Shown here: positions 1 through 64,000 of the stretch, one piece after another
Layout: the number at the start of each line of letters is the position of its first letter
Numbering within the stretch: position 1 is the first letter of the stretch
Assembly (NCBI GenBank): GCA_963813155.1
Contig: CAWEYG010000001.1
Span: 672,001 to 736,000, forward strand
Direction: 5' to 3'
Origin: an uncultured Acidobacteriota bacterium
GTDB lineage: Bacteria; Acidobacteriota; Thermoanaerobaculia; UBA5066; DATFVB01
DNA length: 64,000 nucleotides
Program-made: the position numbers and the translations under genes
Notes under the pieces: generated by a model
Database searches by the model: none
What the model was told of the DNA's origin: nothing
What the model saw: the letters and a program-made list of their open reading frames with translations, nothing else

Positions 1-295
1 TCGCTATGGATATCCCTCCTGGTGGCGCGAGCGGGCGGAGCTGCACTTGTCCGGCCGCATCTCGCCGGGTTCTCTGCGCGAAACGGATTCGGCATTCGAC
101 GCCGAGGCCCTGCGGGTTTTCGTCGCGAGGAGACGGGGTCTGTAGGCTCGCGGTGAGGAACGCTGTCGGCTCTCCCTTTCACACCGTCCATACGTTCCGT
201 GTGAAGAGACTTCGGCCGCAGTGGCGAAATATCGCTGGCGATCGAGGCCCGGCTGAAATATATCTGCGATAGCAACCTGCGGAAGGAGGACGCCG

Positions 296-517
296 ATGAC
301 GGACGATGCTGCTGAAACCCCGGCCGGAGACTCCCGGGTCGCGCGGCTCGAGGCCGAGGTGCGCGGCCTGAAAAAGTTCGTGACGACGCTGGAAGTCGGC
401 CACGAGAACCGCGCCAAAGACTGGAATCGAAAGATCACGCAGCTAACGGCGGACGTCAAGGAGCTGAAAGACCGGATCCGGAAGACGCGGAAGAAGGTCA
501 AGAAGCTCGCTCGTTAG
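296..517 (+). CDS. small coiled-coil hypothetical protein (73 aa)
   Basis: Strong RBS (GGAGG) just before ATG; heptad-like LEAEVRGLKK...LTADVKELKDRI; GC3-rich codons. Confidence 0.65.
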   Translation: MTDDAAETPAGDSRVARLEAEVRGLKKFVTTLEVGHENRAKDWNRKITQLTADVKELKDRIRKTRKKVKKLAR

Positions 518-521
518 TCGC

Positions 522-562
522 TTCACGCCGATTTCACAACCGTTCGCTATTTCTCGTAGACT
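522..562 (+). promoter_or_regulatory. Pho-box-like direct repeat plus -10 element
   Basis: TTCACG (522-527) and TTCACA (533-538) at 11-bp spacing, then TAGACT at 557-562, upstream of the ATG at 579. Confidence 0.35.
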
Positions 563-578
563 TTCCGGAGGAGCGAGG

Positions 579-940
579 ATGACGACAACGATAGGACTTT
601 TTCGAAACTCGACCGACTTCGAGATCCTTTCCCGCGGGAAAGGTCATCTTCGAGGAGGGCGACCCCGGAAAGCACATGTACGCGGTGAAGGACGGCGAAG
701 TCGACATCGTCGTCCACGGCAAGACCGTCGAGACCATCGGACCGGGGGGAGTGTTCGGGGAAATGTGCCTGATCGATTCGGGCGCCCGGAGCGCAAGAGC
801 CGTTGCCCGAACGGACTGTCAGCTCGTCGCGGTCGACGAGCGGCGATTTTCGTTTCTCATCCAGCAGACTCCGCAGTTCGCGCTGCAGGTCATGAGAGAT
901 CATGGCCGAACGGCTGCGCCGCCTGGACGCGAAACTCTAG
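579..940 (+). CDS. stand-alone cyclic nucleotide-binding (Crp-type) domain protein, two apparent +1 frameshifts (~624, ~898)
   Basis: Joined frames give MTTTIGLFRNSTDFE..FPAGKVIFEEGDPGKHMYAVKDGEV...GVFGEMCLIDSGARSARA...MAERLRRLDAKL*; FGE and RSA cNMP motifs; GGAGGA RBS. Confidence 0.8.
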
Positions 941-1611
941 CCGGAGGATGCCCGCGGCTTGAACAGGGCGCGCCACGTCTGGTACGCGATCGCGCCCGCG
1001 AGAGAGCCCGACGGCTGGGAGCCCGACCACGCCATCGAGATCCGGAAACCCGACTCGACGAGAAAGTAGACACCCAGGAGCTGCCATTGGAGCGGAATCG
1101 GGAACAGGTTCTGGCCGGCGAACCCGCCGATCGTCAGGAACAGCGCGCAGAAGACTCCGTAGAGAAAGAGCGGCGCGGCGGAAACGATCGTCAGCAGGCT
1201 GGCGGAGACGTCGTATTCCCGCTCCCACTTCTCCTGCACTTCCGCGGGAAGGTGTCCCGCGAGCGGGGCGAGGAGGAGCAGCGTGAGCCGCCGCCGAGCC
1301 CGTTCTGCCTGGTCCGCTCGATCGGCGCGTCTCGCCGCCTCGCTCGATTCGTCGTACTCCTCGATCCGCCGGATCACGTGGGCTTCGGCCCACGGCGAGA
1401 GGGCATATACGGTCTTTCCCGCCGGCGAGCGGGAGAGGGAGACCACCTCGTACAGCGACCCGTCCCAGCGGACGGCCGTGCCGGGATGTTCGACCGAGGT
1501 CCGGGTCGCCGGCGTCCGAGCCGTCCACGTCTTCGGGAGGGGACACTCCAGAATCCAACGCTGCGGCCCCCCGGCCGAAACCGAGTCAAGGCCATAGGGT
1601 TTCGGCGTCAT
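937..1611 (-). CDS. hypothetical membrane protein (224 aa)
   Basis: Soluble N-terminal half followed by several hydrophobic segments; convergent stop overlapping the cNMP gene stop. Confidence 0.65.
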   Translation of the reverse strand: MTPKPYGLDSVSAGGPQRWILECPLPKTWTARTPATRTSVEHPGTAVRWDGSLYEVVSLSRSPAGKTVYALSPWAEAHVIRRIEEYDESSEAARRADRADQAERARRRLTLLLLAPLAGHLPAEVQEKWEREYDVSASLLTIVSAAPLFLYGVFCALFLTIGGFAGQNLFPIPLQWQLLGVYFLVESGFRISMAWSGSQPSGSLAGAIAYQTWRALFKPRASSG

Positions 1612-1671
1612 CGTGACCCCCGTTGCAGCGCAGCTCTGAACCTCGAGAAGAAACCCGTTCGGCGGCAGCCG

Positions 1672-2505
1672 TCAAGCTCGCGGATCGCCGCGGCCGTGCG
1701 CTCGCGCGAAAGCGCCGGCGACGGCGCGCAGCGGCGCCAGGAGCGAGCGCTCCAGCGCGACGAGGCCCTCGCGGCGCAATTCTGCGCGCAGCGAAGCGAT
1801 GCCCGCGTGAAGGGCGTTCGCGTCGTGCACGATTCCGAGCGCATCCTGCAGGGCTTTCAGCCTTCCGATCAGGCCCGGTACGCGGCGGCCGTCGTAGGCC
1901 GGCGAGCACATTTCCATCGAGTACCGGAATTTCTTGAGGTCGATCCGAAGGCGATGGAGACCGGCCGGGGTTGGATGCCGGAGCGTGTGGTCGAGTAGCC
2001 GAGCGAGGCTGGGAAGCCGCTCCTGAAGCTCCCTTCGCGCGACGGCGGATAGCGCGAGATCTTCCCCGTTGCCCGCGTCCAGCGCGTCGTCGGTCTCCGA
2101 CCGAATCTCCTTCGCGAAGTCCTCGAGATCGATGCGGCGCAACCCCTTCTCGAGCGCCTTCGCCCGCCGCTTCCTTTCGCGCGATTCCGATGCGATCAGG
2201 AACTCGATTGCGGCCCCGTGGGAAGGATCCCGCCGCCGAAGATCGAAGAGCTCTTTCAGGTCGACGTCGGCTTCGCGAAGCGCGCCGAGCCTCCGGCCGA
2301 GACTCTTCAGAGCCCGGCGGCCGCGGTCGAGCTTCCGGACGGGAGAAACGGCGAGCCACAGTTCCAGGGCCGCCCGGAGCCGGCGTGTCGCCACCCGAAG
2401 ATCGTGAATTCCGTCCGGGCCGGGATCGGCCGCCGCGCGCCCGGCAATCCCGAGCTGCTCGTCGATCGCCTTTGCGAGAACGGGGAGAACCGATGCGGCG
2501 GGCAT
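1672..2505 (-). CDS. CHAD domain protein (polyphosphate-binding)
   Basis: IHDLRVATRRLRA, LGALREADV, LHRLRIDLKKFRY, LQDALGIVHD CHAD motifs. Confidence 0.9.
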   Translation of the reverse strand: MPAASVLPVLAKAIDEQLGIAGRAAADPGPDGIHDLRVATRRLRAALELWLAVSPVRKLDRGRRALKSLGRRLGALREADVDLKELFDLRRRDPSHGAAIEFLIASESRERKRRAKALEKGLRRIDLEDFAKEIRSETDDALDAGNGEDLALSAVARRELQERLPSLARLLDHTLRHPTPAGLHRLRIDLKKFRYSMEMCSPAYDGRRVPGLIGRLKALQDALGIVHDANALHAGIASLRAELRREGLVALERSLLAPLRAVAGAFARAHGRGDPRA

Positions 2506-2517
2506 CGGTCCGCAAGA

Positions 2518-3750
2518 TTATCCCGAATGCGCGAGCAGCGTCCTCTTTCCGATCCGAACGCTCCGGCCCCTCCAGCGAGTCCGATCCGACACGAGCCCGG
2601 CCCAGAACACGCCGAACGCAAGCACGTCTTTGACCGCGATCCAGGCGGGAACGGCTCTGGCGAGCGGAGAAACACCGCCCCGATTCAGCAGGAACAGGTC
2701 CGCGGCCAGCTTCCCGAGCACCGACGCGATTCCGGCGACGGCTCCCCAGAAACCGCCGAAGAGAACGACCGGAATGCTCCAGGGAATGGGGCTCGCAAAG
2801 ACCTCGGAGAGATATGCCGCCCCGCCCAGCTTCCGCCGCATGCGCGCCCACCGCACCTGCCGGTCCCAGAAGGAGCGGACCGTCTTTCCGCGGGAGACGA
2901 CCGTCACGAATTGCTGGGAGAGCACGGCTCGAAACCCGGCCCGAACCACGAGGTCCCCGAGCAGGAAGTCCTCGGCCAGGTGATCGCGAACGGAATCGAA
3001 TCCGCCGATCCAGTCGAGAGCCGTTCGGCGGAGAAAAATCGACTTCCCCACGACGCAGGGCTGCTTCAGGAGACAGGAAACGGTAGCCGTGCCGCCGAGG
3101 ACGAACCCGTTCATGTGCAGCGACTCGATCGTCGAGCCCGGCGAGCCGCCGCCGTCACAGCGGAACGGATTCGACACGAGGCCCACGAGGGGATCCTCGA
3201 ACTCCGCGGCGGAGCGGCGCAGGTATTCGGGCGCCGCGAGCACATCGCCGTCGGAGATCAGGAGAATCGGGTGCCGCGCGCGGGACAGCGCCGCGAGAAG
3301 CCGAGAAACCTTCGGGTTGCGCCCCGGCTCGCGCGCGTCGAAAACGAAAGCCGTCGGAACGTCGGGATGCCGGTCCGCGACGCGGCGAGCGATGGGAAAC
3401 GCGTCGTCGTCCCGGGAAGCGAACGAAAAGATGATTTCGTACTCCGGGTAGTCGAAGCGGTAAAACGACTCGAGATTCGTCTCCAGGCAGGCGTCCGCGC
3501 CCTTCAGGGGCTTGAGGATCGAGACGGGCAGCATGCCCGAGGCCGTGCGGGTCCTGTCACGGGACTCGACCCACTTTTCCGCTCGCTGCGTTCTAATGCC
3601 TTTGCGACGACTCCGCGCCGCGAGCGGCAAAAGGGGTCTCCTCCCACGCCACCCGCCCGGCCTGGGACGCGGATCGATTGCCAGCTGCGCCGCGAAGAGG
3701 ACGGCCGATCCGAGGATTGAAAGCGCGAGGCAGATCCAGAGAACGATCAT
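2518..3750 (-). CDS. ceramide glucosyltransferase/HpnI-like membrane glycosyltransferase
   Basis: SILKPLKG, NPKVSRL, ISDGD, LAEDF, RQVRWAR (QxxRW) motifs; N- and C-terminal TM helices; ATGA overlap with upstream stop. Confidence 0.85.
   Translation of the reverse strand: MIVLWICLALSILGSAVLFAAQLAIDPRPRPGGWRGRRPLLPLAARSRRKGIRTQRAEKWVESRDRTRTASGMLPVSILKPLKGADACLETNLESFYRFDYPEYEIIFSFASRDDDAFPIARRVADRHPDVPTAFVFDAREPGRNPKVSRLLAALSRARHPILLISDGDVLAAPEYLRRSAAEFEDPLVGLVSNPFRCDGGGSPGSTIESLHMNGFVLGGTATVSCLLKQPCVVGKSIFLRRTALDWIGGFDSVRDHLAEDFLLGDLVVRAGFRAVLSQQFVTVVSRGKTVRSFWDRQVRWARMRRKLGGAAYLSEVFASPIPWSIPVVLFGGFWGAVAGIASVLGKLAADLFLLNRGGVSPLARAVPAWIAVKDVLAFGVFWAGLVSDRTRWRGRSVRIGKRTLLAHSG
3568..3638. repeat. 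palindromic REP-like element inside the glycosyltransferase gene
   Basis: Arms GACCCACTTTTCCGCTCGC (3568-3586) and GCGAGCGGCAAAAGGGGTC (3620-3638) are near-perfect reverse complements. Confidence 0.6.
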
Positions 3751-4505
3751 GCGAAGGCCGGGACTCCCCCCCACGCCGGCGCGTTCTCTGCCGGGGGCTG
3801 AAGCTGGGTGATCGCGAGCGGCGCGGGACCGCGAAGCGCCGCGAGGACGCTCTCGGAGTCGCGGCGCGCGCGAATCAGGGTCTTCCAGGTGTAGAGATGC
3901 TCCTCGGAATGGAAATCTCCGGTCGCAATCGAGGGGAGCTTCTCGCGCGAAACCGCCGGAAAGAGATCCCAGCGATTCGCGACCTCCCACCGGTCGATAT
4001 GGCGCGCGAGCCGGCGGCGGCGGTTCCACAGGTAAAACGTGTTCGCGAACAATTCCTTCACCTCGTGGGGGTGGCACGCGACCGAGACGGCGCCCCGACG
4101 GCGGATCTCGCGCAGGATCTGGAGCGGCGATCGGTCGGCGGAAAGAAATTCGGTGATCCCCAGCGCCAGGATGTGGCACGACCGATCGCGCGTCAGGGCG
4201 TTGTGCGTGATCTCCGCCCCCGGGAGGACCAGCATTCGGTATTTCGCCCACGCCCGGGCGGCCTCGAAGGCGATCTCCTCGAAGTATTCGCGAGCGCTCT
4301 CGGGCGTCACGGTGCGGCCGAGGGCCCGGGCGGCCCGTCCGAGGAGGCCCTTCGTGTCGGTGATGTGATCGGTGATCGCGATGACGTCATGGCCCGACCG
4401 GCCGAAGAGATCCACGACGTCCGCCATGGGAAGTTTCCCGTCGGAATGATTCGTGTGGACGTGAAAGTCGCTCAACAGCGTTTCTTCGTTCGCTTCTCTC
4501 TCCAT
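3747..4505 (-). CDS. PHP domain metallophosphoesterase
   Basis: DFHVHTNHSDG, AITDH, GAE, CHPH, GDFH PHP motifs. Confidence 0.88.
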   Translation of the reverse strand: MEREANEETLLSDFHVHTNHSDGKLPMADVVDLFGRSGHDVIAITDHITDTKGLLGRAARALGRTVTPESAREYFEEIAFEAARAWAKYRMLVLPGAEITHNALTRDRSCHILALGITEFLSADRSPLQILREIRRRGAVSVACHPHEVKELFANTFYLWNRRRRLARHIDRWEVANRWDLFPAVSREKLPSIATGDFHSEEHLYTWKTLIRARRDSESVLAALRGPAPLAITQLQPPAENAPAWGGVPAFA

Positions 4506-4561
4506 GAAGGAATCGTGCGCCCCGCCCGCCAAAACCCATGGAACTTAAAGAAAAAGCTCTG

Positions 4562-5827
4562 TTAGCGGGAGGTAAGAACGGGATGAAGAAACCGGGCGCC
4601 AAGCTCGGCGAACAGCGCCGCCGAGGGCCGCCGGCGGCGTGCGAACGTCGCGTAATCGACGTCGACGAGCCCGAACCGGGGGGCGAACCCCTCGAGCCAT
4701 TCGAAGTTGTCCAGCAGCGACCAGTAGAAATACCCCTCCAGGGGAAGCCCCGAGTTTCGGGCTCGGGCGAGGAGAGCCACGTGCTCGCGAAGAAAGTCGC
4801 AGCGCAGGCGGTCGTCGCGGGTCGCGATTCCGTTTTCGGTCACGATCACGGGGAGCCCGGTTTCCGCCGCGGTTCGCAGGCACGAGACGAGCCCTTCCGG
4901 GTGTACTTCCCAGCCGGTGTCGGTCAACCCCCGGCCTCCCCCGTCGCGGTAGAAGAACTCCCCCTTCCAACGGGACCGGCCCGGAAACTGGAGATGGAGC
5001 CGGCTGTAGTAGTTCACGCCGATGAAATCCGTGGTCCCGGGAAGGTCCGGAAGGGAGGCCCGGATCCGGCCGATCATCGGGATCCGCATGTCGAGCCGGC
5101 CCGTGACGGCGGCTTCGAGGTAGGCGCGGTTGTAGAAACGATCGGCGGCCGCGGCGAGCCGCCGATCCGCCCAGGAGGTGCGCCGGCCCGGCGCGAAATC
5201 CATCATGTTGTGCGCGACGCCGAACCGGGCGCGAGAATTTCTCTCGCGCAAGAGGAAAGAGGCTTCGATATGCGCCCGCAGGAGGTTCTCGATCGCCCGG
5301 GAGGCCTTCGAAAAATCGTTGATGCCGGGCGGGATCCGGCCGTCCAGGTAGCCGCCCAGGACGAACACGACCGGCTCGTTCAGGATCGTGTACATCGAGA
5401 CGCGGTCTCCGACCGCGTCCGCGACGGCGCGCGCGAAATCGAGGAAGAGGTCGACGCCGCGGCGCGTCTCCCATCCGAACTCGGCGAACCACGCCGGATG
5501 CGTGTAGTGAAAGAGCGTGAGAACGGGCTCGATCCCGAGCTGGAGCAGCCGGTCGACCCGGCGGCGATATTCCTCAAGGGCGGCGAGCGAAAATTCGCCG
5601 CGGACGGGTTCGACTCTCGACCACTCGACTGAGAACCGGTACGCGTTCACGCCGAGCGAAGCGAGAAGAGCGTAGTCGCTCTCCCAGAGTCTCCCGTGCC
5701 CCGACGCCTCTCCACACCGCTCGTGGCGGGCCCGAAGCTTCCCTTCCCCCTCCCATCGCGCCCAGTCGCTCCCGGGGCCTCCCTCGATCTGGTATTCGGA
5801 GGTCGCGGCACCCCAGAGGAACTTCAT
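4562..5827 (-). CDS. glycoside hydrolase family 1 (beta-glucosidase)
   Basis: FLWGAATSEYQIEG, YRFSVEWSR, TILNEP, VTENG, WSLLDNFEW motifs. Confidence 0.95.
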   Translation of the reverse strand: MKFLWGAATSEYQIEGGPGSDWARWEGEGKLRARHERCGEASGHGRLWESDYALLASLGVNAYRFSVEWSRVEPVRGEFSLAALEEYRRRVDRLLQLGIEPVLTLFHYTHPAWFAEFGWETRRGVDLFLDFARAVADAVGDRVSMYTILNEPVVFVLGGYLDGRIPPGINDFSKASRAIENLLRAHIEASFLLRERNSRARFGVAHNMMDFAPGRRTSWADRRLAAAADRFYNRAYLEAAVTGRLDMRIPMIGRIRASLPDLPGTTDFIGVNYYSRLHLQFPGRSRWKGEFFYRDGGGRGLTDTGWEVHPEGLVSCLRTAAETGLPVIVTENGIATRDDRLRCDFLREHVALLARARNSGLPLEGYFYWSLLDNFEWLEGFAPRFGLVDVDYATFARRRRPSAALFAELGARFLHPVLTSR

Positions 5828-5858
5828 GGCGCCACATGCGCGTTGACTATGATGCCTC

Positions 5859-6680
5859 ATGCGCGGGCTGCCCGACTATCACGTTCACACGTTCCGCTGC
5901 GGCCATGCCGGAGGGCAATCCCGCGAGTTCGTGGAGACGGCCATCGAGCGCGGGATCTCCGAGATCGCGTTCACGGACCACATCCCGCTCTATTTCCTTC
6001 CGCCGGAAAAGCGCGACCCGAAGCTCGCCATGCGGGAAGACCAATTCGACGGGTACGTCGCCGAGGTTCGCGCCCTCCAGCAGGAGTTCGCCGGCGCGAT
6101 CGCGATCCGGCTCGGGCTGGAAGCCGACTACGCGGAGGGATTCGAGGAAGACCTCGCTCGCTGGCTCGGCAGGGCGGAATGGGACCTCGTGCTCGGGTCG
6201 GTTCACTGGGTTGCCGGCGACTGGATCGACTCCCCGGGCGCCCGCGATCGCTTCTCGCGAGAGGGGACGGAGTTTCTCTACCGCGAGTACTATCGGCTGC
6301 TCGCGAAAGCGGCCGGCACCGGGTTTTTCGACGTTCTCACGCACTTCGATCTCCCGAAAAAATTCGGCGTCCGGCCCGCCACGCCTCTCGAGCCGGAGGA
6401 AGACCGCGCGATCGAGGCCACGGCCGCCGCGAAGTGCGCCGTCGAGATCTCCTCGGCGGGACTCCGAAAACCGGTGGCCGAGATGTATCCGGAGCCGCGC
6501 ATTCTTCGGAAGCTCGTCGCCGCCGGCGTCGCCGTGACGTTCTCGTCAGATTCTCACGCGCCGGCCGAGGTCGGCTGGGGCTATGCGACGACCGCCGCCG
6601 AGGCGAGGGCGTGCGGCGTGCGAGAGTTCGTGACTTTCGAAAAACGCCGGCGGCGCTCGCATCCCCTTCCCGAATTCTGA
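5859..6680 (+). CDS. hisK: histidinol-phosphatase, PHP (HisJ/HisK) family
   Basis: DYHVHTFRCGHA, FTDH, GLEADY, LGSVH, HFDLPKKF, SDSH. Confidence 0.8.
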   Translation: MRGLPDYHVHTFRCGHAGGQSREFVETAIERGISEIAFTDHIPLYFLPPEKRDPKLAMREDQFDGYVAEVRALQQEFAGAIAIRLGLEADYAEGFEEDLARWLGRAEWDLVLGSVHWVAGDWIDSPGARDRFSREGTEFLYREYYRLLAKAAGTGFFDVLTHFDLPKKFGVRPATPLEPEEDRAIEATAAAKCAVEISSAGLRKPVAEMYPEPRILRKLVAAGVAVTFSSDSHAPAEVGWGYATTAAEARACGVREFVTFEKRRRRSHPLPEF

Positions 6681-6684
6681 CCGA

Positions 6685-7356
6685 TCATCCGATCTCAGCC
6701 GCGTGGTGCTTCACGACCTTCGCCTGCGCGATGTAGATCGTGTCCTCCGCGATGTTCGTCGCCAGGTCGCCGACGCGCTCCAGGTTCTTCGACACCGAGA
6801 TCAGCTCCAGGCAGTACGAAATCAGCGACGGCGTCTCGGCCATGTAGGTCAGCAGCTCGCGGATGATCGACTGGTTCTTTTCGTCGAGAACGTCGTCCTT
6901 TCGGATGACGCTGTTGGCGAGCACGATGTCGCGGTTGACGAACGAATCGAGCGCGTCTTTGAGCATCGCCTTCGCGATTTCGGCCATGTGGGGAAGATCC
7001 ACGAACGGCTTGACCGGCTTCGGCTTCAGCGTTGCGATCCGCTCCGCTCCCTCCGCAATGTTGACGGCGTGGTCGCCGATCCGCTCGAGATCGTTGTTGA
7101 TCTTGAGCGCCCCGATCAGGAGACGCAGGTCGACGGCGACCGGCTGTTGGAGCGCGAAAAGCTGGATGGCTTCCTCTTCGATCTCGACTTCGGTCCGATC
7201 GATCAACTCGTCGGCCGCGATGACGCCGCGAGCCTGTATGGCTGAGCCTTCCGTCAACGCTTCCACCGCCGCCGCGATCTGCTTCTCCACCTCCGCGCCG
7301 AACAGGATCAGGCGGCGCCGCAGGTGCTCGAGTTGTTCCGCGAAATGTTCCTTCAT
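6685..7356 (-). CDS. phoU: phosphate signalling protein PhoU
   Basis: QQPVAVDLR, NDLERIGDHAVNIAE, NLERVGDLATNIAE repeats. Confidence 0.95.
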   Translation of the reverse strand: MKEHFAEQLEHLRRRLILFGAEVEKQIAAAVEALTEGSAIQARGVIAADELIDRTEVEIEEEAIQLFALQQPVAVDLRLLIGALKINNDLERIGDHAVNIAEGAERIATLKPKPVKPFVDLPHMAEIAKAMLKDALDSFVNRDIVLANSVIRKDDVLDEKNQSIIRELLTYMAETPSLISYCLELISVSKNLERVGDLATNIAEDTIYIAQAKVVKHHAAEIG

Positions 7357-8936
7357 CTTGACGATCCTCCGGCGGCACGGCGGGGCCGGGCCGCAGGCTC
7401 GCTCGCCCGAAAAACGGGCTTGCGGCCGAATATACGAACAAACAGTTTCGACTTGGCCGCAGCCGCCTCGAGCTCCGCTTCCGGATCCTCGAGCGCCACG
7501 ACCTCGAAAATGACCCTCTTCTGCCGAAGGCGGCAGACGACCGACTCGACGATCTGCCGATGGCCTCGGTCGAGCCCGTCGGCGACGCGCAGGATCGCGG
7601 CGAGCTTTTCCACCGACTGGCGGCGCCACGGGTCGAGGCTCTCCCACTCGGGATGCCTCTCTTTCGGGCGCCCGCCGCGGTGGTAGCGGGCGACCGCCGC
7701 GATCGTCGCGATCTCTTCGGACGAAAATCCCGTGAGGTCACCATGGGTGATGAGGTAGTAGGAGTGTTTGTGATGGCGCGGCATGCCAACCGAGGCGCCC
7801 GCGTCGTGAAGGATCGCGGCGAACCGGAGCCACTCGCGCTCCCTCTCGGTCATCTGGTGGAGCGAGTGAGTCGACTGGAAAATCTCGTCTGAAAGTTTTG
7901 CGACGCAGCGGGCGTGCATCCATTCGACGTTCCAGCGCCCGGCGAGGCGCTCGACGCTCTTTTCCCGCAGGTCCCGGGAAATCGGGGCGACGGAGGCTCC
8001 GCGCGAGCGGGCGAGCGAATCGAGCAGGATTCCCTCCCGCAGCCCCCGCTCCCCCGTCAGGATGTCATCCGCTCCGACCGCCTTCAGCAGCTCCGCGAGC
8101 AGCGCGCCTCCCGCCAGAGCGATGTCCCGGCGCTTCGGGTCGAGACCGGGCACCCGCAGCTTCTCCTTGAGCGTCGTTTTTCGAAGGACCTTCAGGACCT
8201 TTTTCAGGTCACTCCGGGAGAGGGTCCGATGGCCCGACGGGAAGATCTCGCGTCCCCGGATCGCCGCCTCGGAAACCATCGACATCGACTGGATCGTGCC
8301 CGACGTTCCCACGCAGGTCTTGAACCCCGCCTTCCGGATCTTTCGGGCGGCGGGCGCCACACGCCGCCGGACCGCCCGCTTCATGTCTCTCCAGTCGTCC
8401 CGGGAGACCGGATCGTGGCGCACGTATTTCTCGGACAGCCGCACGGCGCCGAGGGCGACCGATTCCGCGGACAACACCCGGTTTCCGTCCGAGACCACGA
8501 GCTCCGTCGAGCCTCCCCCGATGTCGATCAGAAGCAGCGGGTCGCACGAAGCCGGAAATTCGCTTCGAACGGCGAGGGTGATGAGCCGGGCTTCTTCCTC
8601 GCCCGAAATGACCTCGACTTCGACGTCGCAGCGGCGCCGCACGGCCTCGACGAACTCCGCCGCGTTCTCCGCTTCCCGGACCGCGCAGGTCGCGACGGCG
8701 CGGATCGCTTCGGCGCCGGAGGAGCGGGCGATCCGCGCCAGCCTTTCCACGGCCGCCGAGCCCCCTTCGATCGCCTCCGGCGAGAGCTTCCCTGTCGCGA
8801 ACGTCGCGTGGCCGAGCCGGATCATTTCCTTCTCGCGCACCACGGATTCCAGCGAGCCGTCGCGCGAGACGCGCGCGACGAGCAGCTTGACGCTGTTGCT
8901 CCCGATGTCGATCGACGCGAGTGTGCGGGTGTCCAT
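7353..8936 (-). CDS. ppx: exopolyphosphatase Ppx/GppA with HD domain
   Basis: IDIGSNS, ATCAVREA, SGEEEARL, DIGGGSTE, GLREG, LHDAG, RVADGLD. Confidence 0.93.
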   Translation of the reverse strand: MDTRTLASIDIGSNSVKLLVARVSRDGSLESVVREKEMIRLGHATFATGKLSPEAIEGGSAAVERLARIARSSGAEAIRAVATCAVREAENAAEFVEAVRRRCDVEVEVISGEEEARLITLAVRSEFPASCDPLLLIDIGGGSTELVVSDGNRVLSAESVALGAVRLSEKYVRHDPVSRDDWRDMKRAVRRRVAPAARKIRKAGFKTCVGTSGTIQSMSMVSEAAIRGREIFPSGHRTLSRSDLKKVLKVLRKTTLKEKLRVPGLDPKRRDIALAGGALLAELLKAVGADDILTGERGLREGILLDSLARSRGASVAPISRDLREKSVERLAGRWNVEWMHARCVAKLSDEIFQSTHSLHQMTEREREWLRFAAILHDAGASVGMPRHHKHSYYLITHGDLTGFSSEEIATIAAVARYHRGGRPKERHPEWESLDPWRRQSVEKLAAILRVADGLDRGHRQIVESVVCRLRQKRVIFEVVALEDPEAELEAAAAKSKLFVRIFGRKPVFRASEPAARPRRAAGGSSR

Positions 8937-8972
8937 CTCGGTTCGGATCAAATGCGGCCCGGGCGGTTTTCC

Positions 8973-9000
8973 CGTGAAGCCGGTGTAAACAAGGTGTGAA
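8973..9000 (-). promoter_or_regulatory. Pho box (three direct repeats, 11-bp period)
   Basis: Minus strand TTCACA-N5-TTTACA-N5-TTCACG just upstream of ppx-phoU; matches TT(A/C/T)ACA PhoP/PhoB-type repeats. Confidence 0.6.
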
Positions 9001-9010
9001 ACGGACCTCG

Positions 9011-11167
9011 TCACTCCGACCCGACCGCGCGTAAGCCGTGTCGCCTCAGGCGGTCGACCACCACCGCCTGCGAATCCCTTTCGGCTTCGCCTTCGGCGGG
9101 ACGACGCCGCCGGTAAACGCCCTGCGAGTCGAGGTCGCGCGCGCGGCAATTGTCCGCGAGGACCGGCTCGATCACTTCCCGGCGGAGCTTCTCGCGAAGC
9201 GACTCGTTCTGGATCGGGAAGAGGATCTCCACGCGCCGGTAAAAATTCCGCGGCATCCAGTCCGCGGACGAAAGGTAGAACTCCTGGCTCGGGGCGGCCC
9301 CGAAAACGAAGAGGCGCACGTGCTCGAGAAATCGCCCGACCACAGAGAAGACCCGGATGTTCTCGGACGTGCCGGGAATCCCCGGCCGGAGGCAGCAGAT
9401 TCCCCTCACGTTGAGATCGATCGGAACGCCTGCCTGGGACGCGCGGTACAGCGCGCGGATCACCGGCGGATCCGCCAGGGAATTGAGCTTCGCGAAGATG
9501 CCGGAGGGCTTTCTCTCGCGGGCGAGCGCGATCTGCTCGTCGATCTTGGCCAGCACCGTCTCCTGGAGCGTTCGCGGGGCGACGGCGATCCGCCGGTAGC
9601 GCGACTTCTTGGAAAATCCCGATAGCGAATTGAAGAGCTCCGAGGCGTCTTCGCCGATTTCCGGATCGGCCGTGAAGAGGTCGCAGTCCGTGTACACCTT
9701 CGCCGTCGAAGCGTTGTAGTTGCCGGTGGAGAGATGGACGTAGCGAACGAGCTTCTCTTTCTCCCGCCGGACGACGAGCGCCGCCTTCGCGTGGGTTTTC
9801 AGACCCACCGGCCCGTAGAAAACGTGCACGCCCGCCCGCTCCAGCGCCCGGGCCCACAGGATGTTGTTCTCCTCGTCGAACCGGGCCTTCAACTCGATCG
9901 ACACGGCCACCTGCTTGCCGTTCTCCGCGGCCTGGATGAGAGCCCGCACGATCTGGGAGTCCGCGCCGGTCCGGTAAAGTGTCATCTTGATCGCAAGCAC
10001 CTGCGGGTCCCGCGCCGCGCGATGCAGGAATTCGAGGACCGGAGTAAAGGAATCGTACGGGTGATGGAGAAGGACGTCTCCCGCGGCGATCACCTTGAAG
10101 ATGTCGGGCTCCGCGGCCAGCGCGGCGGGAATGGCGGGCACGAGGGGGGGATCGTGAAGATCCGGCCGCTCGAGGCCCGCGATCGACGCGAAGGCCGACA
10201 CGCCGAGGAACCCCGGGCTTTCGTAAACGTCCTCGGCGTCGATTTCGACCTTTTCGATGAGCGTCTGGCGCACCCGATCCGGAATTCCAGGCGCGACCTC
10301 CAGGCGCACGACGGCCCCGAACTTGCGCCGCCGGACTTCCCGGTCGACGACGGAGAGAAGGTCGTGCGCCTCCTCCTCGCGAATTTCCATGTCCATGTCG
10401 CGGGTCACGCGAAAGGGATGGCAGCCGACGATCTCCATGCCCGGAAAGAGGTCGTCCAGGTTAGCGGCGATCAGGGACTCCATCGGAAGGAAATTCTGCA
10501 CGGAGGAGTCCCGCGTTTCCCCGCCGATTTTCTCGAGGGCGTCGAGGGCAACGAAGCGTGGAAGGCTCTCGGGGACCTTGACGCGCGCGAACTTGCGTTC
10601 CCCCGTTTCCGGATCCTTGGCCTCAACTGCGAGCGAGAGGGAGAGGTTCGACAGGAACGGAAAGGGATGTCCCGGATCGACGGCGAGGGGCGTCAGGACC
10701 GGAAAAACGGCCTTCCGGAAATACGCGCGCGCGCGCCGCTTGACGTCCCCGTCGAGGGATTTCCAATCGTGGACCCGGATTCCGTTCTGATCGAGCAGCG
10801 GAAGCAGGTCGCCGGAAAGCGCCTCGGACGCGCGCGCGAGCTGCTGGCGTACGATCTGGCCGATCCGCGCGAGCTGCTCGCTGGCCGTCAGCCCGTCCGA
10901 GCTTCTCTCGCCGATCCGAGCCTCGAGTTGCTCGTGGAGGCCCGAGACCCGGATCATGAAGAACTCGTCGAGATTGCTGTAGAAGATCGCCAGGAACTTC
11001 ACCCGCTCGAGCAGAGGCCAGCGCGGGTCGAGAGCTTCGTCGAGAACCCGTTCGTTGAAGGCGAGCCAGGAAATCTCGCGGTTGAAATACAGGGAAGGGT
11101 CTTCGACGTCGATCGGAACGGCCGTGGGAGTCGAGTCGCGGCGGGCGGATTCTTTCTCTTCCGACAT
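9011..11167 (-). CDS. ppk1: polyphosphate kinase 1
   Basis: YFNREISWLAFNERVL, NLDEFFMIRV, HPFPFLSN, ELKARFDEENN, KTHAK, STGNYN, SADWMPRN. Confidence 0.97.
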   Translation of the reverse strand: MSEEKESARRDSTPTAVPIDVEDPSLYFNREISWLAFNERVLDEALDPRWPLLERVKFLAIFYSNLDEFFMIRVSGLHEQLEARIGERSSDGLTASEQLARIGQIVRQQLARASEALSGDLLPLLDQNGIRVHDWKSLDGDVKRRARAYFRKAVFPVLTPLAVDPGHPFPFLSNLSLSLAVEAKDPETGERKFARVKVPESLPRFVALDALEKIGGETRDSSVQNFLPMESLIAANLDDLFPGMEIVGCHPFRVTRDMDMEIREEEAHDLLSVVDREVRRRKFGAVVRLEVAPGIPDRVRQTLIEKVEIDAEDVYESPGFLGVSAFASIAGLERPDLHDPPLVPAIPAALAAEPDIFKVIAAGDVLLHHPYDSFTPVLEFLHRAARDPQVLAIKMTLYRTGADSQIVRALIQAAENGKQVAVSIELKARFDEENNILWARALERAGVHVFYGPVGLKTHAKAALVVRREKEKLVRYVHLSTGNYNASTAKVYTDCDLFTADPEIGEDASELFNSLSGFSKKSRYRRIAVAPRTLQETVLAKIDEQIALARERKPSGIFAKLNSLADPPVIRALYRASQAGVPIDLNVRGICCLRPGIPGTSENIRVFSVVGRFLEHVRLFVFGAAPSQEFYLSSADWMPRNFYRRVEILFPIQNESLREKLRREVIEPVLADNCRARDLDSQGVYRRRRPAEGEAERDSQAVVVDRLRRHGLRAVGSE

Positions 11168-11180
11168 GGCGTCTTTCGTT

Positions 11181-12589
11181 CTACACCGCGGATGTTAAAT
11201 CCGGCGGAGCCTCCGAGGAGGTTTCCAGCCCCGCTTGCGTCCACGCGGCCATGCCGCCCACGACGTTCGTGATCCGGCGGAAACCCTTTCGTTCCAGTAT
11301 GCTGGACGCGATCGACGAGCGGTATCCACCCGCGCATACCGTCGCGACGGGCTCTCCGGCCTGCTCCCCCGGCGCGTCGCGCTCGAGCGCGTTCAAGGGC
11401 ACGTGCAGAGCCGACGGAATGTGGCCTTCTCCCCATTCCGCCGGGCGACGCACGTCGAGGACGCGCGGAGGCCCCGCTTCCCCGAGGCGGCGAGCGAGCT
11501 CCTCGACTCCGATCTGTTCGGTCGAGGCGAGCGGCCGCCCGGATTCGCTCCAGGCCTGAACGCCGCCCTCGAGAAAACCGGCGACGCGGTCCAATCCCAC
11601 CCGGGACAGGCGCGTGCGGGCCTCGGCGGCGCGATCGGGGTCTTCGGTCACGAGGATGATCGCGGCGTCGGCGGGGAGAACCGTTCCCGCCCAGGATGCG
11701 AACTGCCCGGAAAGCCCGATGTGAAACGACCCGGTAGGTGCCCCGTTCCGTACTCCCACGCGGAGCGCGTGTCGAGGACGACGGCGCCGCCTTCCCGCAT
11801 CTGCGCCGCCTCGCCGGACGGAATCGCCCGGACCGGCGGGAGCTCCCCGAGAAGCTCGGGGCCCTCGCGGTTGATCGCCGCGTCGCGGCCGAAGTACGCG
11901 GGCGCCTCGGGAAGATCCGTCGTCATCATCCGAACGAACTCCTGCCGGGCCATCGGCTGGAGCGCGTAGTTGAACCGCCTCTGTTCGCCGATCGTCGAGC
12001 TCGTTTCGCTGGAAATGTTGCGCCCGCACATCGACCCGGCGCCGTGCGCCGGATACACGCGAACGGAATCGGGAAGGGAGAGGAGCTTTTCGTGCAGCGA
12101 ATCGTAGAGCAGGCCCGCAAGCTCCTGCGGGCTCCGGACCGAGCCGAGGAGATCGGGACGGCCCACGTCGCCGATGAACAGGGTGTCCCCCGTCAGCACG
12201 GCGGCCGGCGATTCGTCCTCGGAGCCTTCGAAGACGAGGATAGAAACCGACTCGGGCGTGTGCCCGGGCGTCTCGAGGAACCGAAGCCGGACCGAGCCGA
12301 GGCGAACTTCGTCGCCCTCCCGCACGGGAACATGCTCGAACTTCGCGCCCGCCGCCGCGCCGAGGTAGATCTTCGCGCCCGTCCGCGCGGCGAGCTCGCG
12401 GTGGCCGGAGACGAAGTCCGCGTGCAGGTGAGTCTCGATGACGTGGCGGATCGTGAGCCCGTTCGCGCGAGCCTCCTCCAGGTATTCCTCCACGTCGCGG
12501 CGGGGGTCGACGACCGCGGCCTCGCCCCCGTCGCCGACCAGGTACGAGGCCTGCGCGAGACACGCGAGATAGAACTGGCGAAAGAACAT
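11181..12589 (-). CDS. MBL-fold hydrolase/persulfide dioxygenase fused to two rhodanese domains; frameshift at ~11730
   Basis: ETHLHADFVSG, TPGHTPES, GDVGRPDL, PAHGAGS; C-terminal CAGGYRS rhodanese loop in another frame; missing G in a GGG run. Confidence 0.87.
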
Positions 12590-12597
12590 CGGCGCCC

Positions 12598-13374
12598 TCA
12601 GCCCGCCAGAACCGAACCGCCGTTGATATTGACGATTTCGCCGTTGATCTGGCGGGAATAGTCGGAGCAGAGGAACGCGATCATCCCTCCGACGTCGTCG
12701 GCGGTCGCGACGCGCCGGGTCGGGATCGCCTGCTCGATCGCCTTGCGCTTGCGCCGGTTGCCGAGCTCCGCCTTCGACATCTCGGTGTCCACCCAACCGG
12801 GAGCGACCGCGTTGACCGTGATCCCGTCGGGCCCGAGCTCCGTCGCGAGCGACTTCGTGAAAGAGATGATCGCCCCCTTGGTCGCCGCGTAGTGCGAATG
12901 GAACGCCTCGCCCCGCTGGCCCGCCGTCGAGGAAACGTTGACGATCCGGCCGAATCCCTGCTTCTTGAAAACCGGGACCGCGAATTTCGTCATGAGGAAG
13001 GTCCCGCGCGCGTTGATCGCGAAGACTTCCTCCCAGTAGGCGGGCGAAATTTCCTCGATCTTGCCTCCGGGCCAGATTCCCGCGTTGTTGACGAGGATGT
13101 GGAGCCCCCCCAGGCGCGTGACCGCCTGCGCGACGGCGCGTCGGGCCTCGTGCTCGTCGGACACATCGGCCTTCAGGAGCAGCCCGCGGCCCCCCATCGC
13201 TTCGATCTGAGCCGCCGCGAGTTTGGCCTCGCGCTGGCGGCGGCGGTAGACGATCGCGACCTGGCAACCGGCCCGCGCGAGGAATTTCGCCGCCGACAGC
13301 CCGATGCCCCGGGTTCCCCCGGTGACGAGCGCCTTGCGGCCGGAAAGCTCGATCGTGAAAACGGATTGGGTCAT
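12598..13374 (-). CDS. SDR family oxidoreductase (FabG-like)
   Basis: TGGTRGIG, NNAG, YAATK, VAPGWVDT; ATGA overlap with upstream gene. Confidence 0.9.
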   Translation of the reverse strand: MTQSVFTIELSGRKALVTGGTRGIGLSAAKFLARAGCQVAIVYRRRQREAKLAAAQIEAMGGRGLLLKADVSDEHEARRAVAQAVTRLGGLHILVNNAGIWPGGKIEEISPAYWEEVFAINARGTFLMTKFAVPVFKKQGFGRIVNVSSTAGQRGEAFHSHYAATKGAIISFTKSLATELGPDGITVNAVAPGWVDTEMSKAELGNRRKRKAIEQAIPTRRVATADDVGGMIAFLCSDYSRQINGEIVNINGGSVLAG

Positions 13375-14510
13375 GGCGTCATCTCCCGCAGCTTCGCCAC
13401 CACGAGCCGGGCGATCCGGGCGCTCCCCTCCGGGAGATAGTGCTGAGGCGTGTTGTCGAACTCGCCGGGAGGGAGAGCGTTCCACAGGTCGAGCAGCGGA
13501 ATTCCTCGGCTCCGGCAATATTCCGCCAGCGCGGCGCGGTAACGGTCGTAGATCGTTCGGGCATAAAAGGAATTGTACTCGCGTCCCGAAAACGCTCCGG
13601 AAGCCGGAAAAATGGGGTCGTTGACGACGAGCAGGGCGACGCCCCGATCGGCGGCCATCCGCGCTCCCGCCTCAAGCGTCGCCCATCGCGAATTCGGCAT
13701 CGGGGGATCGTTCGCCCCGCGGTCCGCAAAAAGCGGCTCCGCGGGAAGCGGCATCGACCCGATCCAGGGTTTTCGGGGCATGTACGAGTCGCTCGGGTCG
13801 CCCGGAACGAGCGCGTCGAGGCCCCCGCGCGCGAGAAGAATCGCGAAATCGCGGTAACGGCCCCCTCCCTCGAGCCAGAGAGAATCGCGCCACCACGGAC
13901 GGTTCCCGCACCGCATCTGGCGGATTTCCCAGGTCGAAATGCCGTACTTCGCGGCGAGCTCGCACACATCGTCGTCGTTGGCCCGAAGGATGAGATGAAC
14001 GAAATGCCGAAAGGGCGGGGGGGTGTCTTCCGCCAGGTCGTAAAGGGTGACGAACCAGACGATCGCGTCGGGATCCCGGCGCAGAGCATGCTTCTCGACG
14101 ACGAGATCCTTGAGCGTGTTCGGCGTGTGGTAGCTGAGATTGTATGCCCGCACACGCTTCCCGCGGAGGGTTTCGCCGAGCCGGCCGATCTGGCCCGGGA
14201 TCGCGTCGCGAGAGGGCGAGAAGAGGTCGAAAGAGCCGGAGTCTCCGAGCACCGCGACGCGAAACTCGTCGGGAAGCTTCTTTCGGCCGATCTCGTGCGC
14301 GTCGAGCAGCGGCTCGAGGGGCCACATGACCTGGCTCGGATAGTCTCGAAGGATGTCGAGCCGGGACAGCGACGGCACGAGGTGGCGGTAGATCGAGAGA
14401 TTCTCGACCCTTCTCTCGACGTGGAGAGACGCTTGAAGTGCGTCCACGATCACGAGCAGGGCTACCGCCTTCGCGACGATTCGAATCACGGTGCTCGGCG
14501 ACCAGCTCAC
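13371..14510 (-). CDS. membrane-anchored SGNH-fold (DltD/AlgJ-like) acyltransferase
   Basis: N-terminal hydrophobic anchor, VAVLGDS block, AYNL block, C-terminal LLDLW...FDNTPQHY; GTGA overlap with ligase stop. Confidence 0.65.
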   Translation of the reverse strand: MSWSPSTVIRIVAKAVALLVIVDALQASLHVERRVENLSIYRHLVPSLSRLDILRDYPSQVMWPLEPLLDAHEIGRKKLPDEFRVAVLGDSGSFDLFSPSRDAIPGQIGRLGETLRGKRVRAYNLSYHTPNTLKDLVVEKHALRRDPDAIVWFVTLYDLAEDTPPPFRHFVHLILRANDDDVCELAAKYGISTWEIRQMRCGNRPWWRDSLWLEGGGRYRDFAILLARGGLDALVPGDPSDSYMPRKPWIGSMPLPAEPLFADRGANDPPMPNSRWATLEAGARMAADRGVALLVVNDPIFPASGAFSGREYNSFYARTIYDRYRAALAEYCRSRGIPLLDLWNALPPGEFDNTPQHYLPEGSARIARLVVAKLREMTP

Positions 14511-16201
14511 GTCGCGACCGGCCTGGCCGCGGCTCGCTCGGCGAGAAATTTCTCCTTGCACCGCGTCCGGGAGATCTTTCCGCTGGAAGTCTTGACGAGC
14601 CACATCGCGGGGAGGGCGGCAACCGTGCGCGCCACGCAATCGCTCTGCCGCGCGATCGCCTGCCTCACGGCGTCTTCGACCCTTCGCGGAGCATTCGAAT
14701 TCTCCCCTTCGTCCAATTCGAACAGCACGACGACGTCCTCGGTTCCCGCCTCTTCGTTTTCGACGCCGAACGCGACCGTTCTCCCGGGGTGAACGCCCTC
14801 GACGCCGTCCGCCACGAACTCGAGGTCCTGGGGATAGACGTTGTTCCCCCCGACGATGATCAGGTCTTTCTTTCGCCCCGTGACGAAGACTTCGCCGCCG
14901 GAAAGGTACCCGTAGTCGCCCGTGAGGTACCAGCCGTCGTGGAACGCCCTCGCGGTCAGATCCGGACGCCGGAAATATTCCGTCAGCATGCAGTCGCTTC
15001 GGATTGCGAGCTCCCCCACGCGCCGCTCGGAAACGGGTTCGAACGAAGGCCCGAGGACGGTCACGCTCGTGTTCGGGATCGGCGGACCGCACGAAACCAT
15101 CGTGACCGACGCGGAGCCCGGAGCCGGCTTCGCCGCAATCCCGTCGCGGTACAGGCGGGACCGGTCGACCTCCTCGAGGCGAACGGGCTGAGACGGGTCG
15201 CTCTGCGTGATCGCAAGCGTGTTTTCCGCCGTGCCGTACGAAGTCGTCAGCGACAGCGGGTCGAGACCGAGAGGCCGGAACCGCGCGAGGAACATCTCGT
15301 GGCTCGACGCCCGGACCGGCTCGGCGGTGTTGACGAACGCGCGCATCGACGAGAGATCGATCCCTTCCAGCTTCCGGTCGGGGATCTTTCGGGCGAGAAA
15401 GTTGTAAGCGAAATTCGGAAGCCAGCAGAGCGTGGACCGGTCGCGGCTGATCGCCTGAAGCAGCAGCGCGGGGTCGTGGACCCAGTCGATCGGCGAGAGG
15501 ATCGACAGGCGCAGGCCGCGCAGGAGCGGCTGCAGGAAACCCGCGACCAGGCCTCCGTCGTGGTACAGCGGCATCCAGTTCGCGACCCGGTCCGAATCTC
15601 TCACCGAAAGGGCGCGCCCGTAATTCTCGATCTGGCGGAACACCGCCCGGGAGGAGAGAGCGATTCCCTTTTGCAGGCCGGTCGAGCCCGACGAATGCTG
15701 CAGCACAGCGATCGCGTCGGCGTCCTCTCGAAGCTCGCGTCCGACGGCGCGCCGAGCGGCGGCCGGAGAGCAACGCTCGACGGCGACCATCACCGGACGG
15801 CTCGGCGCGTCCTTCGACAGTTTCCGCAGTGTTTCCTCCAGGTCGGCGTTGACGAGAATCGTTCGGGCGCCGCAGATCGCGAGGAGGGCGGCGACGCTCT
15901 TCTCGTAGTAATCGCGCGAGAGCTTTTCCGTCGGCCACGGAAAGATCGACGGGATCGCTCCCAGCAACAGAGGCGCGAGCCAGGCGGACAGGAGAGACGC
16001 GCCCGGTCGGACGATCACGACGACGACGTCTCCCTTGCGGACTCCGGCCCGTTCGAGGGCGTCCGCGTATCCGGAAGCGAGCAGAACGAGGTCGCCGTAG
16101 CTGACCGGCACGATGTCGGCGCCGGGGCCCCAGACGTTCGCGAAGGGACGGCCGGGCTCGGCCTCGGTCAGATCGAGGACGCGACCGAGGAGGCTCGTCA
16201 T
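14507..16201 (-). CDS. fatty acyl-AMP ligase (FAAL-like adenylating enzyme)
   Basis: QHSSGSTGLQKG, WMPLYHDGGL, SYGTAENT, TGDYG, GRKKDLIIVGGNNVYPQDLE, KTSSGKISR. Confidence 0.88.
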   Translation of the reverse strand: MTSLLGRVLDLTEAEPGRPFANVWGPGADIVPVSYGDLVLLASGYADALERAGVRKGDVVVVIVRPGASLLSAWLAPLLLGAIPSIFPWPTEKLSRDYYEKSVAALLAICGARTILVNADLEETLRKLSKDAPSRPVMVAVERCSPAAARRAVGRELREDADAIAVLQHSSGSTGLQKGIALSSRAVFRQIENYGRALSVRDSDRVANWMPLYHDGGLVAGFLQPLLRGLRLSILSPIDWVHDPALLLQAISRDRSTLCWLPNFAYNFLARKIPDRKLEGIDLSSMRAFVNTAEPVRASSHEMFLARFRPLGLDPLSLTTSYGTAENTLAITQSDPSQPVRLEEVDRSRLYRDGIAAKPAPGSASVTMVSCGPPIPNTSVTVLGPSFEPVSERRVGELAIRSDCMLTEYFRRPDLTARAFHDGWYLTGDYGYLSGGEVFVTGRKKDLIIVGGNNVYPQDLEFVADGVEGVHPGRTVAFGVENEEAGTEDVVVLFELDEGENSNAPRRVEDAVRQAIARQSDCVARTVAALPAMWLVKTSSGKISRTRCKEKFLAERAAARPVAT

Positions 16202-16443
16202 CGCGTCCGGGAGACGATGAGATCTCGAATCTGGCGGACGGTGTCGGCGCGGCCGGCGCCGAGATCCGACGCGTCGATCCTCGCGCCGAATTCGTTTTCC
16301 GCGAAGAGAGAGAGGTCCACGAGCCCGAAAGAGTCCACGACGCCCGACGAGACGAGGGGCTCGTCGTCGCCGATCTCCCGCGAGGCGTCCCGGAAGTAGG
16401 TTTCCGCGATGAAGGATTTCAGGCGCGAAAGCGGTTCGGCCAT
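16198..16443 (-). CDS. acyl carrier protein (DltC-like)
   Basis: 81 aa, acidic, LVSSGVVDSFGLV phosphopantetheine serine motif, ENEFG. Confidence 0.88.
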   Translation of the reverse strand: MAEPLSRLKSFIAETYFRDASREIGDDEPLVSSGVVDSFGLVDLSLFAENEFGARIDASDLGAGRADTVRQIRDLIVSRTR

Positions 16444-17976
16444 TCAGCGCGGCCCGGGAAGGACGATCGGCGCGGGCAAGGGCACCGGCTCGATTCCGAA
16501 GCTCGACGTCGTCCCGTTGAAGAATCCCTGCGCCTTCTGCCAGACGAGCGCCCCCACCTGCCGGCCGATCTCGCGGCCCCGCAGATCGCCGTCTCGGAAG
16601 TGGATCCCGCCCCAGCGCCGCGACATCCCCGCCGCATCCGCCGCGTCGGAGAACGTCGCGAACGAAAGCGTCACATCGTTCACCGGTCCGCACCCCGGCT
16701 CTCCTCGGAACGTGTCCTTCGGAATCGTGACTGAAACGCCGAGCGTGTCGTTGCCGGTGAACGAGCTCAGAACCTGCGCTCCCGCCGCGGAATAAATGCT
16801 GTGCCCGGAAAAGTACTCCGGAAACGGAGGCGTCACGATCGTCGCGAGCTGGTACGGCCGCCACTGAGAGGCTGGAATCGTCTGGGTGCCCTCGCAGGGC
16901 CCTGCCCACGCGGAGATGTTTCCGAGCACACCGACGGTAAAGAGGTAGTGAATCGCCGTGATGGGCCGGACCGAATCGTATTCCCGCTTCGCGTCCCACG
17001 CGGCGATCGACGCGTCGAGGAGGGCGTTGCCGAGCGCGAAGAACATCTTCACGTCCTGGGAAATCGTGTGCGCGTCGCGGCGCGAGACGTAGCCGGCGAA
17101 CAGGCACCAGTGCCCGGGGGGGAATTCCGACGACGGACCGTCCGCGAAATACTCGGCCGTCGCCTTCTGCTCGTCGGTCAACCCTGCCGACAGGTTGATG
17201 AGCTCGATCGCCTGCGCCAGATAGGCGGCGTGGTCGGTGGAGGAATATTGCGCCGGGGGCCCCGGGCGAAATTCGTCCCCGCTCGAAAGCGCGAACGGCG
17301 TGACGAGGCCCCACTGCGGCGTCGTATATTTCTGGACGACGGAGCCGCCGTTTCCGTCGGAGACCAGGAGCGGTTGCCAGCGGTTCGGATCCACGACCGC
17401 GCCGGGTTCCGGCGGATTGACGGCGACGTACCCCGTGTAGTCCGAATACGCGCCCGGGTGCAGGTCGCCGAGCTGGTTGGAGCCGTCCCCGTGCCGGTAC
17501 TCGAGCACCGCGTCGGCCGCCGTGTTCCCGATTCCGTCGGGAGACTGAAGATCGCGCGACGAGTCCTCGCGGTCGTAGCCGAGCGATCCCATCAGCGCGT
17601 CGAACTCCGAAGCCTGCGCGGGGAAGAGGTCGACGAGCGCCCGGTATGCCGCGAAGCTCAGCGCCTCTGCGCGATTCGCGTCGGTCCGCTCCTCCGCGGG
17701 CCGCCGCCATGCCCGGTGCGGACGCGTCGGGACCGCGACGTCGTCGTACGCCGCCCACGCGTCGAAGATCGCCGAGTGGAGAACGGCGATCGACCGCGCG
17801 ACGATGGTCGGGCCCGGCTTCGTCTCGCGAACCGCCTGCAGCAGCGCCTCGTTCCACTTCAGAACGGCATTGTCGCCCGGTTGCGGTCCAAGGTTCGTTG
17901 CGCCCCGGAGAGGGACGAGGAACGCGGTCAACGAGAGGATCGAGAGCGGAAGAGCGCGGAATTTCTTGAGTGGCAT
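16444..17976 (-). CDS. secreted vanadium-dependent haloperoxidase / PAP2 superfamily protein
   Basis: Signal peptide; KREYDSVRP, PPFPEYFSGHS and SRRWGGIHF vanadate/phosphate-binding motifs. Confidence 0.85.
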   Translation of the reverse strand: MPLKKFRALPLSILSLTAFLVPLRGATNLGPQPGDNAVLKWNEALLQAVRETKPGPTIVARSIAVLHSAIFDAWAAYDDVAVPTRPHRAWRRPAEERTDANRAEALSFAAYRALVDLFPAQASEFDALMGSLGYDREDSSRDLQSPDGIGNTAADAVLEYRHGDGSNQLGDLHPGAYSDYTGYVAVNPPEPGAVVDPNRWQPLLVSDGNGGSVVQKYTTPQWGLVTPFALSSGDEFRPGPPAQYSSTDHAAYLAQAIELINLSAGLTDEQKATAEYFADGPSSEFPPGHWCLFAGYVSRRDAHTISQDVKMFFALGNALLDASIAAWDAKREYDSVRPITAIHYLFTVGVLGNISAWAGPCEGTQTIPASQWRPYQLATIVTPPFPEYFSGHSIYSAAGAQVLSSFTGNDTLGVSVTIPKDTFRGEPGCGPVNDVTLSFATFSDAADAAGMSRRWGGIHFRDGDLRGREIGRQVGALVWQKAQGFFNGTTSSFGIEPVPLPAPIVLPGPR

Positions 17977-18047
17977 CAATGTTTTACCTTTCAAGCCATC
18001 GGAAGTATAGGATAGACTTCTTATCTCCCGGTTCAAGAGGAGGCCCC

Positions 18048-19175
18048 ATGGCGACTGCGGATCCGATTCCGGTTCCTCGGAAGAAGGACTGGATCAACAT
18101 TTCGTTCCTGACCCTGACACCGATCATCGGAGTCGTGGGGACGGCGCTGTACACCTGGAAGTACGGATTCGAGCTGTGGATGCCGATCCTGTGCGTCGGG
18201 ATGTTCGTCGTCGTCGGTCTTTCGGTCTGCGCCGGCTACCACCGGTTCTTCTCGCACAAGAGCTATGAGTGCAGCCCGGCCGTTCAGGCCCTGTACGCTT
18301 TCTTCGGAGCGATGGCCGCGCAGAACTCGATCCTCTGCTGGGCTTCGGACCACCGCGTCCACCACCACTACGTCGATCGCGACTGGGATCCGTACAACAT
18401 CCGGCGCGGCTTCTGGTGGGCGCACTTCTTCTGGATCTTCTACAAAGCGCCCGACGGGAGAACGCGGGACAACGTCGCCGATCTTCAAAAGAATCCCGTC
18501 GTCATGTGGCAGTACCGCTGGAACAAGTTCCTCACCCTGCTCGGCGTCTTCGGCATTCCGCTCGGCGTGGGCTTCCTCTTCGGGAGACCCGTGGCCGGCC
18601 TGCTGTGGGGAGGGTTCCTGAGAATCGCGCTGACGCATCACTCGACGTTTCTCGTCAACTCGATGGCCCACAGCGTCGGCAAACCCACGTTCGCCGCCGA
18701 AGTGTCCGCCCGGGACAACTGGGTCCTCGCCCTCGCGACGTTCGGAGAGGGGTACCACAGCTTTCATCACAAATTTCCGGCGGATTTCCGCAACGGGGTC
18801 CGCTGGTACGACTGGGACCCCGCGAAGTGGCTCATCTGGGCGCTGCGGTCCGTCGGGCTCGCGACGAAGCTCCGGAGCACGGCCGCTCCGGTCGTCGAGC
18901 AGGCGCGGATGCACGCGGCCGTACAGAAGCTCGAACACAAACTCGACGCAATTCCCACCAATCTCGGGGACGAGATCCGTGCAAGAATCATGCGCGCGAA
19001 GGAATCCGTCGAGCACGCGGTCGCTCTCTGGAAGCAGCACACGGAAGAGCGAGCATCGGGAGCGTCGAAGACCTGGCGCGAAACCCGCCGCAAGTGCCAG
19101 GCGCGACTGAGGCAGGCGCGAGTCGAATGGCGCGAGGCCGTCGACATGCTCGCGGGGCTTCCCGAAGCCGCCTAG
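18048..19175 (+). CDS. delta-9-type membrane fatty acid desaturase with C-terminal helical extension
   Basis: His boxes HRFFSH, HRVHH, GEGYHSFHH; GAGGAGG RBS. Confidence 0.92.
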   Translation: MATADPIPVPRKKDWINISFLTLTPIIGVVGTALYTWKYGFELWMPILCVGMFVVVGLSVCAGYHRFFSHKSYECSPAVQALYAFFGAMAAQNSILCWASDHRVHHHYVDRDWDPYNIRRGFWWAHFFWIFYKAPDGRTRDNVADLQKNPVVMWQYRWNKFLTLLGVFGIPLGVGFLFGRPVAGLLWGGFLRIALTHHSTFLVNSMAHSVGKPTFAAEVSARDNWVLALATFGEGYHSFHHKFPADFRNGVRWYDWDPAKWLIWALRSVGLATKLRSTAAPVVEQARMHAAVQKLEHKLDAIPTNLGDEIRARIMRAKESVEHAVALWKQHTEERASGASKTWRETRRKCQARLRQARVEWREAVDMLAGLPEAA

Positions 19176-19221
19176 ACGGCGGCGCCGAAGCCGCCTGAAC
19201 GGCGGCGCGGGAGCCGCCGAG

Positions 19222-20433
19222 CTACCTTCCGAAGAGCTTCGCCAGGATCGCTCCGCTCTCCCGTAGCGATGTTCCGTAGAAGAATACCCAGCCGAGCATC
19301 ACGTACTGAAACGTGAGGGCAACCGAGGCCGCCCGGCCCGGCAGCCCGCGGGGAACGGCGGGCGCCCCCCGCCGAAAGCGGGTCCACCTCCAGTGCGCGA
19401 AGAGGCCGATCGCGTGCCACAGTCCCCAGGCCGCGAACGCGGCGTCGAGCCCGTGCCACAGGCCGATCGCGACCATCGTCACGGCCTGGCAGACGAAGAC
19501 CGCCGCCGTCTCCGGAAGCCCCGGAGACCGGCGTCGCAGGGCTCGTCCCAGCGGAAAGAACACGTAATCGCGCATCCAGCTCGACAGCGTGATGTGCCAG
19601 CTCTGCCAGAAGCGGGTGAGATTCCGCTGGAGGTAGGGAAACTCGAAGTTCTCCGGAATCGAGAAGCCGACGAGCTTCGCGGTCCCGATCGCGATGTCGG
19701 AGTAGCCCGCGAAATCGAAGAAAAGCTGAAAGCCGAAAACGTAGAGAGAGATCCACATCCGCGGAGTCGATAACCCGGCGTGCGGCAGGTCCAGGGGAAG
19801 GCCGCCGAGAAAGTCGGCGAGCGCGAACTTCTTGAAGATTCCGACGAGAACGCGGCGGCCGCCCTCCGCGATCTCGCCGAACTTCGGCTTCGGATAGTCC
19901 TCGTTGCGGCGGAAACTCGGAAAGCGGTCGATCGGACCCGCGACGAGCGTCGACGGAAACAGCACGTAGAGGAGCAGTTCGGAAAAGCGCATTTCGGGAA
20001 AACCGGGGCGCCGCGCTTCGACGAGAACGTGGATCAGCCGGAACAGAACGTAGGAGGCGCCGAGCCACGCTCCGAGCGAAAGCAGGTACTTGCCGGGAAT
20101 ATGGAGGGCCGCGTACGTCGCGCGCTGCAGCCCGGACCACTTCAGGCCCAGGAGAACGAGCAGCAGCGCGGCCACGCCGAGCCGGCAGTTCCGTTCGCGG
20201 CGCTTCGACGTCGCGGCCCGATAGACGGCGAAGACGAGGCCGATCGAGAGGAGAAAGAGCAGCGCCGAGAGGCGGCGCGCCGGAACGTGGCGCAGGGACA
20301 GGAGGACCCCCAGAACGACCGTCGCGCAGAGGAGGATCGCCCGCCGAGCGCCTGCGCCGCCCGCGAAAAAGTAGAGCGCCACCGCGGCTGTCGCCGCGAG
20401 CAGGACCGGCGCCGGCGAGCTGAAGACCTCCAT
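19222..20433 (-). CDS. MBOAT family O-acyltransferase (DltB/AlgI-like)
   Basis: LVAGPIDR, FDFAGYSDIAIG, ENFEFPY, FWQSWHITLSSW, IGLWHG catalytic His. Confidence 0.93.
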   Translation of the reverse strand: MEVFSSPAPVLLAATAAVALYFFAGGAGARRAILLCATVVLGVLLSLRHVPARRLSALLFLLSIGLVFAVYRAATSKRRERNCRLGVAALLLVLLGLKWSGLQRATYAALHIPGKYLLSLGAWLGASYVLFRLIHVLVEARRPGFPEMRFSELLLYVLFPSTLVAGPIDRFPSFRRNEDYPKPKFGEIAEGGRRVLVGIFKKFALADFLGGLPLDLPHAGLSTPRMWISLYVFGFQLFFDFAGYSDIAIGTAKLVGFSIPENFEFPYLQRNLTRFWQSWHITLSSWMRDYVFFPLGRALRRRSPGLPETAAVFVCQAVTMVAIGLWHGLDAAFAAWGLWHAIGLFAHWRWTRFRRGAPAVPRGLPGRAASVALTFQYVMLGWVFFYGTSLRESGAILAKLFGR

Positions 20434-20577
20434 TCAAAATGCCTGATAGATGAACGGGATTGGCTGGCCTCGCCAGAAGATCGCGATCGCCGCCAGCAGC
20501 AGAAAGAGCAGGAACGCCGCGACGTTCTCCCGACGCCACCACCGGACCGTTTCGGACGCCGGGGCCGCTTCGCTCAT
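20434..20577 (-). CDS. DltX-like acyl-shuttle microprotein (47 aa)
   Basis: MSEAAPASETVRWWRRENVAAFLLFLLLAAIAIFWRGQPIPFIYQAF*: single TM and C-terminal FIYxxF; ATGA overlap with GT2 stop; its stop abuts the MBOAT ATG. Confidence 0.8.
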   Translation of the reverse strand: MSEAAPASETVRWWRRENVAAFLLFLLLAAIAIFWRGQPIPFIYQAF

Positions 20578-21467
20578 CCCGCGATCTCCCGCGCGACAAT
20601 TCTTCTCCCGAAGAGGACGCGCCACGACGCCGCGAGCAATCCGAGAAAGAAAAACAACCTGCGCCGGCGGGCCCGGCCGTGCGCGACGGAGCGGCAGTAC
20701 TGCCAGTATTTCCGGCGCAGCGCCTCGCGCAATCGCCCTTTCGCGACCGCCCGGATCGTGAAAAAGAGCTCGTTCTTGTAAAACCCGAAATTGTCGTAGA
20801 TGTGGGTCTTCACCCGGCTTCCTCCGTACGGCGACGCGAGGTGGACGAGGACGGCCCGCGGCTCGTAATAGATCCGCTGGCCGGCCGCCGCCATCCGAAG
20901 CGAAAGGTCGCTCTCTTCCCGAAACGAATTTCCCCTGTAGCGCTCGTCGAACCCGCCGACTCTCAACGCGTCCTCCACGCGCAGCGCGCAATTGCCGCCC
21001 GGAAAGGCGTTCGTGAAACCGGGCTCGGTCGCGGTGAACATTCCGTGCGTGATCGCGAACTCGTCGAACCAGAGGACGTCCCTTCCAACGGGAAATCCCT
21101 CCTGCAGGACACGGCCTCCGACGGCGCTCAGCTCCGGGCGGCTGCGGAAGGATTCCAGAAAAATCTCCACCAGGTCATTGCTCATCTTCACGTCGTCGTC
21201 GACGAAAACGAGGTAAGGAGCCCGCGCGCGCCGCAGCGCAAAGTTGCGCGCCGCCGTCAGCGACGGAGGGCCCGTTCGAAAGTAGCGAAAACGACGATCC
21301 CGGATGCCGTCGAGGGCGAGCCGTGTCTCGTGCCGGTGCGACCGCGTTTGATCGACGACCAGGAGCTCGAGATTCCCGTGACTCTGGGCGAGCACGTCCC
21401 GGATCGTCGCGAGCAACTCTTCTTCACGGTTGTAGGTGGGAATCGCGACCGTGATGTCGGGATCCAT
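20574..21467 (-). CDS. GT2 family glycosyltransferase
   Basis: VAIPTYNR, ARNFAL, FVDDD, GGFDE, REESDL. Confidence 0.9.
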   Translation of the reverse strand: MDPDITVAIPTYNREEELLATIRDVLAQSHGNLELLVVDQTRSHRHETRLALDGIRDRRFRYFRTGPPSLTAARNFALRRARAPYLVFVDDDVKMSNDLVEIFLESFRSRPELSAVGGRVLQEGFPVGRDVLWFDEFAITHGMFTATEPGFTNAFPGGNCALRVEDALRVGGFDERYRGNSFREESDLSLRMAAAGQRIYYEPRAVLVHLASPYGGSRVKTHIYDNFGFYKNELFFTIRAVAKGRLREALRRKYWQYCRSVAHGRARRRRLFFFLGLLAASWRVLFGRRIVAREIAG

Positions 21468-21473
21468 CGGCCG

Positions 21474-22749
21474 CTACAGCATCCTGCCGACAAGCGCCGC
21501 GAGCGTATCGGGCAGGGGCACGGACTCCTTCGTCGCATCATCGGCTTCTGCGCACGCGATGAGGACGCCCTGCAGCTCCGCGGCCGAGAATTTCGCGGCT
21601 CGCTGGTAGCACTTGTACCAGAGGTAGGGGCTCCCCTCCAGGAGAGACGAGGAAAAGGGCCCCACGGGCTCGGAGAGGCGCGGGTGAACCCGGGCCGTAT
21701 ACGTTCCGTACGTGATCGAGGGATCGATCTTCGTTCGCGTCTCGTCGCAGCGAGCCTTGACGATCAGGAGCCTTCGCACTTCCGAGAAGAACATGGAGAA
21801 AAATCCGCGGAGGGGATCGTCTCCTTTGAGCTCGCGATCCCCCGCCCGAAGGGCGCGGCCCGAAAGAACCCGGCCGAGCCGGTGGAAGGTCTCGGCGCGA
21901 TCGCGCCGTCCGAGAGAGTCGAAGAACGCGTACAGATCCTCGGAACGCCCGTCGGCGACGAGGGCCTCCACGTCGCCGGACGCGCACCTTTCCGCCCGAT
22001 TCCGCCCACGCGAGCACCTTTTCGAGCTCGGAGTCGAAGCGCCGGGGGTCGGCTTCGGTGAGCCGCAGAAGCGCCTCGACGGCGGCGGGATCGAGAGCCA
22101 CGTCCTTCTCCGCCGCGAGCTTCTTCGCCCGCGACGCGAGGAAACGGGCAAATTCCTCCGGCTTGGAGGAGACGTCGTTGATCGTGCCATGCTTTCGGAA
22201 AGCCTGATAGAGAGCGGAAGTTTTCGGGGGATCGACGGCGCGGGCGAGCAGAACCGTGCCCGCGAGACCTCTTTCGAGGTGCTCGAGCACGGCCGAAGCC
22301 GCGGGCGCCGCGTCGCCGATCGGTCCGGGGAGGGCCCGAAGGATCTCCAGCAGAGTCTCGGCCGCCTCGGGACGCCGCGCCTTCTGGGCCGCGGCCGCGG
22401 CGGCCTCCTCCGGCGAGCCCTGGATTCTCAGGGCGGAAAGCAGCGCGCGAGTCTTCTTGAACGCCTCCCGCCGGCCCGAAGGCGTGTCCTTGATCCACGC
22501 TTCGACGGCTTCCTCGACGAGCGAACCCGGAGACTCCCGGCCGAAGAGGCCCGAAAGGTCGGCTTCGACGAGCCGTTTCTCGGCGAAAAGGGAGCCGTGG
22601 GTGAGCGCGATCGGGAGCCGATCGGCAAGGTCCTCGTCGGAGATTCTCTCGACTTCAGTCTCCGGGGAGGCGAGCGATGCGCGGATTTCCTCGGCGGCTT
22701 CGTCCACGAAAAACTCGTGGCTGCCGGTCACGAGAATCGCCTGACTCAG
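21474..22749 (-). CDS. holA: DNA polymerase III delta subunit (HolA-like); frameshift at ~21985; start uncertain
   Basis: ILVTGSHEFFVDE N-terminus, LDPAAVEALL...DSELEKVLAW, C-terminal AEADDATK. Confidence 0.65.
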
Positions 22750-23135
22750 TCGAGGAGCCCTTTTTCCGACAGTTCCATGCAGTCGAGGCAATACGGCGTC
22801 CAGGGAACCGCTTCGAGGCGCTTCTCCATCAGCGGGCTCGAGCAGTGGGTACACGTGCCGTAGATGCCTTCATCGATCCGGACAAGAGCCTGCTCGATCA
22901 GCTGAACGAGTGTCCGTTCGGTGTCGCTCAGGGAAAAGAGGAATTCCTTCGTGTAGGAAGACGTCGCCTTGTCGGCGATGTCCTGCGTCGACTCGTCCGA
23001 GTTCTCCTGACCCGCGTCCTTGTTCTTGACGAGCTCCTGCGAAATCTCGTCTTTCTTCGCGAGGAGGGAGCGACGGTACTTTTCCACGTCTTTCTTCGAA
23101 ACCCGCACGCTGGATGACTTGGCAGAAGTTGGCAT
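22746..23135 (-). CDS. dksA: DksA/TraR C4-type zinc finger protein
   Basis: DIADKA, EGIYGTCTHC...RLEAVPWTPYCLDC. Confidence 0.88.
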   Translation of the reverse strand: MPTSAKSSSVRVSKKDVEKYRRSLLAKKDEISQELVKNKDAGQENSDESTQDIADKATSSYTKEFLFSLSDTERTLVQLIEQALVRIDEGIYGTCTHCSSPLMEKRLEAVPWTPYCLDCMELSEKGLLD

Positions 23136-23141
23136 TCCGAT

Positions 23142-23615
23142 TCACTCCTTTTCTGAGAACGGCAGATGATAGCGCAAGCCGGCCTGAATCGACAATGCCC
23201 GGTACACCTGCTCGACGAGGAGCAGGCGCGCCATCTGGTGGGGAAACGTCATTTTGGAGAGTGAGAGAACTTCGTCCGCCCGGGAGACCACCTCCGGCGA
23301 CAGTCCCGAGGCTCCTCCGACGAGAAAGGAGATCGGCCGGGGATCGCGATCACGATGGTTCGAAAGCATTGTTGCGAACTCGTCGGAGCTCTTCATGCGG
23401 CCTCTTTCGTCGAGCGCGACGACTCGTCCCCGAAGAGCCGCGAGAATTCGGGCGCCCTCCCGCTGTGCGGCGCGGTCGTCGCGGTCCCGCTCGGGGCGAA
23501 TGACGACCTCCTCCAGAGAGGCCCAACGCGAAAGCCGGCTCCAGTAACGCTCGATTCCTCGGGCGTATTCCCCGGCCTCCGACTTTCCCACCCAGACGAA
23601 GCGCAGGGCGAGCAC
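23142..23615 (-). CDS. rlmH: 23S rRNA (pseudouridine1915-N3)-methyltransferase
   Basis: LDERG, FLVGGASGL, SLSKMTFPHQMARLLLVEQVYRA...YH. Confidence 0.93.
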   Translation of the reverse strand: MLALRFVWVGKSEAGEYARGIERYWSRLSRWASLEEVVIRPERDRDDRAAQREGARILAALRGRVVALDERGRMKSSDEFATMLSNHRDRDPRPISFLVGGASGLSPEVVSRADEVLSLSKMTFPHQMARLLLVEQVYRALSIQAGLRYHLPFSEKE

Positions 23616-23633
23616 GCGGAGGCGGGCGTCCGG

Positions 23634-24002
23634 TCAGACCGCTGACGCGAAGCGAAGCGTCTCGTCGCCCGCGTCGCCCCAGAGGCGCTCGAGAGCGTAG
23701 AACCGCCGCGCCTCGTCGAGGAAGACGTGGAAAACGACGTCGCCGTAGTCCAGGAGGATCCAGCGCGCCGAGGACCGCCCCTCGGCCGAAACGGGGCTCC
23801 GGTGAAGCGACTTCATCGCCGCCTCCACCGCATCGGCGACCGACTGCGAATGACGCTCGGACGTCGCCGAACAGATCACAAAGTAATCGGCGAACGACGA
23901 AATGTCGGAGAGGTTCAGAACGAGAAGATCGGCCGCTTTCTTTTCGAGTGCCGCCGAGACGACCTCCCGCACGACGGGGTGTGGGGATCCGGAACCCTTC
24001 AA
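23634..24002 (-). CDS. rsfS: ribosome silencing factor
   Basis: EKKAADL, DYFVICS, WILLDYGDVVFHVF, FYALERLW. Confidence 0.93.
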   Translation of the reverse strand: MKGSGSPHPVVREVVSAALEKKAADLLVLNLSDISSFADYFVICSATSERHSQSVADAVEAAMKSLHRSPVSAEGRSSARWILLDYGDVVFHVFLDEARRFYALERLWGDAGDETLRFASAV

Positions 24003-24616
24003 CGCGGGCCGGCTCCGGGTGCGACGGTGTAAAGGCCTTGTTTGAAGATGTACTCCTCCACCGGCCCGGGGGTGAGCGCCGAGATCGATTCACCCCGGGA
24101 AACCGCGGCCCGCAGGTCGGTCGAGGAAATTGTCACGCGGACCGATCCGAAAATCAAGATCGAATTCTCCCGTCCCCTCCAAAAGGGTTGCTCCAGGATC
24201 GGTCCCGGCTCGAAGGGCTCCCGAACGAAAACGACGAGCCGCGCGAGGCGAAGGATTTCTTCCGGCTCGTGCCACCGGGGGAAGCTCTCCCAGGCGTCGC
24301 TTCCGAGCAGAAAATATCGCTCGTCGGAGGGATGGGCTTCGGCAAACTCCCGAAGCGTGTCGACGGTGAACGAAGGCTCGGGCCGGTCGAGCTCGCAGAA
24401 CGACAGCACGCTCCGCGGCCGGCCCGCCAGAGCGAGCGCGAGCATCGCGACCCGGTGGCGCGAATCCGCCGCGGCCGAGTCCTTTTTCCACGGAGACCGG
24501 CGATTCACGACGTAGTGAACCCGGTCGAGGCCGAGCGATTTCGCGACGAAGTCGATCGGGCGCAGATGTCCCTCGTGGACCGGATCGAACGTCCCGCCGA
24601 AGACTCCGATCTTCAC
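23999..24616 (-). CDS. nadD: nicotinate-nucleotide adenylyltransferase
   Basis: GVFGGTFDPVHEGH, SFTVDTL, LGSD, ISSTDLR. Confidence 0.93.
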   Translation of the reverse strand: MKIGVFGGTFDPVHEGHLRPIDFVAKSLGLDRVHYVVNRRSPWKKDSAAADSRHRVAMLALALAGRPRSVLSFCELDRPEPSFTVDTLREFAEAHPSDERYFLLGSDAWESFPRWHEPEEILRLARLVVFVREPFEPGPILEQPFWRGRENSILIFGSVRVTISSTDLRAAVSRGESISALTPGPVEEYIFKQGLYTVAPGAGPR

Positions 24617-25614
24617 GACTCGTGCCCGGTCCCCGGCTTCCCGATCCGAAAGAGAGCATGGACGAGATCGGTCAGCCCCGTTCCGGCAGCGGCCGAAACG
24701 GCGAAAAACGGAATTCCGCGGCGCCGGGCCGCCTCTTCGATCGAGGCCAGGCGGGCCGGGTCCGCCGAGTCGATCTTGCTCGCGACGAGAATCTGCGGAC
24801 GCGCGGCGATCTCGGGTGAAAAAGCCGCGAGCTCGCCCTCGACGGCCGCGATGTCGGTCCCGGCATCGCCCTCCTGCGACGAATCCACGAGATGGCACAG
24901 GGCGCGGCACCGCTCGACGTGCTTGAGGAAACGGATACCGAGGCCGGCTCCTTCGTGCGCTCCCCGGATCAACCCGGGGATGTCGGCCACGACGAGAGTG
25001 TCGTCGCCGCGGCGGACGACGCCCAGATTGGGAACGAGCGTCGTGAAGGGATAGTCGGCGATCTTCGGCTTCGCGGCCGAGATTACCGAAATCAGCGTCG
25101 ATTTCCCCGCGTTCGGGAGCCCGATGATCGCGACTTCCGCGAGCAGCTTGAGCTCGATCCCGAGCTTTCGGACCTGCCCGGGGAGGCCCGGTTTCGCGAA
25201 CCGCGGAGCCTGACGGGTCGACGTCGCAAAATGTTGATTTCCCCAGCCGCCGTTTCCGCCCTTGGCGATCAGAACGCGTTCGTCCGCTTGCGTGAGGTCG
25301 GCAAGGACCTCTCCCGAGTCCTCGTCGCGGACGATCGACCCTACCGGCAGGAGGATCTCCAGATCGTCGCCCCGTTTTCCATGGCAGTTGGACCCGAGAC
25401 CGTGCTCGCCGCGCCCGGCCCGGTAGTGCGTCTGGTGCCGAAGGGGATAGAGCGTGTTCAGCGATGCCGTCGAGCGGACGTACACGTCGCCGCCGTCGCC
25501 GCCGTCGCCGCCGGAAGGCCCGCCCCGCGGAACGAATTTCTCGCGCCGGAACGCGATACAACCGTTCCCCCCGTCTCCGGACGAGACCATGATCTGCGCT
25601 TCATCGATGAACAC
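24613..25614 (-). CDS. obgE: GTPase ObgE
   Basis: FRREKFVPRGGPSGGDGG, GLPNAGKST, DYPFTT, DIPG. Confidence 0.97.
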   Translation of the reverse strand: MFIDEAQIMVSSGDGGNGCIAFRREKFVPRGGPSGGDGGDGGDVYVRSTASLNTLYPLRHQTHYRAGRGEHGLGSNCHGKRGDDLEILLPVGSIVRDEDSGEVLADLTQADERVLIAKGGNGGWGNQHFATSTRQAPRFAKPGLPGQVRKLGIELKLLAEVAIIGLPNAGKSTLISVISAAKPKIADYPFTTLVPNLGVVRRGDDTLVVADIPGLIRGAHEGAGLGIRFLKHVERCRALCHLVDSSQEGDAGTDIAAVEGELAAFSPEIAARPQILVASKIDSADPARLASIEEAARRRGIPFFAVSAAAGTGLTDLVHALFRIGKPGTGHES

Positions 25615-25628
25615 AAAACGACCTTATC

Positions 25629-25655
25629 AAAAGAAAAGCCCCGTCCTACGGGGCT
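25629..25655 (-). terminator. intrinsic terminator after rpmA
   Basis: AGCCCCGT/ACGGGGCT stem followed by T-rich run on the minus strand. Confidence 0.75.
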
Positions 25656-25680
25656 CTCCGAGTCTCTCCGAAAGAAGAAA

Positions 25681-25950
25681 TCAGCGGCTGGGCTGCTCGA
25701 GCGCGTCGATCGCGATGTACCGCCCGCGGCGTCCGCGGTCGCGGAACCGGACGACGCCCGGAATCTTCGCGAAGAGCGTGTCGTCCTTGCCGCGGCCCAC
25801 GTTTTCGCCGGGCTGGAATTTCGTCCCGCGCTGCCGGACGAGAATGGACCCTCCCGTGACCGTCTCGCCGCCGAACGCCTTGACGCCGAGGCGCTGCGAA
25901 TTCGAGTCGCGGCCGTTGCGGGAAGAACCCTGGCCTTTCTTGTGTGCCAT
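25681..25950 (-). CDS. rpmA: 50S ribosomal protein L27
   Basis: [16 protein letters not shown]...RQRGTK. Confidence 0.98.
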
Positions 25951-25953
25951 GGC

Positions 25954-26274
25954 TTACCCCTCGATTCCGTCGATTCGGACTTCGACGAGCTGCTGGCGGT
26001 GGCCCTTCGTCCGCCGGTACTGCTTGGTCCGTTTCTTTTTGAAAATGAGAACTTTGCGGCTCTTCAAAGACGCGAGCACCGTCGCGCGAACCGAGACCCC
26101 GCTCAGATGGGGAACGCCGGAGCGAAAACTGTCGCCGTCGGCGACGAAGGCCACTTCGTTGAACGTGATCACGTCGCCCTTCGAGACCTGCTCGTGAGCG
26201 ACCTTCTCGATCCGGACGACGTCGCCCGGGCTGACCTTCACCTGTTTCCCGCCGGTTGACACGATGGCGTACAT
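25954..26274 (-). CDS. rplU: 50S ribosomal protein L21
   Basis: MYAIVSTGGKQVKV...KGHRQ. Confidence 0.97.
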   Translation of the reverse strand: MYAIVSTGGKQVKVSPGDVVRIEKVAHEQVSKGDVITFNEVAFVADGDSFRSGVPHLSGVSVRATVLASLKSRKVLIFKKKRTKQYRRTKGHRQQLVEVRIDGIEG

Positions 26275-26302
26275 GACTCTCCTCCCAGAACGAAAGCGGG
26301 TA

Positions 26303-26330
26303 ATCTTACCAAGAGTTTGCACCATGTCAA
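26303..26330 (-). promoter_or_regulatory. sigma70 promoter of rplU-rpmA
   Basis: TTGACA-N16-TAAGAT with TGn extended -10. Confidence 0.7.
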
Positions 26331-26405
26331 GTCCGAGCCCGACCGGGCGGCTTAAGCTTCTCCGAACTTGCGCCGCGAAGCCTCTGCGCTGAGGATAATG
26401 GGCCA

Positions 26406-26897
26406 GTGGCACCCGACTCCCGAATCGACCGCCGGAGCCTCCTGGGTTTCCTGACCGGAGGGCTCGCGGCAGCGATCGCGGGAACGGTCTCGGCCGTTTT
26501 CTGCCGCTACCTCGCCGGCAGCGCGTCGGCCCAGGGGCTCGAAGGAACGGCTCCCGTATCGCTCGGAAAGCTCTCCGACTGGCCCGCGGGAAGAGACCCC
26601 GTTCCGCAGACCGTGTCCTTCCTGGAGCGGGACGGCTATTCCCGCGAGACGAGGCGAGAGCGGGTCTTCCTGGTCCGCGACGGGTCCGGAGCGGCCGTTT
26701 TTTCGGCTACCTGCACTCACCTCGGTTGCGCGGTCGCCTGGGACGCAGGCTCGCAAACGTTTCGGTGCCCGTGCCACGGCGGCGTGTACGGAATCGACGG
26801 ACGAGTCGTGTCCGGCCCTCCTCCGCGGCCTCTCCGGAGGCTTCCCATCGAAATCCGCGACGGAGAGGTTTTCGTTCGCCCGTCGGAGCTCGCGTGA
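26406..26897 (+). CDS. Rieske iron-sulfur subunit of a cytochrome bc complex
   Basis: Tat-like DRRSLLG, CTHLGC and CPCHGG, GPPPRPL. Confidence 0.93.
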   Translation: MAPDSRIDRRSLLGFLTGGLAAAIAGTVSAVFCRYLAGSASAQGLEGTAPVSLGKLSDWPAGRDPVPQTVSFLERDGYSRETRRERVFLVRDGSGAAVFSATCTHLGCAVAWDAGSQTFRCPCHGGVYGIDGRVVSGPPPRPLRRLPIEIRDGEVFVRPSELA

Positions 26898-28273
26898 AGC
26901 GATTCCTCGAGCAGTTCGACGCGCGGACGGGAGCGATCACCGCGCTTCGAGCGTTCTTTCGGAACCCCACACCCTCCCGGGGCGGCTGGCTCTTCACGCT
27001 CGGCTCGGTCGCCCTCTTTCTCGTCCTGCTCCAGTTCGGAACCGGCGCTCTCCTCGCGATCGCGTACGCACCCACTCCCGACCACGCCCGGGCGAGCGTC
27101 TGGTTCGTCGAGAAACGGATGCCGGCCGGGTCGCTCGTGCGCGGCCTTCATTCCTGGGGCGCGTCCCTGCTCGTCGTGATCGCGCTCGCCCACCTGTTCC
27201 GCGTGCTGTACCACGGTTCCTACAAGGACCCGAGGCGCGAGAACTGGTGGATCGGCCTGGCGCTCCTCGCGGTCATCCTCGCTTTCGCGTTCACGGGATA
27301 TCTCCTTCCGTGGGACCAGAAGGGGTACTGGGCGACCGTCGTGGGCGTCCGGATCGCGGCGATCGTGCCCGGAGTCGGCCCGGCGCTCGCGCGACTCCTC
27401 TCGGGAGGGGGACGCGTCGGTGCCTCGGCGTTGACGAGGTTCGCGACGGTTCACTTCGTCGTTCTTCCGGCCGTCGCCGCGGCCCTCGTCCTTCCCCACC
27501 TGCTGCTCCTGCGACGCCACGGGCACGCCGGCCTCCCCGGCGACGACTCCCCGCGGGAGCCGTTCTTCCCGAACCAGACCGCCCGCGACGCGGCGGCGAT
27601 CGCCATCGTGTTCGGCCTTCTTCTCGCGCTAGCGCATTTCTCCCCCGCGCCTCTCGAGGCGACGGCCGATCCGTCGGACTCGGGATACGTTCCGCGTCCC
27701 GACTGGTACTTCCTGTCTCTTTTTCAGCTGCTCCACTATTTCCCGGGCCGGACGGCCGTCGTCGGCGCCGTCCTGATCCCCGGCGGGATCGCGCTCCTGC
27801 TCTTCGCGCTTCCGTTTCTGGATCGGGCTCCGGGACGCGAGCCGAAGCCGCGCCGCGTCTGGATCGCCCTTGGCGCCGCGATTTTCGCGGGAGCGGGCGT
27901 CCTGACGGGCTTCGCGGTCATCGAACAGCCGGCATCCTCCCGCCTCGCCACGGCGGAGCCTCCCCCGCCGCCGCTCGCGTTCGGTTCCGCGGACCTGCGC
28001 AACTACGACGTGTCGTCGCTTCCGACGGCCATCGCGCACGGCGGAAGGCTCATCGCGACGAAGAAATGCCTCGAATGCCACCTCGTCAACGGAGACGGAA
28101 ACGGCAAGGGGATCGAGCTGAAGCACGTCGCCGAACGGCGGACGCGCGACTGGCTCATCGCGCACTTCAAGGACCCGCAGGACCTCGTCCCGCACTCGAA
28201 GATGCCGCCCTACGACGACCTCCCGGAGCGCGACCTGCAGGACATCGCGAGCTACCTGCTCGCACTGCCGTAG
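26894..28273 (+). CDS. cytochrome b (b6 + subunit IV) fused to a monoheme cytochrome c
   Basis: RGLHSWGAS, HLFRV, GYLLPWDQ, RPDWYFL, C-terminal CLECH and KMPPY. Confidence 0.92.
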   Translation: MKRFLEQFDARTGAITALRAFFRNPTPSRGGWLFTLGSVALFLVLLQFGTGALLAIAYAPTPDHARASVWFVEKRMPAGSLVRGLHSWGASLLVVIALAHLFRVLYHGSYKDPRRENWWIGLALLAVILAFAFTGYLLPWDQKGYWATVVGVRIAAIVPGVGPALARLLSGGGRVGASALTRFATVHFVVLPAVAAALVLPHLLLLRRHGHAGLPGDDSPREPFFPNQTARDAAAIAIVFGLLLALAHFSPAPLEATADPSDSGYVPRPDWYFLSLFQLLHYFPGRTAVVGAVLIPGGIALLLFALPFLDRAPGREPKPRRVWIALGAAIFAGAGVLTGFAVIEQPASSRLATAEPPPPPLAFGSADLRNYDVSSLPTAIAHGGRLIATKKCLECHLVNGDGNGKGIELKHVAERRTRDWLIAHFKDPQDLVPHSKMPPYDDLPERDLQDIASYLLALP

Positions 28274-28278
28274 ACGCC

Positions 28279-28312
28279 CGGCGATGCATCGCGCGAATAC
28301 GGGCGCGTGGCG
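28279..28312 (+). repeat. partial copy of the palindromic element at 31208-31332
   Basis: CGGCGATGCATCGCGCGAATACGGGCGCGTGGCG matches the reverse complement of 31296-31328 at 29 of 34 aligned positions. Confidence 0.55.
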
Positions 28313-28399
28313 TCCGGGGTACGTCGGACGGAAACCTCCCGGGTAAGCCGGAGTCGCGACACCGAAACGTCAAACAACTAGCTCAAACAGGAGTCAGAC

Positions 28400-30699
28400 T
28401 TGAACCGAAAACCACGCTCCGAGAATCCAAAGGCCAGCCTTCAAGGGAGCGCCTCGCCTTGCAGGAATTCCTCAAGGAAATCCCACCCTCGGCCGGCGAA
28501 AGGCTGGAGCGATCTCCGCGTGACCACCTATTCTCCGGCGCCGCGAGCTTGCCGGATCGATCGACTCCGCGAAATGGGAGCCCAGGTGCGAGTCACCTAT
28601 GAAACGAAGAACACACGCCTTCACGCGAAGGCGTGGTTGTTTCATAGAAGCACGGGGTATTCGACCGCGTACATCGGGTCTTCGAACCTCTCACGTTCAG
28701 CCTTGCTCGATGGTCTCGAATGGAATGTGCGGCTTTCCCAAATTGAAACCCCGGCGATCCTGCAGAAGTTCGAAGGTGTCTTCGAAAGCTACTGGGCAAG
28801 CCCCGATTTTGAAGAGTACGACACGGGTCGCGACGCGACCCGCTTCGACAGGGCCATTTCCAGCGCATTTTCGAGCGGCGCGGAGGTGCTCCCGCTCTCG
28901 CTCGATATCAACCCTTACCCGTTTCAAACGGAAATTCTCGAGAGAATCGAAACCGAACGGATTCGCCACGACCGTCATCGAAATCTCGTCGTGGCCGCGA
29001 CGGGAACTGGCAAAACCATCGTCGCGGCGTTGGACTTCAAACGGCTTCGCCGAAGCCTTGGCAATCCAAGCCTCCTTTACGTTGCCCATCGAAAGGAAAT
29101 CCTGACCCAAGCTCTTCAGACTTTTCGGACAGTCCTCAGAGATGGAATCTTCGGTGAACTCTACGTCGACGGGAGTCGCCCTGAAGAAGGCCGACATATC
29201 TTCGCGTCGGTACAGTCACTGGCCCAAGTCCCGCTTGCCCAGCTTCCCCCGAAGTCGTTCGACATCGTGATCATCGACGAGTTTCACCACGCGGCGGCGC
29301 CCACGTACGAACGACTGCTCAATCATTTTGAACCGAGAGAACTTATCGGCCTTACTGCGACACCCGAGCGGGCTGACGGACGCAGCGTGTTGGACTGGTT
29401 CGGCGGTCGTATCGCAGCAGAACTTCGCCTCTGGGAGGCCTTGGAACGGGGCCTCTTATGCCCGTTCCAATATTTCGGCGTTGCCGATGGGACGGACCTC
29501 TCGGGCGTCGCCTGGACACGCGGCGGATATCAGGACTCCGAGCTTGAGAACCTCTACACAGCCAACGACGCACGTGTTCGCCTGGTCTCAGAACCGCGAA
29601 CGGGCCGACAAGATGCGTCTGGGCTGCGTGAGTATCGCACGCTTTCAGCGAGGAATTCAACGAATCGGAATTCAACCTTCGCTGCGGGCGGAAGGGGAGA
29701 CAGGAGGAAGTCAACGTCATCTTCACGGTTGATCTATTCAATGGCGGTCGATCTTCCGGAGATCGACACCGTTCTTTTTCTCCGACCGACCGAGAGTAGT
29801 ACGGTGTTCCTGCAGCAGCTCGGTCGCGGCCTGAGGCGCCGGACGAAAAGGATTGCTTTCGCCCGAGGAAGTCAGACTCGTCGACGAGTCGAGCTGGCTC
29901 AGTTGGCGTCGCCTCGCAAAATCGTGCTCGACAACGCCGGGCCTCGGACGGCACTCGACTCCTGCAACACGCCACCGCACGCCTTCTGACGAAGTGAAGC
30001 AGGGGAAAGGGTGGGGCGCCTCCTCCGATTGGACGACAGGAAGAGGTAGTGCCTTCCGGATTCTTTTCCAGCGAAGGTCCACTCCGGAGGCGATGACTAT
30101 CACCGGCGCATGTTGATCGGCCTGCATTTTGAGGCCATCCGGAGTGAGCTGCTCCACTTCGACCTCCTTGACGCCGACGCAAACCACGTAACGATTCCCT
30201 TGACTTCGGAATTGGGCTGGAATCACCCGGTTCCGCTTTCCGTTCATGGCACCTACTCACTCAACGAGATCAGCGCCGCCTTCGGAAAACTCAGCCCGGA
30301 ACACCCGGATCGAATCCGGGAGGGCCTCTTCTTTGACGAAACAACAAAGTCCGACGTGTTTTTCGTAACGCTCGAAAAGTCTGAAACTCGCTATTCCCCG
30401 TCGACGAGGTATCGCGACTACGCGATCTCACGTGAGCTGTTTCACTGGCAATCTCAGAGTACGACCTCGGAGAGCTCGGCCACGGGCAACGCTTCATCCA
30501 CCACCGCGACCGGCGCTCAAACATCTTTCTCTGCGTCCGCCGAACTCCGAAAGATGATCAGCGAACGTCCCCGTACGTATTTCTTGGACCAGCGGACTAC
30601 GTCAGCCACTCGGGTGAACGCCCGATCTCTTTCGTGTGGAGACTTCGCCGCCCCGCCCCGGTCGATTTCTTCGAAGAATTCCAGCTGGCGGCGAGCTAG
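28400..30699 (+). pseudogene. degraded PLD nuclease-SF2 helicase-DUF3427 gene (SauUSI-like type IV restriction enzyme)
   Basis: RLHAKAW..GSSNLS (PLD), ATGTGKT, DEFHH, TATPER, FLRPTESSTVFLQQLGRGLR, YRDYAISRELFHWQSQS; several frameshifts and gaps; more A/T-ending codons than the flanks. Confidence 0.82.
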
Positions 30700-30712
30700 A
30701 AGCTCGAGCCCT

Positions 30713-31347
30713 CTACTCCTTCGGCGTCGGGGAACGTTCTCGAACGTGAGTACGGCGCCGGGCGCGATCTTTTCCTTCGCGGCGGCGCCGTCGGGGATTT
30801 CCAGCACGAACAGCGATTTCTCTTTCGGGCCGTACGTGGGGCACGGGTCGTCCTTGCACGGCGGCGTGTGCGCGTTGACGTAGATCACCTTGCGGTCCGG
30901 GTCCATCCAGACGATGTCGATCGGGAAGTTGCAGTTCTTCATCCAGAAGCCCTCGACCGACGGCGAGGGAAAGAGAAACAGCATCCCCCGTCCCGGCGCG
31001 AGGCTCTCGCGAAACATCAGCCCCTGCGCGCGCGACTCGGGGGTCGACGCGATCTCGACGGCGTAGCGGGCGCCCGAGGGGGTGACGACGGCCGGGCCGG
31101 CCTCCGGCGGTTTGCTCTCGCGGCCACCCGCCGGGGAGCAGGAGAGGGAGAGGGCGGCAAATAGAAGCGCCAGAACCGACCCGAAGTGATTCCCACTGGT
31201 TGGATGGGGCGCGGCGAGACGCGAGCCAGGCGGGATGCGGGCCGTCCGAGACGCCCGAGGCGTACTGAGGCAAGTACGCCGCAGGGCGGCGCGGGCGGCA
31301 CGCGCCCGCATCGCTCGATGTATCGCCGCGCCGGCGAAGGGTCTCAC
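30713..31347 (-). CDS. DUF192 family lipoprotein; probable frameshift at ~30730
   Basis: LSLSC lipobox, VEIASTPESRAQGLMFR, FWMKN, VLEIP; GTGA overlap with the pilR stop; adding one C to a C-run gives a stop at 30713. Confidence 0.8.
31208..31332. repeat. ~125-bp imperfect palindromic (REP/MITE-like) element
   Basis: Outer arms GGCGCGGCGAGACGCGAGC / GCTCGATGTATCGCCGCGCC, inner GATGCGGGC / GCCCGCATC, central GGCGTACT-N6-AGTACGCC. Confidence 0.7.
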
Positions 31348-32759
31348 ACTCCCTCCGCGTCGGCCAGAATCTCCTCGCGTTTGAGCAGCCCGTACTTCTT
31401 CGCGTAGTAGCGGAACGACCGGAACGACATGCGCAGCAGCTCCGCCGCCTGCGTCTGGACGCCGCCGGTCCGCTCGAGCGCTTCCTGCATCAGGCGTTTT
31501 CCGACCGTTTCCAGATACTCCTCCAGGTCCAGCCCCTCGGCGGGAAGCGAGCCGAAATCCGGCAGGGCGCCGGAAAACCGCGACGTGATCGAGACGGGCA
31601 GGCTTCGCGACGTGATGACCGGCCCGGCTTCGAGAGCGACCGTGCGCTCGAGCGTGTTCTCGAGCTCCCGCACGTTGCCCGGCCAGGGATAGTTCTCCAG
31701 AAGGCGCATCGCCTCGGCCGAGATGTTCTTCTCCGGGATCTTCTGCTCGCGGCAGATCTTGCGGATGAAGTGCTCCGCGAGAAGCGGAATGTCCTCGATG
31801 CGCGAGCGCAGCGGCGGCAGGGCGATCGGAATCACGTTGACCCGGTAGAAAAGGTCCTCGCGGAACTTGCCCTCGGCGACGGCGGCGGACAGGTCCCGGT
31901 TCGTCGCGACGATGATCCGCGCGTCGACCGCCTGCTCTTCGTTGCCGCCGACCTTGCGAATCGCCTTCTCCTGAAGGACGCGCAGGAGCTTGACCTGCAT
32001 CGCGGGCGACGTCTCGGAAATCTCGTCCAGGAAGAGCGTCCCGCCGTCGGCCTCGGAAAACAGCCCCTTCTTGTCGCGGATCGCTCCGGTGAACGCGCCG
32101 CGCTCGTGGCCAAACAGCTCCGACTCCAGGAGCATTTCCGGAAGCGCGCCGCAATTGACGGAAATGAATTTCTGGCCCTTGCGGACGGAGGAGAAATGGA
32201 TCGCCCGCGCGATCAACTCCTTGCCCGTGCCGCTCTCCCCCGTGATGAGGACCGTCGAGGAGATCTTCTCGATCCGGGCGATCGACTGAAAGATCTCCCG
32301 CATCCGCGAGCATTTTCCGATGACGTTCGCGAACGAATAGCGGTCCGCGAGCTCCTGCTTGAGATAGAGGTTCTCCGCCTCGAGGTCGCGGCGGGCGACG
32401 GCCTTCTCGAGCTTGAGAGCGAGCTCGCCGAGATCGAACGGCTTTCCGATGTAGTCCGCTGCGCCGCGCCGCATCGCTTCGACGGCGTCTTCGTGCGACG
32501 TGTGGGCGGTGATCATCAGCACCGGGGCCTTCGGCTGCGTCTCCCGAAACCTCGGAAGGAGGTCGATCCCCGAGCCGTCCGGCATCTTGATGTCGCACAG
32601 GATCGCGTCGAACTCGTCGTGGCCGGCGGCCGCGGAGGCCTCTGCGAAAGACCCGGCGACCGTCGTCCGGTGCCCGAGCTTCTGGAAGAAGATCGTGAGC
32701 ATCTCGCGGAGGCTCGCTTCGTCGTCGACGATCAGGATCTTGAGCTTCTGCGCGTTCAT
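31344..32759 (-). CDS. pilR: sigma54-dependent response regulator PilR (NtrC family)
   Basis: Receiver domain, GESGTGKE, GAFTGA, FREDLFYR, WPGNVRELEN, HTH; follows pilS. Confidence 0.88.
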   Translation of the reverse strand: MNAQKLKILIVDDEASLREMLTIFFQKLGHRTTVAGSFAEASAAAGHDEFDAILCDIKMPDGSGIDLLPRFRETQPKAPVLMITAHTSHEDAVEAMRRGAADYIGKPFDLGELALKLEKAVARRDLEAENLYLKQELADRYSFANVIGKCSRMREIFQSIARIEKISSTVLITGESGTGKELIARAIHFSSVRKGQKFISVNCGALPEMLLESELFGHERGAFTGAIRDKKGLFSEADGGTLFLDEISETSPAMQVKLLRVLQEKAIRKVGGNEEQAVDARIIVATNRDLSAAVAEGKFREDLFYRVNVIPIALPPLRSRIEDIPLLAEHFIRKICREQKIPEKNISAEAMRLLENYPWPGNVRELENTLERTVALEAGPVITSRSLPVSITSRFSGALPDFGSLPAEGLDLEEYLETVGKRLMQEALERTGGVQTQAAELLRMSFRSFRYYAKKYGLLKREEILADAEGV

Positions 32760-34382
32760 GCGGCCGACGACCCGGCTTCCGCGGCCCCGCGCGGCAGGCG
32801 AATTTCGATTTCCGTCCCGTGCCCGACCTCCGTCTCGACGAAGATCTTGCCGCCGTGCTCGTCGACGAGCCGCCTCACGATCGCCATTCCGAGGCCGGTT
32901 CCGCCCTCAAACGAGGCGGCGAACGGCTGGAAGAGCACTTCCTTTCTCTCGGGCGTCATCCCCCGCCCGGAGTCGCGAAAACGGATCGTGTACCAGTCCC
33001 CCTCGTCGCGGCCCGTCACGTCGAGGGTTCCGCCCCCGGGCATGGCGCACACCGCGTTCTTCGCGACGTTCCAGAAGATCTGCCGGATGTGGTCGGGGTC
33101 GCCGCACACGCGCGAATTGCCCGGTTCGATCTGGAGGCGAAGGCGGTGCTCGTCGGTGATTTCATGGCTGTTCGAGAAAGAGGTGCATCGCGTCGGTGAG
33201 CGTCGCCGCGAGGTCGAAGGACTCCTCGCGCTTCGGCCGCGGCCGCGCGTAGCGGAGAAAATCCTCCAGAATGGCCGACAGCCGGCGCGATTCGGACACG
33301 ATGATTTCGACGAGACGCCGCTCCGAAGAGCCGCTCCGCATCTCGTTGCCGAGCAGCTGGGCGGAGCCCGAGATCGAAGCGAGGGGATTCCGAATTTCGT
33401 GCGCGATGCCCGCCGCGAGCTGGCCAACGGCGGCGAGCTTTTCGCGCGAGCGCGCTTCGTCCTCGAGCTTTTTCATCTCCGTCAGGTCCTGAAAGAGGAG
33501 GAGCAATCCCGCGGTCCCCCTGAGGCGCCGGATCGAATAGCCGAGCGTGCGTTTCTCGGGCGCGCCGAGAACGACTTCGCCGCGGACGTTCTCGAGCGAC
33601 TCGATGCTCGCGAGCGTTTCGCGCCACGAGGCCGCGTCGAACAGCCCCACGTCCCAGATCGGCACGCCCGCGGATTCGAGCGCGCGGGTTTTCAGGATTT
33701 CCGCGCCGGCCCGGTTGAGGAACGTGAACCGGCCCTCGCGATCGATGGTGGCCACGCCCGAAGACATCGATTCGATCACGTCGCCGTGCAGAGCCCGAAT
33801 CCTCTCGAACTCGATCCGCCGCGCTGTGATTTCCTTCCCGGCGAGATGGAGCTTCTCCGCCATCAGCGACGTCAGGAGCGCGACGCCGTAGAAGGCGGCG
33901 ATGTTGAAGCACATGTTGAACAGGATCGTCGGGCCGCCCCAGTCGGGCCGCGAGGACAGCGGCGGCGGCGGGATGACGTCGTAAGCCGTCAACTCGACCA
34001 TCATGCCGTACAGGATCGACGCGATCGAAGCGATCAGAAGCGAGCCCGAGCGCAGAAGAAGGAAGGACGTCGCGGCGATCACGACGAGATAGAGGAAAGA
34101 GAAGACCGACTCCGCGCCTCCCGAGAAATAGACGAGGAGGGTCACGATCACGAGGTCGCCGCAAAGTTGGAAGTACGCCTCGGTCGCCGGTTGCACCGCC
34201 CGGCGAAGAAGCACGTAGCCGGTCGAAAGGAGCAACGCGAGGCCGGCGACGCCGATCAGGGACGAGAGCGGCAGGACCGCCCCCGCGGTCGCCTGCAGAA
34301 GGATCGAGGACAGGACGATCGCGCCGACGACGATCAGACGGATCGCCGTCAGGACACGGAGGGACCGGCGCAGGGACTCCAC
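32756..34382 (-). CDS. pilS: sensor histidine kinase PilS; frameshift at ~33178
   Basis: Multi-TM N-terminus, PAS, AHEIRNPL; N-box, DSGRG and GTGLG in another frame (extra T in a T-run). Confidence 0.85.
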
Positions 34383-34388
34383 GGCCCC

Positions 34389-35591
34389 CTATCCGATCTT
34401 GGAGATCAGCGTGAACATCGGCAGGTACATCGCGATCACGATGCCGCCGATGACAACGCCCAGAATCGCGATCATGACCGGCTCCATGAGCTTGATCAGG
34501 CCCGCGACCGCGGCATCGACCTCGTCTTCGAAAAATTCGGCGATCTTGTTCAGCATCGTGTCGATCGCGCCCGTCTGCTCGCCGACCGAGATCATCTGAA
34601 CGACCATGTTGGGAAAGACCTTCGAGTCGCGCAACGGCTCGGCAATCGTCTTGCCCTGTTCGACGCTCTTTCGGGTCGCCAGGATCGCGTCCTCGATGAT
34701 CGCGTTGCCGGCCGTCTTTGCGGTGATCTCGAGCGAGTCGAGAATGGGAACGCCGGACGCCGTGAGCGTCGCGAGTGTTCGGCAGAATCGCGCGACCGAG
34801 ATCTTCCGGAGGATCTCGCCGAAGATGGGCAGCGAAAGGAGGATCCGGTCGATCGTGTGGCGGCCGTTGTCCGTCCTGTAGTACGCGCGCACGGCGTAGA
34901 TGAGGGCGCCGATGAAGACCAGCACAAAAATGAAGTACCGCGCGAGAAAATTCGACGCCGCGATAACGACGCGCGTCGGCATCGGCAGCTGCGCGCCCAA
35001 CCCGGCAAAGAGGGCGGCAAAGGTCGGAATGACCTTGAGCAGGATGACCGCGACGACGCCCGCGGCGATTGTGATGACCGCGATCGGGTAGATCATCGCC
35101 GATTGCACCTGGCTCTTGAGTTTCACCGCTTTTTCGATGTAGGTCGAGAGCCGCTGGAGGATCGTGTCGAGAATACCGCCCGACTCGCCGGCGGCAACCA
35201 TGTTGACGTAGAGCGAGTCGAAGGCGCGAGGGTGCTTGCGCATCGCATCGGCGAGCGAGGAACCCGCCTCGACGTCCTGCCGCACCTGGTAGAGGATTCG
35301 CTGAAAGGACTTGTGGTCCTGCTGGACGGCGAGGATCTCGAGACACTGAACGAGAGGAAGGCCTGCGTCGATCATCACGGAGAACTGGCGCGTGAAGATC
35401 GCGACCTTCTTCGACGGGACCTTCCGGCCGGCTCGGGGCAGCGCGGCTTCCTTTCCCTTCTCGCGAAGGCCGCTGACGACGATGCCCTGGCGGGAGAGGT
35501 TCGCGAACGCGAGATCCTTCGAGTCCGCCACGAGAACGCCTTCCTGCACCACCCCTCCGCGGTCGCGGCCCTTCCAGACGAAACTCGCCAT
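34389..35591 (-). CDS. pilC: type IV pilus platform protein PilC
   Basis: FTRQFSVMIDAGLPL, AGESGG, AMIYP, YLPMF. Confidence 0.95.
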   Translation of the reverse strand: MASFVWKGRDRGGVVQEGVLVADSKDLAFANLSRQGIVVSGLREKGKEAALPRAGRKVPSKKVAIFTRQFSVMIDAGLPLVQCLEILAVQQDHKSFQRILYQVRQDVEAGSSLADAMRKHPRAFDSLYVNMVAAGESGGILDTILQRLSTYIEKAVKLKSQVQSAMIYPIAVITIAAGVVAVILLKVIPTFAALFAGLGAQLPMPTRVVIAASNFLARYFIFVLVFIGALIYAVRAYYRTDNGRHTIDRILLSLPIFGEILRKISVARFCRTLATLTASGVPILDSLEITAKTAGNAIIEDAILATRKSVEQGKTIAEPLRDSKVFPNMVVQMISVGEQTGAIDTMLNKIAEFFEDEVDAAVAGLIKLMEPVMIAILGVVIGGIVIAMYLPMFTLISKIG

Positions 35592-35603
35592 TCCTGCCTC
35601 CCC

Positions 35604-36728
35604 CTATGCCCGGCGCTCGCGCCCGGTCGTGGCGGCCGCCGCCGTGTTCACGCCGGAACCGCGATTGATCAGCTCCTGGAGCTCGTCGGCGTGGGAGGAG
35701 CGGTTCATGGCCGCGTCGAGGGTGATCATCCTCTTGTGGTACAGCGTCGCGAGCGACTGATTGAAGGTCTGCATCCCGTGCTTGATCTGGCCGGTCTGCA
35801 TCATCGAGTAGATCTGGTGGATCTTGTCCTCGCGAATCAGATTGCGGATGGCGGGGTTCGGGATCAGGATTTCCATCGCCATCACCCGGCCTTTGCCGCC
35901 GGCTTTCTCGAGCAGGGCCTGGCAGAGGATTCCCTCCAGAACGAACGACAGCTGAGTCCGGATCTGCGCCTGCTGGTGGGCCGGAAACGCGTCGATGATC
36001 CGGTTGAGCGACTGCGCCGCCGAGTTCGTGTGAAGCGTCGCGAGCGTGAGGTGGCCGGTTTCCGCGATTCGAAGAGCAGCCTCCATCGTGTCGAGATCGC
36101 GCATTTCGCCGATCAGAACGACGTCCGGGTCTTCGCGAAGCACGGCGCGCAGGGCATTGGGAAAAGAATGCGTGTCGGCATGCAGCTCCCGCTGATTGAC
36201 GACGGCCTTCTTGTGGGAATGCAGGAACTCGATCGGGTCTTCGATCGTGACGATATGGAGAGGCTTCTCGCGGTTGATCTTGTCGAGCATGGCGGCCTGT
36301 GTCGTCGTCTTGCCCGACCCGGTCGGCCCCGTGACCAGGATGAGCCCCCGCGGCTTGTCGCACAGCGTCTCGACGATCGGAGGGAGACTCAACTGCTGGA
36401 ACGTGAGGATCTCGTAAGGGATCTGCCGGTAGACACCCGCGACGGCGCCTCTCTGAAAGAAGTTGTTCGCGCGAAACCTCGCGACCCCCTTCACGCCGAA
36501 CGAAAAATCGAGCTCGAGGGTTTCTTCCAGGCGGTGCTTCTGGGCGTCGGTCAGCACCGAATAGGCGATCTGCTTCGTGTCGGGCACCGACAGGGGCGGA
36601 TACGGCAGAGGCGCCAGCTTCCCGTCGAGGCGCACCATGGGAGGGGAATTCGTCGTCACGTGGAGATCGGAGGCTCCCATTTCCACCATCTGTTTGAGCA
36701 GCTGGTGAAGCGAAATCGTTGTCGCCAT
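35604..36728 (-). CDS. pilT: type IV pilus retraction ATPase PilT
   Basis: GASDLH, GPTGSGKTT, LREDPD, AIRNLIRE, GMQT. Confidence 0.96.
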   Translation of the reverse strand: MATTISLHQLLKQMVEMGASDLHVTTNSPPMVRLDGKLAPLPYPPLSVPDTKQIAYSVLTDAQKHRLEETLELDFSFGVKGVARFRANNFFQRGAVAGVYRQIPYEILTFQQLSLPPIVETLCDKPRGLILVTGPTGSGKTTTQAAMLDKINREKPLHIVTIEDPIEFLHSHKKAVVNQRELHADTHSFPNALRAVLREDPDVVLIGEMRDLDTMEAALRIAETGHLTLATLHTNSAAQSLNRIIDAFPAHQQAQIRTQLSFVLEGILCQALLEKAGGKGRVMAMEILIPNPAIRNLIREDKIHQIYSMMQTGQIKHGMQTFNQSLATLYHKRMITLDAAMNRSSHADELQELINRGSGVNTAAAATTGRERRA

Positions 36729-36800
36729 TGAAACAAACTCCCTCGAAACAGTCTAGACCCGGAATCGCGAGAAATCAAATCACCGGGTGGCCCGTATCCC

Positions 36801-38678
<1,878 letters not shown>

Positions 38679-38696
38679 CGTTGTCGTCCTCGCTTC

Positions 38697-38725
38697 ATGC
38701 TAAGCGGGGCGCGCCGCGGAGTCAA
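38697..38725 (-). promoter_or_regulatory. sigma70 promoter of pilB
   Basis: TTGACT-N17-TAGCAT upstream of GAGG RBS and ATG. Confidence 0.65.
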
Positions 38726-39495
38726 CGACCGGGCGCCGCGGAAACGCCCGGGCCGCCTCCCCCGACGAGGCGGGCCGTGAGGGTCCCGAAGTTGAGCTTC
38801 GACCGGATGACGACGGGAGTGTGCCGGGAATCGTCCGCGAGCCAGAGCCAGAGGTCCCCGCCCTTCTTGAGCAGTCCCTCGCCCTTCATCTTGGGATGCA
38901 CCTTCTGGGCGCGAAACGTTCCCGCGGGAGTCTTGACGTATTCCTTCCCGAGCACGTCGACGACGAGGCCGTAGGCGTGCTTTCCCGAGACGACCTGGAT
39001 TTCGATCGGTTCGCCCGAAGTGAGCGTCCGGTTTCTCAGGTAGAACACCGCGGAAAGGGAATCGAAAATCGGCGGCTCGAACCGGATCGCCTTGCCTTCG
39101 CGCCAGGCCGTTTTCTTCGCCCCATCGAAGTCGATCTGCTCGTCCTCGACGCGGCTTCCTTCGACCGTGTGCTTCTCGAACCGGAGGGATTGAAGGCTGT
39201 CCGCGTCGACCCAGGAAGTGATGGAATCGCGCACGACGAAGAATTTCGAGATGAAATCGTTGGACACCGCCGACAGCTCGATCTTGTACGCCGGGCGCTC
39301 CTGAAAGACGATTCGATCGGAAGTCGAGATCGTCATCACCCCGCCGGCGAAAATGCCCCAGCTCATCGCGTACCGGAGCGTCTCGCCGGCGAACGCCGGC
39401 TCCGGGCTCGCCTCCGAGGCGAGCCCCCGGGAAAGGAAGGGGGCAACGAGGAACGCCGCCGCGGCGAACAGGCCCGGGATGGCGCCCGGCTTCAC
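38722..39495 (-). CDS. DUF3108 family exported protein
   Basis: Signal peptide, GETLRY, DSLSAVFYLR, KTPAGTF, LWLADD..PV. Confidence 0.75.
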   Translation of the reverse strand: MKPGAIPGLFAAAAFLVAPFLSRGLASEASPEPAFAGETLRYAMSWGIFAGGVMTISTSDRIVFQERPAYKIELSAVSNDFISKFFVVRDSITSWVDADSLQSLRFEKHTVEGSRVEDEQIDFDGAKKTAWREGKAIRFEPPIFDSLSAVFYLRNRTLTSGEPIEIQVVSGKHAYGLVVDVLGKEYVKTPAGTFRAQKVHPKMKGEGLLKKGGDLWLWLADDSRHTPVVIRSKLNFGTLTARLVGGGGPGVSAAPGR

Positions 39496-40505
39496 GTCGC
39501 GAGCTCCCGTCGGCCGAGCGCGGAGAGAACGGCCGACGGAGAAATCTCGCGCAGGCAGGGTTTCGTCTCGGAATAACGCGCGTTGCAGGGCGAGCAGGAG
39601 AGCCCGGCGTAGAAGACCGGACCGTTCTTTCGAAACGGCCCCGTTCTCGAGGGATCCGTGGGCCCGTAGAGTCCGACCGTTCGAACTCCGAGCGCGTCCG
39701 CCAGGTGAAGCGGCCCGGTATCGCCGGCCGCGAAAAACGACGCACCCGAAACGATCTTCGCCAGGCCGGGAAAATCGACGGCCGGGATTCGGAGCGCGCC
39801 CGCCCTCCGGGCGAGATCTTCCGCGCGACCCTCGTCTCCCGGACCCCACGAAACGACCGGGTGAACGCCGAGCTCGCGCCGGACCGCCGAGGCGAGCTCG
39901 GAAAACCGATCCTCGCCCCACGCCTTGTTTGCCCAGCCAGCCCCCGGGTGAAACAGCGCGAACGGACGAGGCGCCGCCGAAAGGAAGGTTTCCGCCGCCT
40001 CGTCGCGAATGCGAAGAAGATATCGGGCATCGGGCGCCGCGGAGGAGGCCGGGATCCGGATCGCTTCCAGCAGCGAGACGGCCTTTTCGCTCACGTGCCG
40101 CGCGGACGCGGCCGGTTCGACGCGGAGAGCGGAAAATCGGCGCGTCCAGTTGCGCCGGAACCGCGTGTCGTCGAGCACGACGCGGGGAGCGCCGGCGAGT
40201 CGCGAAACCCAGAACGACTTCTCGTTACCCTGCGGATCGAGGATCACGTCCGGCGCGAAGGCCCGCAGGGAAGAGCGAAGCGCCCCGAGCTCCCGCATTC
40301 CGTCGGGCAAGAAAAGACGCCGACGGATTTTTCGCGAATCGGCGACAATCAGCTCCGCGATGTCGGGATTGCCCCGGAGCAGCGACGCGAAGGGCCGCTC
40401 GACGACCCAGGCGACGCGGTGCCCCGCCCGCGCCGCGCCCGCGGCGAGCGGAAGCGCGTGAAGGATGTCTCCCATCGACGACAGGCGGACGATGAGGACG
40501 TTCAA
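39492..40505 (-). CDS. waaC: LPS heptosyltransferase I (GT9)
   Basis: [26 protein letters not shown]. Confidence 0.85.
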
Positions 40506-40996
40506 GGAAGGGCCTTCACGCGGGAAATCAAATCGGTCGTCGCGTGGTCTTTCGGGTCACCGACGATCCGAACTTCGCCCCCGTACGACTCCACGACGCT
40601 CTTCTCCGGCACCGTGTCGCGCGTGTAATCCGTCCCTTTCGCGTGAACCTCGGGCCGGATCTCGAGGATGAGGTCCGCGGGCGAAGCCTCCGGGAACACG
40701 ACGACCGCGTCCACGCAGGCCATCGCGGCGACGATTTCAGCCCTCTCCCCTTCCGGCAGGATCGGGCGGGCGCTTCCCTTCGAGAGCCGGACGGAGGAGT
40801 CGGAATTCACCCCGACGACGAGGAAATCGCCCTCCCGCCGGGCCGCCTGGAGGTACCGCACGTGTCCGACGTGGAGAAGATCGAAGGCGCCGTTCGCGAA
40901 CACGATCCTCCGGCCCGAGCTCCGCACGCCATCGGCCTCCTTCCCGGCCCGCTCGCGGCTCCACAGCTTCGCCCTCGAACCTCCGGAATCGGCCAT
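40502..40996 (-). CDS. rfaE2: heptose 1-phosphate adenylyltransferase (RfaE domain II/HldC)
   Basis: [30 protein letters not shown]. Confidence 0.9.
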
Positions 40997-41019
40997 TTCC
41001 GAAGGATAACGGATAACCG

Positions 41020-42045
41020 TCAGCGATCGCCGAGAATCGAGCGATCTTGATCGATCGCGGCCTGCAGCTCCCGGGGGGACACCGTCGCCGTTCCCATCTT
41101 CATCACGACGAGCCCTCCGGCGAAGTTCGAGAGCAGCGCCGCCTCGGGATAAGAAGCTCCCGCGGCGCGGGCCAGAGCGAACGTCGCGATGACCGTGTCC
41201 CCCGCCCCGGTGACGTCGGCGACCTGGTCGGTCCCGAACACCGGAAGCGAAAGCGTCGGAGCGTCGGGCTCGAAAAGCGCCATTCCTTTGCTTCCGCGCG
41301 TGACGAGAAGGGCCGGAACGGCGAGCTTGCCGAGCACCGTCCGCGCGGCGCGCTCGAACGTCCCCTCGTCGTCGTCGATCGGCCCCGCCCAGGCCCGCTC
41401 GAGCTCTTCTTCGTTCGGGGTCGCGGCGTCGGCGCCCGCGTATTCGAGAAGCCGATAGCGCGAATCGACGAGAACCGAAAGGCCCTGCCGGGCGCTTCGG
41501 CCGGCCGCAATCCAGTCCGGCCGGCTGTTGCCGTAGCCGTAGTCGCACAGGACGAGGACCGGCGACGCCGCGGCGGCCCGGCCAACCCTTTCGGCGAGCG
41601 CGCGAAAGATCGGCTCGCCCGGAGGCAGCGGTCCTTCGCGGTCGATCCGGACGACTTGCTGCTTGATCGAGTGCGCGCTGCCGCCGAGGATCCGGGTCTT
41701 CGTCGGAGTGGGATAGCCGTCGACTCGAAGCAGCAGCGACGTGTCGACGCCGGCCGTCTCGAAAAGGCGAACGAGGATGTCCCCCTCCGGGTCGTTGCCG
41801 ACGGCGCCGGCCGGCAGCGGAGTTCCGCCGAGGGAAGCGATGTTGGCGACGGTGTTTGCGCCGCCGCCGAGGACGTTTTCCTCCCGCGTGTACCGGAGGA
41901 TGAGCACCGGCGCCTCGCGCGAAATCCGCTTCGGAAGCCCGAGGACGAACCGGTCGAGCACGAAGTCGCCCGCGACCGCGACCCGGGTCCCCGCGAAGCG
42001 ATCCACGAGCTCGCGGAGCCGGGTTCGGATGGGCGGTGAGCTCAC
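41020..42045 (-). CDS. rfaE1: heptose 7-phosphate kinase (RfaE domain I/HldA)
   Basis: [29 protein letters not shown]. Confidence 0.9.
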
Positions 42046-42098
42046 CGGCGGATCTTATCAATTCGAGATCGAACGCCCTGCTGTTAGAATGGGCCGGC

Positions 42099-42683
42099 AT
42101 GCTCGATTCGGAGGTCCTGGTCCTCAATCGGGTCTTTCAGGCCCTGCGCGTGACGAGCGCGCGACACGCCCTGTCGCTGTTTTACAAGGGGCACGCCAAG
42201 GCCGTCCTGCCCGACTATTCGACGTACGAGTGGGACAACTGGTGCGACATTCCGGCCCAGCCGAAAGACGACGTCGTCCTCACGCCGTCGCGGGCGATTC
42301 TCGTGCCCCGCGTCATCCTCCTGAAGAACTACGACCGGCTGCCGCGGCGAGAAGTGAAATTCTCCCGCCACAACATCTATCTTCGCGACGAAAACCGCTG
42401 CCAGTACTGCGGCGCGAAATTCACCTCCTCCGAGCTGTCGCTCGACCACGTCCTGCCGCTGTCGCGCGGAGGGGTCTCGTCCTGGGAAAACATCGTTTGC
42501 GCCTGCCTTTCCTGCAACGTGAAGAAAGGCAATCGAACCCCGACGGAGGCCGGCCTGAAACTCATCGCGACTCCGCAGCGCCCGCGCTGGAACCCGGTCG
42601 GCCAGTTCACGCGCTCCCGCTGGCACGCATCCTGGAAGAACTTTCTCGACGTGGCGTACTGGAACGTCGAGCTGAGCGACTGA
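42099..42683 (+). CDS. HNH endonuclease (McrA-like, HNH_5)
   Basis: [42 protein letters not shown]. Confidence 0.9.
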
Positions 42684-42921
42684 GCTTCCCGAGGCCGGCA
42701 AAAACGACCATTTCGTGCACTGAATCCACCAAATTGTTGATTTCTGCTCTCCTGCCTGTGCTCCGGGGAAGTGGCGAATTCATGTTAAACAGCACAAAAA
42801 ACAAGACTTAGATCCAGAAGACGGGTTTCGGGACTCTTGGCTCGAAGTTTTCAATGCATGAGGGCGAGGTCAATACTGTCTCCCACCTCATTAACCCAAC
42901 GGGAGACCCAGGAGGTTTACC

Positions 42922-43170
42922 TTGAAGAAACTCATTGCTCTCGCCGCCGCCGGAATCCTCAGCCTCTCGATCGCTGCCTTCGCCGATGAAGCTGCGAAGA
43001 CCGACGCGAAGTCCACCGAGACGACGTCGACCGAGATGAAGAAGGACGACGGCTCCATGAAGAAGACCACGAAGAAGCACACCATGAAGAAGAAGTCCTC
43101 CAAGAAGGGCTCTTCCAAGACCGAAGAGACCAAGTCCACCACGTCGGAAACCCCCGCGAAAACCAACTGA
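42922..43170 (+). CDS. small secreted Lys/Thr/Ser-rich low-complexity protein
   Basis: AGGAGG RBS, TTG start, Sec signal (AFA), own terminator. Confidence 0.8.
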   Translation: MKKLIALAAAGILSLSIAAFADEAAKTDAKSTETTSTEMKKDDGSMKKTTKKHTMKKKSSKKGSSKTEETKSTTSETPAKTN

Positions 43171-43199
43171 TCCGTTCCGGCAAACGGTGAGTGCTTCTG

Positions 43200-43226
43200 G
43201 GGCCCCGATTTCGGGGCCCTTTTTTT
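43200..43226 (+). terminator. intrinsic terminator
   Basis: GGGCCCCG-ATTT-CGGGGCCC followed by T7. Confidence 0.85.
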
Positions 43227-43244
43227 GTCTGTTTCGCTCCAAAA

Positions 43245-44229
43245 CTAGAGAAGCTGCCGGACGGCGGCGAGAGCCGCTTCGACCGTGATCTCCTCCATGC
43301 ACTCGTGCCGGTACGGGCAGACCTTGAGGTAGCAGGGAGAACAGAAAACGTAGCGGTCGAGCACTCGAACCCGGGCCCCCTGGGGGGCCGTGCGTCCGGG
43401 GTCGGTCGGACCGAAGAAGACGAGCGCGGGCGTTCCGACCGCGGCCGCCAGGTGCGCGGGCCCGGAGTCGTTTCCGACGAGCAGGCGGCCCGCCGCGAGA
43501 AGGCCGGCGAGCTGCGCGGTGTCGAGATCCGATCCCATCACGGGAATCCGGTGCCGGGCGCGGCGGGCGATGAGCCGGCCCAGCTCGACCTCGTCGGGTC
43601 CCACCGTCAGCGCGACCTTGTTTCCCTCGTCCATCAGCGCGTCGGCCAGCAGCGCGAAACGCTCCGCCGGCCATCGCTTCGTGTCTCCAAAAGCGGCGCC
43701 CGGCGACAGGAAGATCGGGCGGGCGTCCTCCGTCAGCCGGTACGATTCGAGGGAATCCGCCGCCTGTCGGGCGGCTTCGGGAGAGACCTCGAGCCGCGGC
43801 GGATCCGTGTCGGGCACGATCCCCGCCTCGCGCGAGAAGCCGGTCGTAATCGCGGACCTGGTGGCTCGTCGCGGGGGGTTTTTGCGGCGAGCTCGTGAGG
43901 AGAAGACGCCGCCGGTCGGTCGCGTACCCGAATCGCTTCGGGGCGCCCGCGAGAAAAGCGAAAAGCGCGGAACGAAACGAATTCGGAAGGACCCAGATCT
44001 CTTCGCTCCGCAGGCGCCTCGCCCGCCGGACGTCCCGGAGGAACGCGGTTCCTCCGCGGGACGCGACGAGCACGTCGGCAAGCCCCGTCATCTTCCAGAC
44101 GGGAGCCGCCGAGGCGCGGGCGAACACCGCGAGGCTCCCCGCCGGATCGCTGCGCTTCAGCGCCCGAAGGAACGGAATCGCCATGACGCAGTCTCCGACC
44201 CAGTTCGGGGCGACGACGAGCCGCCTCAC
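43245..44229 (-). CDS. waaF: LPS heptosyltransferase II (GT9); frameshift at ~43830
   Basis: APNWVGDCVMA, PNSFRSA; PGAAFGDTKRWP, NDSGPAHLA, FGPT in another frame. Confidence 0.85.
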
Positions 44230-45122
44230 GCTCCCTCCGCGGGAGGCCGCGTCCTCCAACGGTTGTGCATCCAGAGCCAGAGGTGCGGTTCGGCCCGAAC
44301 GACCTTCTCGGTCACGTTCGTGTACAGGGCGGTGAGCGACTCGACGGTGCGATCTTCCTGTCGCAGATCGGCCAGCACGATCGGTTTCTCGAAACCGAGC
44401 CGGTAGCGGCCGTCGCCGAGCGGCCGGCAGAAAACCGGGACCACGGCAGCGTCCGTCTTGAGTTGAAAGAGCGCGAGAGCGGGCGAGGTGGCGGCCGGGC
44501 GGCCGAAGAACGGGACGAAAACCGCTTCCCGGGCCAGGACGTTCTGGTCGATCAGGATCGCGACCGTCTCGCCGTCGCGGATTTCCCGCAGGATCTCGCG
44601 AGCGGCCCGCTTCTTCGCGATCGTCCGGTTGTCGAACTTTCCGCGCAGCGCCTCGAGCTCGGCTTCCAGATACGGGTTGTCGAGCGGGCGCACGACCGAG
44701 GCGATCGGTCTCGCGAGCAGTCCTGCCGCGAGGGCGCCGATCTCCCAGTTGCCGAAGTGCGCCGACAGGAGGAAGACTCCCTTCCCCCGCCGGACCGACG
44801 ACCGGTAGTGCTCGTCCCCGGACATCTCCACGACCGCGAGCAGCTGTTCCCGGGAAAGACGGGTCGCCGCGAGGAAATCGAACAGGACGGTCCCGAAGCT
44901 CTCGGCGCACTTCACCGCGGTCGTCTCGACGCGTTCCGCGCTCCAGTCGGGAAAAGCGCGAGCGAGGTTGCGGAGCGCGATTTCCCGGCGGCTCTTTCCG
45001 ACGCGGAAATAGGAGCGCGCCGCGAATCGTCCCAGCGCGCCGCGCTCCCGCTCGGAAAGCAGGGAGAGCAGGCCCATCGTCCCGCGGACCGCCCCGCTCT
45101 CGATCCGGTGTCTAAACGACAT
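44226..45122 (-). CDS. lpxL: lipid A secondary acyltransferase (LpxL/HtrB family)
   Basis: HFGNWE, LIDQ, PFFG, WLWMHNRW. Confidence 0.88.
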   Translation of the reverse strand: MSFRHRIESGAVRGTMGLLSLLSERERGALGRFAARSYFRVGKSRREIALRNLARAFPDWSAERVETTAVKCAESFGTVLFDFLAATRLSREQLLAVVEMSGDEHYRSSVRRGKGVFLLSAHFGNWEIGALAAGLLARPIASVVRPLDNPYLEAELEALRGKFDNRTIAKKRAAREILREIRDGETVAILIDQNVLAREAVFVPFFGRPAATSPALALFQLKTDAAVVPVFCRPLGDGRYRLGFEKPIVLADLRQEDRTVESLTALYTNVTEKVVRAEPHLWLWMHNRWRTRPPAEGA

Positions 45123-46110
45123 GTCCCCGCTCCGAGAGGACCGCCCGAACGCAGCCGAGCAGGCCCGGCTCGCGGAATTCCGGCTCCACTCTCGCGGCAA
45201 CGGCGCGAAGGCGCGACCGGCCGGCGAGCTTGACGAGGTCTTTTTCGGTCGTCAGCAGCAGCGGCGCCCCCGCGTTCCGCGCGGTCCGCTCGATTCGGCG
45301 CAGGTCCGAGCTCGAATAGAAATGGTGATCGCGAAACGGGAGAAAGACCGCCGGGTCGGCCCCGGCATCGCGAATCGTTCGCAGGAAGCGCCCCGGAAAG
45401 GCGATGGACGCGACCGCGATCGATCGCGTCGCGACGACGTCTTCCCCGGCCACCGATTCTCCCTGCTCGTCGAACCAGCCGGTGAAACGGGCCCCGAAAT
45501 GAAAAACCGGAGCGCGCGGATTCACGCGGCCCAGGAGAGCCTCGGCTCCGCCCCCTTCCGGCGACGCGCCGCCGGTGAGCACGAAGAGATCCGCTCTCGA
45601 CAGCGCCGAAACCGGCTCGCGCGACCGTCCGAAGGGGGGAAGGCCGCCGCCGAGAGGGTCGACGCGATCGAGCAGGACGATGTCGAGGTCCCGGCGGATC
45701 GCGAGGTGCTGAAACGCGTCATCGAGGAGGAGCAGGTCCGCTCCGAGAGCCGCGGCCTTCGTCGCGCCCTCGACGCGACGCTCGGAGACGACGACGATCG
45801 CTCCCGGAATCCGCCGGGCCAGAAGAGTCGGTTCGTCCCCCGCCTCCTCGACCCCGAGGCGAAGCGAAACGCCGTCGGACACGACTCGCAGACCGCGTGA
45901 GCGGCGCCCGTAGCCGCGCGAAACGATTCCCACTTTCCTGCCCGATTCCACGAGCTGCTGCGCGAGCCACAGGGTGAACGGCGTTTTTCCCGTCCCGCCC
46001 CACGTCAGGTTGCCGATCGAGATCGCCGGAACGGGGGCGCGCGACGAGCGGAGCCAGCCCGATTCGTAGGAGCGCCGCCGAAGGGAAAGCAGAGCCCCGA
46101 ACGGGCTCAC
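45112..46110 (-). CDS. lpxK: tetraacyldisaccharide 4'-kinase
   Basis: IGNLTWGGTGKTP, SRGYG, GDEP, LDDAFQH, TTEKD. Confidence 0.93.
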   Translation of the reverse strand: MSPFGALLSLRRRSYESGWLRSSRAPVPAISIGNLTWGGTGKTPFTLWLAQQLVESGRKVGIVSRGYGRRSRGLRVVSDGVSLRLGVEEAGDEPTLLARRIPGAIVVVSERRVEGATKAAALGADLLLLDDAFQHLAIRRDLDIVLLDRVDPLGGGLPPFGRSREPVSALSRADLFVLTGGASPEGGGAEALLGRVNPRAPVFHFGARFTGWFDEQGESVAGEDVVATRSIAVASIAFPGRFLRTIRDAGADPAVFLPFRDHHFYSSSDLRRIERTARNAGAPLLLTTEKDLVKLAGRSRLRAVAARVEPEFREPGLLGCVRAVLSERGHVV

Positions 46111-47342
46111 GCGGTTTTCCGAAGGGGGAGAACGGCGTCGGCGGCGGCTCGGGCGGCACCGCGGTTGTTCTCGACGAGGGCCCGGGCATTCGAGGCCCTC
46201 GTCCCGGGCGAAGCCTCGCCGAGGAGCCGGCCCATCGCCGAAGCGAGCTCGCGGGAGTCGCGCACCGTCACCGCGGCGCGGCCGGCGACGCCGACTCGCA
46301 CGATTTCCCGAAAGTTCCGGGTGTAGGGCCCGAGGATCGTCGGAATCCCGTGGGCCCACGCCTCGATCGGATTGTGGCCTCCCACCGGCACGAGGGTTCC
46401 GCCGATGAAGGCGACGTCCGCCGCCGCGTAGGCCGAGGCGAGGTCGCCGACGGTGTCGAGCACGACGACGTCGGGATTCGTCCTTCCCCCGGTGGACCGT
46501 CCGACCGCGAACCCCTGCGCAACGAAAAGATCGAAGACGGCGTCGAATCGCTCGGGGCGCCGCGGAGCGACGACCAGAAGGGGACGCGGCTCGAGCGATT
46601 TCCAGGCTTCGAGAACCGGGAGCTCCTCGCCCTCGTGCGTCGAACCCGCGATGACGACGCGGCGGCCCGCCGCCCACGCGCGCACCCGCTCCGCGACGCG
46701 CGAATCGTCGGCGATCCGGACGTCGAATTTCACGTTTCCGGTCACGAGAACCCTTTCCGGAGGAGCCCCGAGGTCCCGGATCTTCCGCGCGTCGTCTTCC
46801 GACTGCATCGCGAACAGCGTGATGCGCCGGAGACTCCCCCGGAGCAGTCCCCGGACCGCCCGGTAACGCGAGTACGAACGGTCGGAAATGCGGCCGTTGA
46901 CGAGAGCGACCGGAATCCCCCGCCGCGCGCAGCTCTCCAGCAGAAGAGGCCAGATCTCCGTTTCCGTGAGCAGGAGGAGGCACGGATCGAGCGCGGAGAG
47001 CGACCGCTCGACGGGGCCGCGGAGGTCGAACGGAAACGGCACGACATGATCGGCTTCCCGCGAGGCCCGGGCGAGCTCGAGCCCCGCGGCCGTCGAGGCG
47101 GAGAGAACGAGCGGCCTCCGCACGCCCGCCTCCCGGATCGCGTGCAGGATCGAGTTCGCCGCGCCGACCTCCCCGACCGAAACGGCATGGATCCAGATCG
47201 AGCCGCGGGCCCTCGGGAGCGTTCCCCGCCCCAGGCGCCCCCTCCAGTCCCCGACGCGTTTTCCGCCCGCCGCCTGCCGCAGGAGGGCGAACGGAGCGTA
47301 CAGCGCGAGGGCGATCCCGAACAAAAGCCGGTAAAAGATCAC
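46107..47342 (-). CDS. waaA: Kdo transferase
   Basis: WIHAVSVGEV, ETEIWP, NGRIS, TGNVKFD, GSTHEGEE, GGHNPIE. Confidence 0.94.
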   Translation of the reverse strand: MIFYRLLFGIALALYAPFALLRQAAGGKRVGDWRGRLGRGTLPRARGSIWIHAVSVGEVGAANSILHAIREAGVRRPLVLSASTAAGLELARASREADHVVPFPFDLRGPVERSLSALDPCLLLLTETEIWPLLLESCARRGIPVALVNGRISDRSYSRYRAVRGLLRGSLRRITLFAMQSEDDARKIRDLGAPPERVLVTGNVKFDVRIADDSRVAERVRAWAAGRRVVIAGSTHEGEELPVLEAWKSLEPRPLLVVAPRRPERFDAVFDLFVAQGFAVGRSTGGRTNPDVVVLDTVGDLASAYAAADVAFIGGTLVPVGGHNPIEAWAHGIPTILGPYTRNFREIVRVGVAGRAAVTVRDSRELASAMGRLLGEASPGTRASNARALVENNRGAARAAADAVLPLRKTA

Positions 47343-47488
47343 TTCGCCGCGATTATACGCAGACCGGGCCGGAAAGAGGCTTGAGCCGGCCGCGGCAACG
47401 ATGAGACAATACAAGAGCTTAGGTTCGGGATTCGGGGTCCCAACGATTCGCGGCCGGACTCCGTAAGACGGGAAGTAAGGTAATAAGC

Positions 47489-48115
47489 TTGGAACTCGTA
47501 TACAGCCGTCAGCGTGAAGAAAAGAAAGCCGTCGAGGCCGACGACCGGGAGCTCGCCCTCCGGGCCCGCGCCGGGGATTCGGTCGCTTTCGAAACGCTCG
47601 TCGTGCGCAAGACCCCGGCCGTCGTGTCGGTCGCTCGCCGCATCATCGGGGACGCGGAGGAGGCCCGCGACGTCGCGCAGCTCGTCTTCCTTCGGGTGTG
47701 GGATTCCCTGGGCCGGTACGACGAGAAGTATTCGTTCAACACGTGGCTCTACAAAATCGCGACGAACCTGTCGATCGACTTCCTTCGGGCCAACCGGAGC
47801 CGGGAAAAGGCTCACGGAGCCACGCTGCACCTGGTTCGCCGGCGCGAGGCCTCGATCGAGGACGAGGCGACCCTTTCGCTCGAAGCCTCGCAGGTCGCCC
47901 GGCTGTTCGAGACCGTCTCGAGCGGTCTTACCGAAAAGCAGAAGGCCGCGTTCGTGCTTCGTGAGCTCGAAGATCTCGATTCGAGCGAAGTTGCGGCAGC
48001 GCTCGGCTGCCGGGAATCGACGGTCCGAAATCACCTGTTCAATGCGCGAAAAGCGCTGCAGAAACGCCTCCGCAAGGATTTCCCGTCGCTTCTGACCCGC
48101 TGGAGGCGAAAATGA
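47489..48115 (+). CDS. ECF sigma factor
   Basis: EARDVAQLVFLRVW, FNTWLYKIATN, STVRNHLFNARK. Confidence 0.9.
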   Translation: MELVYSRQREEKKAVEADDRELALRARAGDSVAFETLVVRKTPAVVSVARRIIGDAEEARDVAQLVFLRVWDSLGRYDEKYSFNTWLYKIATNLSIDFLRANRSREKAHGATLHLVRRREASIEDEATLSLEASQVARLFETVSSGLTEKQKAAFVLRELEDLDSSEVAAALGCRESTVRNHLFNARKALQKRLRKDFPSLLTRWRRK

Positions 48116-48672
48116 GCTCGCCCTGCCTCGACGAGCTGCGGATGGATTCTTTCCTCTCCGATTCGCTCGGGCGCGCGGACCGCGCGGCCGTGACCGACCA
48201 CCTGCGATTCTGCGCCGACTGTCGCCTCCGCGCCCTCGAGAGCGACCCCTCGGCCGTCTTCCGCCTGGCGGCCCCCCCGGAGCCTTCCGTCTCCGAAGAC
48301 GAGACGCGCCGGATCCTGGAAAACGTGCGCGTCGCAATCGCGATTCGCGAGGCCTCGCGCAAGATCGAGCGCCCTCCGGCGGGCGGGCTGGGAATGCGAC
48401 GGACGGCCGCCGCGCTCGCCGCGGCCGCCCTGCTTTCGCTCACGGCCTCCTCGCCGATGTCCCGAACGTCCCGGCGGAACGCCTCGCCGGCGCGCGAATC
48501 GTCCCCGCGGGAGGCTTCGGCTCCGTCCGCGTTCGCCCGCGCCGCGGCTTCCGAGCGGTCCGACGACGCGCTCGCGCCCGCCACCGCGACGGTGTACGAG
48601 TGGAACCCCGGCGCGAATTCTCCGGACGACCCGAAGATCGTCTGGATCGTCGATCGCTCCCTCGATCTCTGA
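48112..48672 (+). CDS. zinc-finger anti-sigma factor
   Basis: HLRFCADC (HxxxCxxC), TM segment, ATGA overlap with sigma. Confidence 0.75.
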   Translation: MSSPCLDELRMDSFLSDSLGRADRAAVTDHLRFCADCRLRALESDPSAVFRLAAPPEPSVSEDETRRILENVRVAIAIREASRKIERPPAGGLGMRRTAAALAAAALLSLTASSPMSRTSRRNASPARESSPREASAPSAFARAAASERSDDALAPATATVYEWNPGANSPDDPKIVWIVDRSLDL

Positions 48673-48673
48673 G

Positions 48674-49429
48674 ATGAGACTCCGGGCCTTTTTCCGCGCG
48701 GCGGCCGTCGCCGGCCTCCTCATTGTTCTCGGAGATTTTGCCGCTCTCGCCCGCGCCGCCGACCCGGTCGGCGTCAAGGTGTTCGTGCTCAAATACAAGA
48801 GAATCGAAGAGGCGACGCTGATCGTCCGTCCCCTCCTGTCCGATTCGGGCTCGATCGTGCTCACCTCGAAGATCAACGCGCTGACGATCACGGATCGGCC
48901 CTCGGCCCTGAACCTGATCTCGCAGGCGCTCTCCCAGTTCGACGTTCCCCCGCAGGGGTACTCGATCGCCGTGAAGTTGATCCGGGCGCGCGCGGACGCT
49001 CCCGCGGGGGACCTTTCGCGGGAAATCGGCGGAATCGGCAACAAGCTCCGGGAGGTCTTTCGGTTCAACGACTACTCGCTGATCGATTCCACCGTGCTGG
49101 GAGGGTCCGAGGGCGAAAGCGTTTCGTCCCTGCTCGGGAACGAATATCGCCTCGGGTTCCGGATCGAACCCGCGGGTCAGGCGCCGCTCATTCGGCTCGC
49201 CCGCTTCACGCTCTCGAGGGAGAGGGCCTTTCCGGGCGGCCGCAAGTTCGCCATCCCCGTCTACCGGACGACGATCACGGCCGGCCTCAATCAGACGATG
49301 GTCGTCGGCGCCTCGCGGGAGAGGGCGTCCAACAAGGCGCTGATCCTGATCCTGCTCGTCCAGGAGGCGCCGCGCCCGAACGCGGAGAAGGGCCTTTCGG
49401 GAGTCAATTCCGCAGAGGTGGGTCACTGA
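48674..49429 (+). CDS. exported protein with a secretin N (NolW-like) domain
   Basis: Signal peptide; VKVFVLKY...LLSDSGSIV...NALTITD...SQFDVPP resembles the secretin N repeat. Confidence 0.6.
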   Translation: MRLRAFFRAAAVAGLLIVLGDFAALARAADPVGVKVFVLKYKRIEEATLIVRPLLSDSGSIVLTSKINALTITDRPSALNLISQALSQFDVPPQGYSIAVKLIRARADAPAGDLSREIGGIGNKLREVFRFNDYSLIDSTVLGGSEGESVSSLLGNEYRLGFRIEPAGQAPLIRLARFTLSRERAFPGGRKFAIPVYRTTITAGLNQTMVVGASRERASNKALILILLVQEAPRPNAEKGLSGVNSAEVGH

Positions 49430-50631
49430 TGCCCGAGTTCGTCGTGAGACTCGGCTGGCCGGACGGCGCCGTCGCGGAAGAGTCGATCACCTCGCCCACC
49501 GGCGCCGCCGCGAGGCTCGAGTTCGAGCGCCGGGGAGCGCACGTCTTCGAGCTCCGCGAAAAGTCCCCCGCTCTGGCGCTGCGCCGCCGGCGCCGGATCC
49601 GAATGGCGGCGTTCCTCGTCTTCAACCAGGAGCTCGTCGCGCTGCTGAAGGCCGGCCTTCCGATCCTCCGCTCGATCGAGCTCCTTCTCGAACGGCAACA
49701 GAACCCGGTCTGGAAGGAAGTGCTCGGCGACGTGCGGGACCGAATCACCTCGGGCGCGGCGCTCTCGGACGCGTTCGCCGCGCAGGAAAACCTGTTCCCC
49801 CGCCTCTACGCGACATCGCTCAAAGCGGGAGAAAAGGCCGGGGAGATCGAGCCCGTCCTTCGGCGCTACCTGAAGTACCAGAAGACGATCGTCGCGCTCC
49901 AGCGAAAGGTCGTGAGCACGCTCGTGTATCCGGCGGTGCTGGTGGCCGTGTCGATCGGCTTGATCGCGATCCTCATGACCTTCGTGATTCCCCGGTTCAC
50001 CGAATTCTTCGGCGAGCTCGGTGGAAACCTCCCGCTGCTCACCCAGATCGTGATCGGGACCGCCTCGGCAATCCGAAACCACATCATCCCGATCGTCGTC
50101 GTCATCGCGGCCGCCGTTTTCGGGGCGAACCGCTTCGCCGCGACCGACCGGGGCCGCCAGTTTTTCGATGCGCAGCTGCTGCGGCTGCCGTTCGTCGGGG
50201 GAATCTTCCGGCGCTTTTCGATCGCCCAGTTCACGCGCTCCCTCGCGACCCTCCTTTCCGGGGGCACGCCGCTCGTTCCCTCCCTGGAAATCGCCTCGGA
50301 AGCGGTGGGAAACCGCTACGTGTCCCGCAAGATCCAGATGATCGTCCCGCGCGTTCGCGAAGGCGGAGAACTGTGGCGCGCGCTCGAGAACACGGGAATG
50401 ATGACGAACCTGACGATCGAGATGGTCAAGGTCGGCGAGTCCTCGGGCGCGCTCGAGGAGATGCTCAACTCGGCCTCCGAGTTCTACGACGAGGAGATCG
50501 ACGCCCTGCTCGCGCGGGTGGTATCGTTCGTCGAACCCGCGATTTTGATCGTGATGGGCGCGGTCATTGCAACGATCCTGCTTGCCGTGTACCTGCCGCT
50601 CTTCACGATTCTTTCGAATATCAAGGGATAG
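49429..50631 (+). CDS. type II secretion/T4P platform protein (GspF/PilC family)
   Basis: FNQELVALLKAGLP, AGEKAG, LVYP, VGESSG, YLPLF. Confidence 0.92.
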   Translation: MPEFVVRLGWPDGAVAEESITSPTGAAARLEFERRGAHVFELREKSPALALRRRRRIRMAAFLVFNQELVALLKAGLPILRSIELLLERQQNPVWKEVLGDVRDRITSGAALSDAFAAQENLFPRLYATSLKAGEKAGEIEPVLRRYLKYQKTIVALQRKVVSTLVYPAVLVAVSIGLIAILMTFVIPRFTEFFGELGGNLPLLTQIVIGTASAIRNHIIPIVVVIAAAVFGANRFAATDRGRQFFDAQLLRLPFVGGIFRRFSIAQFTRSLATLLSGGTPLVPSLEIASEAVGNRYVSRKIQMIVPRVREGGELWRALENTGMMTNLTIEMVKVGESSGALEEMLNSASEFYDEEIDALLARVVSFVEPAILIVMGAVIATILLAVYLPLFTILSNIKG

Positions 50632-50638
50632 GAGACCA

Positions 50639-52264
50639 ATGTCCGCTCGAAAGGAAACGCCGCCGCAGATCAAGGCCCTTTCTCCCCAGGAAGAGGAAGC
50701 CAAGGCGATCGCCCTCGCGGAAAAGCTCGGCCTCGCGTACGTCGACCTGCTCTCCTTTCGAATCAACGCCGAGCTCTTTCGGTCGGTCCCGGTCGAATGG
50801 ATGCTCCGGTACGAGTTCGTGCCGGAGGCTCGGACCGACCGCTCCATGACGATCATCGCGGCCGACCCGTCGGACGTCGTCCGATTCGACGAGCTCGAGC
50901 TCCTCATCGGGCTACCCCTGAAGCGCAAGGTCGGCAGCCGGGCCGCCATCGCGGAGATCCTTCAGAAGAGCGAATCCTCTCAGCGTGTCCTCGACGAAGC
51001 GACCGAAGACTTCCGCCTTCAACTCGTTTCCGAAAACGAGGAAGGCGAAGAGACCCTCACGATCGACAGCATCACCCAGGACTCTTCCCCGATCATCAAG
51101 CTCGTCGACTCGATTCTCTTCAACGCGATCCAGCGACGCGCTTCCGACATCCACATCGAGACGCAACAGAGCCTCGTCGTCATCAAGTACCGCATCGACG
51201 GCGTTCTCTACCAGGCGATGGACCCGATCGACAAGCGCCATCACGGAACGATCATTTCCCGCATCAAGGTCATGTCGGAGCTCGACATCGCCGAAAAGCG
51301 CATTCCGCAGGACGGCCGATTCAAACTCCGCGTCCGCGGCCGAACGATCGACTTCCGCGTCTCGATCATGCCGACCGTCCACGGCGAAGACGCCGTGATC
51401 CGAATTCTCGACAAAGAGTCCGCCAACGAAGAGTTCAGCCAGCTCTCCCTGGACGTCGTCGGCCTCGACGAGGAAACGAAGCGGAAGCTGCGCAAGTTCA
51501 TCCGCGAGCCCTACGGCATGGTCCTCGTCACGGGCCCGACGGGCTCCGGCAAAACGACGACCCTCTACGCCTGCCTCTCCGAGATCCAGTCCGTCGAGGA
51601 CAAGATCGTCACGATCGAAGATCCCGTCGAATACCAGCTCAAGGGAATCACGCAGATCCCGGTCAACGAGAAAAAGGGGCTCACCTTCGCCCGCGGGCTG
51701 CGATCGATTCTGCGCCACGACCCGGACAAGATCATGGTCGGCGAGATTCGCGACGAAGAGACCGCCCAGATCGCCGTGCAGTCGGCGCTCACGGGACACC
51801 TCGTTTTCACGACCGTGCACGCCAACAACGTCGTCGACGTAATCGGACGCTTTCTCAACATGAAAGTGGACCTCTACAACTTCGTCTCCGCGCTGAATTG
51901 CGTTCTCGCGCAACGGCTCGTCCGCCGGCTGTGCCCGCACTGCAAAGAGTCCGTGACCTATTCGCGCGACACGCTTCTCGAGTCGGGCCTCCTGCCGAAC
52001 CAGACGGAGGGCAAGGTCTTCTTCGAAGGACGGGGATGCCTCGAGTGCAACGGAACCGGTTTCCGAGGACGAATGGCGATCGCGGAGCTTCTCGACCTCT
52101 CGGACCGCATTCGGGGCCTCATCCTCGAAAAGCGGCCGGCCTCCGAGATCAAGAGCGCCGCCAAAGAGCAGGGCATGATCTTTCTGCGCGACTCCGCCCT
52201 TCGGAAGGTGTTTTCGGGCGACACGACCCTCAAGGAGATCAACAAGGTGACGTTTGTCGATTAG
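50639..52264 (+). CDS. GspE/PilB family ATPase
   Basis: ASDIH, PQDGR, GPTGSGKTT, LRHDPD, CPHC..CLEC. Confidence 0.94.
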   Translation: MSARKETPPQIKALSPQEEEAKAIALAEKLGLAYVDLLSFRINAELFRSVPVEWMLRYEFVPEARTDRSMTIIAADPSDVVRFDELELLIGLPLKRKVGSRAAIAEILQKSESSQRVLDEATEDFRLQLVSENEEGEETLTIDSITQDSSPIIKLVDSILFNAIQRRASDIHIETQQSLVVIKYRIDGVLYQAMDPIDKRHHGTIISRIKVMSELDIAEKRIPQDGRFKLRVRGRTIDFRVSIMPTVHGEDAVIRILDKESANEEFSQLSLDVVGLDEETKRKLRKFIREPYGMVLVTGPTGSGKTTTLYACLSEIQSVEDKIVTIEDPVEYQLKGITQIPVNEKKGLTFARGLRSILRHDPDKIMVGEIRDEETAQIAVQSALTGHLVFTTVHANNVVDVIGRFLNMKVDLYNFVSALNCVLAQRLVRRLCPHCKESVTYSRDTLLESGLLPNQTEGKVFFEGRGCLECNGTGFRGRMAIAELLDLSDRIRGLILEKRPASEIKSAAKEQGMIFLRDSALRKVFSGDTTLKEINKVTFVD

Positions 52265-53177
52265 CCCTTTTGCGCCCGTCGTGCCCGCCGACGCGTTCGC
52301 CCTGTCCGACGGCGGCGCGACGTACGTTCGGGTTTTCCGGCACGAGCGGCCGTCCATCGAGATCCTGCGCCATTTCGACTATCCCGCGGGCTCCTGGACG
52401 CTCGGGATTCTCGGCGCCCCCGTGTTCGGGAACGACGCGTTTCTCCCCGCCGTGGAAGCGGCGAAACGCGCCGTCCGGGGCGGAGTTCGGCGCGCCTGCG
52501 TGACCATTCCCGACGCCTGGGCCCGCACGCTCACGCTCGATTTCGACGTGCTCCCCTCCGGACGCCGCGAACGCTCCGAGATGGTGAACTGGAAGATCAA
52601 GAAACTCCTTCCCGGCCGCGTCGAAGACCTGGAGATCGTGTTTTCGGAGATCCCGAAGAGCGGCGAAGGAATCCGGCTGCTCGTCTCCGCGGCGCCGCGC
52701 GACACGATTCGTTCGATCGAGTCCGCGTTCGCGGCAGCAGGGATTCGCGTGGGAATGCTCAGCACGTCGACGCTCGCCTTCTTCAACGGATTCGACGACC
52801 GACTCTCGCGGTCCGCCGGCGGCGATTACCTCCTGCTGCACCGCTCGGGCCGAACCTCCTCGCTCCTGATCGCTCGCAACGGCCACCCGCTCTTCTATCG
52901 GCAAAAAGCCGCCACCGAGGAGGGGACCGACGACGTGCAGGAGCTCCGGCTTTCGCTGTCCCACTACGCGGAGACCCTCGGCGGAGCGGAGAACCCGGCG
53001 CTCTACCTCTGGGACGAGCCCACGTCCGCGGGACACGAAGGCTCCGAATCGCTCGAGCCGATGCAGATGCGGCCGGTCAACGCCGCCCTGCTGCTCGCGG
53101 ATTCGTCCCTCGACCTCCATTCCGCCGCTCACCCCGAGGTTCTCGCCGCGGCGGCGGCGACCCTGGAGAACGACTGA
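52254..53177 (+). CDS. PilM/GspL-like cytoplasmic component
   Basis: Position after the ATPase; actin-like pattern (VTIPD, AAGIRVG); start uncertain. Confidence 0.6.
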   Translation: MSISPFAPVVPADAFALSDGGATYVRVFRHERPSIEILRHFDYPAGSWTLGILGAPVFGNDAFLPAVEAAKRAVRGGVRRACVTIPDAWARTLTLDFDVLPSGRRERSEMVNWKIKKLLPGRVEDLEIVFSEIPKSGEGIRLLVSAAPRDTIRSIESAFAAAGIRVGMLSTSTLAFFNGFDDRLSRSAGGDYLLLHRSGRTSSLLIARNGHPLFYRQKAATEEGTDDVQELRLSLSHYAETLGGAENPALYLWDEPTSAGHEGSESLEPMQMRPVNAALLLADSSLDLHSAAHPEVLAAAAATLEND

Positions 53178-53752
53178 TGGCGGTGAATCTCAATTTCGCC
53201 CACCGGCCGTTCCGCGACTCGCGGCCGATCTCGATCACGCTGATCGCCGCGACCGCGATCGGGATCGTCCTGTTCACGCTCAACGTGCGCGACTATTTTC
53301 ATTTCCGGGACTCCGCGGCGGGAACCCGCGCCGAAATCTCGCGCCTCAACGAAGAGGCCGGCCGGGCGGAGGAGAACGCGGCCCGTATTCGAAGCCTCAT
53401 TTCGACCGCGAGCCTGAAGGAGCTCCAGACCGAAGGGGGAGCGCTCAACGGCCTCATCCGGGAACGCCAGTTCTCGTGGGTTCTCCTTCTCTCGCGGCTC
53501 GAGCAGGTCCTCCCGGGCGACGTCTATGTGACGAGCCTCGCGCCCTCCGTCGGCGCCGACGGCTCCGCGATGCTGAGCCTTTCGCTCGTGGGGAAATCCG
53601 AGGAATCCATCGTGAAGACCCTCGACGCGTTCGCGAAGAACTCGCACTTCCGGCGTCCGGTCCCCTCGTCCGAGACGGATCCGGAGAAGGGACAGCCGGA
53701 AGGGTTTCAGTTCCACCTGACGGTTCGTTACATTCCCCAGGAGCCGGCGTGA
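53177..53752 (+). CDS. PilN-like protein
   Basis: NLNFAHRPF motif, TM, coiled coil, W..LLSRLEQVLP.DV. Confidence 0.75.
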   Translation: MAVNLNFAHRPFRDSRPISITLIAATAIGIVLFTLNVRDYFHFRDSAAGTRAEISRLNEEAGRAEENAARIRSLISTASLKELQTEGGALNGLIRERQFSWVLLLSRLEQVLPGDVYVTSLAPSVGADGSAMLSLSLVGKSEESIVKTLDAFAKNSHFRRPVPSSETDPEKGQPEGFQFHLTVRYIPQEPA

Positions 53753-54381
53753 AGTTCGAGCCGTCCCTCTGGCGCGAGCGCGCGTGGCTGATCGCTCCCG
53801 CGATCCTGTTCTTCCTCGCGAACCTCGCCTACTTTCTCGGGGGCCGGGCCGTTGACTCTTCGCGCACCGAAGCTCTCGAACGGTCGCGCCGCGACGCCCG
53901 GTCGAGAGTGGAGTCGGCGATCCAGGCCGAAAAGAAGGCGGCCTCCGACGGCGAGCGCGTGGAAGGCGTCCGCCGCGCGGAGGAGGAATTCTTCGGAAAA
54001 AGGATCGGAAACCTGAACGACACGATCGCCGCGACCGTCGCAGACATCCACCGCGTGAGCCGGAACGCGAACGCCTCTCCCCATTCGATCAGCTACTCGG
54101 TCGCCGATCGAAAGGGCGTTCCCCTCACCGAAATGTCGATCTCCTTCGGCGTCTCGGGCGACTACGTCACGCTCCGGCGGCTCCTCCAGGCCTTCGAAAA
54201 CGACTCCCGGTGGATCGTCGTCCGCCAGGTGCAGCTCGCGCGCATCGGCGAGACGGTGGCGTCGGGAAACATCCACCTCAATCTCGCGACGTATTTCTAC
54301 GAAGGGACCCGGCCCGAAAAGAAGGCCGACAAGAGAGACGTTCAAAACGCGAGACTCCCCGACGACCGGAGGGGCCAGTGA
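53749..54381 (+). CDS. PilO/GspM-like protein
   Basis: TM, coiled coil, GDYVTLRRLLQAFE. Confidence 0.72.
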   Translation: MKFEPSLWRERAWLIAPAILFFLANLAYFLGGRAVDSSRTEALERSRRDARSRVESAIQAEKKAASDGERVEGVRRAEEEFFGKRIGNLNDTIAATVADIHRVSRNANASPHSISYSVADRKGVPLTEMSISFGVSGDYVTLRRLLQAFENDSRWIVVRQVQLARIGETVASGNIHLNLATYFYEGTRPEKKADKRDVQNARLPDDRRGQ

Positions 54382-54971
54382 CCCCGCGCCAGAAACGACT
54401 GGGGCTTCTCGGCGTGCTGGGAGCACTGCTCCTTCTGCTCGTGATCCGCGCCCGGCCGGCGGGGTCGCCGCCGCCGGCTCCGATCGCGCGCGGTTTCGAC
54501 GCGGACGCGGGCCCGAGACCGGGCTTCGGGCGAAAAGAGGACACCCGCGTGACGCCCGACCAGCTTCCCGACATCGACCCGACCGCGCTGCAGAACCGGC
54601 CAGCGGGTACTGCCGAGGCGAAGCGCGACCTCTTCAAGTTCCGCGAGCCTCCGCCTCCTCCTCCGAAGCCCCGGCCTCCCGCGTACACGCCGGCCGGGAG
54701 CTGGAATTTCGTCGGCCCGCTGCCGCCGCCTCCTCCGCCGCCGCCCCCGACGCCGCCGGCGATCCCGTTCCAGTTCACGGGAACGATCGGGCCGGCGAGG
54801 GAGCCGATTGCCGTCCTCGTCGAAGGGGACCGCCTCGTCCTGGCCCGGCAGGGGGAAACGGTGGACGGAAAATTCATCATTCGCAAGATCGGATACGAAT
54901 CGATCGACGTGGGATTCGCCGGATTCCCCGAGCAGAACCGGCAAAGGATCCCCGTCACTCCCGGGAAATGA
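54378..54971 (+). CDS. Pro-rich PilP/GspC-like protein
   Basis: TM, RDLF motif, poly-Pro, FQFTGTI..GETVDGKF. Confidence 0.65.
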   Translation: MTPRQKRLGLLGVLGALLLLLVIRARPAGSPPPAPIARGFDADAGPRPGFGRKEDTRVTPDQLPDIDPTALQNRPAGTAEAKRDLFKFREPPPPPPKPRPPAYTPAGSWNFVGPLPPPPPPPPPTPPAIPFQFTGTIGPAREPIAVLVEGDRLVLARQGETVDGKFIIRKIGYESIDVGFAGFPEQNRQRIPVTPGK

Positions 54972-57013
54972 AAAGGAGCCACCGCATGCAGGGATCGAAA
55001 TGGAAGTCTTTCGGCGCTCTCGCAACCGCCCTGGCAGCTCTCGCGGCCAGCGGCTGTGCGGGCGACCGGTTCTTTCGCCAGGGAAAAAATGACGAGGAGC
55101 TCGGCCGATGGGACCGGGCGGTCCTCGAGTACGGACAGGCGAAGGACCAGGACCCGAAGGATCTGCGGTACAAGATGGCGTTCGACCGCGCCCGCCGCAA
55201 AGCCGCGGAGGACCATTTCGCGAAGGGAAAGATGTACCTCTCGTCCGGGCGGCCGGACCTTGCCGTCATCGAGCTCGAGCAGACGACGCTCCTCGATCCG
55301 GAGAACGACTACGCGATCACGGAGCTCCGGCACGCGCGGGAGCAGCTCGCCAGGCTTGAACTGGAGAAGAGGGAACCAAGCAAGATGCAGAAGCTCGAGG
55401 AGGCGACGAAGAACGCCCGGGCCGTGATCCCGATTCTCCAGCCGGCCTCGAAACGCCCGATCTCGCTCAACTTCCCGCAGCCGCGGCCGATCAAGCAGAT
55501 CTACCTCGCGCTCGGGCAGGCCGCCGGGATCAACGTGATCTTCGACCCGGCGTTGAAGGACGATCCCGCCGCGATCGTTCTCACGAGCGTGACGTTTCAG
55601 AACGCGCTCGAAACGCTGATCCGCCAGGAAAACCATTTCTACAAGGTCGTGGACAGCCACACGATTCTCGTCGCGGCGGACAATCCCGCGAACCGCAAGA
55701 CGTACGAAGACCTCGTGATCAAGACGTTCTACCTTTCCAACGGCGACGTGACGGAGACGGCGAACGCGATCCGGGCGCTGCTCGGCACGGTCCATGTCTC
55801 GATCAACAAGCAGGAAAACGCGATCACGATGCGCGACACGGCCGACAAGGTCACGATCGCGCAGAGCATCATCGACCAGAACGACAAGGAGAAGGCCGAG
55901 ATCGTCATCGACGTCGAGCTGATGCAGATGGACCTGAACAAGAACACCGACCTCGGGTTCACATTCCCGCAATCGATCAGCGCGACGCTCCTGAACCCGG
56001 CGACAGCGCCGGGGACCCCGGACACCTCGGGCACAACCTCGACGGTCAACGTCATCACCCTCGACCAGCTGAAGAAGCTCGCGCTGAGCCAGTACGGTTT
56101 CACGGTGCCGAATTTTCAGGTGAACCTGATCAAGAGCGCCGGCAACGCGCAGGTTCTCGCGAAACCGGAGATGCGAATCTCCGAAGGGGAAAAGGCACAG
56201 CTCACGATCGGCGATCGCATCCCGATTCCGACGACGACGTTCAATACTCAGAACGCGATCGGCGGCACAGGCGCGATCGTTCCGATCACGTCGTTCCAGT
56301 ACCAGGACGTCGGCATCAAGATCGAGATGGAGCCGCGCGTGCACCACAACAAGGAAGTCACGCTGAAGTTGACGGTCGAAGTGTCGAACCTCGGAACTCC
56401 CGTGACATTCGGCGGCCAGACTCAACCGACGATCAGCACGCGGACGATCTCCTCGACGATCCGATTGAAGGACGGAGAGACGAACTTCCTCGCCGGCCTG
56501 ATCCGGAACGACAAGTCGCACAACTCCCAGGACGTTCCGTTTCTGGCGGATATCCCGATCCTGGGACGGCTCTTCTCGGACAAGCACAACACCGAGACGA
56601 GCACGGACCTCGTGATGACGATCACGCCGCACATCATCCGCGTGCCCGACATCAACGAGGAGGACCTGCTGCCGGTGTACGTCGGCACCGAGAACAACAT
56701 TTCCTACCAGGGCGCGCCGCGGGTGGAATCGTTCAACGGCGCCCGCGGGCCGTTCGACGATTCGGGCCAGCCGGCCCGCCAGCGGGCGCAGCCGGGCCAG
56801 CGCGTGAGGCCGCAAAATCCAGGGCAGACGAACCCCGGCCTCAATCTCGCCCCGTCCAGCGGGCCGAACAACCCGTTCACGCCGCCGAAAGCGTTCTCGA
56901 TCCCGCCTCCGCCGCCGCCTCCTCCTCCGCCGGGGTCGGCCAGCGCGACCCCGCCGCCGGGGTCGGCCCCTCAGCCGACCGCCGCTCCCTCGACGGAGGA
57001 TGACCATCAATGA
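54968..57013 (+). CDS. secretin (GspD/PilQ family), lipoprotein with TPR N-terminus and Pro-rich tail
   Basis: LAASGC lipobox, QYQDVGIK, LKDGET, PFLADIPILGRLF, ITPHIIR. Confidence 0.92.
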   Translation: MKRSHRMQGSKWKSFGALATALAALAASGCAGDRFFRQGKNDEELGRWDRAVLEYGQAKDQDPKDLRYKMAFDRARRKAAEDHFAKGKMYLSSGRPDLAVIELEQTTLLDPENDYAITELRHAREQLARLELEKREPSKMQKLEEATKNARAVIPILQPASKRPISLNFPQPRPIKQIYLALGQAAGINVIFDPALKDDPAAIVLTSVTFQNALETLIRQENHFYKVVDSHTILVAADNPANRKTYEDLVIKTFYLSNGDVTETANAIRALLGTVHVSINKQENAITMRDTADKVTIAQSIIDQNDKEKAEIVIDVELMQMDLNKNTDLGFTFPQSISATLLNPATAPGTPDTSGTTSTVNVITLDQLKKLALSQYGFTVPNFQVNLIKSAGNAQVLAKPEMRISEGEKAQLTIGDRIPIPTTTFNTQNAIGGTGAIVPITSFQYQDVGIKIEMEPRVHHNKEVTLKLTVEVSNLGTPVTFGGQTQPTISTRTISSTIRLKDGETNFLAGLIRNDKSHNSQDVPFLADIPILGRLFSDKHNTETSTDLVMTITPHIIRVPDINEEDLLPVYVGTENNISYQGAPRVESFNGARGPFDDSGQPARQRAQPGQRVRPQNPGQTNPGLNLAPSSGPNNPFTPPKAFSIPPPPPPPPPPGSASATPPPGSAPQPTAAPSTEDDHQ

Positions 57014-57516
57014 AACGTCGGCCGCAAAGCCGCGCCGAAGTCCCGCCGCGATCCTCGCGGCGGACGAAGGCGGGCGGATTTACAATGGTCGAGCTCGCGA
57101 TCGTCTGCGCGATGATCCTGATCCTGACCGCGATGGTGATTCCCGTTTCCCGCTACACGCAGCAGCGCCAGAAAGAGCTGGAGCTGCGCTACGACCTCCG
57201 GCTGATGCGCAACGCGATCGACAAGTACAAGCAATACTCCGACGCCGGCCTGATCCCGATCGACCTGGACACCGAGGGCTACCCGAAGGAGCTCGCCAAG
57301 CTCGTCGACGGAATCGACCAGGTCGGACAGCTCAAGAAGCGACTCAAGTTCCTGCGCAAGGTTCCGGTCGATCCCATGACGGGCAACGCGGAATGGGGCC
57401 TTCGATCGCTGCAGGACGACGCGACCTCGACGTCGTGGGGCGGTCAGAACGTGTACGACGTGTATTCGCTCTCGCCCGACCGGGCGATCGACAAGTCGCA
57501 CTACAAGGACTGGTGA
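57010..57516 (+). CDS. type IV pilin/pseudopilin (GspG-like)
   Basis: G|FTMVEL prepilin site, LRKVPVDPMTG. Confidence 0.88.
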   Translation: MKRRPQSRAEVPPRSSRRTKAGGFTMVELAIVCAMILILTAMVIPVSRYTQQRQKELELRYDLRLMRNAIDKYKQYSDAGLIPIDLDTEGYPKELAKLVDGIDQVGQLKKRLKFLRKVPVDPMTGNAEWGLRSLQDDATSTSWGGQNVYDVYSLSPDRAIDKSHYKDW

Positions 57517-57520
57517 AAAC

Positions 57521-57943
57521 ATGAGAAGACGACGATCGGCGTCCGGTTTCACACTCCTCGAACTCCTCGTCGTGATGACCATCATCGGCATCCTCGCCGC
57601 CATCGCCGTGCCGGCTTTGAAGAACTCCCCACAGAAGGGGCGCGAAGCTGCGCTCAAGGAAGACCTCTTCACGTTCCGCTCGTGCCTCGACCAGTACCAC
57701 GGCGACAAGGGACACTATCCCCCCGACCTCGAGACCCTCGTCACGGACGGCTACATCCGCAAGATCCCGGTCGACCCGATCACGAAAGTGGATTCCACCT
57801 GGGTCATCGTCAAGGAGGAGATTCCCGAAGGGGAAGAAGGAGGCGCCGGCGCGGACGCGCCGCCGGACACGCCGGGCATCATCGACGTGCATTCGGGCTC
57901 GAAGGCCAAGGCCCTCGACGGGACTCTTTACAGTGACTGGTAA
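57521..57943 (+). CDS. type IV pilin/pseudopilin (GspG-like)
   Basis: G|FTLLELLVV, IRKIPVDPIT. Confidence 0.9.
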   Translation: MRRRRSASGFTLLELLVVMTIIGILAAIAVPALKNSPQKGREAALKEDLFTFRSCLDQYHGDKGHYPPDLETLVTDGYIRKIPVDPITKVDSTWVIVKEEIPEGEEGGAGADAPPDTPGIIDVHSGSKAKALDGTLYSDW

Positions 57944-58697
57944 TCGCTCCTCCTCCGGATACACGATGGTCGCAATCGCGATCTTCCTGCTCCTGCTGTC
58001 GATCGCGATGATGGAGGTCGCGCCGCTCGTCACGAAGGTCATGCAGCGTGAGCGCGAAGAGGAGCTCATCTTCCGGGGGAAGCAATACGCGCTCGCCTTC
58101 CTGAACTTCCAGAAGCGCCAGGGGCGATTCCCGCTGGCGCTGAAGGAGCTCATGCAGACGCAGCCGCGGTCGGCGCGCAAGCTGTTCAAAGACCCGATGT
58201 GCGACTGCGACGACTGGGGCCTCATCCACGTCGGCCAGCCATGGCCTCCGCCCGTCGTCAATCCCGCCGACTCGGCGACGGGCCTCGCGGGCCTGCCCGC
58301 CGGCGCGACGGGCCCCGACGACCGCCAGAGGCCGGGCCAGCCCACTTCGCCCCTCCCCTCGTCCTACACGCAGCCGCCTCCGTCCGGCGACCAGGGGCAG
58401 GGCCAGGGACAGCGAAATCGCGGCAACGGGGCGGGTTTTTCCAATGACTCGGTGTTCCAGGACACCGGCCAGGAAGTCAACAACTCTCCGATCATCGGCG
58501 TGTACTCCAAGGTCCACAAGAAGGGGCTGCGGACCTTCAAGGGCCAGGACTATTACGACCTGTGGGGCTTCATCGCGGGGCAGAACAACGACGACCTGCC
58601 GGACGTGATGCCCCTTCCCTGGAATCAGCCGAAGCCGAACCCCGACCCGGGCACGCTGGGAGGTCCGAAGACGACCGGTACGCCACCGCCAAATTGA
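57933..58697 (+). CDS. minor pseudopilin lacking Glu5 (GspK/PilX-like)
   Basis: G|YTMVAIAI, REREEELIFRG, RKLFKDPM, low-complexity insert. Confidence 0.75.
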   Translation: MTGNRSSSGYTMVAIAIFLLLLSIAMMEVAPLVTKVMQREREEELIFRGKQYALAFLNFQKRQGRFPLALKELMQTQPRSARKLFKDPMCDCDDWGLIHVGQPWPPPVVNPADSATGLAGLPAGATGPDDRQRPGQPTSPLPSSYTQPPPSGDQGQGQGQRNRGNGAGFSNDSVFQDTGQEVNNSPIIGVYSKVHKKGLRTFKGQDYYDLWGFIAGQNNDDLPDVMPLPWNQPKPNPDPGTLGGPKTTGTPPPN

Positions 58698-58787
58698 CCT
58701 CGGAATACCGTAAACGCTTTATTTGAAGGGTCTTGGCTTCCACGGCACACCTCGTGCACCGCAACTAAAATAGGACTCGGAAATGAA

Positions 58788-60059
58788 ATGATCCAGAAAT
58801 TCGTACTGCCCAACCAGGCAACGGTCCTGATCGACGAGATGCGGGACGTCCGTTCGCTCGCGCTCGGCTTTTTCTGCAAGACCGGTTCGGCCGACGAGCC
58901 GGAATCCCGGCGCGGCCTCTCGCATTTCCTCGAGCACCTGCTGTTCAAGCGAACGAAGCATCGCTCGCCGCTCGCGATCGCCCGCGCGATCGATGGCCTC
59001 GGCGGCGACGCAGACGCCTTCACGACGAAGGAGTACACAGCTTTCTACGCCCACACGCTCGACTCGAAGTTCGCCGAAGCGCTCGATCTGCTCGGGGACG
59101 TCGTTCTTTCCCCCGCGTTCGGATCGGAGGACATCGAGCGCGAACGCGGAGTCATCCTCGAGGAGATCGGCGAATGCAACGACACGCCGGACGACCTCGT
59201 CCACGAGCTCTTCGTGAGATCGTTCTGGAGGAACCACCCGCTCGGCGAGCCGATCCTCGGCACGGTCGAATCGGTTCGAAGGATCACCAAGTCGGATATT
59301 TCCTCGTTTTATCGGGAACGGTACGGCGCCCACAATCTGATCGTCTCGGTCGCGGGCCACGTCCGGGCCGCGCAGGTTCTTCCGGCGATCGAACGGTTGT
59401 TTTCCCGCCGCCCTTCGGGCGAGATCTTTCCGATCCCGGTCCGGCGGCCGAAGCCTTTTCAGCACTGCTCCGTCGAGCGCCGGGCCGGCCTCGAGCAGGC
59501 CCACGTCTGCCTCGGCATGAGCGGCCCGTCGCAAAATTCCTCCCGGCGATACGCGGCGAATCTCCTCGACATCCTCCTCGGAGGAGGCATGTCGTCGCGC
59601 CTGTTCCAGGAGGTTCGCGAGAAACGCGGCCTCGTGTACTCGATCGGTTCCTCGCTCAATTCGTACCGTCTCGGCGGTTACGAAACGATCCAGGCCTCGT
59701 GCGCCCCGAAGAATCTTCCCCGCGTGATCGACACGACGCTGTCGGTCCTGCGAAAGATCCGGCGGGACGGCGCCCGGCCCCGCGAGATCCTGCGCGCGAA
59801 GGAGTTTCTGAAGGGAAATCTGATGCTGTCGCTCGAGTCGACGGTGTCGCGAATGTCGGCGCAGGCCCGGCGCGAGTTCTATTTCGGCCGCGTCGAGGCT
59901 CCGGAAGGGTGGCTCGCGAAGGTCGAAGCGGTCTCTCAGGACGAGATCGAGGCGGTGACCGAGGACATGTGCTCGGGCAACTCCCTCTCCCTTTCGATTG
60001 TCGGCGACGTGCGCAACCTGCACTATTCGGGCGCGGACCTCGCGGCGGCGGTAGCGTAG
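58788..60059 (+). CDS. M16 family zinc peptidase
   Basis: HFLEH, AFTTKEYT, LGGGMSSRLFQEVREKRGLVY. Confidence 0.93.
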   Translation: MIQKFVLPNQATVLIDEMRDVRSLALGFFCKTGSADEPESRRGLSHFLEHLLFKRTKHRSPLAIARAIDGLGGDADAFTTKEYTAFYAHTLDSKFAEALDLLGDVVLSPAFGSEDIERERGVILEEIGECNDTPDDLVHELFVRSFWRNHPLGEPILGTVESVRRITKSDISSFYRERYGAHNLIVSVAGHVRAAQVLPAIERLFSRRPSGEIFPIPVRRPKPFQHCSVERRAGLEQAHVCLGMSGPSQNSSRRYAANLLDILLGGGMSSRLFQEVREKRGLVYSIGSSLNSYRLGGYETIQASCAPKNLPRVIDTTLSVLRKIRRDGARPREILRAKEFLKGNLMLSLESTVSRMSAQARREFYFGRVEAPEGWLAKVEAVSQDEIEAVTEDMCSGNSLSLSIVGDVRNLHYSGADLAAAVA

Positions 60060-60076
60060 CGGGAGGCGCGTGCAAT

Positions 60077-60100
60077 GTCATTCCCGCGAAAGCGGGAATC
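60077..60100. repeat. short REP-type palindrome
   Basis: GTCATTCCCGCGAAAGCGGGAATC: ATTCCCGC-GAAA-GCGGGAAT hairpin just after the M16 gene stop. Confidence 0.7.
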
Positions 60101-60244
60101 GCTCGGGCAAACCCCGACCTCACCCACCGCTCACGCGGTTCCCACTCCCGCGTTTACTTCTCGATCTAAAGGCTGCCAGATGGAGAGGGAAGGTAGCGGA
60201 TAAGACACTCCGCGCTCAGATCTTGCCTCAGGCATAATCCCCCC

Positions 60245-60700
60245 GTGCCGATCGCTCAGATCACGGTTCCGGTTCGCGTGCTGCCCCACGGGGAGGGGTT
60301 GCCGCTGCCGCGGTACGCCAGCGACGGAGCCGCGGGCTGCGATCTCCACGCCGCGATCGACGAACCGATTCTCCTGGCGCCCGGCGACCGAGCCGCCGTT
60401 CCGACCGGCATCGCCCTCGCGATCCCGGAAGGGTTCGAGGGACAGGTCCGGGCGCGCTCGGGCCTCGCCCTGCGCCACGGGATCGCCTGCGTGAACGCGC
60501 CGGGCACGATCGATTCCGACTACCGGGGTGAAGTGAAAGTCATCCTCGGCAATCTCGGCCGCGAGCCGTTCGAGATCCGGCGAGGGGACCGAATCGCGCA
60601 GGTCGTGTTCGCGCCGGTCGTTCGCGCGGAGATTCAGAAGGTCGACGAGCTGTCCGACTCGGCGCGGGGCCCGGGCGGATTCGGATCGACCGGCCGCTGA
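60245..60700 (+). CDS. dut: dUTP diphosphatase
   Basis: [35 protein letters not shown]. Confidence 0.96.
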
Positions 60701-61524
60701 ATCGCGCGGCGGCGCAGAAGCGCCCGGCCCCATCGCGGCCCCCGGCGCATGCCGACGACCCGGATATCTTCGATCCAGCCGAAAATTCGCCGGGCGGCGG
60801 GCCAGCGAAGATCCCGGAGCGCAAGGCCCGCCCGAAGCTCTTCCTCCCAACGGGACCGGAGCCCGAGGAGCGTCTCTTCCGGCTCCGTCCGGAACGCATA
60901 AGAAGGGAAACGAACGACGGTCTGCTGTCGCAGGAAGGAGATCCTCGCTCCGGCTCGGCGGCACCGCAGCCAGAGGTCGATGTCTCCGTGGATACGAAGC
61001 CCGTCGCGCCAGCCCCCCACGCGAATGTAGGCGCTCCGCGTGTGGAGCACTTGAGTCGGAGAAACGCAGGCGAGAACCCATCGCGGCGGAGCCTCTCCGC
61101 CGCGCGCCACGTCGAACGGCAGATAGTGCGGCCGCGGACGGCCGTCGGCCCAGACGAGAACCGGGCGGGAAAAGACGAGATCGGCCCCGCGGCGGTCGAG
61201 CTCTCCGACGAGGCTGTCGAGATGGTCGGGCGCCCAGAGGTCGTCGGGGGACAGGTAGGCGATGAGCTTTCCCCTCGAGCCGGCGACCGCGCGCGCGCGA
61301 TTGGAGTACCCGTATCCCGGCGCTTTCGGAAACCCTTCCCATCGGACCCGGGGATCGCCCGTCGAAAGAGCGGCTTGCTCGACCGGTTCGGCCGCGCCGT
61401 CTCCCACGACGACGACTTCGAAATTCTCGAAGGTCTGGCGAAGGATCGAGCGGAGCGCCGCGGGCAGGAGCTCCGCGCCGGAATGCACGGGAACGATGAC
61501 CGAAACTCTCGCCGGCAGAGGCAT
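60634..61524 (-). CDS. GT2 family glycosyltransferase
   Basis: [30 protein letters not shown]; 3' end overlaps the dut end, so the terminus is uncertain. Confidence 0.78.
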
Positions 61525-61586
61525 CGGCGGGAGCATACGACGCCGGTCTGGTAAAATCCCCGGGTGCGGCTTCCCGAAAAGCGACG

Positions 61587-62357
61587 ATGAGGATCTCGGT
61601 GCTCGGCTCCGGATCGGGTGGCAACGCGACGGTCCTGTCCTCCGGAAAAACGGCCGTGCTCGTCGACGCCGGGTTCGGCCCGAAATCGCTCGCGAAAAAG
61701 TGCCTGCTCGCGGGCGTCGAGCCCTCCTCTCTGTCGGCGCTCTTCATCACGCACGAGCACAGCGACCACCGAATCGGCGCCCTGGATTTCGCCGAAGCGT
61801 ACGGCATCCCGATCTTCTGCTCCCGCGGGACCGCGGAAGCGCTCGGCCTCGACGGATCGCTCTTCGCCCACTACGTGAGCGTGTCGGGAGGGCGCGAAGG
61901 GCGGGTCGGGGACCTCTCCTTCCGGGCGTTCGCGACCCCCCACGACGCGAACGAGTCGCTCGCGTTCCGGTTCGAAGACGGGTCGTCCTCGTGCGCCGTG
62001 GCGACGGACCTCGGGCACTGCGACGACGAATTCGTGGAGTTCCTGCGCGGGGCGCAGGCGCTTCTGTTCGAATTCAATCACGACGAAGACCTGCTTCGGG
62101 ACGGGCCGTACCACTGGAATCTCAAGAAGCGGATCACCGGGGGCCTCGGCCATCTCTCCAACCGGCAGTCCGCCGAGGCGCTCGCCCGCGCGTCGGGACC
62201 GGCGCTCCGGCAGGTCGTCGCGCTCCACCTTTCCCGGCAGAACAACGACCCGGCGCTCGTTCTCGCGCTGCTCTCGGAAACGCTCGAAAAGTCGGAAAGC
62301 GGCGCGAACTTCGGCTGCGCCGACCAGACCCGCGGTTATGAAACAATCGACATCTGA
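61587..62357 (+). CDS. MBL-fold metallo-hydrolase (YycJ/WalJ-like)
   Basis: LGSGSGGNA, THEHSDH, TPHDA, TDLG, EFNHD, GHLSN, HLSRQNN. Confidence 0.9.
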   Translation: MRISVLGSGSGGNATVLSSGKTAVLVDAGFGPKSLAKKCLLAGVEPSSLSALFITHEHSDHRIGALDFAEAYGIPIFCSRGTAEALGLDGSLFAHYVSVSGGREGRVGDLSFRAFATPHDANESLAFRFEDGSSSCAVATDLGHCDDEFVEFLRGAQALLFEFNHDEDLLRDGPYHWNLKKRITGGLGHLSNRQSAEALARASGPALRQVVALHLSRQNNDPALVLALLSETLEKSESGANFGCADQTRGYETIDI

Positions 62358-62363
62358 GGTCCG

Positions 62364-62603
62364 ATGAAAGTCGAAGTCCGAGTTTATCCGAAAGAATCCG
62401 TTCTCGACCCCCAGGGCAAAGCGATCGCGAGCGCGCTCCAGCGGCTCGGCCATTCCGTGTCGGACGTTCGGGCCGGAAAGATCTTCTTCGTCGATTTCGA
62501 CACTCCGGACCGGCAGACGGCGGAAGCGGAAGCGCGCAAAATGGCCGAAGAGCTCCTCGCCAACACGGTCATCGAGGGTTACGACGTCGTGGTGCGGGGA
62601 TGA
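62364..62603 (+). CDS. purS: FGAM synthase subunit PurS
   Basis: VLDPQG, VRAGK, LLANTVIE. Confidence 0.95.
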   Translation: MKVEVRVYPKESVLDPQGKAIASALQRLGHSVSDVRAGKIFFVDFDTPDRQTAEAEARKMAEELLANTVIEGYDVVVRG

Positions 62604-62625
62604 CGACCCGAATGGGGAGCAGCGC

Positions 62626-63345
62626 ATGAAGTTCTCGATCGTCGTCTTCCCCGGAAGCAACTGCGAGCACGATTGCTACCACATCGCGCGAAACCTCCTC
62701 GGCCTCGAGGCGGAATACGTCTGGCACCAGGAGACGACGCTCGGCGACACCGACGCCGTGATTCTTCCGGGAGGATTCGCCTACGGCGACTACCTGCGCT
62801 CCGGCGCGATGGCCCGCTTCTCGCCGGTCATGAACGCGGTCGCGGAGTTCGCCGCAAAGGGCGGCCCGGTCGTCGGGATCTGCAACGGTTTTCAGGTCCT
62901 CTGCGAGGCGCGCCTTCTTCCCGGCGCTCTGCGCGTCAACAAGACGCTGCGCTACCTGTGCCAGGACGTGTTTCTCCGCTGCGAGAACAACGAGAACCCC
63001 TGGACGAACCTCTACGAGAAGGGGCAGATCACGCGGATGCCGATCGGGCACGGCGAGGGCAACTACACCGCGTCGCCCGACGAGCTCCGGAGGCTGGAAA
63101 GGGACGGCCGGGTCGTCTTTCGCTACTGCGAGCCGGGCGGCGAGCTGAGCGAGGATTCCAATCCCAACGGCTCCGACGCCTCGATTGCCGGCATCTGCAA
63201 CGAGGCGGGAAACGTCGTCGGCCTCATGCCCCACCCCGACCGGTGCTCCGAGAAGATCCTGACCAACGACGCAGGAATCCTGCTTTTCGAATCGTGCGCC
63301 GAGTGGGTGCGGTCCGGAAAGACCACTCTGGCGGCGGCCCGCTGA
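62626..63345 (+). CDS. purQ: FGAM synthase subunit PurQ
   Basis: [29 protein letters not shown]. Confidence 0.96.
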
Positions 63346-63349
63346 CCTG

Positions 63350-64000
63350 ATGACCGCGATCACTCCCGCTCTCGTCACCGAGCACCAGCTCTCGGAGGAC
63401 GAGTACAGGAACATCCTCGACATCCTCGGCCGGGAGCCCTCGATCACCGAGCTCGGGATCTTCTCGGCGATGTGGTCGGAGCACTGCTCGTACAAGTCGT
63501 CGAAACGGTACCTGCGGACGTTCCCCACGACGGGGCCGCTCGTCGTCCAGGGGCCGGGCGAGAACGCGGGCGTCGTCGACCTCGGCGACGGCCTTTGCGC
63601 CGCGTTCAAGATGGAATCGCACAACCACCCTTCGTTCATCGAACCGTACCAGGGCGCGGCGACGGGAGTCGGCGGAATCCTGAGGGACGTTTTCACGATG
63701 GGAGCGCGCCCGGTCGCCTCGCTCAACTCCCTGAGATTCGGCGACCTGGACGCGCCGCGCATGCGGCACCTCGTGGACGGCGTCGTCCGCGGCATCGCCG
63801 GCTACGGAAACTGCATCGGCATTCCCACGCTCGGCGGCGAGACGACGTTTCACAAGGCGTACAACGGAAACATCCTCGTCAACGTCTTCAACGTGGGCCT
63901 CGTGAAAAAGGACAAGATCTTCAAGGGCACGGCCGCGGGCCCGGGCAACGCGGTGGTCTACGTCGGCTCCAGGACGGGCCGCGACGGCATCCACGGGGCC
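63350..64000 (+). CDS. purL: FGAM synthase subunit PurL (runs off the window end)
   Basis: [34 protein letters not shown]-like [20 protein letters not shown]. Confidence 0.95.

Follow-up and report, generated by a model that had tools for sequence, protein, structure and literature searches.

Teichoic-acid D-alanylation in Firmicutes, the work of DltXABCD, is divided among five roles, namely an adenylating enzyme, a carrier protein, an MBOAT, a small peptide bearing a Tyr motif and an SGNH protein. The Tyr motif lies on a separate single-pass microprotein, the MBOAT has no such motif fused to it and the SGNH protein is anchored N-terminally. The PatA/PatB, AlgI/AlgJ/AlgF/AlgX and WssH/WssI systems likewise have an MBOAT, an SGNH protein outside the cytoplasm and an acyl shuttle in the form of a Tyr hexapeptide, and alginate acetylation uses AlgJ plus AlgX. 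Fatty acyl-AMP ligases (FAALs) are familiar from another setting, in which stand-alone FAAL plus ACP pairs (E. coli FAAL, 3pbk; FadD32) feed polyketide, lipopeptide and mycobacterial lipid synthesis. As set out in the available text of PMC12148441, the Tyr motif of the PatAB/AlgIJ type is part of the MBOAT chain itself, borne on two additional helices, and there is neither microprotein nor carrier; the same text describes the C-terminal FxYxxF motif and its role in DltX, and distinguishes DltB-type MBOATs, which use a carrier-protein donor, from acyl-CoA-using MBOATs, which carry the fused Tyr motif. Our full-text literature searches found no description of an MBOAT paired with a FAAL or fatty acyl-AMP ligase, nor of a FAAL-primed Dlt-like system.

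All five Dlt roles, as an earlier note had claimed, are encoded, with the same logic, in the window (the whole 64,000-nucleotide stretch of DNA analysed here), at a locus that appears related to the D-alanylation machinery of Gram-positives, with the amino-acid activator swapped for a fatty-acid activator. If so, it suggests a hitherto undescribed bacterial route by which fatty chains are placed on molecules outside the cell membrane. The nine genes named in that note were all recovered as open reading frames, and the features of the locus are as follows:

20574-21467, minus strand: GT2 glycosyltransferase, 297 aa (PF00535)
20434-20577, minus strand: microprotein ending FIYQAF, 47 aa, with a single hydrophobic stretch
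19222-20433, minus strand: MBOAT, DltB-type, 403 aa
19168-19226, no strand assigned: G+C-rich hairpin where the desaturase and MBOAT genes converge, a possible two-way terminator
18048-19175, plus strand: membrane fatty-acid desaturase, 375 aa (Pfam FA_desaturase)
16444-17976 (alternative start 18036), minus strand: vanadium-dependent haloperoxidase (VHPO)-like gene, 510 aa (DUF6851 and VCPO_2nd)
16198-16443, minus strand: stand-alone acyl carrier protein, 81 aa (Pfam PP-binding)
14507-16201, minus strand: adenylating ligase, putative FAAL, 564 aa
13371-14510, minus strand: SGNH protein, 379 aa, with GTG start and N-terminal anchor
12598-13374, minus strand: SDR, FabG-like, 258 aa (adh_short_C2)

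Within each block the genes overlap or abut, as had been noted. Four bases are shared (ATGA or GTGA) at the GT2/microprotein, carrier/ligase, ligase/SGNH and SGNH/SDR junctions, with ATGA joining the GT2 stop to the microprotein start, the carrier stop to the ligase start and the SGNH stop to the SDR start; microprotein/MBOAT and VHPO/carrier abut with zero bases between them. The desaturase gene, previously described as convergent, is so with respect to the MBOAT block, but towards the VHPO-carrier-ligase block it is divergent, head to head at a distance of 71 bp.

By sequence, the MBOAT is clearly a full-length homologue of DltB. Besides Pfam MBOAT (62.8 bits), its sole NCBIfam match is the DltB model TIGR04091 (213.7 bits, covering positions 33-378 of 380), and DltB alone is matched in the PDB at E <= 0.01 (6bug, 153.8 bits, E = 5.1e-44; 8jem, 153.6 bits). 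Since the TIGR04091 score lies below the equivalog cut-off of 375, we speak of a DltB-type MBOAT and not, by the NCBI criterion, of an orthologue. H280 (in WHxxLS) and H327 are invariant among the 41 sequences aligned. The C-terminus (...AKLFGR) is without FxYxxF and has no fused Tyr-motif extension of the kind seen in PatA/AlgI-type MBOATs. Compared with the PatAB/AlgIJ type as portrayed in the available text of PMC12148441, the motif is instead on the separate 47-aa peptide, and the locus has genes for a carrier and a ligase.

The conservation of this 47-aa ORF marks it as a genuine family and not a chance ORF of 65% G+C DNA. A search of 1.84 billion proteins with its profile gives 210 cluster representatives at E <= 0.001, and 146 of the best 150 representatives have a terminal [FWY]xYxx[FYW]. 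In alignment A2 (n = 40) Y44 and F47 are invariant, while E17, N18, I43, Q45 and G46 are kept at 90% or more, the family consensus being ...SRENL-TM-...WIYQGF and its distinct pattern RENL...[WF]IYQ[GA]F. A small ORF ending [FWY][IVLF]Y.[GAS]F precedes the MBOAT gene in the same direction, in most cases immediately, at 64 of the 80 loci retrieved with the SGNH profile. The architecture is that of DltX, with a basic N-terminus, one predicted helix (residues 15-33 are hydrophobic) and a short outer tail that closes with F-x-Y-x-x-F and has an invariant Tyr. It is in this architecture and motif, not in sequence family, that the likeness to DltX lies: Pfam DltX matches none of the 40 members, nor any of the 66 tested among the best 150 representatives, and the microprotein forms a family of its own that matched no Pfam or NCBIfam family and no solved chain. 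We propose that it shuttles the acyl group, which Tyr44 would carry.

The SGNH protein stands in a similar relation to DltD, which it resembles in architecture and fold but not in sequence: its profile matched no PDB chain by sequence at E <= 1, DltD included, and the protein has no match to Pfam DltD at E <= 10. Lipase_GDSL_2 reaches 25.7 bits, under its cut-off. An AlphaFold model (pLDDT 92.0) searched with Foldseek retrieves SGNH hydrolases and DltD, the latter being the sole full-length structural match, at a modest TM-score of 0.40-0.45 and an rmsd of about 10 Å. The N-terminal anchor is a hydrophobic stretch at residues 4-22. G89, S91, D341, W343 and H357 are invariant in alignment A1 (n = 42), with D90 and N124 at 90% or more; block V lacks a conserved Asp of the canonical DxxH kind, its consensus being T-N-T-P-x-H. 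We propose this protein as the final acyltransferase of the system.

The two remaining components differ from their Dlt counterparts. Judged by its matches, the ligase (AMP-binding, 154.3 bits in Pfam) is closest to FAALs, and not to CoA ligases or DltA, which agrees with the character attributed to it earlier. Its best NCBIfam model is FAAL PRK09192 (345.4 bits; cut-off 600), while a generic model of amino-acid adenylation domains reaches 109.9 bits; of the 100 families listed, the 25 best are fatty-acid or other acyl ligases, with no DltA model among those 25; and in the PDB E. coli FAAL 3pbk leads (223.4 bits), followed by further FAALs, while the CoA ligase FadD13 reaches 94.4 bits. The motifs SSGSTGLQK, HDGGL, YGTAE, GDYG and SSGK are present. 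According to the available text of PMC8460268, the E. coli enzyme has a CoA pocket blocked by W224, M231 and F279 and a FAAL-specific helix, T252-R258. In an alignment to 3pbk, W224 and F279 are retained and no gap falls in the helix region; the bulky Met231 is Gly in the window ligase (HDGGL) and Met in 40 of 44 Chloroflexota orthologues, where WLPLYHDMGL is the counterpart of WLPFYHDMGL in E. coli FAAL. Acyl transfer to the carrier is putative. The 81-aa protein is, on its profile matches, a carrier protein though not demonstrably DltC, scoring 20.8 bits on Pfam PP-binding, exactly on the cut-off, and 19.9 bits on the NCBIfam DltC model, whose cut-off is 68. Its DSF serine is conserved in at least 90% of orthologues (n = 49 aligned). 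None of the core proteins reaches a curated cut-off in NCBIfam.

FAAL, carrier, MBOAT, microprotein and SGNH protein form one conserved module. Among the 80 loci, MBOAT is present at 72, ACP at 46, FAAL at 44 and all four partners, the microprotein included, at 40; for the 53 with full flanks (at least 4 kb upstream and at least 5 kb downstream) the figures are MBOAT 49, microprotein 46, ACP 33, FAAL 34 and all four 33. ACP and FAAL are adjacent at 44 to 46 of the 80. Most loci are compact same-strand operons of Chloroflexota (Anaerolineae) in the order microprotein-MBOAT-SGNH-(second SGNH lipoprotein)-ACP-FAAL, the second SGNH-like protein being a further likeness to alginate acetylation. Acidobacteriota, the phylum of the window itself, account for four of the 80, and in these relatives, with SGNH identity down to 64%, the arrangement of the window is kept: this lineage has the module split into two operons and has gained four extra genes (GT2, desaturase, VHPO-family enzyme and FabG-like reductase). 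The co-occurrence of the two blocks, as first proposed from the window, thus extends across two phyla.

The earlier note had named as damaging to its account a ligase that groups with CoA ligases, an SGNH protein without Ser and His, and blocks that never co-occur; none of these was encountered, since the ligase groups with FAALs, Ser91 and His357 are invariant across the alignment and the blocks do co-occur. Its emphasis on an LPS producer proves incidental because the main home of the system is in the Chloroflexota, class Anaerolineae, although the LPS genes themselves are indeed there (Kdo transferase, lipid A acyltransferase and two GT9 heptosyltransferases at 39492-47414 of the window). 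The hosts are Chloroflexota and Acidobacteriota, not Firmicutes, and the latter of the two are LPS makers; lipoteichoic acid is therefore unlikely as the acceptor.

The locus is probably a carrier-dependent transmembrane acyl relay of Dlt-like build that is primed by a FAAL, a scheme whose steps we infer throughout from family membership and gene order. The FAAL would adenylate a free fatty acid and attach it to the dedicated carrier's phosphopantetheine arm. From the cytoplasmic side the acyl-carrier would dock with the DltB-type MBOAT, whose H280 would relay the acyl group across the membrane to Tyr44, which lies in the microprotein's FIYQAF tail at the outer face; the anchored SGNH protein would then accept it on Ser91 and transfer it to an extracytoplasmic acceptor, for which a surface glycan, a lipid and a protein are candidates. 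The acyl cargo, the membrane transfer and the acceptor are predictions of the same kind. We counted against the FAAL-primed relay the 19 of 53 loci without FAAL or carrier, the missing sequence matches to DltX and DltD and the modest DltD TM-score, and also the loss of the DxxH Asp, the change of Met231 to Gly and the core NCBIfam scores under cut-offs.

It is conceivable, if unlikely, that the same relay serves not a glycan but a protein or membrane lipid: it would O- or N-lipidate an exported protein, much as eukaryotic MBOATs treat Hedgehog, Wnt and ghrelin, or acylate a glycolipid or lipid A. In Chloroflexota the operon goes together with an NTF2-like lipoprotein at 40 loci and with at least one extra SGNH-like lipoprotein at 47, but not with glycan-synthesis genes, yet the two phyla share no conserved candidate for an acceptor protein. 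Of the four Acidobacteriota relatives only two have GT2, and the genes of the window are those of an LPS-making organism; in the window, however, the GT2 gene is translationally coupled to that of the microprotein, and the characterised bacterial MBOAT-SGNH systems covered in the available text of PMC12148441 all acylate glycopolymers.

We give little credence to two separate systems, in which a self-sufficient MBOAT-microprotein-SGNH unit would, like PatAB or AlgIJ, use acetyl-CoA or another soluble donor for O-acylation, while FAAL, carrier, VHPO and SDR made an unrelated lipid or natural product nearby. The window blocks are separate operons with the desaturase between them, but the SGNH gene sits inside the FAAL operon of the window, joined by 4-base overlaps, and adjoins MBOAT in 72 of 80 loci, which ties both blocks together. 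Neither FAAL nor carrier is found within 10 kb of the MBOAT-SGNH pair in 19 of the 53 full-flank loci, where either both are encoded elsewhere or the pair can use another donor; all four partners are nevertheless on one strand in 33 of the 53. The MBOAT, moreover, is of the carrier-using DltB type, without the fused Tyr motif of acyl-CoA-using MBOATs (PMC12148441, available text). FAALs are known mainly from polyketide and lipopeptide pathways, so far as the available text of PMC12820801 goes, whereas Pfam and NCBIfam revealed no PKS, NRPS or ketosynthase/condensing enzyme genes in the cluster. As in stand-alone FAAL-ACP pairs, a homologous ligase (223.4 bits to 3pbk) adjoins a small ACP, but its partner here is an MBOAT-SGNH pair. 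Ordinary aminoacyl (D-alanine-like) esterification, by a divergent Dlt operon with a ligase merely FAAL-looking, is most improbable: MBOAT, carrier, Tyr-motif microprotein and SGNH protein do correspond to Dlt roles and DltB provides the MBOAT's sole named relatives, but the 25 best NCBIfam matches of the ligase are to acyl ligases, the amino-acid adenylation score is far below that for FAAL, FAALs top its PDB matches, the carrier falls well short of the DltC cut-off and the WLPLYHDMGL of the Chloroflexota orthologues resembles the E. coli FAAL motif.

A broader version of the FAAL-primed relay may be put forward tentatively. It would be a dedicated bacterial long-chain lipidation outside the cytoplasmic membrane, leading from FAAL and carrier through MBOAT, microprotein Tyr and SGNH protein to a surface polymer or protein, widespread in Anaerolineae and, in Thermoanaerobaculia-like Acidobacteriota, coupled to a chain-modifying desaturase and an exported haloperoxidase. 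If true, this would be a prokaryotic counterpart of the lipidation of Hedgehog, Wnt and ghrelin by eukaryotic MBOATs.

The genes that are specific to the Acidobacteriota may modify either the acceptor or the acyl chain. The GT2, the desaturase, the VHPO-like gene and the SDR occur in the four Acidobacteriota relatives (L001-L004) only and in none of roughly 75 Chloroflexota loci, so that what speaks for the halogenated, unsaturated or reduced acyl group and the GT2-built glycan acceptor envisaged earlier is lineage-specific adjacency. GT2 (Pfam Glycos_transf_2, 71.9 bits; DDD at residues 90-92) is present in L001 and L002 and missing from L003 and L004; its best NCBIfam match, HpsN, reaches 155.6 bits, far under the cut-off of 425. 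The other three are common to all four relatives, with the VHPO-like gene first and the SDR last in the carrier-ligase operon. The SDR scores 224.2 bits on adh_short_C2 and 233.9 bits on the NCBIfam FabG subfamily PRK12826.1-2, over the cut-off of 222. NapH-type vanadium-dependent haloperoxidases belong to a meroterpenoid cluster context, whereas the accessory gene here lies in a putative envelope acylation locus. Its product (16444-17976) is by family an exported vanadium-haloperoxidase protein with a signal-peptide-like N-terminus (Pfam DUF6851, 142.4 bits; VCPO_2nd, 93.3 bits), for which vanadate binding and haloperoxidase activity are putative, a phosphatase function being the alternative; the PDB matches are VHPO 9ptr (258.4 bits), 9l8x, NapH3 and NapH1, ranging over 153-258 bits, and the vanadate/phosphate-site residues shared with the NapH type (Kx6RP, SGH and SRx5H) are kept as K330x6RP, FSGH at 389 and SRx5H at 452-459. 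The desaturase (Pfam FA_desaturase, 66.1 bits) has three hydrophobic stretches and His boxes HRFFSH at 65, HRVHH at 102 and HSFHH at 237, and its position and orientation are kept in all four relatives. The hairpin at 19168-19226, missed by a consensus terminator scan because it has no T run, is a possible bidirectional terminator of the desaturase and MBOAT genes; its minimum free energy is -34.4 kcal/mol (z = -3.36), and 0 of 200 shuffles fold equally well.

The two blocks of the locus, GT2-microprotein-MBOAT and carrier-ligase-SGNH with their neighbours, lie on one strand of the window with a desaturase gene between them on the other. Raw ORF lists were full of spurious frames because the window has around 65% G+C, and the gene calls were fixed by third-position G+C, translations and start-codon contexts.

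Genes of the locus, with coordinates in the window
20574-21467, minus strand, GT2 glycosyltransferase (Pfam Glycos_transf_2)
20434-20577, minus strand, microprotein of 47 aa (ORF)
19222-20433, minus strand, MBOAT (sole NCBIfam match, the DltB model)
18048-19175, plus strand, desaturase (Pfam FA_desaturase)
16444-17976, minus strand, vanadium haloperoxidase (VHPO)-like gene (Pfam DUF6851 and VCPO_2nd)
16198-16443, minus strand, carrier (Pfam PP-binding, exactly at threshold)
14507-16201, minus strand, ligase (Pfam AMP-binding)
13371-14510, minus strand, SGNH protein (GDSL match, below threshold only)
12598-13374, minus strand, SDR (NCBIfam FabG subfamily model, above cut-off)

Translations and start-codon contexts bore out, as written, the gene set, coordinates and junctions proposed in the earlier note. 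Overlaps of four bases (ATGA or GTGA) occur at the GT2/peptide, carrier/ligase, ligase/SGNH and SGNH/SDR junctions, while peptide and MBOAT, and likewise the VHPO-like gene and carrier, abut exactly. The desaturase gene lies tail to tail with that of the MBOAT, across a 46-bp gap, and head to head with the VHPO-like gene, with 71 bp between them. The locus is bordered by housekeeping genes, on one side MBL-rhodanese and ppk, on the opposite side holA, rsfS and obg. Within 12000-23000, a sigma-70 consensus scan yielded no promoters, with nothing above shuffled expectation, and a consensus scan for intrinsic terminators found eight terminator-like sites compared to a shuffle mean of 9.2, again not above expectation. 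The latter scan overlooked a G+C-rich hairpin at 19168-19226, in the desaturase-MBOAT gap, because it lacks a T run; this hairpin (MFE -34.4 kcal/mol, z = -3.36) is built from two near-repeats of GCCGCCT.(G)AACGGCGGCGC.

Whether the two blocks belong together was assessed by scanning one genome from each of 185,579 species with an SGNH profile, which recovered at least 517 relatives. Of the loci, the 80 best were retained, comprising four from Acidobacteriota (one labelled Thermoanaerobaculia), one unclassified and the others from Chloroflexota, mostly Anaerolineae. The hits include L041, from an assembly of Anaerolinea thermophila, a cultivable host of the operon. All their ORFs were searched with the nine proteins of the window, the peptide being sought via its C-terminal motif. 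MBOAT was present in 72 of the 80 loci, the microprotein in 64, the carrier in 46 and the fatty acyl-AMP ligase (FAAL) in 44, with all four in 40. The corresponding figures for the 53 loci with enough flanking sequence on both sides are 49, 46, 33 and 34, with all four partners together in 33. In Chloroflexota the genes usually run, all in the same direction, in the order NTF2-like lipoprotein, microprotein, MBOAT, SGNH, second SGNH-like lipoprotein, carrier and FAAL. The SGNH gene is thus found in the FAAL operon in the window and beside the MBOAT gene elsewhere, and these two placements tie the blocks into one module. The claim that the two blocks form a unit, for which co-occurrence in other genomes was the key prediction, is upheld by the 33 full-flank loci; against a single module stand 19 of the 53, in which neither FAAL nor carrier lies within 10 kb. 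A quick, unrooted SGNH tree of 72 rows, from which nine short-match loci including one of the Acidobacteriota (L004) were omitted, clusters the window with the three other Acidobacteriota relatives (support 100), the nearest neighbour being a single Anaerolineae sequence (support 99).

Around this shared core the partners differ by lineage. The four Acidobacteriota relatives, whose proteins are 59-96% identical to those of the window, keep the order rsfS, holA, (GT2), peptide, MBOAT, desaturase, VHPO, carrier, FAAL, SGNH, SDR and MBL-rhodanese, with GT2 missing from two of the four. Searches with the window proteins found none of GT2, desaturase, VHPO or SDR with the module in the Chloroflexota loci. 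Among solved structures the VHPO-like protein finds bacterial vanadium haloperoxidases, NapH1 and NapH3 among them, and it keeps the Kx6RP, SGH and SRx5H residues. Beyond the Acidobacteriota lineage, a VHPO link is hinted at solely by the unclassified locus (L007), which has no MBOAT and in which a VHPO-like gene (8033-8728; 131 bits to that of the window) adjoins the SGNH gene on the opposite strand.

The Chloroflexota loci have two lipoprotein partners of their own. A second SGNH-like lipoprotein is encoded between the SGNH and carrier genes in 47 loci (e.g. L014:11120-12133, L049:11061-12041 and L028:7185-8399), sometimes with as many as four copies in tandem (L018); its pairing with the SGNH protein recalls that of AlgJ and AlgX. 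An NTF2-like lipoprotein of approximately 125 aa, present in 40 loci (e.g. L014:7959-8372 and L028:6702-7091), lies upstream of the microprotein, directly so in most. This conserved protein carries the Cys of a lipobox, four more invariant Cys residues and a C-terminal end of the form ...EDGEWKWCGE or ...GGEWRMCGYR, and its model (pLDDT 89.2) shows a cone fold of the NTF2 type whose nearest match is the N-terminal domain of PBP2a. Binding of either the hydrophobic cargo or the acceptor is a possible role. A search of the window for both lipoproteins was negative, its lone match scoring 10.4 bits (E = 0.01).

The ligase has 'fatty acyl-AMP ligase' as its top NCBIfam model (345.4 bits), and among solved structures E. 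coli FAAL is the best match (223.4 bits), followed by further FAALs, with CoA ligases below 95 bits. FAAL hallmarks described in PMC8460268 were transferred via the structure-search alignment of the ligase with E. coli FAAL. According to that paper, the CoA pocket of FAALs is blocked by three residues, one of them Met. The alignment shows that the pocket-blocking Trp and Phe are retained in the window ligase and that the FAAL-specific helix region is free of gaps; at residue 216 Gly takes the place of the Met of E. coli FAAL (HDGGL compared to HDMGL). Met is kept, as WLPLYHDMGL, in 40 of 44 Chloroflexota orthologues, while the HDGGL-type motif of the window appears in three of the 44 locus sequences scored, these being its closest relatives. 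The top NCBIfam match of the carrier, 'ACP for OlsHI', pointed to a planctomycete ornithine-lipid pathway (PMC12493201), an assignment rejected since the match scores only 39.7 bits against a cut-off of 130 and a GH3-like gene is lacking.

The DltB match of the MBOAT (213.7 bits) spans nearly the whole model and falls below the equivalog cut-off. Among solved structures the protein finds DltB only (E about 5e-44), with the W-H-x-x-L-S histidine in register. The microprotein encoded immediately upstream has the consensus M...LFSRENL.ALLLCL.LIAL.I.TAD.AP.WIYQGF, based on 40 aligned copies in which Tyr44 and Phe47 are invariant and E17 and N18 nearly so. Its basic N-terminus, single hydrophobic stretch and tail of roughly 12 residues imply an N-in, C-out topology. 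As set out in PMC12148441, DltX likewise has its N-terminus in and C-terminus out, and the Tyr of its FXYXXF 'acyl shuttle' motif carries D-alanine. A profile of the microprotein gathered 210 members among 1.84 billion representatives, with the motif at the C-terminal end in 146 of the best 150; where named, they are annotated at source as 'hypothetical protein'. In Pfam and NCBIfam the window microprotein had no family match, not even at E ≤ 10, Pfam DltX matched none of the 40 aligned sequences, nor any of 66 other representatives tested (out of 150), and only chance matches (E > 2) were obtained with the profile against solved structures. Judged by its sequence, the microprotein is a distinct family of DltX design, either convergent or diverged past the reach of the HMM. 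Prediction of an MBOAT-microprotein complex, with alignments as input, scored 0.02 against a mark of 0.32, a result that has no bearing on binding either way.

For the SGNH protein, a word-indexed search retrieved 78 relatives, the named ones all 'hypothetical' or generic esterases. Across 42 aligned sequences G89, S91, D341, W343 and H357 are invariant, and at least 90% of the sequences keep D90 and N124. The block I Ser, block III Asn and block V His are therefore present, and the usual DxxH aspartate is not conserved. In the confident AlphaFold model (pLDDT 92.0) an N-terminal helix leads into an SGNH core that bears a large insertion of helices. The sequence profile matched no solved chain at all. 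Foldseek with the model retrieved small SGNH hydrolases and, as its only matches similar in size to the protein, four DltD structures (TM 0.40-0.45). A protein atlas places the SGNH protein among unnamed Chloroflexota clusters, one auto-named 'AlgX/AlgJ SGNH-like'.

With components and linkage observed, the evidence best supports reading the locus as a Dlt-style relay that would carry another cargo. The FAAL would load a fatty acid onto the carrier, the DltB-type MBOAT would hand the acyl group from the carrier to Tyr44 of the microprotein at the outer face, and the anchored SGNH protein would move it, via Ser91, to an acceptor. This putative chemistry is modelled on the Dlt and PatAB mechanisms as presented in PMC12148441 and on a statement in PMC12820801 that every characterised FAAL activates fatty acids and loads holo-ACP. 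In the Acidobacteriota lineage the acceptor may be a glycan, as the coupled GT2 hints; with the lipoprotein partners in Chloroflexota, it may also be a protein or lipid. Modification of the acyl chain by the VHPO-like enzyme, the desaturase and the FabG-like reductase is conceivable, the sole evidence for it being adjacency in one lineage.

PMC12148441 (2025) states that a carrier protein and a DltX-type microprotein belong to Dlt only, all other MBOAT-SGNH systems using acyl-CoA and a fused motif. In contrast to that division, the relay proposed here would be carrier- and microprotein-dependent and driven by a fatty-acid ligase. Full-text literature searches on MBOAT, FAAL, carrier and Dlt-like components found no such system described, earlier mention in the primary DltX paper or in supplements being possible. 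Should the cargo be a fatty chain, the relay would be the first of the bacterial MBOAT-SGNH type to carry lipid in place of acetate or D-alanine, and it could explain the anchoring or waterproofing of surface polymers in Chloroflexota, whose envelope is poorly understood, and in some Acidobacteriota. The microprotein family is conserved and previously unnamed, and Tyr44 of the 47-aa peptide offers a short, invariant and testable handle.

Elsewhere in the window, holA (DNA polymerase III delta; 21477-22825, minus strand) is split over three frames, with breaks near 22747 and 21980, and is a single uninterrupted ORF in three of the Acidobacteriota relatives (L002, L003 and L004). The breaks are probably assembly indel errors rather than signs of a pseudogene, a caution for other genes of the window. 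An LPS core/lipid A set at 39492-47414 comprises two GT9 heptosyltransferases, a PfkB-type kinase, a lipid A acyltransferase and a Kdo transferase, and is split by an HNH endonuclease gene (42036-42683) on the other strand. Type II secretion/type IV pilus genes form two separate sets (34389-38678 and 48674-58697) that hold T2SSE ATPases, T2SSF platform proteins, secretins and a prepilin-type protein, and a PilS-like kinase and sigma-54 response regulator are encoded at 31344-34382. Finally, a polyphosphate module at 1672-2505 and 7353-11167 encodes a CHAD-domain protein, a Ppx/GppA phosphatase and polyphosphate kinase 1, the last of these being 96% identical to its counterpart in the Acidobacteriota relative L001.
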